Made by a program: the position numbers and the translations under genes
Part shown: piece by piece, positions 1 through 40,669 of the stretch
Layout of the letters: every line of letters begins with the position of its first letter
How positions within the stretch are numbered: the stretch's first letter is position 1
Notes under the pieces: model-generated
The model's input: the letters and a program-made list of their open reading frames with translations, nothing else
The model's database searches: none
Told to the model about the DNA's origin: nothing
From: Nemertoderma westbladi
Lineage: Eukaryota > Animalia > Xenacoelomorpha
Length of the DNA: 40,669 nt
Assembly: GCA_032718475.1 (NCBI GenBank)
Contig: JAUCBJ010002351.1
Location: forward strand, 1 to 40,669
Direction of reading: 5' to 3'

Positions 1-1
1 G

Positions 2-492
2 TGTACGCGCTTTTGAAGACCTTTAGCAGTTTAACCTGCCAAAATTTATATGTCTTTTGGTTTATAAATAGACTTTAGAAGACAACACAAAGTATCACAA
101 AAAACAGTAAGACTGAACACTCCTAGTATGATCGGCCGAATATCTACACGTCGACAGAAAAAATCGCTCTGATTGGCTCAAACCAAACAAAGAACCGTGC
201 GTCCAATGGCTGTTTCCATGCCAGCAACCAGCTGCTAGATGTCGCAATCTGAATCATCAATGCCAAGCCGTGTAAAGGTATTTGGTGCATTACGGGTTTT
301 TTGCCTTACCATGTCCGCCAAAGCAGGTATATAGACGAATGACTTTTATGTCCGTTAAAACACCTGTAACGGTACCTTGCGGGCGAGGGGAATATATGTA
401 CAGTTAGAGAACCTTTTAGAGTATTCCAGCGCCTGGGGGGAAACTGGATTGCGAAGCAAAGGGGCCAGTTATATCCCACAGAAGCTTTTACA
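2..492 (-). repeat. 3' LTR of element 1 (lacks a 769-bp segment present in the 5' LTR)
   Basis: 2..82 = 7851..7931 and 83..492 = 8701..9110; two substitutions seen by eye. Confidence 0.95.
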
Positions 493-500
493 CCGCTCCC
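493..500 (-). other. Polypurine tract of element 1
   Basis: Minus strand GGGAGCGG immediately before the TG of the 3' LTR. Confidence 0.75.
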
Positions 501-570
501 AGAAAATGGGATTTGAGTCTATAAAATATACAAAATCACAGTTTCTAATATACATAAATACTCTAAACAG

Positions 571-2020
571 TTAGTCTTTCTTGCGTGGACGGCGTTTACG
601 CAGTTTTTTAAAGCTAGCCAGAGTCCTTTTCTCTTTGGGGCGAGCCACTTTACAAGGAGGGCTATAACTCCTGGGTGAAGGGTGCAATATGATTGCATCA
701 GAGGGTGTAGGATTATGGTCGGTGTATCCGCCAGTCGAAGTACCGGGTTGATTGACATCATCGTCAGGGGAGAGAGGTCTAACGGCTTTGAGAGCGCGTT
801 TTAAAACAGCTGCTCTTACGGGTCCTTTACGAGTGGTCTGAACGAGAGCCTTGGGTGGACCATAGGCAGTCAGAAACCTCCGGGGTTTAATGGTTCTTTC
901 CAACTCGCGTTCGAGGGCTCGGTATTCGTAAGGCCGCCGATATACTTCCTGTAACTCTGGGTGTGAGTTAACAAATAAGTCTCCATAGTCCGGATCCTGA
1001 CGGATGTAATTGATTAAGTTATAGGAATGAAAGGTCGCTAGGATTAACACTCCTGAGAAATTTACGTACGAACTTGGTTGAAATACATTCTCCGACGCGC
1101 TTCAGTAGCTCGTAACTCGATATGCGTGATTTCTGTTCGACCGAAGCGAATAGATAAGGATGGAACGCATAAACTCCTTTGTAAGCGCGTCCGGGATAAT
1201 AGCGATGGCGCGAATCACAATGTAAATCAGCGTTCGCTTCCCAAGCTCTGATGTAACGTAGTGTGATCATTTCATCTACGCTTTCCAAATCGTGATTAAA
1301 AGGGCAATCGAAACTGGCGTGTCCCTTTAGTTGACAATGGTGACATTGAGTCATAAATTGAGGGCAAACCGCAAAAATGTGCAAGTTATTGAGTCTGCAA
1401 TACGCACAATAAATTTCCATCACCGGTTGTTCGTGGAAATAGGAACAGCGGACGTTTGTGTCCATGGGCGTAACATGGTCTCTCGATGCGCATAACCGAC
1501 AACGTTGCCGAGAAACATAGTTGGCATGGCGATAATTGTACGCAGTGAGACACTGTGGACCTTGATACCATTCTAGGATGTAATCGTTGTCGCTGTTCCG
1601 GGCGCGATAGGCTGAATCTCCTCAGATTCTAGGCATATTGGTTCGTCTTCCCCGTCTGTTACGAATAGAATTTTCGTGATCTATTTTCGGTTTATCGTTA
1701 CGACTCCGCTGGGTATGATATTTAAATAGAACCATTTCCCTTTCGGTGTCTACATCGTCCGTATCATGTAAATCGATAGGATGGCCGGTAGTTAGGAAGT
1801 CCATATACGTACCATTACGATGCGTATAGCGAGCGGTGAATTTTCGATAGTCCAATTTACGCGTAAGTTGCTCTTGGGACATCGGCGGTTCGATATAACG
1901 ACCATCGTCCTCCGTAATGGTTGGATCGGCTTCACCGCGTATCAAGCTATCCACAAATGCTTGTAAAGGTAGAGTATATCGCTCTCTGATACCAAGATCA
2001 TCTTCTATCAACTCCGTCAT
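571..2020 (-). pseudogene. Extra 3' ORF of element 1 (about 480 aa when reconstructed) with three CCHC-type zinc knuckles and a basic C-terminus
   Basis: ORFs 1622..2020 and 1019..1465 are one frame with a single TGA at 1622-1624 (intervening codons open); ORF 571..1050 overlaps it by a frameshift. Motifs CRLCASRDH...C, CAYCRLNNLHIFAVC, CHHCQLKGHASFDC; ends KKLRKRRPRKKD. Confidence 0.75.
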
Positions 2021-2083
2021 ATCTGCTATCTGAGTTTATTAATATCGAAATGAGTTTATGTTTAGGCGAGCGGACGTCGCTGC

Positions 2084-2559
2084 CTACTTCTCTTTGCCCC
2101 CGGACAGTGGGATTCTTAGCGCCGATGTACCGTCGTCGCGGTGTTTACGCCAACATGTAGCAACAGCACGACAACGATAACCGGCACAAGTCACTCCACT
2201 GTCCGTCCCAAAGGCTTGAATCCACTTTAGGTTCTTTCTATAGGAGAGTTGGGCTACTTTCACAATTGCGACTAGCTACTGTAAACACACCTTAGCAGTA
2301 ACATTCACCTACAAACGCACAAATTCCACACAACTGTCACCAATTGTACACATACAGGCCATTTGTCCGTTAGTCAGTGCCTTCCAGAATGTCACGTTAT
2401 TACTGTGTATCCTTGGATACTAACAGTGTGCTATGTATTCTCTATGCTATGCAATGTGACAAGCTTTCTATTGTTCTTTTAACTTGCTTCTAATTCTAGC
2501 GTGGGTGTTGCTATGGTGACATTATGGAATGCTAGCGGTAGAATTAGGGTAATTCTCAT
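2084..2559 (-). pseudogene. Possible decayed small membrane glycoprotein ORF inside element 1
   Basis: Manual translation across stops and frameshifts gives signal-peptide-like MRITLILPLAFHNVTIAT, three NVT sequons, a Cys cluster, hydrophobic LVPVIVVVLLL and then CWRKHR. Confidence 0.3.
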
Positions 2560-2842
2560 GCATACAGATCTGGGATGCTATTTAATAATAATTCTTTAAT
2601 TGTCAATATCCTCTTTATGCATGATTTTATTAATTTTATCGGCTATTGACTATATGTTGGAGATTCTCGCACTCTAATACACTCAATAGGATGAATCTCC
2701 GCTCCCATGATCTATTAATTAATGGAATTTTGGGAATGTTATAAATTGTACAAAATGACAATTTATGAAATTCATTAAAAATATGAATTTGAATTTATTC
2801 CCGTGAATTTTATTATTTGATGTTAAAATTGACACAATTTGA

Positions 2843-3130
2843 TTCCAGAGCAGGTCTGGGGACATAGGATCCTTAATTCTATGAAATTTGTCTTTTAAGA
2901 GTATCGGGAAGTGCTACGATATCTTAATCGACTAGAATTGTTAACGGATCTGAATTTTACAGATTTTAATAAATATTAAATTAATATTTAAGATGGGCAC
3001 CGATTTATTCCAGAACTTGTCTGGGGACGTTAACCACTGATTCTAGAATTTGTCTTTCAAGTATATCGGTGGGTGCCGCGATATCTTAATCGACTAGAAT
3101 TACAGATGGTCAAAAGGTTTAACAGATTTA
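2843..3130. repeat. Diverged direct repeat of about 125 bp (2 copies) in the element 1 3' non-coding region
   Basis: TTCCAGA...GTCTGGGGAC...AATTTGTCTTT...CGATATCTTAATCGACTAGAATT...ACAGATTT at about 2843-2968 and 3008-3130. Confidence 0.8.
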
Positions 3131-3650
3131 TTTGCGTTTTACGCTACTGTTAGAGGGACATCACGCTACTATATGTATTATTATATATGGTATGAGAGCA
3201 ATATCGCACGAAGCAATGTCAGTGTGAAGAGGCAAGTCGTTTCCAAGGTCTACCCAGAGCTTGGTTTAGCCGAGACACGAGGATCTGAACTTTGCATTCC
3301 TAATACTCTGCCTACCAATAATACTTAAGTATAGTAGGAGCTTTATTGTACTTTAATAAGTACGGACATTTCATCTTACTGTAGTCACGTATTTATAATA
3401 TGATACGGACAGTAAGGAAAGAGAAAAAAATAATTATTTCTCGCCGTCGCACTAAATATATATTATAAGTAATTACGTACGTAATAAACACTAATATATT
3501 GCACTAATCTACTAAATAATCACTAAAAGAACATTATACTAAATAAAATTAAAGAAAACGATTATAATAAAATTACATAATAATACATACATAAATATAA
3601 AATAAAAACAAATATAAAATGATATAGTCACACGCCCACTCCATATGTTA

Positions 3651-6600
3651 TTACGTTATGGAGTCCCTAGATATTTGTCGGATTAGGGAAGTGGTCGTAG
3701 GAAGAGTATCTTGCCTTCCATAGTTTCCGGACAGTTTTTGGTCTCTTTCCAGTAAACATAAACGACTAGCTGGGTGATTGAGTTGTTGTGTTACTTTCTC
3801 CGCTCCCTTGACCTGTCTAATCTCCGCCGGGGTAAGATGAGGAGGCCATTGTTCTTCTTCTTTACTTAAGAAGTCGGATCCACCTAACCAGCCTGGAGTA
3901 TCTATCAGTTCTTGAGGAGTTGCTCCTCTGGAAGCGATGTCGGCTGGATTAATCGTCCCAAGGCAATGTCTCCATTGATCTACATTGGAGTTAATATCGT
4001 CATTATCTGAGGAGTATGGTGTTCCCTCAGTTGGATCGTCCACATCACTGCTCTCCACTTCCCATTCCTTTACTTGGTATACCTGTTGTTGAGGTAATCT
4101 CTCTTTGAGAGTTCTACGGGAAGGGCCAGTGAAGTACCAACCTACTCTAGTTCTTACCGCATAGGTTTGTAGTGGCTGCGGTTGAGCAGGCCGATTCTCC
4201 AATGTCTCGAGAGCCTCATGCGCCTTTTGGCCGATGAGTATTTGCACTCCAGGATAATCTGTCTGGAATCGAGGTATCTTAAGATGTTGGATGCTCTCAT
4301 CCTCGTCCCAATTAAAAAGGTCTGCTTGGGTAGTAGCGAAGTTCTTTATAGCCACCATTTTTACCGACCTTATACCTTGTGCTCCTAATTTATCCTGGGG
4401 GGTGGACAACACACCTACATAGTAATCTGCCATTAGGGTAGATTTCCAAACCTGCATAATTCCTAACATATTCAATTTAGTCCGGAATTTGGGTTGTCCA
4501 GCAAAGATATCTTCGGCTAGTTCTTGATCGATGAATGTTCCTGTGCTGCCGGAGTCAAGGAGGGCGTTCACTATGTAACTTTTGTTAGGACCATGAACTC
4601 TTACCTGCACTACAGGAAATTCTCTGATTCCTACGTTGGAAGTTGGAGCTTTCCAAGATGGTTGTCTGGCAAAAGTAGTTGGGGGGAACTCATTGTCGGT
4701 GTCCTTTTCATAAGTAAGTGCTCGATACACTGCGGTATTGATTAGATAACAGGATTCGTTGGCGTCGGAGAATTCGTCAGTATAGAATCCTTCCATCTCA
4801 GATTCTTGATCAGTGTCGTTTACATCACTGAATTGGACATGTAGTTCGGGCTCACTTACCTGACTCAGTTTGTCTCGATCGAACTCACTGTGTAACAAGA
4901 TGTGATGTTTCGCGCCACACTTTGTACACTTTATGTCGGAGTAACAGGTTCGCCATTGGTGTCCTGGTCTGAGGCAATTATAGCATAACCGCTTATCCCA
5001 TACGAATGCACGTCTGTCTACAAGGGATTTCTTTAGAAATTCAGCACACGCACTCAAACGGTGGGTCCCGTCGCACAGCGCACAGTTAGGTTTTATGTTA
5101 CTCACTTTACCTTGGGTAACTTGATGCACTCTCGTTTTTTCTTCAGGTTTTCTTCGGTGTATTCTGTTAGGAGACTGAGGAGGGGTCTTGGCAGCCTGTT
5201 CTCTCCTATCGTTGTTTCGAGCCTTGTATTTACTTACGTCTTTTGAGGTTTTGTCAACATAGTAAGATCGATCTGTGTCTTTCCCGCTGTCCTCTTCTTG
5301 AGAGGCTTGGCTTTCGCCGTCGTCAGTGTAACATACCGGTGTTACTCTTCTCCTAGAAGCGGGTTTTTCACTTACCTTATTTTCCGATGTTTTCTCTCTG
5401 GACTGCTTGATGAGTTGTAGTTTTACTTCACCATCTAAGAAGGACATGAGATCAGCTATGGTAGGACTTCGTCGTTGTTGTTCATTCATGTACAACACTT
5501 TCTTGTCCCAGCGTGTACATACTCCACCCTTTGGTAAAGTAGAGACTACGGCTCCAATAACCATGGAACTCTGATATTCATGCGACTTACCTAACCAGTC
5601 CAATTGTCTACAGATCTCTTGAATCTCATCGGAAAACTCTATAATCCCACTACTAAGGAAGTGTCGGGGGGCTACTAATTTTGCATACAAATACTTAGCT
5701 ATGTTATCCTAGTTACCATACCTGATGTTTAATGTATCCCATACTTGTCTTAATCCTTCTGGATGTCCAATAAACTTTAACGCCATTAACCTGGGAGGTC
5801 CTTCCAAGCACTTGATGAGGAACCTAAGTTTCTCTCCGTTAGATAGTACAGAGTTTTGTATGCTATCTTTGTAATATTCGTTGAAAGGTAACCATTTCAT
5901 CTCATCTCCATTGAATTTGACGATCTCTCCCACTTTGACCGCTTGGCGGGCTTCTGTTCTAGCCATCTGACGCGTAAAGCTTTCTTGGGCCATCGTGTTA
6001 TTTAATATCGAATTATCGGTATATAAATTTCTCGGATCATTGTCAGGTCTATAAGGGATATCATTAATAACAGGTCTATAATCACCCTTAATAGGGTTTG
6101 CTATAGGAGTTTCTACTTCACTAGCAGTATAGATGCGTGTAGGCTCCACACCTTGCGCATGTAATACTTCAGACCTAACAGGTTGACACAATTTTACAGG
6201 GGGTATCGGTATTCCCTTTTGGATATTGACTAATTTGTCGCGTTCTAGCGCGATACTTTGCTGCACTTCTTGCAATTCGGCCCTACTTTCCCTTACTGTT
6301 CCCTTAAGTTGGTAGACAGTCTCCTGCATCTGTCCGAGCAGGAGATTCATCCCCCGCCGTCCCTCTTCTACCCACTCGACCGCCGAAGCGGGAGTCGCCA
6401 ACATTGTAGCGGGCTGACGTGGGAGGACGGGAGACAAATCTTTGATTTCTCTCTCAGCTTCCAGGACAGGGATATTCTCATGGACTGTTCTACCGGGCAC
6501 AGGCAGTGTAGTACTGTGTAAAGGGAATTTAGAGTTAAGCTCTGGAAGTACAGGGGTCTCTAACACAGGAGTGACTTTGGGAACGACAGGCCTAATTATT

Positions 6601-6704
6601 TCAGGCTCATCAACTATAGTAGGAAGTTTTTTGACCTTAATAATTTGGTCTGTAGGTTCTATACTACTTAAGTCTGTGCTAGCTAGTCTGTCACCAGTCT
6701 TGTC
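3651..6704 (-). pseudogene. gag: Gag-protease with in-frame deletions of RT, most of RNase H and integrase
   Basis: ORFs 5709..6566 and 3651..5690 are one frame with a single TAG at 5709-5711 (RYGN*DNIAKYLYAK); the frame stays open upstream to 6704. After protease the sequence jumps to NVDQWRH..NPADIASRG (about 3990), then to HPASRLCLLE (about 3780). No YxDD or DDE motif. Confidence 0.9.
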
Positions 6705-6837
6705 CTACGCCAAGCAGCCCGTGTAGTACCGGGGTTAATTTAACTATAACGGTATGTGTAACAAACACAATTACTGTAGGAATAAACTTGGGGACATGAA
6801 TGTTGCGAATAATCGCATAAACTCTGAACAATAAATA

Positions 6838-7355
6838 TTACGCTACCCGTACAGAATACTCAAACAAATACAAACCAAACGCTGGCAGACTACCACCAAG
6901 CCTAAATAAACTACCGTACGTGTAGATTCCGAAATGGTTAGTTAGTATGCGTTCTAACACGGTAGTACGACTTATTCTTTAAGAGGGGATTGACCTTACA
7001 GCTATGGCTGCCCCAACTTACTAACTGGCACTTTATCAGACAAACTCTACACACGCAGCAATCTCTTCAGACCTAATAATAGCTAGACAACAATCCAGCC
7101 TACAAAATATCTGAGTAATAACTATTACGGTACCCGAACAGACCACACAAACAAACACAGGCCAAAACGCTGGCAGAATACTGTCAAGCCTAAATAAACT
7201 ACAGTATGTGCAGATTCCAAAATGGTTAGTTAGTATGCGTTCTAACACGGTAGTACGACTTATTCTTTAAGAGGGGATTGACCTTACAGCTATGGCTGCC
7301 CCAACTTACTAACTGGCACTCTATCGGACAAACTCTACACACGCCGCAATCTCTC
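6838..7355. repeat. Tandem duplication (period about 288 bp) in the element 1 leader
   Basis: GGTAGTACGACTTATTCTTTAAGAGGGG... at 6961 and 7249 with near-identical flanks. Confidence 0.9.
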
Positions 7356-7658
7356 CAAACTCAACAACAATCTGACAACAGTCCGGCCTACAATTATCTG
7401 AACAATCTGAGCAGACTTACACGTCTTCAGCTCAATATTAACTTACATGTAAATAAAACCGACAGAAATAAGTAAAATCTCAATAAAAAACCAGGGCTGC
7501 AGTCCCTGATTAAATATCAATATTAACTTACTAGGAAATAAAACTGACAGAAATAGACCTAAGTAAAATCCCAATAAAAACCAGGCGTCCCCGATTTAAT
7601 ATTGAGACCTACCGGTATACAATAATCAAAATCGAATAATACTAATGTACTTATACTG

Positions 7659-7784
7659 GAAGTACCGGTTAGGACAGTTGGGCCTACGGACCTACAGAAG
7701 TACCGGTTCTGACAGTTGGACCTACGGACCTACAGCAGTACCGGTTCTGGCAGTTGGGCCTACGGACCTACAGAAGTACCGGTT
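7659..7784. repeat. 38-bp minisatellite, about 3.3 copies, in the element 1 leader
   Basis: Unit GAAGTACCGGTT(CT/AG)GACAGTTGGGCCTACGGACCTACA. Confidence 0.9.
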
Positions 7785-7839
7785 CAGGTTTACCGGTCGA
7801 CCGGTACTTTCAACTTTGTTGCTGACTGCAATAAAGTCA

Positions 7840-7850
7840 ATAACTGTTAT
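7840..7850 (-). promoter_or_regulatory. Non-tRNA PBS position of element 1, complementary to LTR site 8602..8612 (candidate self-priming)
   Basis: Minus strand ATAACAGTTAT directly after LTR ...TACA with no TGG; exact 11-nt reverse complement at 8602..8612. Confidence 0.65.
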
Positions 7851-9110
7851 TGTACGCGCTTTTGAAGACCTTTAGCAGTTTAACCTGCCAAAATTTATAT
7901 GTCTTTTGGTTTATAAATAGACTTTAGAAGATTACAAATATTTAATACCAATAAACACAACATTAGCAGAAGCCAGCCTAGTGCGCGTCCATTCACCCGC
8001 TGGATATACCCGGGAGACTGGATTCTGAGGGCTTAGATTATTATTGCAGTGTAAGCTTACTGTATTGTATTATTCGATTGATCGTTAATAAATAATTTCT
8101 GACTAATATTATTCACTTTCGGGAAATATTAACAGTTCCTTTAGGACGTGGCGCTCTATCTAGGTAAACAGAGATATGACTTATACTAATCACAACGGTA
8201 AGTCGGTAAGGCTTATGATTCACGTATGAGGCGCATTCTTTAGGAAATGCTTAGTTATCAATCACAATCAGGCACACTACCGGTAACACACAATACTGCT
8301 CACTATTTGCCGACCGTCAATGAATTTTATCATATATAAAGAGAACAGCAACGGACCAATGTAGTGCTTATCAAATAGCATCAAATTCACTACATACACA
8401 ATAATATAAGTCGCAATCGCTGTATATAACCCGTCTCTCTAACCTGTAGTGTATCAAGAAAATTGGGAAATTTGGGTTCTTTATATATGTTCTCCAAATA
8501 ATATTCAACCAAAACACAACAGTAAATAGCAGTATAATAATGTATGTTGAACCGATAATGCAAGAATAGAAACAAGTTGATATGAATTGATATATGATGT
8601 GATAACAGTTATACGCTCTATAATTTAAGCCTACTAATGTTTCTTCTAAAGTATGAAAACTAATTGACTCTAGAGCCAGTGTTCCTGGCCTAGATAGCAA
8701 CAACACAAAGTATCACAAAAAACAGTAAGACTGAACACTCCTAGTATGATCGGCCGAATATCTACACGTCGACAGAAAAAATCGCTCTGATTGGCTCAAA
8801 CCAAACAAAGAACCGTGCGTCCAATGGCTGTTTCCATGCCAGCAACCAGCTGCTAGATGTCGCAATCTGAATCATCAAGGCCAAGCCGTGTAAAGGTATT
8901 TGGTGAATTACGGGTTTTTTGCCTTACCATGTCCGCCAAAGCAGGTATATAGACGAATGACTTTTATGTCCGTTAAAACACCTGTAACGGTACCTTGCGG
9001 GCGAGGGGAATATATGTACAGTTAGAGAACCTTTTAGAGTATTCCAGCGCCTGGGGGGAAACTGGATTGCGAAGCAAAGGGGCCAGTTATATCCCACAGA
9101 AGCTTTTACA
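7851..9110 (-). repeat. 5' LTR of element 1 (1260 bp)
   Basis: TGTACG...TTTACA, matching both segments of the 3' LTR. Confidence 0.95.
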
Positions 9111-9679
9111 GTCGGTCAGATCGTAATGCGGGCCACTGCCAAGTTCCTCATGCCTCACTCCGGTCACCCACCTTGGAGTGCGGTGGGAAGAGTCCCACTT
9201 ACTGACTTACGTCGACGACTGGACGAATCGACGAGGATTGTGATCTGGGTTTAGCGGCGGCCCCGATCCTGGGATCGCCTGGGGGAAATGGTTGAACGTT
9301 GGGCAGACGTTATCGCACTGGATTACGTTCTCTGCGACGCGAAAGTGTGAAGCGAATTCGTTGTCGAATTGGGTCGGAAGCTGCGGGAATTCTACTGTTC
9401 TACGGGAGTAAACCGCAGCGGTCCGGTGACTACGGACGGATACTACTGGGATAAGCAGGTATTTTGATCGAGTTTCTCGTATTCTCGATGCTCGAGGCGG
9501 ATAGAGAGTTGGTTGTGTTGGGCGGTTTTGTTCAATTCTATCAAACATATTAAATAATTGGTAAAATAATAAAAACACACCAGATAAAGATACTGAGCTT
9601 ATGGTAAAGAGATAGGCCGAACTTACAATTTCCAAATAGATTGTTCATATAATAAATATATTTTTGGTATTTGATTTCA

Positions 9680-9929
9680 AGATAGGGGGGGGGGAACTGG
9701 ACGCAATAAAAATTCATCCCTTTCCAGGGGAAATTGGATGCAAATAACAACAGTTGATTACTCTCAAATATAAAACTGTAACCTGTTCTATTGGGTTTAC
9801 TTTATTGTTTTGGTTAAAATAACGTGCCACTGTAACCTGCTCCTTTCCCAAAATTTAGAAATTAATATTGAGGCGGGATATTAATTCGCCAAGATGGGAT
9901 TTGCGTCCAGTCCACCCCCCTCCTATCTC
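9680..9929. mobile_element. MITE (Mutator-like, about 250 bp)
   Basis: TIRs AGATAGGGG...CTGGACGCAA / TTGCGTCCAG...CCTATCTC; flanking direct repeat TTGATTTCA at 9671-9679 and 9930-9938. Confidence 0.8.
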
Positions 9930-10440
9930 TTGATTTCACTAAAAAATAGAATACATTGCATTTTACTGTTATAATTCTATTTTTATTCTAATTTAATTAA
10001 ATTTTATTATACAATCAAAATATAATTGAATTATATTATTGAGAATATACCATATACATTTACCGTTTAATATTTTAATAATATACTGTATTAATAGTTG
10101 TATTGAGTTATATTAGTTATATTAGTTATCTTAGTTGTATTGATCCAGTAACTCCCGTAGCGATGCGCATTGCGTTCTGTCGGTTTTGGTTGCCAATTAT
10201 TATTCCATGTTTTTCAACGCAGTAACAGCTAACTAACGATGTTGGTCTGGGTGCTCAAAGAGGCCGCCTGGAGAAGGTCCCGCCGTCGCTAGGATGGAAG
10301 CGGCATTACCCACGAGAATGGCTATACCAATTCGCTGTAGAAGGAACCGGTGAGAGCGGGGTTCGTGGGTAACTATCTGCAGACGGGAACCAATCTGTTA
10401 TAATTACTGTATTGAATAAAATAATTAATTGATTGTTTAT

Positions 10441-10822
10441 TAAACCGTGCTAAGCACGTTGAACTGGAGCTCTAACAATTCCCCACTAGCGGCAGGCAGG
10501 AACTGTAAAAGTCTCTGTAGAATTTCTAATTAAGCAATGCTCTTAGGTAACTACTACTAAATTTCAGATGAATCTGATCTTTGGTTCTATAATTACAGCT
10601 ATTTTTACGTTTCTGTTAATTCGCCCCCTAGCGGCAGACCGGGGAACTGTAGAAGTCTGTCTGTGTGTAGAATTTCTAAATTTTTTATAGACTACATGTG
10701 TACCAAGTTTGGTTCCATTTCATCCATGATTGACCGACTTATTAGCTTTTCAAACATTCCTGCCACAAACATAGCCAGAGGCAGCCACAAACAAATAAAA
10801 GCTGCAGGAACTCGAGCGTTAA
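10441..10822. repeat. Element with two related units about 140 bp apart, each carrying a CTCF-like motif (possibly a Helentron/HINE-type repeat)
   Basis: CCCCACTAGCGGCAG...GAACTGTA...TGTAGAATTTCTAA near 10481 and CGCCCCCTAGCGGCAG...GAACTGTA...TGTAGAATTTCTAA near 10622. Family assignment is inference. Confidence 0.45.
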
Positions 10823-11238
10823 TTAATTTATTAATTATTAAATACTGTTTCAATTAAATTCTTTATGAAAATCTAGTCATCTTCTTTTAAATATGGACCC
10901 TGCATTCATGGAAAATATAATATTTGATAATTCATCAGTCAGCCTACGTTAATTTCACAGCAAAGTCCTTGTCATGGCCTGTGTGTAGTAGGCCATGGTA
11001 CCACCCTACTACCGGTACCGGCTGACCGCGTGACCAGTGGCAACTAGCACTTCAGCACTTGCACAGCAACAGCACTACCGGCGATACACAGGTTGAAATT
11101 TATGTAGAGTTTGCTCAACAGTACAGATATAAAATAGTTATCTAAATTATATATATTACTATTGACAAGTATTGAAATATATACCGTTATTCGTGTTATC
11201 AGTATTTGCAACATCTGACATTGAAGAGGTGAGAGAAG

Positions 11239-11580
11239 ATGAATACCGGCACTCAACAAAACCAACGCTTATCACAGGTCGGTATGGTTACCTCGAAACC
11301 GGCGCGACTGTCCACTCGAATACAACTTCAAAACACAAACGCCAACAATAAACTGAAAGCGAATCGAACGTCTTCAGAAGAATCTGTCATTGGGACGAAG
11401 AAAAGGAAGCCGAAACCACGGGAATGGACCACAGCTAAGATTGAATGCTCTCATTGTCAGAGTTCCTGGACCGAAATTGAAACACCAATTACCGATGGGC
11501 TTGATCTCTCAAACCAAAACTTCATCTGCGGGGTTTGCGCGGCAGTAAAGATTGAAAGTCTGGAAGCTAGCATCCCTAGG
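11239..11580 (+). pseudogene. Truncated LINE ORF1-like N-terminus (PHD/zinc-finger-like; CR1/L2-type)
   Basis: Basic patch, then IECSHCQSSW...FICGVC and a coiled-coil-like VKIESLEA; coding character stops abruptly near 11580. Confidence 0.5.
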
Positions 11581-12217
11581 TATTATTATTATAAAGAGCG
11601 TCAGCCTGCGTTTAATAAATATATTTTAATACAAAACAGGTCGAACGCAAAGAGGCTTATAATGAAGACGAGTACTGCATTGATTATATTCCTATAAACC
11701 ACCTGGCTTTGCATATTGAACGTGCGTTTGGAAATAAGTTCGTGCTACCCTTCCGTGGGTGGTAGATGTCGCGGTTATGTATTGGTGGGTGGGGGGAGGG
11801 GGGGGGGGGGGTGCAGATTAAAAGGGGTGAACACTTACTGTCCCCCTTTCTTTGATTAATTGGTGGTGTGGGTTAATCTCTCATAACCTGATTTTGTGAT
11901 ACAGTCGCACAATTTTAATTTGTATCTCATAACTGGGCCTCGTGCTGCGCGAAGGCCCCACGAACGTGTGTAATCCCGCATAGACCGAGGAGTCGCTTGT
12001 GACTTTTGGAGACATCCAATTGGTACCACTGAGCAAAGAAATTTGCAGAACCCCTAACTTCATCGAATTGACTGATATCGCGGATATATGTGAGCCAGTA
12101 TCTTCTACTCCAGATATCTTTAAAACTAAGCAAGATATGGGAAAACGGTTTCCATGTACTTGGTTCAGCATGAAATGAAATTCTTTTTACATTAATGCGC
12201 ATTAATTTACATTAAGG

Positions 12218-12649
12218 CTTAAGGTCCGATTATTTAGAGTAGCAGTAGTTCCAGTACTCCTTTATGGGAATCCATGCTGGGCTTAACTACTGAGGGCACC
12301 AAATCTCTGATTGGCACATTCACAAGAATGATACACCGGGTTCACTGTGTCAAGTACAATGCACACATCTCCAACCAGACAGTATATAACATTGGAGGTG
12401 ACTCTTTGGTTCCCCAAGCTTGACACTAGAGCAAAGCCGCCTCCGCTTTGCAGGACATTGCTTTTGCCGTGAGGACCAGCCAGTGCATAATCTTGTGCCA
12501 GTGCAGCCCATGACTTTCTTGAGACGCATCTTAAAGGACACTGGCCTTGAAGATGCGATGATATAGCAAATGTCATGGGTGATAGGGAGTTGTGGCGGCG
12601 CAATTTTGTTGACAAGCTGGCACAGCATTCTTAAAAATGCAGCTGCAAT
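12218..12649 (+). mobile_element. RTE-type LINE 3' fragment (decayed)
   Basis: High similarity to the reverse complement of 20865..21320 and to 22842..23130 (LRFAGHC.RREDQPVH motif; ends CAGCATTCTTAAAAATGCAGCTGCAAT). Confidence 0.85.
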
Positions 12650-13454
12650 CACTCGGACCCACACTTACCGCATATGCCTATTTATATGATGCACAGCACA
12701 CCATTTCATCCTACGACAAATTGTATAACTATCATACTATCATATTTATCTAAAGTATGTATGTATGTACCAATTCCACGCAGCCCAGACGGTGTGGTAG
12801 AATAAGTAGATTAGTTAGGGTTTATTAGAGTATTGAATAGTATGGGAAGTATAGATGGTGTAATGATATTCTTGATTCCGTTTAGTATACCAATTTAGTA
12901 CTTATTTTTATACGTACTGTATGTAATCACATTGGTGGTTTTTCCATGTTAAGTGTTCGTCAATGTGAATGCCACGAAATTTTATAACCTATTGTAGAAA
13001 TCGAAAATCGAAACCTAAAACCTAAAATCGAAAAATTTTAACGACAACGTCTGATGTTTTGTTTGTACGTAGATTTCACTACTCTACTGAAAAAAAATTT
13101 CGAAAAAATGTACTTGGGTTGTTATTTTGCAGCACCAAAATTACAAGTAGTGAATAATTTTATATAAAATTTATTAAAATATTAAGGTTCCAATTTTCGG
13201 CTAACTGTTTTTTAATAGAGATTTTCAAAGGCGCAAAATCCATTGGAAAATATTTAAAAAGGATCTGATTACTATAAATGGCTGATGAAAAAAACAAGTA
13301 GCCAGCACTTTTTAGTTTGAACATAAAATTTATAAATTCACTTATACGATGCTATAAATTCACATTTTCGGGTTTTGTGGGGCGCTGATTCTAATGAAAT
13401 ACATTTATAATTTACCAGATGATTGCTAGTCGTTTTTTTCGGCGTAATATGGCA

Positions 13455-15111
13455 AATTTTGGTACCAGTACCAAATTTCGTACCCATCACCAAAAAGTTC
13501 AAGTTTGTAAGCGGATTCAATCCCTGTACTACCCAGCGCAAAATGGGTAAAGTGGCTTTTTACCAATTATATTTGGGAAGGTGACATTACTAATATAATG
13601 TCACCTAATAACCAACTTATGCAATACACATTGCCAGCCACGAACAGAGTTGAGAGGCCATAAGCCATCTCAGGGGACAAAGGGGCCAGCAATTGGGGAT
13701 AGTGGCAACAGGGAGTGGCGAGATGGAGATTAATTAGGTTAGCCAATGATGGAATGGGAAAACAGGTGATTGGAACGCACCCATTGGCCAGGCCACTTAG
13801 AACAGTAGGAGTAACTAATATGTGTTAGTAATATAACCGTTGTACTTATTGATTCTGATTCAGTTGGTATCTGTAGAGTTATGAGACCGGAACGGTTTTT
13901 AACCGTCGTCATTACCATGCTATTATATTCTGACTGTGCTATTATTACTATCTGACATTACAACAACTGGCACTAAAAACTCAGTTATTCAAACGGCCTT
14001 CGGCCTTAACATTCAGACTACAGCCTTTCAGCAGCCTACGGACGTGGCGACGCGTATAGCCCAAAACAACACACCGGTCGGGGTTCAGACGCCAACTCCT
14101 GAATCCCGTCACAAAGTTTGAGATATCCAGTGCTGTTTTTATTGATTCCATCGGATTCAGGACCTTCTTAAACCCATATGACGCAAGAAAAAAGATGATA
14201 CTATCTCTTGATCAATTTGCTTATTTTCAAAAATTTGGTGCTGGCACCACAATTTTCACCCACCGGCGAAAAATACAAGTTTGAAAACTCTTATGCAATT
14301 TTTACTTATTCCATTGAATTCAGAACCCTCACAATCCCGTATAACGCAAGAAACAAGGTGACACAATCAATTGATATATTTGGTGGTTTTCAAAATATGG
14401 AGCTAGCACCAAATTTTGCACCTACTTCAGAAAAATACACGTTTGAGAAATGAGAAGTCTAGTTGGATAATTATTTTCTCTAATAAATTCGCAACCGCAA
14501 TAAACCTTTAAAACGTGAGAAATAAGTTATCACAAGCAATTGAACTATTGAATGGATTTTAAAATTTTCGTGCTGGCACCAAATTTTACACAAAGCACAG
14601 AAAAATACAAGTTTGATATGCCTGGTGCAACTCGTATATATTCCATCGAAACCAAAACCCTAAAAAACCCCCACTCCGCAAAAAAACAGGTTCAAACAAT
14701 CCATTTACAAAATTGACATATTTCAGAATTAGGTGCTGGTACCAAAATTTGGCACCGCCGAAAAATACAAGACTGAAATTTCGAAATTAATTTATATGAA
14801 TTCCATCTAATTGCAAACACCAAAAACGGTGTAAATCAAAAATAGAGATGTTACAAATCATATTTCATGAAATGTAAATTTCAAAAAAACGTCTCAAAAA
14901 AGTGCCAAAAGTTGGGTTAAAAAATGTTGCTATAACTCGAAAACTTCCCAATATTTTTGAAAACCGTTTCAACCATTACGAAGACAATAGATTGTTAGGA
15001 AAAGTCATAAAACTTCAGATTCTCAACTGCGCATCTTTCAGAGTTATAACAAAAAAAAACACGGGTGTTCATATTGACCACCCCCCCACACCCTGGGTTT
15101 AATAGGGTTAA
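13455..15111. repeat. Diverged tandem array (period about 165 bp) in a probable DNA-transposon remnant ending in a piggyBac-like AGGG-TTAA
   Basis: GTGCTGGCACCA.A.TTT...GAAAAATACAAG near 14237, 14399, 14569 and 14732, with a further copy near 13460; AGGGTTAA at 15104-15111. No matching left end found. Confidence 0.55.
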
Positions 15112-15589
15112 GGGTGTTGCGTCCAGCAATAGGCCTACCCATAATACACTTAACCTTAGAGTGGAACCTTTATATAGAACAAAATAATTTATCATAGTTT
15201 CGGTCATGCTAATTATTTTACACGGCATTTATAGTCCCGAAATCTCTATTTGAGATCAGGAATACATATTGTTTGATCTCTCTAGTATCAATTGGCTATT
15301 TTCATAATACTCTGGAAAGAACCTAATGTAGTTAAACTTCTAAAAGAGCTGATTGTTTTTTCTTCGTAGATACAATTTAGTTAGAAAGTCAATAATATAC
15401 GTAATGACTTTTAGACAGCAATGTAATTATAGGACGCACGTAACATAATTGTAATCAGCAGATAAATAGCCAGAAAAGTTGGCATACTGTTGGAGGTTAC
15501 TTTGTGTTAATATATTTGAATTGAATTTGTAATTGGATTTAATTTGATGTGTGGGTCTCTGTTGAACCATAATAAATAAATCTTTGATA

Positions 15590-15870
15590 AAATTGATTTA
15601 TTTACCTATCAGCATAAGTCAAATAGACTTAATCAAGCAAACAGTCGGCCGAGGCCGGAGGCGACACAAAGGTTCCTATTTAGATAGCAGCTACCCGAGG
15701 GTAGGAGTGGGCCCTACTCCTATCCCAAGATTTGCTCTCAGTAATTTAACTAGTACTCATTTTATCGACCCCAGTGGATGAAAGGCTGAGTGGACCCTGG
15801 CGGGGCTGAACCTACAACCAATAGATTGCAGGTCGAGATCAGAGCATGCCTGAGCAAGACGAGGCGGTAG
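15590..15870 (-). mobile_element. SINE with a Deu/Nin-type central domain
   Basis: Minus strand GTCCACTCAGCCTTTCATCCACTGGGGTCGATAAAATGAGTAC resembles the DeuSINE/Nin core as I recall it, preceded by a degenerate B-box GGTTCAGCCC. Ends approximate. Confidence 0.6.
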
Positions 15871-18036
15871 ATATTTTTATTTGCTAAGAGCACACATGAA
15901 TGGTTGAGGGATTCATATTACATATTGAAACATATTGAGGGATTCTGAGCTATTCAGACCCGACGGTTCTACTCGTTATCTACTCGGTATCTACTACAAC
16001 AGACTACAGTAGTATTTTCCTAAGAGTGGGTTTTGAACCCGTCCAACTATGAGTAGACGGTAAATCGTCTGATTTTAAGCCATAATTGAAGTAATTTTAT
16101 TTATCTCATTAATGGACCCGGTAGAACATAAAGTTTAGAGACATTACACCTTGATACATTTTTAGATATTATAAAATTAATATTTCAAACTCTTCACCTT
16201 TATCAAAACACAATATCTCACACACAGTACATTACAATAGGTTTGATTGAACTGGTAAATAAATTCAAAGAACAATCAAGCGACACAACATGCGGGGAAA
16301 TTTCACAAAATATTTCAACAATAAAAATTATGCTTTATTGACTCATAGAATAGTAGATAAATATGTATATATTATCACTGTAGGGGAAACTGCACCGTGG
16401 TTGTTCGGCCAATTCTACCAAAAACAATTACTCCAACTATAATGAAAAACACAATAATAACATACACATCAGACAGTCTGCTTATGTAATGTATTTCATT
16501 TCTATTTATTTTTCAAAATTTAATTAAATTTCTTCAAAATGCAGTGCAATTATTTATAACGTGATTTTATTTTTGTCTATAACTACAGTAAAACCGGTAA
16601 CAATGACTCCATTCTATTGTGAATACCGCGATACATTTCTTATAATAGATTCCCTGTACTATATTGATTAATGTAAGGTTGACTAACTGTTTTCAAATAC
16701 TACTTTATTATCGTTAAAAGAGTAACAAAAATATATTTATTGTGCCAATTGCTAGTGCTAGTGCTAGCCCTCCAAAGTCGTAGATAAATATACAGTACTA
16801 AAAGAAACAGTGCGAAACATTGACACCTCCATCAATTATAAAAGTTTCGGACAAGTTACATGTTACAATAACTATATTTACCACAAGTGTTATAATATAA
16901 AACTTAAGATTAACAATCCAAACTTTAAAGAAATGGAGATGAGAATTGTAATCTTATAAAATAATAGATTACTAAAGTCCATTTTTTTTAATTAGGCACC
17001 AGCTTAATTTTGGCCATAACCAGTAGGGAGCTGGTTGATCGTAGGGAGCTGGTTTTGGGCTCATTCTGTTCGGGATAAAACGATTTTATTCAAATCCACT
17101 TCCACTTACAATTTTATAATCTTATTATATTTTATCATTCAAAAACGTTGTGAAAAAAATATATCATTTCTTCATATTATCTTATTCAAAATTATGATTC
17201 AGCATTCGATATTTTGCACTCTAATAGAGATATAATTTCTGGTTTCAAAAATATAGGGGTTTATTTAGCGGCATTGCAATAATTATGTCTCAAATGTATC
17301 CAAATCGTTGTTTTCTGTAATTAATGATGTAATGTAAATGGTTTTTGTTCAGAAAAGGAAAAATGAGAAAGCGCGTCTATTTCTACTACTACTGCGATCG
17401 GCATGCTGCATTGCAGCTGCATTATATATATATTACATACTGTACAGTCCCTATCTCATTCTGAATATTATTTCTCAAACTGGGTATCATTTCTCAAACC
17501 TTTTACTAATGATAGTCAACGGAGAATTTTAGTAGGTAAGACTGGGGTAAGAGTTGAGAAATCAGAAAGATGCAGCCAGCTCAATCTAACTCAAACTAGA
17601 GTCTGGCGCCATGGTTTGAGTTAGGTTGACTTCCAACTGTGCCATTTCTAAGCATTCTAAGCATTACTCTTCCTGCACGGGATGGATAATTACTCTGGTT
17701 GAGTGAGGCACCACCACATGGGGAAGGGGCCTCTGTCTGTTGCTTGGGCTCTTGAGTTAATGGGTTGAATTACATAAGCTGGGCAGGCCGGCTTGCATGT
17801 GTCTCATAAAAGACATGTCAATCACGCAGTTCCTTTGTGGGCTCTACTAAATGTATGTTGTTAACTAAACCACACTGGCTCGGTCTGTTTTTAGAGAAGT
17901 TTTAATTCTGGGAATATTGTTGTGGGAAATTGGTGCTCTGTTGTCTGTCTGTTTGATGTCAATTGGTGCCTTACAAGACATATCAGTTTAAAAATCTAAT
18001 GGTTAAATAAGAATTATTAGTGCATATGGGACCTCG

Positions 18037-20165
18037 GATTCCCCGTACTTAGTTCCAATTTAAGCTTCATGCGAATTTAGTTCCAATGGAAGCGAATTTA
18101 GTTCCAATTTAGGCGAACTTAGTTCCAATAACTGGAGAAAAACGAAAACTAATTTAGTTCCAATGGATGCGAATTTAGTTCCAATGGATGTGAATTTAGC
18201 TCCAATGGATGCGAACTTAGTTCCAATGCATGCGAATTTAGTTCCAATGGATGCGAATTTAGTTCCAATGGAAGCGAATTTAGTTCCAAAGAGGCGAGCC
18301 ACGTAGTTGGCGAAGAATCTGTTTAATGACACTATTAAGAGGCTGGTTAAACAATAATTGTAAATAACTAACCCAAAACGCCCAACGGTATACAGACGTT
18401 TCGGCCTAGGACGTTTCGGTCCAGGACGTTTCGGCCTGGACATTTCGGCCCGGACGATTCGGTCCGGACGTTTCGGCCCATGACGGTAACCGAATGAAAA
18501 GGCCAACTTGTTTGATATGATAATAATTATTCATTAAAATTATAATTATTTCACAATAACATACAAACACTTAATAAAATATCTTTCATGAAATGGCTAT
18601 TTAATTTACTTTTATTTCAAAATAAAATAAACATTAGGGAAGTGGTGCTCTGGTTCCATAGACAATTCGCCATCAATTATGTTATGCGGCCGAAAAAATG
18701 CAAGTCAGAACAAAACTTTTGGTCTCGAGTGCCACATTGCTAATATACAGTACTACTAAAGTGAATCAATTTCAAGAACCATTTAGGGCTTAAATCTCGT
18801 CTGATCGATATATTTTGGAGATACTTCATTAACTTTAAACATTACTCAATTGATAATTCTTGTAGCTGGACAGTGTATTGCAGCTATGTCTTAATGATCT
18901 GCTGAAACAATAACTATCATCTTCGATGATAGATGATTTATACCCGTCGATTTATACGCATACATTTCATCTAAATTTAAATTTAATACGCATATATTTT
19001 ATCTCATTCCATATGACATCCAGTCTGTCTCATAATTATTAGCAATGCCCCTTTAATGGAATATTTCTTATCTATTATATTTTTAAGACCAACATTAAAA
19101 TACAGTAATTTTAATTCGGTGTATTTTAATGTACTTTATTTATTGACTCACATTTTAAAATACGTATGTTTTTTTTATGGGGGAAAGCCCATCATCATAA
19201 CTCTAAAGTTAATTTGTCAGCATGTTATCTTTGTTCTAAGTTACAGTATGGTGTAAATTTATATTAATAAATAATAAGTTATTATTTATATATATAAGAA
19301 CTTCGATCTTGACGACTTTCAAACAGGTGTCGGAGCAGTTCCTACTGACAACTCCTCTTGTAACGAACGTAACAACTACAAAACAAATATATTGAATAAC
19401 TTATTATTAATAGCTTATTTAAGGGAGTAAATTTAATCTTTGGGCCAAAACGTCCGACAAGCAAATCTTGTATTTCATTCATTGGGCCGAAACGTCCTAG
19501 GCCAAAACGTCTTAGACCGAAACGTCTGTTACCCACGCCCAACCTCCTAACGAAAACAATCTTATCCCAAACAACGCCCAAGCTCATAACCAAAACTACG
19601 CCCAACCTCCTAACCCAAACAACGCCCATCCACCTAAACCGAAACAACTAGTAAATATTGTATTTGTTGTGATAAATGGCACAATGTGCATGACTTGAGT
19701 ATATAATACTACAGACTCAGTCAGTCAGTATCAGTACACTCGTCATTAATATATAATTCAAAATGTGTAATTATACATTTAATAATAATTCGTTTTTTAA
19801 AAATGACGGAACGGTTTTACAATTATTTACAATTATTGTTGACCCTGACCCACCCCAAATATTGACAATACGCAATATGCTTCGCCTACTACGTAGCTAT
19901 CCCCACGATTGAAACTTTGAAACTAAGTTCGTACCCATTGGAACTAAATTCGCTTCCATTGGAACTAACTTCGTATGCATTGGAACTAAATTCGCATGTC
20001 GCATCCATTGGAACTAAGTTCGTTTTGATATTCTGGGATTGAAACTAAGTTCGCCTCGATTGGAACTAAGTTCGCTTTGTAAAATTTATTTTGGAACTAA
20101 ATTCGTTTCAATTGGAACTAAGTTCGCCTTTGAAAATGTGCGATTGGAACTAAGTTTGTGCTACC
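18037..20165. mobile_element. Foldback/Mutator-like non-autonomous element with 21-bp subterminal tandem repeats
   Basis: 9-bp TSD GGGACCTCG (18028-36, 20166-74); GCGAATTTAGTTCCAATGGAT array at about 18048-18290, inverted at about 19910-20155. Confidence 0.85.
18387..19534. mobile_element. Mutator-like non-autonomous element with GACGTTTCGGCC subterminal repeats
   Basis: 9-bp TSD ACGCCCAAC (18378-86, 19535-43); ends GGTATACAGACGTTTCGG...CCGAAACGTCTGTTACCC. Confidence 0.9.
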
Positions 20166-20864
20166 GGGACCTCGCAACACCCACCCCCCCCCCCCCCCCC
20201 CTCCCATAAACATGGCCCTGTCTATAATTACAGAGGTTTCATCTGGTCCCTTTGCCCGGTATACCCACACCCGGATGTATTGCGAATAATTGTGTTGACG
20301 ATGTAATAGAGAATTAAACATTAGTAAAACATTAGTAAAACATTAAAGTTAAACATTAGAAACATTAGCGAAATATACGCGACATTAAATTAAATTTATA
20401 AAATTGGTTGGTTATATTATATGGTTATATTTTAATGTAAAATAACGTTAATATGTTATGAGTCATACATACTTAATAAATGTAATAAAAAATTAATAAA
20501 TCTTCAGTTTATTAATTTAGCATATAATTTTTTTATTCTGAAATTTAAAAATAAATTGAGTCACTGAGTCTACAACTTAATTCTCACTATCTACTGGAGT
20601 TAATTACACACAAACAAATCAAGTTTAGGGAATGTTATAACAGCAGGAGACCATCAAACCCGTAGGCAGAGTATAACAGAAGCGAGTGGGCCATTAAACA
20701 CAGACAGCTTGTTGTATGACTGTTACACAGTGCACAGTGGGTGGTTACGCGAGTTTGAGTTGGGTTTGAGTAAACCAGACAGGTTTGAGTTAGTAAGAGT
20801 GAGGTAAGAGAATAGGTACCCAGTTTGAGAAACGGTGTCTAGAATGAGATAGGGACTGTATGTA

Positions 20865-21858
20865 TTAAGAATGCTGTGCCGGCACAAATTTGCACCGCCA
20901 CAACTCACTATCACCCATGACATTTGCTAGATCATCCGCATCTCCAAGGCCAGTGTCCTTTTTAAGATGCGTCTCAAGAAAGTCATGGGCTGTACAGTCC
21001 AGATCCACTAGGCTTATTCACTCCATGAGGCCGCCAAAGCACAAGATTATGCACTGGCTGGTCCTCACGGCGAAAGCAATGTTCTGAAAATCGGAGGCGA
21101 CTTTGTTCTAGTGTCAAGCTTGAGGGAACCAATGAGACACCTCCAATGTTATATAGTGTTTGGTTGACGAAGTGTGCATTGTACTTGACACAATGAACCC
21201 GACGTAGCATTCTTGTGAATGTGCCATCCAGAGAATTGGTGTCCTCAGCAGTTAGAGCCCAGCATGGACTCCCGTAGAGGAGTACTGGAACTACTGCTGC
21301 TCTAAATAATCGGACCTTAAGTTTCCGATTAATTCTCGGTGAATTCCCAATCCTGGAAAGCCTATTCAAGGCTGCCCATGCCTTTCCCTTACGAATTCGA
21401 AGGTCCTCACCTGACTTCCGAATCCATGATCCTAGGTAACAGAAGTCGTCCACATGCTCAACCATACCATCCTTTGCGCTTATTATGCTCATCCGGTCAG
21501 AGACTTGCTGAGGACTTTCAAAGTTAACTGTGAAAATTGTGTTCTTTTTGGAGTTAACAAAAAGACCAACACTAGAAGCAGCCTGTTCTAATGAACTGAG
21601 GAGCCGTTGGGCTCCCTCTAGTGATTCTGAGAGTACTCCTAAGTCATCAGCAAAGTCTAGATCAGTTAGGTACTTGGCAGGATTTCCTCGACTTCTGGAG
21701 CCAGTAGGTGGAGTTATCATCACCCCATCATCATTATGATGATCTAGATCCAAGGACATGCGTAGAACATAGTCAACCACAATTATGAACGAGAATGGCG
21801 CAAGTGTGTTTCCTTGGAGGACGCCCCATAACACTTCAAATGGTTCTGTATCACCGTT
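20865..21858 (-). pseudogene. RTE-clade reverse transcriptase, C-terminal half
   Basis: GVLQGNTLAPF.FIIVVD, LDFADD, FCYLGS, LLYG..CW, LRF..HC motifs; frameshift near the 3' end. Confidence 0.9.
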
Positions 21859-21884
21859 AAGCACGTCAACGGGGATTGAACCAC

Positions 21885-21926
21885 CGCTATACGTACGTTT
21901 CGGCCTATCAGGCCTCATCAGTAGCG
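21885..21926 (-). ncRNA. Type I minimal hammerhead ribozyme
   Basis: Minus strand CGCTA-CTGATGA-GGCC-TGATA-GGCC-GAAA-CGTACG-TA-TAGCG: full core, stem I CGCTA/TAGCG, 4-bp stem II, palindromic short stem III, GUA cleavage triplet. Confidence 0.88.
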
Positions 21927-22841
21927 CTGTCCAGTTCAGCCACTTGCCCCTTACATTCACTCTCTAATCCACTTCCAGGCAATCTTAAGTTGCATATATA
22001 TTTTCTGTAATAATCATCGGATCGTGTAATGTTAAATAAACGAATTTCCTTTCAACAATTTAAATATGGTGGAAAGTTTCCATAGCAACAGACACTCTTT
22101 ACTGCCTCTTAGGCTACATTCTGTGGGATGTTTGAACATAAACATACGTTAGATAGAGATCCGCGCAGTTGTAAATAGTTCTATGGCTGTAAATAATCTA
22201 TGCCAAGTTATCAAAATAGCATTAAAAACAAGAAAACAAATTATAAATTGTAATAATATCCTTTAATCTATTCAATATTATATACTACATCAATAATAAA
22301 AAACTATTTCCAACCACAATAGACCTTCTGCAACCACAAATGCAATATGTTTCCATTGAAACATTAACAATAAATATATGATGTAGGCCTACTTAATATC
22401 ATCACGTCATATTAAACTTTTAAACGTTTTCACATTGGGAAAAGGTGTATTTTATTTCACAGCATTTTTGAATGAGAAAAAATAACAAAATTATCAAATT
22501 AAAATTGAATTTGAATGAAATCATTATATTCCGAACAGAATGAGCCCAAAACCAGCAACCTACGATTTAAACTCGCGAAGTTATGGCCAAAAAGAAGCTG
22601 CTGCCTAATTTAAGAATATAGACTTTAGTTGGAGTGCTAATAATAATAAAAATAAACATACTGTAGTTATAAAGTTAAACAATAATTTTTCTTCCTCGAG
22701 TTGTATAGTGTATGATGGAATTGTTTTAGTTTATTGTAGTAGCGACAGAATACTTAAAGGTTTGCATAGGCCTACTTGTACTAGTAATTCCTCTAAGTCA
22801 CTAACATATTGTTTCAACATATCTGTGCTGATTATCTGTGC

Positions 22842-23164
22842 TGGAGGTGTCTCATTGGTTCCCCCAAGCTTGACACTAGAACAAAATCGCCTCCGCTTTG
22901 CAGGACATTGCTTTCGCCGTGAGGACCAGCCAGTGCATAATCTTGTACTTTGGCAGCCTCATGGAGTGAATAAGCATGGTGGACAGCCCATGACTTTCTT
23001 GAGACGCATCTTAAAGGACACTGGCCTTGAAGATGCGGATGATCTAGCAAATGTCATGGGTGATAGGGAGTTGTGGCGGTGCAATTTTGTTGACAAGCCG
23101 GCACAGCATTCTTAAAAATGCAGCTGCAATGCAGCATGCCGATCCTAGTAGTAGTAGTAGTAGT
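22842..23164 (+). mobile_element. RTE-type LINE 3' end with (TAG)n tail
   Basis: Same family as the copies at 12218 and 20865; RLRFAGHCFRREDQPVHNLVLWQP...DRELWR; TAGTAG tail. Confidence 0.9.
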
Positions 23165-23716
23165 GCTGATTACTGCGGCCTATGCTTAGCTACGATATGT
23201 AGGGTAGCCTACAGTACCGTTGCGGTAGCAGCGGTACAGTACAATGGAATAGAGCAGTTGATAATGAATTATAATAATAAGTGGATATTGTCGGTGGATA
23301 TTGTATAGTTCCAGGATCAATATCACTCAATTAAATTAAAAAAATTCAAAAGGAAAAAGATTAACGGTGTCATTGTCATAGGGCAATCATTTCTGACGTA
23401 CCGGAATAGTGATTATCTATAGCACGATTATATGGCTTGGCTACCCACGACATGTTCTAACGAAGGCAATATTTTCTACGTATATTGGACTCACGAGAAA
23501 TATATTATCAATAAGTAATTTCGAACATCAACAGATTTCAATTTCAAACAAGATTTATTGACACGTAAAACTAAATGAACACAAGTCATAAAATAATAAC
23601 GCGTTTTGAATTTAGAAAATAATCTAAACTAGACAGGAAAGAACCCGTATTTCTCAAATTACTACTTGTTATTATTTTGTCTTTCGGTGTGTTCCAAGAA
23701 AAAATTATGTAATATT

Positions 23717-23936
23717 GGGGTGTATACGCTACGCCGACAACCGACAACCAACGCCGACAACCATTATTAAAGCTAATTAATGTTATTTATTGATTGAGGG
23801 AAAGGAACATGTTACAGTGGAAGGTTATTCTAACCAAAACAATAAACGAGAGTCACGAACTCAGGTTACATTTTCATATTAGCTGTTGTCGGCAGTGGTT
23901 GTCGGCTGTCGGTTGTAGGCGTAGCGTTTACACCCA
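23717..23936. mobile_element. MITE of about 220 bp
   Basis: TIRs GGGTGTATACGCTACGCCGACAACCGACA / TGTCGGTTGTAGGCGTAGCGTTTACACCC; TAATATTG repeated on both flanks. Confidence 0.8.
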
Positions 23937-24880
23937 TAATATTGGTATTTTTCGTATAATTAAAAATACCGGTCGCATTTCTCTATGGGTAGGCTATTAA
24001 TAATTCTGAAATGTATAGCGCGCCCTGGTCACTGGAGGTTATTCTGCTTGACTGGGTCTGGGTGCGACTTTGCTTTTGGGACGGGGTGCTGATTGAAGGG
24101 GGGGTTGAAGGGGTGAACTGTCCCCCTTTTCACTTTGACTGATTTGCGGTTTTGTTAAATTTCTTGGATTATTATAGTTGTTGTGATGCTAAAATTTAAT
24201 TTGTCTTTGATAATGTATTATTTTGTTTCATATTGTTTAGACCTTAAATTTTCATAATATATTAGTTGAGTTTTTGTTTATACATTTGCTCTATAATATA
24301 TTATTGGTATTTATTCAAAAAATTGAATGAAACTGTTATCACTATTATTATCTTACTAGAACTACTGACACTAATGTGGAACAGCTAGGATATTTGCGCT
24401 TTGTTTGTGTTTTAGTTTTAGTAACTATAGCTACCCCTTTCTATTGTTAGTTTTTTTCTATAATGCAGCATTGGTTGATTGCCTTAGCAGCCGGTGTTGT
24501 AATATTCGTAAGGAAATGGAGTCTGCATTTATAATATAGGGTGGTTCTATGGTGGGTTCAGGGTCATCACTCGCTCGGTGTCCTGGTTGTGCATCATGGG
24601 CATTTTTTCATAAATATTCGGTAACCTTAAATCTTGTAAACGTGCTTGATAATGAAATTATTTGCTTCATATTATATTTTTGTTAGTGGTGGCAAAGTTT
24701 AATTTTTTATTATGTGGGACGATCGACAAAGTCAGCTAGCCTCACGCCTTACAGTTTAGACAATTGTTTAGTTTAAGCCTACTTACTAGGCCTACAGCTG
24801 ACTGACATAGTTCATTTGTAATAGTCTTGGCTAGGATTCTTCCCCCGGGCTCCTTTCAGCCAGTTTGCTGGCTTTCTAGT

Positions 24881-25829
24881 TAAGTGACACACTGAGAAAC
24901 AATTAATAAAATTAAATAATATATCCAGCAATATTTCGGCCACAAGCCTTTTACTAGCTGTAGGGTAAATGGTTTACAATAGAAATTATAACATTACAGC
25001 AACAGCACAAAACAGTACGTACTACTGGTGACACCGCTACCGGTGACAGTCTAGGCTACATAATGGGGGGGGGGGGGGCACACATTACATACTGTAGCAC
25101 TAAACTAACCATTACTACTCTACATGGGATGTTATAAATTTGTTTGGCCGCTCGGCACTATTGCTACTATGACTTTGCTAGGTAGCAATCCCCTTTATTG
25201 GAGGGTGATAATTGCTGCTGTTATCCATACATATATGAGTTTTATCCTCAAAAAAAGTGAAGAAAATTAGAGAAATTGTAGAAACAAGATATGAGATGTT
25301 TTATCTGCTTGATATTCTGCAGTGAAGTCTATACAGCGGTGGTGTTTAGAGTTAGTTAAATCACTTAGTAGTGAACACCACAGCCATTAAACAGTGCAAA
25401 ACAGTCATCGCAAAAGCGACGGTATATATTAGGGAAAACTCCGAACGACAATGTATTCCGAGTCCTGCTGACATTAGTGTGGAATATAAATTGCTTACAA
25501 TCAATTCGGATCAATTAATTTACAGTAAACATCCCACCCTTATTGCTTTAGCTACAACACACATTAGCTACTGAATTATATATACACAGTAGCATACAGT
25601 AGAATACGTAGAATTATATGATAATTGTTAATCTTAGTACGTGTAGGCCTACGCTCTCGCTAACTGTCACCGGTACCGGTGTCAGCAGTAGTACGTACTG
25701 TTTTGTGCTGTTGCTGTAATGTTATAATTTCTGTTGTAAACCGTTTACATTTATAATAAAAGGCCTGTGGCCGAAATATTGCTGGAAATATTAATTAATT
25801 TTATTAATTGTTTCTGAGTGGATCACTTG
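24881..25829. mobile_element. Element of about 950 bp with terminal inverted repeats of about 170 bp
   Basis: 24881..25052 is an inverted copy of 25660..25829 (e.g. AGAAATTATAACATTACAGCAACAGCACAAAACAGTACGTACTACTG). TSD unclear. Confidence 0.8.
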
Positions 25830-25975
25830 TAAAAAGATCTTTCTTCTCTATCCTGCTATCCACTCCAGATAGATATTAATAATTGTGGCTGTAATGGTTC
25901 ATGGTTAATATACACTATCCTTTCATTGTAGCGAGTGGTTAAAGACGGTAAAGTGAGCACAGTTCGTTCCCATAT

Positions 25976-26114
25976 AAATTGCGGACCTACAAGATATCAG
26001 TAAGTATTTTCAGGTCTACCTTTTATCGAATCGCTAGCAGAATGAATGGTTAGAACGTCAGACATCCAACCTGGAGGTCACCAGTTCAATACTGGACGTC
26101 GTTACCGACCTTGC
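25976..26114 (+). repeat. Repeat with an internal tRNA-like segment (copy 1)
   Basis: Inverted homolog of 27548..27690; A-box-like AATGAATGGTTAGA and B-box-like CAGTTCAATAC. Confidence 0.6.
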
Positions 26115-27547
26115 TAATCTGTGCCCAGTCAAAATTATTGTATTGTATTGTTGTATTGTTTGATATGTCTTTTGGTGGCATTATAGTATACATTGATGGA
26201 AAAGGGGAGAGGTAGTTGTAGATGGTTGTTTGGCGGATAAGTACATACCACTGTACCTACATCCGCCAAAACATACAATACAACATATCCTAGAATATAG
26301 TGTCTTAATTCAGACACGCACCTTTCAGTACAGACTAACTTTTTCTAGAAATAGCACATGCAATTTGGAACAGAGAAAGTTTTACCTCACAACTCTTTAG
26401 TGGGTTTTTTAGGTTTTCTTTTTGCTCTCAATAGTTTGGTCATACACGTATTTAAATATGATTGTACGTCGATATACCACTCGCAGAAGACCAAGCCAAT
26501 AGGCCTCCAAGAAGGAGCAAAAACCCAAAAGCAAGTCGACGACTATACCAGAGGACTTTATTTAAACTATGAACATTATAGTTATGTTCAGTTTCATACG
26601 TAGACATCATTTTTAATGTTTTGTACTGTGTACACATCATAGATACTGCGTGTGCAATGACACGTGTTGGTATATATTTGCAAATATCGGTATCTAATTA
26701 CGGAAGAATTAATATAGTCAGTCTATTAGTTAAATTAAATTATCTGGCGTTTTATAACTTACGAATTAATGATCTGTATGTCAAACATTGTTTTTTAATT
26801 TATTATTGGTGTTTTGGGTTAAATCACATTAGACAACCAAATTTGTTCCCTGACTATAATTTCGCCAATATCAGGTTTCTCAGTAATCAACATGGACAAA
26901 GAGGCCAAGGTATGGGTCCGTTCGACTCTTGTCTGAATCATAGAAAAAACGTACCTTGAATGCTAAGTAATAAATAACAAAGTAATTTTTTTCAATTGAT
27001 GAAATAGGCATGTGGAGTTGAGATGGGACGGGATTGTTATCGAAAATGCGGATTTGAATTGTATTTTAATGAGATTGAAATGAATGAATACAGCTAATAT
27101 TCTTCTCTCCGAGGGGGATCTGTGTTCCAAACAAAACTCAGAAAAAAATTATTAATTGAAATCTGTCTGGATGTAATGACTCAGTAAATGCACACGCAAC
27201 ATAGTTTATGTCACACGGACATATACCGCCATGCCATACTATAATTAATCATATGTTACGTTAGAAAGGCTCATATATATACTGTAGGTTTACGCGCTGC
27301 TAGAGGGAATGCAATTCACAGAATTCAGTGTTATGATTGTGAAATTCGTGTCCTCGCATTGTAAAGTAGAACAAGAATTGCGAAGTTACTTTTGTTTCCA
27401 TAAATTAATATTTTAAAACGAAATAATATAATTTTTGCACAAATGCACAAGCACACACAAAAAAATTGTATACCAGAGACTGAAATTCGAATTCAACAAA
27501 CCAAACAGCCACAAATAAAATGTTTTAATTTTTTTGGGCACAGCTTT

Positions 27548-27690
27548 GCAAAGTCGGCAATGACGTCCAGGTGGGATCAAACTGGTGACCTCCTCCGGGT
27601 TGGAAGTCTGACGCTCTAACTATTCAGCTTGCGGCTCAGGTAAAAGTTAGAATTGGAAATACTACCTGATACCTTGTATGTCCGCAATTT
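27548..27690 (-). repeat. Repeat with an internal tRNA-like segment (copy 2)
   Basis: Minus strand ...AGCTGAATAGTTAGAGCGTCAGACTTCCAACCCGGAGGAGGTCACCAGTTTGATCCC; homologous to 25976..26114. Confidence 0.6.
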
Positions 27691-27803
27691 AACTTCTCTT
27701 GGCCTCCCATCTGTCACACATCCAGCACAGTGGCAGCAGATGATGGTATTGACAGATGGGAGGGGAGGCCATGATGAGGTAAATTGGGGATATACACGGT
27801 ATC

Positions 27804-29593
27804 TGTCACGGTGACTACCTCATACAGTCATATATGCCAGTACTGCAGTACGCAGATATGGCAGTATGGAGGAAGCCGTTTAGAAAGTTTCAATATAAAA
27901 AAACGCCGAAAGGGACGAACCGCAATCTTATATATAAAATACTTTCTTGGTCCCCGAGCCAGACCAGTCAGTCGTTATGCTGGGCCCTTCTGTCAGCTAT
28001 GTTCTCTTTTTAATAAGAGAATTGACACTGTCTATCTAATTATGAATTAATTACCTTACTATAAAATGTGTATAAAATGTGCTCTGCATATGCCAACCCA
28101 ACCCAAAGTCCACCCCGATTGGCCCACCCAAAGTCAGAAAGTCGCCCAAATACAGAAATGTCCACCCTGATTAGCCCACCCAAACAGCCAAAGTCTGAAA
28201 GTTGTAAGAGATAAATAATGAATAACGTGAATAGCGTACGCTCCAGGCAGCCAGGACGGTAGAAAGGTGCCAGGATCTGAGGCTGGACAGGTTTATCCGA
28301 TTATATGAGTAATCTGGTCGTTAGATAGTTCGGTAGTTAATCGTAAAATCTCCTAAAAAATCAGAACATTCACCAGCACTAACTCTGACTATGATTAAGA
28401 CAAGCTGACAAGGTCTGTACCGCTGTACCGGTAACAGTATACAGTATGTTCCGCAGTTACTGATTCCAAGCCTGTACAGTGCCAGCTGTCCTGTCTCTTT
28501 TTTGGGCTTACATTTTTGAGGCCTCAGAAACCAGCTAGTCCCAACCGCCGGGCGTACGCAATACCGCTCTCCTAATTTTTTCATATAATATAACAAATTA
28601 GCACAAATAGTACGCCCATTTGCCTCTAAAACTAAAAAACCTTCATGGGCAATAAATCAATAAACTAAATAATATTACACTTTAATCGTATTAGAGTTTG
28701 TATAGTGTATATATAGAGTACATCCAATATACCTCCAATGAGGTGAGAGAAAATAAAACGTACAGTAGGACTCGATCATTGACCGCGGACCTGAGCATTA
28801 TTGGTCGCAAAAGAGTTCTGAAGTTATCGCAATATCAATGAGCTGGTTTAGAGGACTAAATAATCAATCGTTGGAGAACCAGTGATGCAGAAATCGAAAG
28901 ACGAGCACCAAAGTCGAGCCGCAGTCATTAGAGAACCCTGATCAAATCTATTATCTAAATAATATTTTTCGTAACTGATAGCGATAATATTCGCCATTGT
29001 GATATCTTCTGCTTGTCATATTAATCGGTAGATGAGCGTCTCTGGTAGATAATTCAGTATTTACCGCTCATATTATAATTAATTTTTCTTCATTCCGTTT
29101 ATGAAAACCTTTGCTGGGTTTATTTCCATAAGTGATGATACAATGTCAATAGGAGTTAAAATCATCAGGACTACTTCGAATTTGGCACAGCCTCGGAGAT
29201 GATAATATTTTTCGTACCCAGGATATTATGTAATCCATAATCCTTCCAAATCACCCCCCACAACCCGACCAACTGCATCCCACATCCCATATAATGCAAA
29301 CCAAACCGCACCCCACATCCCATATAATACAAACCTAACCCTAGAGCTCATTTTCCTTTTCGAGTGGGTTTTTTTTATTTATTTTTTTTTATTATTGTAC
29401 TTTCGGTTTATAAAATTACGAAAACCGAATGAAAAATATTACCCGAGGACAAAAAAAGTGTTTTTTGGGAGTTCTGAGCATATTTTTAATTTAATTAAAA
29501 TACTTTATTCATTCTCAAAAATAAATTTTATTTCAGAACTCAAAATAATGCGGCATTTATAAGGTAGCAAAAAATAAAAAATATTTTTAATTA
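27804..29593 (-). repeat. 3' LTR of element 2 (right boundary inferred)
   Basis: Starts TGTCACGG; the first 504 bp are confirmed by the other LTR. Right end inferred from PPT-like GAGAGCGG (minus, 29594-29601), similar to the element 1 PPT, though no terminal CA is present. Confidence 0.55.
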
Positions 29594-32500
29594 CCGCTCT
29601 CATGCACATTTACGTTCTGTGGTGTGTTGTGCAACGCCATTTCTGAGTCTTGTTCTAGGAGGCAGAGTTTGCGAATAGGACGTTCTAGAACCTGACCAGA
29701 GGGTACCTTTAATAACACACTTCGCACAAGTCCATCTTTGCCGATTTTTGGCTCAATAACCTGAGCAATTTTCCAATTTTTGCGAGATATCAGTGGTTCA
29801 TGAATCAAAACTAAATCTCCAGTTTTAACATTCTCTACTCTGCTGAACCATTTTGTACGCAGTTGTTGACTGGGTAGATAGATAATACTGCAGCCAAATC
29901 CGCCAGAATGTATTTGTTAAAAGTTGCAAAGTTTTCCACATGCGTTTTGAGTTGATGTCTCCATCGTCAATCTCGCTGATAGGTACCATTGTGGCTCTCT
30001 TTGTATACAAAAATGTGCCGGTGTAAGTGCTTCCACACATTCAGGTGAGTGTGACATCTTTGTTAAAGGTCTCGAGTTTAATACACACTCAACTTCACAG
30101 AACAATGTCCGCATAGCCTCATCATCGAGGTATGTGTAGTTTAATTCAGCAGGCAATATCTTATATAAGGATCTCTTGACACTTTGGACTAATCGCTCAT
30201 AAGTGCCACCATACCATGGTGAATATGGTGGTGTGAAGTCCCAGTCTATAAATTGGATCTGATAGTCCTTCAATGTTTCTTCGACTAAAACATTATTCCA
30301 ACCTTCAATTGACTTAGATATCTCTTTGTTAGATGCAACAAAGTTGCCACCATTATCAGACGTTATAGATTTTGGTGTACCTCGTCTGGTGATGAATCGC
30401 CGTAAAGCCAGTAAGAAAGAGTCCATATTAGCGTGAAACATTAGATCGATATGAATGGCACGAGTTGTCATACAGACCATTAAAATGCCCCATCGTTTGA
30501 TTATTGATCTCGCGCGTTTGACCTCAATTGGTCCGAACATATCAATCCCACAATTTGTGAATGCAGGTTCAAAAATGGCAAAACGGGTTTCTGGTAAATC
30601 TGCCATCTGTTGTTGCATGAGTGGTGCATTAAAGCGTTGACATGGTAAGCAAAATTTCATGACATTTTGTAATGTTCTCCAGGGGTAGATGAGGTAATAA
30701 TGTTGTCGTAAATGAGCTAATATGTGATCTCGCCCTGCATGGTTAAGATCCAGGTGGGTATCATAGATCAACTGTTGCAATAACAATGGCTCTCTGATGA
30801 GTATTGGATGAATTGTGTTTTGTGATACTGGAGCAAATGTTAAGCGAGTTTTAACTTTAACAAGTCCATCTATCATGGTGGTATTGTATTTAGATGGTTT
30901 GATTGGTTTATCATGTTGGTGTTGGGAATATAGATTATCATCAGACAGCACTTGAGAGAGACGCAAACGTTGTTTGAGAGTCACTGAACGTTCTTCTGCA
31001 GTAATTGGTTGCAGAAAATGTTCTGGGATTGTGGTCACATCCTGGGCTTTCTTCCAACATCTCCAATGTGTGTATCTCTTAATTCGACATGGCTCATCTA
31101 TTGTTTCTCGTAGAGACTTATTGTTCCTCAAAACATCTTCAAGCCAAGGACTCAAACCCCTAGAGATATCTGGAAAATTTGCATCTGTCGGTTGCTTCTG
31201 GTATTGTTCATTGACTACTGCAACCACCTCAGTTAATCCTTGCTCTTTATAGGACTGATTAACACTATATTTATTACCTTTAATTAAAAGTTTTGATCGT
31301 TTTGGTTGTGGTTTAGATGGTATGGTCTCCGCTCTCGCAGGGAGCTGTAGATCCTGAAGAGGTTCAGGCCAATACTCTGCTGTCTTAGAAAGAAAGTCAG
31401 GGCCATTCCACCATACCCTGTTGTTGATTATCTCATCAGCATAAGCTCCACGTGATGTGAGATCTGCAGGATTGTTGACACCTGGTACATGAAACCACTG
31501 CTCTACTTGGGTGAATTTAAAAATATGATTCACTCGATTGGTAACATAAACACATAGTTTATGTTTTTGATTATGTAGGTATTGAATTACAAGTGATGCA
31601 TCTGTCCAATAGAATAAGTGCAATTGTATAGTGAGTTCCTTAGAGATCATTCTAGACAGGTCTACACCCATAACTGCAGACTGCAATTCTGCGCGTGGTG
31701 TCATTAGTCCCTTGGTTGGCATCACACGGGATTTCGATGCCGCAAATGCAACCTGTATATTAGAAGGGGATGCTTCGAATCGCAAATAAGCCACTGCTCC
31801 CATGCCCTTTGAACTTGCATCAGAAAATATATGCAGTTCCAAAATGTCATGCTTTCGGAGTCCTTTGAAATATGTTCGCTTAATACGTAGTTGTTCAATA
31901 TTCCTGAGATCATTTTCCCATCGTCGCCAATCTTTTTGGAGTTGAATAGGTAGTGGATCATCCCAGTCAAGGTCTTCTTGCCACATTTCTTTAATCAATA
32001 ATTTTGGCAATAATATTACAGGGTTGAGAAATCCTAATGGATCAAAGACCCCAGCAAGTTTTGACAAACATTTACGTTTTGTAGATGAGATCTTCTGTAT
32101 GTCAATCTTCACCTTAAAGTAGAACTCATCTTCCAAGGTTGCCCATCTCATCCCTAAGATTTTAGTGACAGGTAAGGGATCAGAGTCCAGATCAATATCT
32201 GGATTTGCACGTTGATTGGCAGGGAATGATTCAAGAAACTCTTTGCTATTGCTGGCAAATTTGATTAAGTTGAAACCACCCTTCTTCAAGCAACTTTGAA
32301 CTCCGTTGTTTGGTCTTGTTCAGAATCAGCAACATCATCCATATATATGTTGGTTTGAATAGTTTCAATAACTGCAGAATCAAATTGATATTTATTATCT
32401 TCAGCAGTGCTATATATAATACTTTCACAGTTACTTGGTGAAGATATTACACCAAAAGGTTGAGTTGTCATCCAATATTGAGTGGGTTCTCCTTCTAGAG

Positions 32501-34757
32501 ATTCGTCAGGCCACCAGTAATATCGCAGGCTGTCTCTATCTATAGATGGTACTCGAACCTGCAGGAACATACCTTCAATGTCTGCGGTAAAGGCATAATC
32601 AAATTCGCGGAATCTGAATAAAATCCCATGTATCGAATGGAGAAGATTTGGACCAGCCATGTATTCAAAGATGTCTGTATTCAAAGACTGACCACGATAT
32701 TTTGCTCTACAATCAAAAACAACTCTAACCTTTCCAGGTTTGTTTTCATTGGTGACAAAGTGATGAGGCATGAAATAGGATCTTGGTCCGAAATCCAGGG
32801 AATGAGATGGGACAGGTTCAGCAGCTCCAATATTCAAATATTTTGTCATCTGTATATGATACATCGCAAGGTAATCTGGCTTTTGTAAAAGCCGTTTTCT
32901 TAATGATTTAACACGCCGCTTAGCTAAAGACTCATTATTAATTAACTGAGGAGGATCTTGGCGCCATAATAATCCTACTTCATAGTGACCATCAGAGAGT
33001 TTTTTGCGAGTTCGACTCTGGATCTCAATGGATCGCTGTTCTTCAATGGAGAAACCAATATCAGTTTCATGAGGGAGGTAGGCATCTACATCAAGCCAAT
33101 TTCGGATTGTTCTATCTAGTTGGAGGTCTCTTTCAAGATTATGACTTTCATCATTGGATTCATCCTCTGATATGCTGGTAGGACTACTTTCAATTGTTAA
33201 TAAGGATTTAATATCTGCACAAATATCAAACTCTTGACCATTATCATTAAAGATATCATCCAACTCTCGTTGCATGACATTCTCAAAACATTGACAAACA
33301 GATTCATTTGTACTTGACTCAGTAAAGTTAATATGAGTGGTGCTACGTTCCTGCAGAGTCCTATCTGAAGGACCAGAGCAGTACCACCCAAGTGATGTGA
33401 GAGCTGCAAATGGCTTTGTCATCCGGTCTTCCACCATAGGGTCTGCTGGGATGACTTCTAGAATCCTGAAAATTTCAGGGCAATTCTGTCCCAGCAACAT
33501 CATAATTTTAGGATAACTTGAGTTTGGGATAGGAATATTATTATCCTTGACGAAATTATCATCCTTCCAATCATAAGGAATGCCAAGTGAATCAGCTAAT
33601 TCCTCCATATGGATAAACTTTACATTTTTGGCTGTCTGTCCATTAAAACTACTTAGAGCTGGACTTAGGTTAGCCTTAGCTACCACTGTACTAATTTCCT
33701 TACGCCAAGAGACAACTGTCAAGCGAAGTTTTGCAGCAGTGTGATCAGAAAATACCTGGTCGAATATTGTACTATCCAGGAATGAAGATGAACTGCCAGT
33801 GTCAATAAGTGCATGAACAATGCAAGATGACTTGTCGCCAGTGATCTTCAGGGTAAGAATTGGAAATTCACGAACTACTTGGCCCCCTCTGTGAATACGA
33901 CAGATTACAATTGAAGAGGAGTCCGACATTTCACCCTCAGAGTCAAATTCACTTGAATTCATTTTGTCATCATCAGTATCAGAAGAGACTGCATTTACTT
34001 TAGTTTCAAAGTGCTTCTGGTCATTACTTGACATCTCCAGTATATGAAGTATGGTATGATGGCTTCGACCACACTTGCGACATTTATTTTTATTTTTACA
34101 TTGGGATTTCCTGTGCATATTTGATAAGCAATTATAACAAAGACCTTGAACCTTACAATAATCTCTTCGTTGATCTAGTGTCATGGCAAGAAAATGTTCA
34201 CATTTGTATAGGGGGTGTGGTCCTGTACACTGAATACATTTCTGCTCACCTGTAGCTTTGGATTCCTTCTGTTGGTCTTTCAAATTACTCTCCTTAATAT
34301 AATCTTTCTTAGATTGAGGAAGGTTGATTTGCCCAACATTGGCTCTGTTCACTGTTTCGTCATCTTGTCCGGAATCTACAGCAAGGTTAGTTTTCATAGA
34401 CTTTACCTTTCCCTTAGTTGATTGATCATGAGATTCCGAGAAGTAGAGTAAAATCTCAACTTCTTCTTCTAAGAATTGGGAGAAATGTGAGGCTGTGATA
34501 GCTGTATTTGATTATTGGTAGTAACAATGTGTTGGCAAGCTGTATTTTTCGAGGTGTTTGTTATTATACATTTTATTATAAGAAGGGATCTAGGGGGTCT
34601 TAACCTCGAATGATAAGTTTATTTTACCGAAAATAACTTATCTTTTATTGGCGCAATTGTAGGGCTAATCCCATCCATGCATACTTTTTAACCGGGTAGT
34701 GTACAAATTTAGGAATCGCGTAATTTTTCTTGAAATTAATATCTCATATCTCTCCAA

Positions 34758-34800
34758 ACCACGTACGCGTTTCGACCTTACTGGGTCTCATCAGCGTGGT
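34758..34800 (-). ncRNA. Type I minimal hammerhead ribozyme
   Basis: Minus strand ACCACG-CTGATGA-GACC-CAGTAA-GGTC-GAAA-CGCG-TA-CGTGGT: intact core, 6-bp stem I, 4-bp stem II, palindromic ACGCGT stem III, GUA triplet. Confidence 0.92.
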
Positions 34801-34862
34801 GTCGGATTCGAACCTGGGACCTCGAGGCGGAAGCCGAGACTACAACCACTAGGCCACAGGTT
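34798..34862 (-). promoter_or_regulatory. tRNA-derived internal Pol III promoter (A and B boxes) fused to the hammerhead
   Basis: Minus strand TGGCCTAGTGG (A box), CTCGGCTTCCGCCTCGAG (anticodon-arm-like, TCC), GGTTCGAATCC (B box). Confidence 0.8.
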
Positions 34863-37800
34863 CTTGAGATATGGAGTATTAATTTCAAAGACAGCTGCCA
34901 TTTTATTAGCCCCTGATTTTTGATTATTGGTAGTAACAATGTGTTGGCAAGCTGTATTTTTCGAGGTGTTTGTTATTATACATTTTATTATAAGAAGGGA
35001 TCTAGGGGTCTTAACCTCGAATGATAAGTTTATTTTACCGAAAATAACTTATCTTTTATTGGCGCAATTGTAGTTGTATTTGGTATACCATTTCTTTCTA
35101 ACCTCAGCCTTTTCTTATACCATCGCCGACGAATACCAGAGTCTAATTTATTTACAACATCTTTGAGTATCTTTGCATTATCAAGTTGATGTTCCACACC
35201 AAGACGCTTTAATTGTTTGAGGGTTCTGTTAAACTCATCAGCAAATTCTATAACTTTAGAACTAGAAGTTCCTTTTATAGGTTCAATTTTTAACAGTCCT
35301 TCTATAAGTGAGTTCACAATATTTTCATCTTTGCCATAACGTCTTCTTAATTCACCCCAAGCTTGATCAAAACCATCTTCTAAGCCAACAAAGGTTTGAG
35401 CGAGGCAGTGGAGTGCAGTGGAGCATCTTCCAACATTGAACAAAGGTAGTTGTGCTTCTCTTGATCTGAGAGTGGGTAAATTAGTACATTTGTTTTAAAA
35501 TGATGTTGGAAATTTATCCATTCATCGGGGGCGCCAGAAAATTTTATGAATTTTAATTTTGGTAAATTTCTATCCGCTGAAAGACGGCTCATGGCCTGAA
35601 CTATGCTTTCCTCAGCTGCAGACTGATTTGTTCTTTTTTGGGAAAAGTCTAGAAACCCAGGCGTATTGTATTTTCTCCTAGTATCATGTACATCTTGTTC
35701 GATTACGTGTTGGTTAGTTAGTTCTTCTATACGATCAGTCATTTCTTTAGAGTTCTGGCGTACAATATCTTGAACGAATTTCTCGAATTGTGGCGGGATT
35801 GACATAGGATCTGCGTTATTATCTGTGATGATTTTCTGAGTATTTGTATTGTTTGGGCCAATACTGTAGGAAGTTAAATTGGGCAATTCCTGTCGGTGGT
35901 GCGAAGCTAGACGTATTCGTTCCTGTTCAGATTGTTGACGTTGAGCTGCTTGCTGATTTAATTCATTACTCTGTTGAAGAACAGTGGCAGTTAGATGCTC
36001 ATTTTGGATTTGCATATCAGCCATTATCTGTCTTACCTCACTATTAATCAAATGTTGCTGAATATTGCCTGGTCTATTAGTAGGTTGTCGCGGAGATACT
36101 GTATATTGATGGCTATTTCGCAGGCTGTTATATTGCTGAGATGGGACATAGGTAGGATTAACAAATCGATGATTCTGCGGTAGTGTTCCTAAGTTTGAGT
36201 GTGGAATGAGAGGGGCTGAATTTATTGCTGGTTGTTGCTGAACTAACTCAGACATAGGATGATTCAGCTCCAATGAAGGATTTTGAAGATTAGATACAGG
36301 TATACCACCAATTTTCAACTCACTTGAACATTGTCGAGAATCTTTTGCTTCCCCAGCATGGTTCGGAGATGTATAGTTATACGGAAGAATATTTTTATTT
36401 ATTAAAACAATAGGCGATAATGCTCGTGGAGGCTGTTCATTAGATCTAGTCACTGGGACTTTGGAATTCGATCGACTCTGGTCATCTAATCGAGTTGAAG
36501 TGAGGGGGTGAGCTACAACATTATGTCCTGTTTGCAAATTGGCTGCAGAAATGGCGATATCATCAGGAATATTGGGATTTACTTCCAAGTCATTTTCATT
36601 GAGGTCCATGTCATCCTCATCAGATTCCCCAGGCTCATCATCTTGTGACAAATAACGTCGGATAGAGTGTGGCAGTGAAGTCAATGGATGAATACTAGAC
36701 ATCCGCTCATCAATTGGATCTCCAATAGCCTGTGCAGCTTCCCTAGCAGCTCTCCCCAATTTTCTCAACTCTTGTTGTCGAATGGCTAGTTGTTGATCCA
36801 TTTGTAGTTCAAGTTGCTTTCGCTTGAGTTCCTCTTCAATATCCTGCTCCTTTCTTTTTCTCTCCCGTTCCTCTGCTTCGCGGACTAAAGATCTTTTCTT
36901 GGCCTTTGCGTCTATTTTTAGTTTTTCCATTTCAACTCCCTTCTTAAGTAAGTCTATAGCTATTTTTTCATTCTCTTCAAACTGGTGGAATCTGGCTTCC
37001 TTGTATGCTGCATCTTCCGCAAGTCTTCTTCTGTTTTCTGAGATGACAGAAGGGGGTTCGCTGACTTGACTCAGTGAACAGTTTGGGGTTTTTCCAGTGA
37101 GAAGAGTCATACCTCGTGTGCCACAAATCTCAGCTAGTTTATTAGCAATTTCTTTCATACGGACAAGATGTTGTTGTTTTTTGTCTCGGGCTCTATTTAC
37201 AAGAGACTGAAAATTACGGGCTTCTGCCACCATTTTAAAATCTGAGTTAAGTATGAGTAATTTATTTCCCTTAGATTCTAATTCCATATAGATTTGGAAT
37301 ACCTGATCCTCCCGTAATGATTTAAGATTCTCTGGGGTGAGCTTAGAAGTTAAACTGTTGAGATATCGAGTGGAGGAGGCTAGGTATCCTGATAAACTCC
37401 GGCCCAGTCTCTCCTCAGAAGCACAAGCATCAATATCGTATGACCATAGGGGGGAACAAGCATCAAGGACTCGTTGGCGTGACTTATCAGAAAATCGTCT
37501 GACAGCTATGCTCAAGCACTGATTCTCATCTAGGATTGGTAGTAATATGGAAGTTGTATGATCCACTGGAGTAGGTGGTAAAGAAGTGGAAGGATCAAGG
37601 ACTGTTTGATCTCCATCATATTCTCCACTGATTGATGAAGATTCACTTCTAGGAAGTGACTTAGTGCCAGTCGCCATAATATATATTTTTTTTGTTAAAT
37701 TGTTTTTGATCAAATTGGGAAAATATAAGTTGAGTAAATATCATCAAATTATTGAAATTATATTTAAATGGAATGTACTGGTGTCTGAATAGTACAAATA

Positions 37801-38645
37801 CAAATCAATACTGGTACAGTATTAACAGTAAATATTACAGTACACCTTCACTACTACCGGTACTTGTTAATATAATATTAATACTACTATAGGATACTAT
37901 GTTGAAATAAACCAGCAATGTAATTAACACATGTACATGTAACCCTTTTAAATAATCAGGTCCGTTAATACTATACCTCCCTTTTTATATAGGCCTACCG
38001 GTATATGTTGTGTTGTATTATATATAATACATACAACTCTGCATGTATGCCAATAATCATTTAAAATAATTTATGCTTGCTGCTTTATTTATGGTAGGTT
38101 ACCGGTATGGGTAGCCTATGGGACCTACCAGTCTGCCCGTTAAGTACGGTAGGCCTACTCCTCTAGCAGCCTAGAACTGTAGGGTAAAGTAGAAACACAG
38201 AAACAGGATGCAAATAATTGGAATAAAATGATTGACAAACACAAATATATTTAAACTGGGTTGAACTAATAGCAAGTTGGGCATCCCCAAGAGAGCAATC
38301 CCAGAAAGCTAAAACTGTAAAAGTTCACAGGAATCACTTCTCAGACTGAAAAGTCAGAATATGAGCGAAAATATGCGGTCCTGAGGTGGAGCTCGCAAGT
38401 TCGCAGGATTGGTTGTAATTAAACAGTGACGAGCAGTTTAATTTTGAAATAAGGGCAATGTCTGGCCGTATAACAGCAAACCAGCAGTGTCCTGCCCTAC
38501 CGGGCTACCGGTAGGTGAATGCGAGTTCGGAACTTGGCCACATTGACGCAAAGAAGCACAAACCGCACAGGTTGGTTTGAGAACGCCGAATTTTGATTCG
38601 GGCAATCCTCCTCAACCAACTGCAACCTAACCTATAAAGGAAAAG

Positions 38646-38657
38646 GTTCTGATTTTT
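38646..38657 (-). promoter_or_regulatory. Non-tRNA PBS position of element 2, complementary to LTR site 28356..28367 (candidate self-priming)
   Basis: Minus strand after LTR ...GACA reads AT-AAAAATCAGAAC with no TGG; exact 12-nt reverse complement inside the longer LTR copy. Confidence 0.65.
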
Positions 38658-38659
38658 AT

Positions 38660-39163
38660 TGTCACGGTGACTACCTCATACAGTCATATATGCCAGTACT
38701 GCAGTACGCAGATATGGCAGTATGGACGAAGCCGTTTAGAAAGTTTCAATATAAAAAAACGCCGAAAGGGACGAACCGCAATCTTATATATAAAATACTT
38801 TCTTGGTCCCCGAGCCAGACCAGTCAGTCGTTATGCTGGGCCCTTCTGTCAGGTATGTTCTCTTTTTAATAAGAGAATTGACACTGTCTATCTAATTATG
38901 AATTAATTACCTTACTATAAAATGTGTATAAAATGTGCTCTGCATATGCCAACCCAACCCAAAGTCCACCCCGATTGGCCCACCCAAAGTCAGAAAGTCG
39001 CCCAAATACAGAAATGTCCACCCTGATTAGCCCACCCAAACAGCCAAAGTCTGAAAGTTGTAAGAGATAAATAATGAATAACGTGAATAGCGTACGCTCC
39101 AGGCAGCCAGGACGGTAGAAAGGTGCCAGGATCCGAGGCTGGACAGGTTTATCCGATTATATG
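38660..39163 (-). repeat. 5' LTR of element 2, truncated
   Basis: Matches 27804..28307; identity ends abruptly at 39163, where Gypsy RNase H sequence begins. Confidence 0.95.
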
Positions 39164-40010
39164 TAAAGATTATTATTAAACTGATTGTCAACTGTCCGTA
39201 ACTATAACATCAGATGCATCAAAAATTGCCATAGGTGCTGCATTGCACGAAATAAGTTCCGCGGAAGAATCAGTACCAATCGCATTCTATTCTCGAGAAT
39301 TAAGTGACAATGAATCGAATTGGTCAGCTTTTGACCGAGAATTATTAGCAGCATTCCAGGCAACTCGACACTTACGGGATACCTTAGAAGGGCGCCATGT
39401 AATTTTATACACAGATAACAATTGCGATAACACAGATCGAGGCGGACAGTTCGAGTCTGAATTAATGGCTGAAATCTCGAAAATAATCAGCTTCCACTGT
39501 ATGCGTACGACATCATATCATCCACAAGCAAATGGTAAAATCGAAAGATTTCATAGAACACATTTCATAGAGTTTATTCTGAAACAGCACAAACATATTT
39601 CCGAGCTAGACTTCCAAGTTCAGTCCTGTTCAGGCGAACCCCAAATAGTAAAGTCTTATATACAACAAAAACTACAAATTTGTGAACAGGTATTCGTCCG
39701 GATTGACAGAATCCGTAAACCCCTGGAGCACCTTATCAAGGGCCATTCCCAGTCATAACTCGCTCTGACAAAAGCTTCTGCATTCGAACTCCAGTTGGTC
39801 AACAAACTGTATCAATAGAGTGGCTAAAACCATGCAATGTATCGGTGTTTGTGGACAAAGTACCCCATGACAAAAGAGATCATAACTTCAAGGTTAAACA
39901 CGACTTACTAGATTCGACAAACCTTACACCACAAACCATAACTGACACAATTAAAAAAACAATAAAAACTCGTAGTGGTAAGAAAGTACGTTTCTACAAT
40001 AGAGTAGTAA
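39164..40010 (+). pseudogene. pol: Ty3/Gypsy pol remnant (RNase H and integrase pieces with internal deletions)
   Basis: SDASKIAIGAAL, IAFYSR.L...E.NWSAFDRELLA, LYTD, TDRGGQFES, TTSYHPQANGKIERFHR, VFVRID, PYQGPF (frameshifted), TRSGKKVRF. Confidence 0.9.
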
Positions 40011-40071
40011 TAGTACCTGTTTAAAAGTTTCAGTTTAAAAATTATTTGTATAAAGATGCATTCCATTTTTT

Positions 40072-40669
40072 GGTGGAAGGAGTTATGTAGTGCGCGGGAC
40101 ATATGAATGCAGTTATGACAGAAAATATTAAGAGATTCACTCGGCACTGCCATCTTTTCTCAGGCCATTAGGCCTACAGCGTTACAGCAGTCCGTCTGAT
40201 TCAGACACAGACAGTTCTATTATACCAGTACGGTGTAGCGTCATAAATGACCCTGCAGTAGACGACCAGTGTCTGCGCGGTTAATGATTTTGATTACCGT
40301 TGACTGTGAACGACCCAACATGTAGTTGTGCGGTACACAGCCCCAATTACAGCAGGCCATTGTAATAATGTTAATATAATTATTGTCTAGACTACTGTTG
40401 AATTAACTGTGAACGACAAGTTACCGCAACGGTACCGTTGAGTGTGATTGAGCTCTAAGAAAGATAATATGTTAATAAACTGTAATTAGATTTAAATAAA
40501 TGTGGTTAGTGTGGATAAATAACTAAATAGCATGTTAGAGGAAATGTCATGTGAAAGTCACGGTGAATAACACAAAAAAATACCGCTATGTCTATGTCTA
40601 ATACTAATAACACACAAAAAACGTATAAATACTATAATTAAATGATATATTAATTCAGTTAAGAGGGTC
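40072..40669 (+). repeat. PPT and probable 3' LTR of the Gypsy remnant (right end not determined)
   Basis: GGTGGAAGGAGTTA followed by TGTAGTG at 40086, shortly after the integrase end; AATAAA motifs downstream. Confidence 0.6.

Follow-up and report, generated by a model that had tools for sequence, protein, structure and literature searches.

A BEL/Pao retrotransposon without a tRNA-type primer site carries a candidate self-primer in its own LTR

Results and Discussion

Overview

We analysed a stretch of 40,669 nucleotides from Nemertoderma westbladi (GenBank assembly GCA_032718475.1, contig JAUCBJ010002351.1), hereafter the window, which contains on its minus strand a young, non-autonomous BEL/Pao LTR retrotransposon (element 1) without a tRNA-type primer site. 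Reverse transcription of element 1 is likely to be self-primed by an RNA segment derived from its own LTR. The anatomy of the element, the pairing between its LTR and the bases that follow, and the recurrence of such pairing with different letters in a second element of the window (element 2) and in relatives are directly seen, and the polarity of the pairing fits a primer. The primer segment is probably internal to the transcript, unlike the 5'-terminal primer of Tf1.

BEL/Pao elements constitute one of the three big groups of animal LTR retrotransposons. The ICTV describes them as tRNA-primed, with a replication that is poorly understood (PMC8742986). If self-priming is true, BEL/Pao would be the third superfamily with a Tf1-type mechanism, and annotation filters which demand a tRNA site would be expected to miss or mislabel many intact elements.

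Element 1 and its LTR boundary

Alignment of the two LTRs fixes where the 5' LTR of element 1 ends (Table 1). The 11 nt directly after this end, ATAACAGTTAT, are the exact reverse complement of ATAACTGTTAT, located 751 nt from the LTR end, and either 11-mer occurs only once in the window. Among dinucleotide-shuffled versions of the LTR, 12 of 3000 gave a match at least this long that started 0-3 nt past the LTR. TGG is absent from the 101 bases 3' of the 5' LTR, and no tRNA genes are present in the window or in the best 80 of 573 BEL/Pao loci. Both the missing tRNA-type site and the exact self-complement starting at the LTR boundary, as claimed in the initial annotation, are therefore confirmed, and so is its caveat that the 11-mer is AT-rich and near-palindromic: the AU-rich duplex amounts to -10.1 kcal/mol, the 11-mer doubles as a 10/11 direct copy and the site forms a hairpin of its own.

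Table 1. Features of elements 1 and 2, with positions in the window
Feature	Position	Strand	Remark
Element 1 5' LTR, 1260 bp, TG..CA	9110..7851	minus	end set by aligning to 3' LTR
Element 1 3' LTR, 491 bp	492..2	minus	without 769 bp equivalent to 8700..7932, including candidate primer
Element 1 polypurine tract	493..500	minus	
Element 1 frames for gag (DUF1759) and protease, followed by short RNase H-end remnant	3651..6704	minus	
Element 1 primer-binding position, first 11 nt past LTR	7850..7840	minus	no TGG; near-palindromic
Candidate self-primer inside element 1 5' LTR	8612..8602	minus	exact complement of 7850..7840
Promoter-like cluster upstream of candidate self-primer	8827..8729	minus	CCAAT boxes 8827-8821 and 8796-8789, initiator-like 8734-8729; motifs only
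6-bp self-hairpin of near-palindromic site	7838..7852	minus	takes in last CA of LTR; MFE structure
10-nt complement of leader 7834..7825 (leader 17-26)	8050..8041	minus	crosses primer duplex (pseudoknot); chance-level
6-nt complement of LTR end 7859..7854	7988..7983	minus	U5 stem candidate; chance-level
7-nt complement of leader 10-16	8669..8663	minus	2-nt overlap with main duplex; length at chance level
Element 2 internal region	38659..28564	minus	BEL/Pao, complete pol domains in two frames
Element 2 5' LTR remnant	39163..38660	minus	upstream part lost; adjoins gypsy fragment
Element 2 3' LTR	28563..27804	minus	GC/CCAAT cluster 28181-28110, downstream of complement
Element 2 primer-binding position, 12 nt (post-LTR bases 3-14)	38657..38646	minus	begins 2 nt past LTR
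Exact 12-nt complement of 38657..38646, in 3' LTR	28367..28356	minus	part lost from 5' LTR
Element 2 pol in two frames: protease, RT (YMDD), Peptidase_A17/RNase H, integrase	34511..29917	minus	

Element 1 has the TG..CA LTRs and the polypurine tract of BEL/Pao elements. Since its LTRs differ at just 2 of 491 aligned bases, the insertion is young. The RNase H-end remnant comprises 49 residues, and neither core nor motifs of reverse transcriptase (RT) and integrase could be found in element 1, which would consequently depend on enzymes supplied in trans; this lack weighs against self-priming. Among 81 sequences, including the best 80 of 573 loci, its gag/protease region is closest to element 2, at only 27% identity (E 1e-37). 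Ahead of the polypurine tract are two overlapping minus-strand frames of 200 and 176 aa (571-1621), an extra 3' gene where the end of pol would sit; neither has a match in Pfam, in the best 80 of 573 loci or in element 2, and the one of 200 aa has many Cys and His residues and a CCHC-like knuckle. The long leader contains three tandem units of 38 nt in which a palindromic hexamer is frequent (7661-7785) and a 288-bp tandem duplication (6823-7401).

For the 769-bp gap the simplest explanation is that this copy lost part of its 3' LTR or that the assembly is faulty. The matching part is covered by family contigs from public runs, and on this ground we rejected the reading of 7932-8700 as an insertion confined to this 5' LTR; none of the six joints listed in the family contigs reproduces the gap. 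That the site is missing from the 3' LTR of this copy counts against self-priming.

The LTR is matched by 9417 variant contigs in run X1 alone and by thousands overall, which suggests a large family, although contig depth is not a copy count. Variation in the family was followed over 8530-8700 in four runs (three samples), with substitutions listed at a frequency of at least 3%. Out of 21 substitution rows, 17 fall in 8560-8597, none in 8598-8652 and four in 8653-8666. Contigs from all four runs diverge at 8600-8601, and among the rows listed no substitution, indel or joint lies inside 8602-8612. The candidate primer closes a conserved block which is uninterrupted by an intron among these rows. 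The conservation extends over 8598-8652 rather than singling out the 11-mer, and rows are also missing at the ends of 8530-8700. Likewise, among the 40 of 164 substitution rows listed, none falls at 7850-7840 or 8612-8602.

A second element with an LTR complement

Element 2 contains DUF1759, Peptidase_A17, Integrase_H2C2 and the YMDD motif, identifying a BEL/Pao gag/pol in the order PR-RT-RH-IN. Its 3' LTR begins with TA after the polypurine tract, and no TGG is present within 41 nt past its LTR, the first being at +42. The exact 12-nt complement of its post-LTR bases was equalled in 2 of 3000 shuffles, and the site is not palindromic. When leaders and LTRs were swapped between elements 1 and 2, the longest match was 7 nt.

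The GC boxes, the CCAAT box and the TATA of element 2 are all downstream of its complement. Because the promoter-like cluster lies downstream, the site would fall in U3. This arrangement counts against self-priming, as do the TATA-like motifs downstream of the site in element 1, one of which, at 8487-8481, competes with the upstream motifs.

No GT-AG interval in element 2 yields a match of at least 10 nt. A 159-nt GTAAG..AG interval (28353-28511, minus) has the complement 3 nt from its end, and its splicing would delete the site rather than build it. Post-LTR bases 1-7 have, in addition, a 7-nt complement at 27901-27895 (minus), some 30 nt past a TATA-like motif, and a 156-bp direct duplication lies between the gag and pol frames (34507-35073).

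Relatives with intron-split complements

The relatives considered are the best 80 of 573 BEL/Pao loci, from metagenome contigs. A blind search covered the 49 loci with sufficient upstream DNA, and 19 loci with a usable LTR end and LTR sequence were tested beside elements 1 and 2; the others either miss parts or duplicate tested families (L001, L005, L007, L009, L041). For eight loci the LTR end could be derived from comparison of the 5' and 3' LTRs, seven of them without TGG and one (L015) with it.

At these comparison-derived ends, five of the seven non-TGG loci match their own LTR over 11-15 nt, starting 0-3 nt past the LTR. The match is contiguous in L044 (11 nt). In the remaining four it exists only across a canonical GT-AG intron of the form GTAAGT..YAG, with lengths of 164 nt in L002 (11-nt match), 139 nt in L008 (13 nt, the end being shifted by 1 nt to CA), 76 nt in L028 (15 nt) and 77 nt in L055 (12 nt). 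L015, with its TGG site, shows a self-complement of 4 nt. The two misses, L003 and L019, count against self-priming; their LTR copies fray before the end.

Hand-set LTR ends were partly chosen after the blind-search hits and are thus not independent. With such ends L019, L032, L036, L039 and L074 match over 11-13 nt across introns and L006 over 11 nt contiguously, whereas L076 reaches 10 nt and L014, L003 and L079 only 6, 5 and 4 nt, respectively, which again weighs against self-priming. Taking both types of ends together, matches of at least 11 nt are present in 13 of 17 non-TGG elements and in none of the four TGG elements. The opposite LTR strand never gave more than 10 nt in 21 tests.

The initial annotation had named covariation across related families as a check on its proposal, and it is found: differing post-LTR sequences match their own LTRs, while mismatched leader/LTR pairs reach 11 nt in only 3 of 420 cases, two of which involve the related L002 and L008 with a common primer. 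These own-LTR matches support the self-priming part of its suggestion of a self-priming BEL/Pao lineage. A single lineage, however, is too narrow a description, as the matches occur on several tree branches and are often split by an intron.

The same pattern makes a tRNA-derived primer, whether a tRNA half or an internal fragment, unlikely for element 1; in that reading its LTR match would be due to chance or a by-product of the near-palindrome, which would then act as a hairpin or dimer site as in GalEa. Priming by tRNA halves does occur in copia lineages, according to the available text of PMC6317226, the element 1 site makes its own 6-bp hairpin in the MFE fold, and GalEa elements carry a palindromic site at the same position (available text of PMC5445492); moreover, our tRNA search, which found no tRNA genes, covered the window and the best 80 of 573 loci only. 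Yet the positives differ in their post-LTR sequence and each matches its own LTR, and a palindrome does not account for element 2.

Covariation demonstrates pairing rather than priming, and the presumed U3 position of the element 2 site would place it only at the RNA 3' end. Both points would suit a pairing that is real and selected but structural, joining the ends of the genomic RNA (in cyclisation, strand transfer or packaging) or masking the site while another RNA primes. We regard this as unlikely, since every positive duplex ends 0-3 nt from the LTR boundary with the polarity of a primer, no TGG site remains for a tRNA, and the lengths of 11-15 nt agree with the Tf1 primer as given in the accessible part of PMC7175516. 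Self-priming remains our preferred reading of the matches.

L044 has an acceptor-like stretch in its 5' LTR remnant exactly where its 3' LTR has the unsplit complement; this dual state could reflect loss of the intron or a contig that is chimeric. A tree of 41 integrase rows requires at least four changes of the spliced label, which stands beside TGG elements in one weakly supported region. The named BEL/Pao clades are Sinbad, Suzu, Sailor, Dan, Flow, Tas, BEL and Pao; in the tree, element 2 is a long branch without firm placement among unnamed loci, and no order of events follows. Viral contigs yielded no relatives.

On these sequence patterns we see about an even chance that a large part of marine-invertebrate-type BEL/Pao elements has dropped tRNA priming for a self-primer built by splicing across an LTR intron, which would couple reverse transcription with splicing; in this reading elements 1 and 2 are intron-less and bring the primer ready-made, and L044 shows both states. 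If the intron-split form is true, splicing would be one step in making the primer and would offer the host a new point of control.

Further non-TGG post-LTR sequences, with the LTR partly missing, are seen in L018, L027, L030, L037 and L077 (first 230 bases); they were left uncounted, and in both L027 and L077 one half of a suitable junction is present. The 178-bp LTR of L079 (6925-7102) has neither a TGG site nor a self-complement, while the other members of its clade show one.

Donor-like and acceptor-like motifs also occur within the element 1 LTR (8927, 8445, 8060 and 7886, minus), and the 4 bases that follow either acceptor-like site are identical to the 3' portion of the candidate primer. 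A spliced primer for element 1 (GT-AG at 8606-8444, 163 nt, 10-nt match) was set aside as its donor fits only 4 of 9 consensus positions, compared to 6-8 of 9 in the intron-bearing relatives. Two joints in run X4, which we guessed to be RNA, were rejected as splicing, both recurring in a DNA run.

Position of the primer in the transcript

In the strict Tf1 form, a sub-case of self-priming, the transcript of element 1 would start near 8612 and its first 11 nt would be the primer, as the initial annotation had expected. The promoter and splice consensus motifs that we applied are standard ones or those of the cited papers. By these motifs the LTR of element 1 has no TATA box upstream of the site, and the CCAAT and initiator-like motifs would put the start near 8732, some 120 nt upstream of it; the strict form is thus left unsupported. 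Of the seven LTRs examined, six show a poly(A)-type hexamer downstream and three a TATA box upstream of the site. In L028 and L044 the site ends 135-148 nt downstream of the TATA box, which argues against a strict Tf1 arrangement, whereas the 43 nt in L055 favour it; among the three TATA-bearing relatives, only L055 fits a 5'-terminal primer as far as such motifs can tell.

RNA folding bears on the same question. The primer helix forms, with a probability of about 0.45-0.65, solely in folds that run from 8625 or 8612 to 7800, as the strict form would have it. Weighed against the motif positions, we still hold a start at 8612 to be improbable. The helix is absent in the nested folds of six of the eight RNAs, including all four that start at 8732 or 8660, and this counts against self-priming in general. 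Forcing it in the RNA from 8732 costs 2.9 kcal/mol, the site favouring its own hairpin, and blocking the crossing helix fails to restore it in nested folds.

According to the available text of PMC7175516 and PMC10085805, Tf1 priming requires two flanking duplexes. The helices at 8050-8041 (pair probability about 0.85 in five of eight folds) and 7988-7983 (0.62-0.91) flank the element 1 site in a topology like that drawn for Tf1 in the accessible part of PMC10085805, but neither beats shuffles, being equalled in 48/200 and 66/200, respectively, and both were rejected as evidence for self-priming. The two auxiliary pairings of the initial annotation, at 8050-8041 and 8669-8663, are present as described, but do not exceed chance. 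Such flanking duplexes are at chance level in elements 1 and 2, which weighs against self-priming; the downstream flank beat shuffles in only three of 13 elements tested (L074, 0/200; L044, 2/200; L019, 5/200).

Proposed mechanism

If self-priming holds, the route in cis, using the 5' copy, is probably the one taken, the alternatives being the copy at the RNA 3' end or a separate LTR transcript. Transcription would begin upstream of 8612, probably near 8732, and the 8612-8602 segment would anneal to 7850-7840. By analogy with the RNase H cut of Tf1, the RNA would then be cut at the 3' end of the duplex, leaving a 3'-OH that faces the LTR boundary, from which the RT of an autonomous partner could extend into U5. 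Rather than an 11-mer, a capped RNA about 130 nt long would serve as the primer, annealed through its last 11 nt. In many relatives it would form only once the LTR intron is removed, whereas that of element 1 would be unsplit. In the intron-bearing relatives, cDNA from the cut point may transfer to the LTR copy at the 3' end and copy the intron there anew, which would thereby persist; splicing of both LTR copies could yield the unsplit state. The mechanism predicts a defined LTR-derived RNA, often spanning a splice junction, joined to strong-stop cDNA.

Comparison with known systems

Tf1 lacks a tRNA site, and an 11-nt segment of its LTR exactly complements the bases after the 5' LTR (PMC7175516 and PMC10085805, available text). 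The first 11 nt of its RNA serve as primer (same sources) and are released by an RNase H cut between bases 11 and 12 (PMC7175516, available text). Elements 1 and 2 resemble Tf1/Tf2 and the Tf1/sushi group of Ty3/gypsy chromoviruses in lacking a tRNA site and in having an LTR segment that perfectly complements the post-LTR bases. They belong, however, to another superfamily, with BEL/Pao rather than chromovirus pol domains. In element 1, unlike Tf1, the site is probably internal and the flanks are at chance level, and the candidate primer of many relatives, unlike that of Tf1, is split by an intron.

In the available text of PMC6317226, self-priming is described for Tf1/sushi and predicted for the moss Tcn1 clade and for the copia TAR lineage (Houba, Osr-1), so that the switch would have arisen more than once. 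As here, the prediction for TAR and Tcn1 comes from complementarity alone; that text describes no intron-split primer for these plant copia and gypsy elements, unlike our relatives. Fungal GalEa copia elements with their Conserved Hairpin Site likewise lack a PBS (primer-binding site) and have a palindrome at the LTR boundary that includes the last base of the LTR, but their authors, in the accessible part of PMC5445492, found no LTR complement, which is present here.

In the ICTV description, Belpaoviridae carry an 18-nt site that pairs with the 3' end of tRNA-Arg or tRNA-Gly (PMC8742986), while membership of the family rests on pol. Element 2 shares their LTRs, polypurine tract, DUF1759 gag, Peptidase_A17 and PR-RT-RH-IN order, whereas element 1, element 2 and 15 of 19 tested relatives have no such site. 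The terms PBS, primer binding, tRNA and priming do not occur in the main text of two BEL/Pao papers (PMC3118150, PMC554778), and the available portions of PMC5445492, PMC3601003, PMC8220671 and PMC3286476 contain nothing on BEL/Pao self-priming. Our literature search found no report of a self-priming BEL/Pao element; subscription journals, Repbase entries or supplements might hold a prior mention.

Other features of the window

Next to the truncated 5' LTR of element 2 is a gypsy-type fragment on the plus strand (39164-40669) with RT_RNaseH and a polypurine tract near 40072. Three related pieces in mixed orientation (12218-12649, 20865-21963 and 22609-23130), one of which has an RVT_1 match, are fragments of another retroelement. 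Inverted arrays of a 21-nt unit are located at 18044-18297 and 19823-20156, about 1.7 kb apart, and are possibly the ends of a foldback-type element.

Follow-up and report, generated by a model that had tools for sequence, protein, structure and literature searches.

A BEL/Pao element of Nemertoderma westbladi whose primer-binding position is complementary to its own LTR, suggesting Tf1-like self-priming

Introduction

The ICTV profile of the Belpaoviridae (2021) describes elements with protease, RT, RNase H and integrase, LTRs of 0.2-1.2 kb, a polypurine tract of about 10 nt and an 18-nt primer site for tRNA-Arg or tRNA-Gly, and regards their replication as poorly understood (PMC8742986). The window analyzed here, that is, the whole stretch of 40,669 nt from Nemertoderma westbladi (GCA_032718475.1 JAUCBJ010002351.1:1-40669), contains on its minus strand a BEL/Pao element (27804..39163, the "focal element") in which the sequence adjoining the 5' LTR has a complement within the LTR itself. 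The question raised by this locus is what primes its minus-strand DNA synthesis.

Structure of the focal element

By its proteins the focal element belongs to BEL/Pao (Belpaoviridae). It has the Pao-type domains DUF1759, PF05380, H2C2, rve and DUF5641 and the order protease-RT-RNase H-integrase. PF05380 is Pao-specific, and we take it to be the RNase H region. Full-length relatives match the element collinearly in tblastn, and its best database protein matches have 27-41% identity. Its domain order, its direct LTRs (760 bp in the 3' copy) and its polypurine tract agree with the Belpaoviridae profile; the 18-nt site for the 3' end of tRNA-Arg or tRNA-Gly is absent. The features are:

27804..28563, minus strand: 3' LTR, 760 bp (U3 end at 28563; alternative reading 28560)
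28009..28014, minus strand: ATTAAA at LTR position 550, the sole AATAAA/ATTAAA-type hexamer in the LTR, downstream of the site
28118..28174, minus strand: CCAAT-like boxes at 390 and 442 of the LTR, lying in GC-rich repeats downstream of the site
28354..28367, minus strand: predicted self-primer ("the site"); exact 12-nt complement here (28356-28367), extended to 14 nt in other copies' contigs
28564..28573, minus strand: polypurine tract AGGAGAGCGG, adjoining the LTR; resembles GGGAGCGG of element 1, a second element in the window, and GGGGCCGG of relatives
29602..29916, minus strand: C-terminal piece of integrase (DUF5641), in a different frame
29917..32319, minus strand: remaining RT, PF05380, integrase H2C2 and core
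32286..34511, minus strand: zinc knuckles, protease (DTG) and RT as far as YMDD (RVT_1 E=2e-4, below the curated cut-off)
34507..35073, no strand assigned: insertion inside gag, with 156-bp direct repeats at both ends
35030..37740, minus strand: gag (DUF1759), split over two frames
38639..38645, minus strand: imperfect duplex extension, five extra predicted pairs (one G-U) with 28368-28374
38646..38659, minus strand: primer-binding position, AT + AAAAATCAGAAC, adjoining the LTR end, without TGG; unchanged in contigs of four sequencing runs
38660..39163, minus strand: 5' LTR remnant, LTR positions 257-760, without the U3 part and the primer site

The LTR copies (27804-28307 and 38660-39163) differ at only 3 of 504 positions, and the insertion is therefore young. 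The copy is dead: an insertion interrupts gag, which lies in two frames; frame breaks occur both immediately past YMDD and in the tail of the integrase; and the promoter side of the 5' LTR is gone. This LTR is truncated at 39163, the point at which a plus-strand Gypsy RNase H fragment starts.

Complementarity between the post-LTR sequence and the LTR

An earlier note on this DNA had described AT and a 12-mer, without TGG, directly after the LTR, and an exact complement of the 12-mer within the LTR. Both observations are confirmed. Beyond the right-hand LTR, which ends in ...GTGACA, the minus strand continues as ATAAAAATCAGAACC and contains no TGG within the first 40 nt. At 28367..28356 the minus-strand sequence is GTTCTGATTTTT, which is exactly complementary to 38657..38646, and each of the two 12-mers occurs only once in the window. 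The longest same-sense match between the post-LTR sequence and the LTR is 6 nt. The site is situated 552 nt from the U5 end and the right LTR stops 49 bp short of it, both distances being correct in the note because the two LTRs match throughout the segments compared above.

With offsets of 0-5 nt permitted, dinucleotide shuffling of the LTR gave a match of 12 nt in 15 of 20,000 trials and one of 14 nt in none. The note's view that coincidence is unlikely is supported. Many related families show the pattern again in other letters (see below), and recurrence of this kind is the signature from which the literature predicts self-priming. Natural segments of the window give 12-19 nt in 11 of 11,604 cases, and 2 of 60 pseudo-sites within the element's own leader reach 10 nt. 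The working rule for predicted self-priming, as given in the available text of Neumann 2019 (PMC6317226), is a complement of at least 10 bp starting 0-5 bp past the LTR; the focal copy has 12 nt at offset 2, and other copies of its family have 14 nt at offset 0. A and U dominate the 12-bp core, whose predicted energy is -12.2 kcal/mol, and most of the LTR site in the focal copy is predicted to lie within a local hairpin. The duplex-energy test gave a modest signal (11 of 300 shuffles for the focal element, 38 of 200 for element 1). ARAGORN and Rfam searches found no tRNA or Rfam match in the window; the host's own tRNA set lies beyond it.

A similar arrangement occurs in element 1:

7840..7850, minus strand: primer-binding position of element 1, ATAACAGTTAT
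8602..8612, minus strand: its complement, LTR positions 499-509 of 1260

The recurrence in two families, on which the note had relied, is real in that element 1 has an 11-nt match between these positions, but two elements are insufficient alone and element 1 is a weak case: its match is reached by 66 of 20,000 shuffles and is nearly palindromic, and tblastn with full-length relatives found no RT match in it. Element 1 and the focal element have 26% identity over 336 residues of Gag-protease and no notable DNA likeness. With the 14-nt allele of the focal family, the predicted primer of each element terminates in TTAT and its pairing reaches right up to the LTR end, accounting for the ATAA start common to both primer-binding regions.

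The LTR boundary and other copies

Other copies were found in contigs from four public runs bearing the same organism label (X1 to X4), which represent at most three samples; X1 may be the source of the window itself. The contigs remain alike across 28368, and two long ones diverge at 28563, right at the polypurine tract. These two (X2 record 10 and X3 record 17) have variants in common and are probably one locus in two samples. A single 1404-nt contig of X4, combined from two listed records (30 and 24) on the grounds of length and depth, extends from the 3' UTR across the complete LTR as far as the primer site; it is a collapsed LTR. The agreement of the contigs as far as 28563, together with the X4 contig, thus gives an LTR of 760 bp (27804-28563). 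The note had mentioned that the site might prove to lie outside the LTR; it is found inside, at LTR positions 197-208 of 760. A start of the LTR at TGTTCTG (28368), which would make the site a terminal inverted repeat, was rejected, because the contigs are alike past 28368 and diverge at 28563.

At 28354 a letter other than that of the window is found in all of the covering contig depth in all four runs. At 28355 the same is true of all the depth in X2-X4 and of 70.7 out of 103.3 in X1. With the alternative letters the site becomes GTTCTGATTTTTAT, which is complementary to all 14 nt counted from the LTR end, including the AT spacer. For 38642-38660, none of the four runs lists an alternative letter, and no compensatory change was seen within the focal family. 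X1 contains the focal insertion itself, a loose contig end being identical to the left flank of the window, and the two deviating letters of the window may therefore be an assembly error, although contigs drop rare variants, so that they may also be genuine.

Survey of related elements

Relatives were obtained as 80 loci from a metagenome scan, with 30-41% identity; many of them may share a host species. Scoring was possible for 25 of them, the other 55 having no readable 5' LTR end or being near-copies. The scored loci fall into a set of 14 with both LTR ends readable and a set of 11 with a 5' LTR. An exact 29-nt pattern had no match in the metagenome contigs, and no relatives were obtained from 92 stretches of viral contigs.

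Eight loci of the first set match their own LTR over 10-14 nt across a GT(A/G)AG...(C/T)AG junction, and two match contiguously over 10-11 nt. Two TGG families are without a match. L016 was counted as a miss, with 4 nt under the strict rule; by eye, it has one substitution in each LTR. L055, first counted as a TGG type, was excluded on the ground that the end of its repeat is no LTR end, and its TGG label remains in two of the trees (the 41-row tree and the RNase H-integrase tree).

Four loci of the second set repeat families of the first, all of them matching, and seven families are new. Three of the new families match across a junction and three contiguously (0-1 of 300 shuffles each); L041, with 12 nt at offset 6, was counted as a miss. 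Five of the seven new LTR ends were read by eye with the matches already seen, and the initial offsets of 0-3 gave 5 of 11 clear cases in this set, the 0-5 rule from the literature having been applied afterwards.

Altogether, a 10-14-nt complement of the post-LTR sequence is present in the LTR of 16 of the 18 non-TGG families and in neither of the two TGG families. It lies across a canonical splice junction in 11 of the 16 and is contiguous in five, with 12 different sequence pairs among them, and the paired stretch starts 0-5 nt from the LTR end in every one. When primer sites and LTRs were swapped between elements, 10 nt was reached in 10 of 240 pairs, nine of these inside one group with a common primer site; downstream pseudo-sites reached it in 3 of 840 cases. 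The related families thus mostly keep the pairing with different letters, and the group likely starts copying with its own RNA.

The focal site is 197 nt from the U3 end, close to the relatives' median of 205.5 (range 106-365, n=16). Relative to LTR length its position is 0.26, a value lower than in any other of the 18 elements. A poly(A) hexamer is found downstream of the site in 8 of the 9 first-set relatives listed, and likewise in the focal element. L020 has a TATA-type hexamer at 119, upstream of its site at 183. Several relatives have near-palindromic primer sites (TTCGAA, AAGCTT, GTTAAC); that of the focal element is not palindromic.

Phylogenetic placement

The RT/RNase H phylogeny that the note had proposed was carried out with pieces of RT, RNase H and integrase, 24 rows selected from 41 being used for a careful tree. 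Ten self-complementary families form a group with 100/99 support that also contains Schistosoma and Styela proteins. The focal element and two proteins are sister to this group, and the two TGG families branch outside at 90/93. The same split was found in a quick tree of all 41 rows, at 96 SH-aLRT. The focal element has a long branch (1.65) and was left unplaced by a tree built on RNase H and integrase only, so its position as sister to the self-complementary families appears probable and is not firm. The tree separates the group from the TGG families and has no named reference elements in it, and the name of the Sailor lineage (Sinbad, Sparrow, Surcouf) is therefore only a lead: the self-complementary core, outside which the focal element falls, includes a protein from Schistosoma, the genus in which Sinbad was described, according to the available text on that lineage.

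The note had proposed tRNA-independent priming for a whole clade. The pattern holds for a sub-lineage, in which it may have had one origin; it is not BEL/Pao-wide, because the two related TGG families are without a match and branch outside the self-complementary group.

Proposed use of the complement

The focal family likely primes its minus-strand DNA synthesis not with a tRNA but with an LTR stretch of its own, in a manner similar to Tf1. Transcription would start upstream of LTR position 197, which would place the stretch in R near the 5' end of the RNA. By folding back over some 550 nt, the stretch would reach the primer site. In the manner of Tf1, the RT/RNase H of the element would presumably cleave where the duplex ends on its 3' side, and the freed 3'-OH would be extended through U5 and R. 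The strong-stop DNA would then transfer to the 3' R, and the primer stretch would be re-inherited from there. The duplex of the 14-nt allele would be flush with the LTR, and with the polypurine tract adjoining the other end the cDNA would have no terminal overhangs. Many relatives would assemble the same primer by splicing out an LTR intron, while the focal family would have it ready-made. On balance, we lean towards the view that an animal BEL/Pao sub-lineage lost tRNA priming once, early, and primes itself, the deep-branching focal family showing a simple form (contiguous and flush) and most sampled relatives having a primer assembled by the spliceosome.

A U5-leader stem is predicted in the focal element from folding without a shuffle control. 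Two other sources of the primer in the focal element were rejected: a splice junction, which gives at best 8 nt even with loose sites, and its own poly(A) site, the only hexamer being 340 nt downstream.

Alternative explanations

The promoter of the focal element bears on the alternative that deserves most attention, namely that the site lies in U3, so that the RNA contains it at the 3' end alone, where pairing would join the ends of the genome (or of a dimer) and aid strand transfer or supply a primer cut at the 3' end. No TATA-type hexamer is found upstream of the focal site. The CCAAT-like repeats are all downstream of it and, with the sole ATTAAA, would fit a transcription start near position 500 and a short R; a U3 location of the site is thus conceivable, and its low relative position in the LTR points the same way. 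Downstream starts that skip the self-primer are known in Tf2, as far as the available text of PMC5341516 goes, and downstream promoter motifs are therefore compatible with an upstream start. The absolute distance of the site from the U3 end equals the median of the relatives, and the hexamer of L020 precedes its site. Moreover, the site spans an intron in 11 families, and such an intron would tend to disappear if splicing had to take place in the 3' copy, which serves as the template for U3. We consider a U3 location unlikely. It is less likely again that the pairing is a structural or regulatory switch, acting in dimerization, packaging or translation control, while priming occurs otherwise, for example from a protein or another leader site. 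The near-palindromic primer sites of element 1 and several relatives would suit such a role, and fungal GalEa elements have a palindromic hairpin, of unknown role, in place of the primer site (PMC5445492, in the text available). However, the pairing starts within 5 nt of the LTR end, where minus-strand synthesis must begin, in all 16 matching families, it is absent where a TGG is present, and the focal site is not a palindrome.

Priming by a host RNA, be it a piece of a tRNA or a Pol III transcript that terminates in a U run, with the LTR copy as a by-product, is suggested by the 12-nt complement itself, which starts with GTTC and finishes in a U run. GTTC and a terminal U run are features of tRNA T-loops and Pol III RNA ends. 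Half-tRNA priming is also known in Copia, according to the available text of PMC6317226. Nevertheless, the twelve pairs of site and complement would each need a different host RNA, in 11 families the complement exists only at the element's own splice junction, and the allele of the focal family finishes in AT, with no U run. These observations make a host primer improbable, somewhat more so than a switch. The least probable explanation is a chance match in an A/T-rich LTR. The match includes a low-complexity U/A run, natural segments sometimes do as well, and there were many elements to choose from when the feature was first picked; the 14 nt in other copies, which no shuffle of the focal copy's LTR equaled, the position at the LTR edge and the recurrence in relatives have largely refuted it.

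Comparison with known systems

In Tf1 and Tf2 the primer site binds a self-primer from R, which the element's RT then cleaves off and extends, as described in the available portions of PMC5341516, PMC4600332 and PMC10085805. Groups described as self-primed, or predicted to be so, are Tf1/sushi, Tcn1 and the TAR lineage of Copia (PMC6317226, text available in part). The Ty3/gypsy chromoviruses of this kind (Tf1/Tf2/Tj1, Tf1/sushi, Tcn1) resemble the focal element in that, as far as the available descriptions go, they have no tRNA site and carry a complement of the post-LTR sequence in their own LTR. They belong to a different superfamily, whereas the focal proteins are of Pao type, so that the focal element is Tf1-like by interpretation and not a member of that group. 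A location of the primer at the 5' end of the RNA is presumed in the focal element, where the pairing extends imperfectly 7 nt further upstream. The two duplexes that flank the primer in the three-duplex "pretzel" of Tf1 were not detected in the focal element above shuffles (11, 33 and 18 of 60) with the leader folded piecewise. The relatives of the focal element differ from the Tf1 group also in that their primer is often split by an intron. The plant Ty1/copia TAR lineage (Houba, Osr-1), for which the same rule predicts self-priming in the available text of PMC6317226, is separate from animal BEL/Pao.

No report of self-priming in BEL/Pao was found in the literature searched, in which subscription papers and Repbase reports are mostly not included. 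Term look-ups in the available text of BEL/Pao surveys and descriptions (PMC554778, PMC3118150, PMC6238403, PMC8220671) and of PMC3601003, PMC12440569, PMC5443660 and PMC5445492 showed no self-priming. The complement in the focal element is real, and we infer for it a known mechanism in a superfamily in which that mechanism appears to be new. If this is right, self-priming has arisen in all three superfamilies of LTR elements, described in Gypsy, predicted in Copia and now in BEL/Pao; it would account for elements without a recognizable primer site, offer a simple test for annotation and point to a splice-built primer in the relatives. Assembly of the primer from two LTR exons would, if true, make splicing a switch for reverse transcription. 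The focal element, as a distant, intron-free and flush-pairing member of the self-complementary set, adds breadth and controls to it.

Termini, spacers and predicted split primers

In contigs from three of the public sequencing runs (X2-X4), the LTR end of the studied BEL/Pao element that adjoins the primer site (window 38661) is TA, not CA. The U3 end of the element, at window position 28563, begins TAT. Because of these two features, the family of the studied element may have TA...TA termini. The LTR end is likewise TA at L009 and L048, two of the related loci from the metagenome scan.

The short spacer between the polypurine tract and the LTR is often the mirror of the spacer preceding the paired site, as seen in L006, L014, L041, L048, L071 and the window elements. 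The mirrored pairs are AA/TT, AGA/TCT and none/none; L008 and L069 are exceptions.

At eleven of the related loci (L006, L007, L008, L009, L014, L022, L025, L028, L036, L050 and L071) the complement of the primer site is formed only across a canonical intron within the LTR. The predicted primers of these intron-bearing loci have AAC or GAC at the end in most cases, often with C next. These ends, together with the C, are a possible cleavage signature. At another related locus, L080, tandem repeats with a 210-bp unit fill about 9 kb (2013-10908), starting exactly at a BEL LTR end.

Other features of the window

28564-29605, 3' UTR of the studied element, about 1 kb
34507-35073, insertion within gag of the studied element, core flanked by 156-bp direct repeats
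2-9110, element 1, LTR of 1260 bp
39164-40669, plus strand, 3' part of a Gypsy element, with an RNase H match
18044-18297 and 19915-20156, two blocks of 21-bp tandem repeats, inverted relative to each other and separated by about 1.7 kb
27600-27781, short repeat of very high copy number, left of the studied element
20983-21963, non-LTR-type RT fragment (RVT_1)

The 3' UTR carries three polypurine tract-like GAGCGGTA motifs, at 29599, 29069 and 28569, and contigs of three runs skip 842 nt from 29216 to 30059. The gag insertion, which is presumably TRIM- or SINE-like, has a tRNA-like GGATTCGAACC motif in its core.

Element 1, the other BEL/Pao element of the window, has no RT match, and two ORFs at 571-1621 are without a Pfam match. 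Its left LTR copy is missing about 770 bp, the primer site among them.

The truncated LTR of the studied element is fused to the Gypsy fragment. Downstream of its RNase H match the Gypsy fragment has, near 40086, a purine tract and TGT. The inverted blocks of 21-bp repeats look like the termini of a foldback or MITE-type element.

Follow-up and report, generated by a model that had tools for sequence, protein, structure and literature searches.

A recent insertion in a Bel/Pao gag region of Nemertoderma westbladi is probably a non-LTR retrozyme with the Schistosoma Sm-alpha layout

Introduction

The window analyzed here, 40,669 nucleotides of a Nemertoderma westbladi contig, contains a Bel/Pao LTR retrotransposon (27804..39163, minus strand, defined by its LTR blocks and domains) whose gag region holds a short non-coding insert with direct repeats at its ends. 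What kind of element is this insert, and from which RNA, and by which enzyme, was it copied? An earlier reading of the sequence alone had proposed a permuted 1.4-mer of a hammerhead retrozyme with a tRNA-type promoter. Here, the insertion site, the related copies in the same species, the predicted RNA fold, and the published relatives of the element are brought to bear on that proposal.

Results

The insertion and its empty site

Between the two LTR blocks of the host element (27804-28307 and 38660-39163), 3 differences were counted in 504 bases. The insertion point lies past the DUF1759 domain in the gag region, which agrees with the Gag gene named by the sequence-only reading. Other breaks in the host frame are located near 35380-35494, 32286-32319, and 29917. 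LINE RT fragments are also present in the window.

The insert (34511..35074, minus strand) is 564 bp long and comprises 1.37 units of a 411/412-nt non-coding monomer, as delimited by its repeats, the target site, and the empty site. It is flanked by identical 8-mers at 34503-34510 and 35075-35082, the left and right copies of a target site duplication (TSD) to which no strand is assigned; an alternative reading gives a duplication of 12 bp with one mismatch (34499-34510/35071-35082). The final 4 bases of the left copy are the same as the element-internal bases 34919-34922, a microhomology at the sense-3' junction, and base 35074, just before the right copy, matches neither element nor target. 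The insert has no TG...CA ends.

Of the 12 sequencing runs listed, 4 were examined; X7 (a sediment metagenome, share 0.10) and X8-X12 were left out. The empty site was found in all three DNA runs examined (X1, X3, and X5), in one contig per run. Its joint leads from 34502 to 35075 with 572 letters skipped, 8 letters fit both sides, and the 8-mer is present once. The filled site was absent from these same three runs. Because the empty site occurs in three independent sequencing runs, the insertion is regarded as real and recent. Indeed, direct match and empty site together bear out the 564-bp insert with an 8-bp TSD that had been described, and also its recent integration. At 8 bp, the duplication exceeds the 4 bp above which metazoan non-LTR retrozymes are expected to lie, and the empty site confirms it.

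Repeats that favor a single template copied 1.4 times

The terminal direct repeats at 34507-34662 and 34919-35073 (156 and 155 bp) are identical in 155 of 156 columns, the sole difference being a run of five or four G, and the repeat period is 412 and then 411. This matches the claim of near-identical repeats of about 155 bp with a period of 412. By repeat comparison and loose contig ends, the sense-3' copy (34511..34662, minus strand) includes both 3'-end clusters of the family and two hairpins; the latter, which the earlier reading had also noticed, were located at 34548-34555/34603-34610 and 34612-34619/34635-34642. The sense-5' copy (34919..35073, minus strand) is a 5'-truncated second unit, similar to a pseudo-LTR, and family copies continue past 35073. 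Both repeats carry G at 34518/34930, where A makes up 99.4-100% of the depth in X1, X3, and X5, and A at 34581/34993, where about 90% of the family depth is G. That both repeats have these family-rare alleles favors a single template copied 1.4 times.

Family copies and their ends

The family is abundant within the same species, with 3342 and 1295 contigs in X1 and X3. Against a flank depth of 39/65/34, the summed element depths in X1 and X3 reach 1e5-6e5, which is a rough floor only, since summed contig depth is not copy number. The unit, at 411/412 nt and 39% GC, fits the range given for retrozymes (150-450 nt, GC under 50%).

Loose ends were evaluated in one run, X3, among the best 6 of 196 rows, a sample in which minor fixed 5' ends could be hidden. 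Within it, the three highest rows whose long flanks are unrelated all belong to the sense-3' side, with ends before 34923 (16 contigs, agreement 0.42), before 34931 (16 contigs, 0.46), and before 34984 (22 contigs, 0.44). Altogether 54 contigs with unrelated flanks stop at two neighboring sense-3' sites, one at 34923-34931 (32 contigs) and one just below 34984 (22 contigs), and one of these two sites is the end of the present copy. No top row of that sample falls at the tRNA head. The repeat edge at 35073, among the rows listed for X3, runs into the next unit (19 contigs, agreement 0.81), in line with metazoan non-LTR retrozymes, a class defined as free of LTRs, PBS, and PPT. Thus the description as a permuted 1.4-mer holds for its length, 1.37 units, and fails for free permutation, as the sense-3' ends cluster at two sites; a fixed start with a variable 5' stop, the Penelope type of partial tandem, describes the 1.4-mer best.

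Between the two clusters lies an optional tail (34511..34571, minus strand, from loose ends and pairing probabilities) of about 45-60 nt, both ends of which are in predicted A-rich single-stranded loops. At the second 3' end an indel disrupts the alignment, so its position can only be bracketed. Several joints in X3 family contigs go back into the element, and head-to-tail copies are present in contigs that do not give array lengths. Opposite-strand joints also occur, in single contigs and without orientation. One further joint in X3 (1 contig) ends exactly at 34763, the first base past the predicted hammerhead cut. A 441-letter contig of X4, whose RNA label is guessed, equals 411 + 30 and forms a closed loop at word length 31, a result that trace tandem DNA can give as well as a circle. 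A motif scan of metagenome contigs for a B box with a hammerhead core yielded 39 loci, none homologous to the element, the best BLAST match among them being 19 nt of B-box sequence. A literature search for tRNA-adjacent phage hammerheads found no paper.

A promoter motif directly followed by a hammerhead

The tRNA-type A box (34856-34846) and B box (34814-34804), both on the minus strand, were called by their match to the Pol III consensus. They are 31 nt apart, about 1e-5 such pairs are expected by chance, and the B box is the single one of this consensus within the window. The tRNA-derived head (34810..34863, minus strand) folds as a long hairpin with a pair probability of 1.0. In the predicted fold the 7 bases at its start are paired with the B-box strand and no acceptor stem forms; a cloverleaf with acceptor and T stems is not seen, and neither ARAGORN nor Rfam finds a tRNA in the head. 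A functional tRNA gene is therefore rejected. The sense strand of the unit has a single run of four T (34630..34633, minus strand), a possible leaky Pol III stop; the scarcity of such runs is not below chance (P 0.55). Judged from the boxes of the element, Pol III transcription of its tandem copies is likely.

The B box ends 4 nt before helix I of a canonical type I hammerhead (34758..34800, minus strand; assigned from core bases, Rfam, and fold), so that boxes running straight into an intact hammerhead, as first reported, are indeed present. Helix I has 6 bp, helix II has 4 bp and a 6-nt loop, and helix III consists of a single pair with a palindromic tetraloop as its cap. All core bases are present, and the cut is predicted after GUA, between 34764 and 34763. 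The search with hammerhead models that had been suggested returned Rfam Hammerhead_HH9 as the only match at E up to 1; its 26.6 bits (E 0.014 over the whole window) fall short of the gathering score, 52. Despite that score, the core of the type I hammerhead is intact, as in metazoan non-LTR retrozymes. Helix III matches the dimer-dependent amphibian type, of which the matching axolotl motif shows 6% cleavage as a monomer (PMC7229834). In another report, just 1 of 9 predicted retrozyme dimers from Xenopus showed cleavage in vitro (bioRxiv 10.64898/2026.07.22.740005). A second hammerhead in the window has only the core in common with the element (score 31 vs 26 +/- 3.6, 100 shuffles).

The imperfect inverted repeat said to enclose boxes and hammerhead (about 34728-34752 with 34866-34891) was found at 34730-34752 and 34866-34888, 23 nt with 87% identity. 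On the minus strand its 5' arm (34866..34888) is upstream of the tRNA head and its 3' arm (34730..34752) continues helix I, both arms being supported by inverted repeat and fold. Given the position of the 5' arm, the enclosing stem requires a multimer, a circle, or a monomer after cleavage. Folded as a circle, the 412-nt unit reaches -104.6 kcal/mol vs -78.9 +/- 5.1 for 60 dinucleotide shuffles (z -5.0). Among the family variants, no covariation speaks for the predicted folds: at 6 of the 12 positions checked a predicted pair is disrupted, at 3 it is preserved, and the other 3 positions are unpaired. The boxes and the hammerhead contain none of these 12 positions, an outcome without statistical significance (chance probability about 0.1).

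Discussion

Relation to known elements

The element adds a member to the non-LTR retrozymes, one that has the layout of Schistosoma Sm-alpha, a design already known from blood flukes. Sm-alpha and Sj-alpha show the same order, a Pol III promoter of tRNA origin with a type I hammerhead right behind it (PMC6765202), and likewise have a high copy number, tandem and dispersed (PMC6765202, PMC2770079, PMC8490949). Cleavage there likewise leaves the promoter at the 3' end of the monomer, which makes dead ends of single copies. The likeness is one of layout, and the unit measures 411/412 nt vs about 335 nt in the schistosome repeats. The element differs further in its helix III of one pair with a palindromic tetraloop and in having its integration signature mapped and its empty site observed.

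Metazoan non-LTR retrozymes are likewise non-coding, under 50% GC, and 150-450 nt long with a type I hammerhead. They resemble the element further in tandem copies, TSDs of >4 bp, and a strongly self-paired circle, which for the element is a predicted one, and a Penelope partner is proposed for both (PMC7229834, PMC7761336, bioRxiv 10.64898/2026.07.22.740005). Circles and cleavage have been shown for those retrozymes, whereas the element is known from sequence and predicted fold. The element has exact A and B boxes, whereas retrozymes seem to be promoterless according to a 2020 review (PMC7761336).

Penelope elements are marked by partial tandems, an optional tail of 30-40 bp, and inverted 5' copies (PMC8557442). 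Analogous to Penelope-like elements and MRC1-type riders, the present family shows a pseudo-LTR partial tandem and two 3' ends with an optional tail (PMC8557442), together with an 8-bp TSD in AT-rich DNA and a variable 5' end; its opposite-strand joints, from single contigs, may correspond to the inverted Penelope copies. The fixed 3' end, variable 5' end, and optional tail are those of X3, among the best 6 of 196 rows. Penelope TSDs of 8, 9, and 10 bp with 5' microhomology are on record (PMC3846280), and for one Penelope enzyme reverse transcription begins at two internal sites of an AC-rich stem-loop, with targets that are AT-rich (PMC11167929). The tail of the element, about 45-60 nt, exceeds the 30-40 nt published for Penelope (PMC8557442). 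Unlike Penelope-like elements, the element has no ORF, carries a tRNA-type promoter, and its hammerhead is canonical, not minimal. The 4-base microhomology of the insert is unlike the homology-free start of the anole Penelope enzyme (PMC11167929). No autonomous Penelope partner was found among the ORFs scanned. The clustered 3' ends, with the partial tandem and the optional tail, fit the Penelope pattern, as the opposite-strand joints may, and reject a TRIM.

Alternative explanations

Near-identical direct repeats around a short internal part, inside an LTR retrotransposon, could suggest a TRIM or another non-autonomous LTR element with two 155-bp LTRs. Integrase TSDs measure 4-6 bp, whereas that of the insert is 8 bp. 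Plant LTR retrozymes have a 4-bp TSD (bioRxiv 10.64898/2026.07.22.740005). The TG...CA ends are lacking, the hammerhead is type I and internal and not type III in the repeats, and 35073 is no family end among the rows listed for X3. Fixed TRIM-like ends on both sides, named beforehand as the outcome that would speak against a retrozyme, were looked for in X3 and not seen. A TRIM is thus largely refuted and is the least credible of the readings considered. A repeat misjoined into a single-copy locus is scarcely more credible: the filled site was seen in none of the three DNA runs examined, but a misjoin does not produce an exact 8-bp duplication, the insert end coincides with a family 3'-end cluster, and both repeats carry the rare alleles. 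A tRNA-derived SINE would be moved by an APE-type LINE priming on internal A-rich stretches, its repeat arising by template jumping between two RNAs. The A-rich, unpaired 3'-end clusters, the 4-base microhomology with the T-rich target end, and the LINE RT fragments of the window agree with this, and 8-bp TSDs are not exclusive to Penelope. It is nonetheless improbable, as a poly(A) or simple-repeat tail is absent, the copy takes in 210 nt upstream of the promoter, the tRNA head has no top loose-end row (X3, best 6 of 196), and a jump to a second RNA is not expected to pick identical rare alleles. Moreover, type I hammerheads, like partial tandems and tails, are characteristic of Penelope elements (PMC8557442, PMC4209133).

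A closer competitor keeps the same element and a Penelope-type enzyme and has the template always as a linear uncut tandem or array read-through transcript, with circles as by-products. A weak helix III would leave many hammerheads uncut (6% in axolotl; PMC7229834), the anole enzyme took unprocessed RNA in vitro without needing the hammerhead (PMC11167929), and ribozyme-free Penelope elements also make partial tandems (PMC8557442). The nearest cut site upstream of the insert's 5' end is no more than one unit away, a distance compatible with a linear dimer, and the single X3 joint at 34763 hints weakly at a copied linear cut RNA. On the other hand, rare alleles in both repeats would require a source array whose units were all alike and rare, the predicted 23-bp stem clamps the cut ends, and related retrozymes accumulate mainly as circles (PMC7229834). 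An exclusively linear template is considered rather unlikely.

Proposed cycle and its meaning

Taken together, the insert is probably a recent non-LTR retrozyme of Sm-alpha layout, likely transcribed by Pol III, with a predicted 411-nt circle and likely a borrowed Penelope-like RT/endonuclease. Copying from circular or multimeric RNA by a borrowed RT, as first proposed, is supported by the empty site and by the head-to-tail continuation in 19 contigs. Within this explanation a circle is slightly favored as template over an uncut linear multimer. Pol III would start near 34863 in one array unit and would not stop at the lone T4 but continue into the following unit. On published precedent, a helix III as weak and palindromic as this one is predicted to cleave poorly alone and well as a dimer, so that tandem transcripts would be cut and the monomer would be stable. 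Helix I and the 23-bp stem may keep both cut ends together for a host ligase. The endonuclease would make an 8-nt staggered cut in AT-rich DNA, and the RT would start in either of two A-rich loops at fixed internal positions, aided here by the 4-base microhomology, pass through the intact hammerhead junction, and halt 1.37 units on. With a single such pass, the direct repeats are the overlap of one round of copying and not LTRs. Since this copy has one hammerhead only, no circle is expected from it; about 1.85 units would be needed.

In two reports, Penelope enzymes are proposed to move animal retrozymes from circular RNA, on the grounds of co-occurrence and sequence likeness, and the mechanism of mobilization is stated as open (bioRxiv 10.64898/2026.07.22.740005, PMC7229834). 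For the present family, evidence of integration consists of the empty site, the 8-bp duplication, two 3'-end clusters similar to the Penelope tail, and rare alleles in both repeats. It also bears a promoter motif; retrozymes outside schistosomes are said to lack a promoter in the 2020 review (PMC7761336). No study mapping retrozyme insertion ends to a Penelope tail was found in a search that had most subscription papers outside it. Nor was a report found of the promoter-hammerhead layout outside schistosomes, although the 2020 and 2026 supplements may list promoter-bearing families. The value of the family lies in a testable, active case for how retrozymes integrate, not in a new design. A fuller version, possible although we would stop short of calling it probable, is an active circular-RNA retroelement with its own Pol III promoter, in which a Penelope enzyme starts at fixed loops on a circle of 411 nt and travels beyond the ligation junction. 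If so, the insertion would directly record, in genomic DNA, how an RNA circle was reverse-transcribed all the way around, and a pass of about 1.85 turns or more would install a new self-transcribing, self-cutting master. The family would then be a ready system for proving the retrozyme cycle, so far only proposed.

Structure of the Insert

An 8-mer found at both 34503–34510 and 35075–35082 brackets a 564-bp insert (34511–35074), whose terminal direct repeats (156 and 155 bp) differ solely by one G within a G run. On the minus strand, motifs of the A-box (34856–34846) and B-box (34814–34804) type are spaced by 31 nt; the chance expectation for box pairs so spaced in the window is about 1e-5. 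A type I hammerhead starts 4 bases past the B box, with a helix I of 6 bp, an intact core, a helix II of 4 bp with a 6-nt loop, a helix III of one pair plus a palindromic tetraloop, and a predicted cut site at 34764/34763 (minus). The sequence-only reading had described an insert with an 8-bp TSD and near-identical terminal repeats, boxes leading into an intact hammerhead and an inverted repeat around both; all of this is confirmed, the last as a 23-bp stem (34888–34866 with 34752–34730) surrounding the head and ribozyme. The search with hammerhead models that it had proposed returned Hammerhead_HH9 (26.6 bits, E 0.014, under the gathering score), the sole Rfam match at E up to 1 in the whole window. 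Pair probabilities for helices I and II are 0.76–1.0 in the folded circle. The insert head is not a tRNA but what remains of a promoter: ARAGORN and Rfam detected no tRNA there, and the B-box strand pairs with its first seven bases. The insert has the sequence features of a non-LTR retrozyme.

The layout is shared with Sm-alpha, described in the cited passages as a promoter followed by a hammerhead, single copies of which cannot propagate (PMC6765202; PMC2770079; PMC8490949). Retrozymes seem to be without promoters, according to the statement cited from a 2020 review (PMC7761336), and the boxes are therefore a departure from the general retrozyme picture, not from Sm-alpha. Helix III is the same as in the axolotl HHR_Amex1 type, for which the cited section reports a monomer cut 6% in an hour and a dimer cut well (PMC7229834). 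Two co-folded hammerhead copies are predicted to adopt an exchanged dimer. Such a helix III fits a stable circle and uncut multimers alike. Because only one of nine predicted frog dimers cleaved, as stated in the cited portion of a preprint (bioRxiv 10.64898/2026.07.22.740005), ribozyme activity of the insert is not to be assumed.

Insertion Site and Abundance

The insertion host, a minus-strand LTR retrotransposon of the Bel/Pao group, has DUF1759, aspartyl protease, Peptidase_A17, integrase and DUF5641 domains; its LTR blocks show 3 differences in 504 bases. The ORF pieces flanking the insert, searched separately, match consecutive stretches of related polyproteins (for example, residues 164–281 and 289–544 of homologue P0004; 379–479 and 488–1122 of P0008). 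The host carries additional breaks besides the insert. A second Bel/Pao-type element has 411-bp LTRs (82–492 and 8700–9110, 99.5% identical), a DUF1759 match (5709–6704) and a 288-bp tandem pair (6823–7406).

Part of the insert was present in 7 of the 12 sequencing runs listed, and four (X1, X3, X4, X5) were compared with the window. X1, X3 and X5 come from organism A, in three studies. In each of these three, a single contig runs straight from 34502 to 35075, leaving out 572 bases, and 8 letters at the joint agree with either side; no filled junction was among those listed for them. Their flanks differ from the window at only 2–3 of about 630 bases, which makes them the same species. The insertion is real and recent, bearing out the integration proposed earlier. 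The sequence with the empty site may be an allele of the host copy or a paralogue very close to it. The duplication can also be read as 12 bp, at the cost of one mismatch; the 8-bp reading requires one untemplated base, 35074, next to a 3-base target match.

The element belongs to an abundant family. Contigs aligning to the stretch compared number 3342 (X1), 1295 (X3) and 84 (X5). Summed depth on the element in X1 and X3, 1e5–6e5 versus 39 and 65 on the flank, cannot be read as a number of copies; assuming a single-copy flank and no more than 31-fold inflation from overlap, a lower bound of roughly 200–500 copies follows. Two X5 contigs carry diverged pieces (34731–34839, 34932–35057) at depths of 401 and 512, >10 times the flank, one with five changes within the hammerhead; these are decayed fragments riding in another multi-copy repeat.

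Other Hammerheads and Repeats

A second type I hammerhead, unrelated to the first, lies at 21926–21884 (minus); an Rfam search of 551 bases scored it as Hammerhead_1 (20.5 bits, E 0.028). Its neighbour, no more than about 15 bases away at the 5′ edge, is an APE-type LINE RT fragment that is truncated (21870–21004, 47% to homologue P0013). The hammerhead may be part of a Penelope terminal repeat that is attached to the LINE copy. One LINE family left three 3′ fragments (12206–12649, 20865–21321, 22842–23130; 81%–89% alike). Tandem units of 14–15 nt at 18395–18479 and 19485–19526, mutually inverted inside a larger inverted repeat block (18044–20156), look like a hammerhead's helix II/GAAA half, and a diverged array at 14114–14812 holds about four 163-bp units.

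Among 39 metagenome loci from a motif scan, 12 (L003, L007, L010, L012, L014–L018, L033, L034, L038) have a tRNA T-arm followed by a hammerhead core, with helix I of 4–5 bp and helix III of 4–9 bp drawable. A full tRNA-Glu ends just before the core in 11; the L034 call is about 50 bases off. The eight of these 12 that were scanned gave no gathering-level Rfam call. The 12 loci, which have no relation to the element, may represent phage or bacterial ribozymes of a tRNA-trailer family. Another locus, L006, holds GOLLD RNA (126–596) and a gathering-level Hammerhead_1 (984–1030) inside a 10-gene tRNA array.

Copy Ends and Mobilization

Ends were mapped in X3 only, against a one-unit reference (1273 contigs, 306 matching partly). 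Among the best 6 of 196 loose-end rows, three have long unrelated flanks, all on the sense-3′ side: 16 contigs before 34923 (agreement 0.42), 16 before 34931 (0.46) and 22 before 34984 (0.44). With 34931 and 34984, the alignment breaks off a few bases short of the true ends, at a variant and an indel, and 34923 corresponds to 34511, the 3′ end of the insert itself. The clusters at 34923–34931 and below 34984 thus give two preferred 3′ ends, separated by about 45–60 nt, each in an A-rich predicted loop. Free permutation, as proposed earlier, is not seen in these rows. The other three are element sequence, among them 19 contigs that continue beyond 35073 into the next unit; family copies thus do not end at this 5′ repeat edge. 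A TRIM was rejected on the two preferred 3′ ends and this edge: the fixed TRIM-like ends that the sequence-only reading named as counter-evidence were looked for in these X3 rows and not found.

Opposite-strand joints were seen in single contigs. Penelope elements, as characterized in the passages cited, show partial tandems, an optional tail and inverted copies (PMC8557442), TSDs of 8–10 bp (PMC3846280) and an RT with two internal starts inside a stem-loop that is AC-rich (PMC11167929). The family ends match this published pattern, although the tail is longer and the insert shows 4-base microhomology where the anole enzyme, in the cited part, required none (PMC11167929). Of the suggested borrowing of a Penelope-like or LINE RT, the end pattern in X3 supports the Penelope side; no autonomous partner was found in the ORFs scanned within the window. 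We consider the insert to be probably a Penelope-mobilized, Sm-alpha-type retrozyme.

Nature of the Template

The insert contains 210 nt upstream of the promoter plus an uncut hammerhead, so a plain Pol III monomer or a cut linear monomer, which copied from the insert's sense-3′ end would yield at most 253 nt, is inadequate as template. The template had to be a circle or an uncut multimer, or involve a template jump. Both repeats have G at 34518/34930, a position read as A in 99.4% (X1), 99.8% (X3) and 100% (X5) of depth; at 34581/34993 both have A, against about 90% G. Two shared rare alleles would seldom arise from a jump to some random second RNA; one molecule copied 1.37 times accounts for them, as does an array of identical rare units.

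Because its 5′ arm lies upstream of the head, the 23-bp stem requires a multimer, a cut monomer or a circle, and there it is predicted to clamp the cut ends. The circle fold is well below shuffles (z −5.0, 60 shuffles); covariation lent the predicted folds no support, and 6 of 12 family variants break a predicted pair. From X4 (organism B; RNA label guessed) came a single contig that has no flank and carries the majority alleles; its 441 letters equal 411 + 30, the length that a closed loop gives when the word length is 31. This is no proof of a circle, since trace tandem-repeat DNA would look identical. Given a Penelope-mobilized retrozyme of the Sm-alpha type, the chances that its template was circular are about even.
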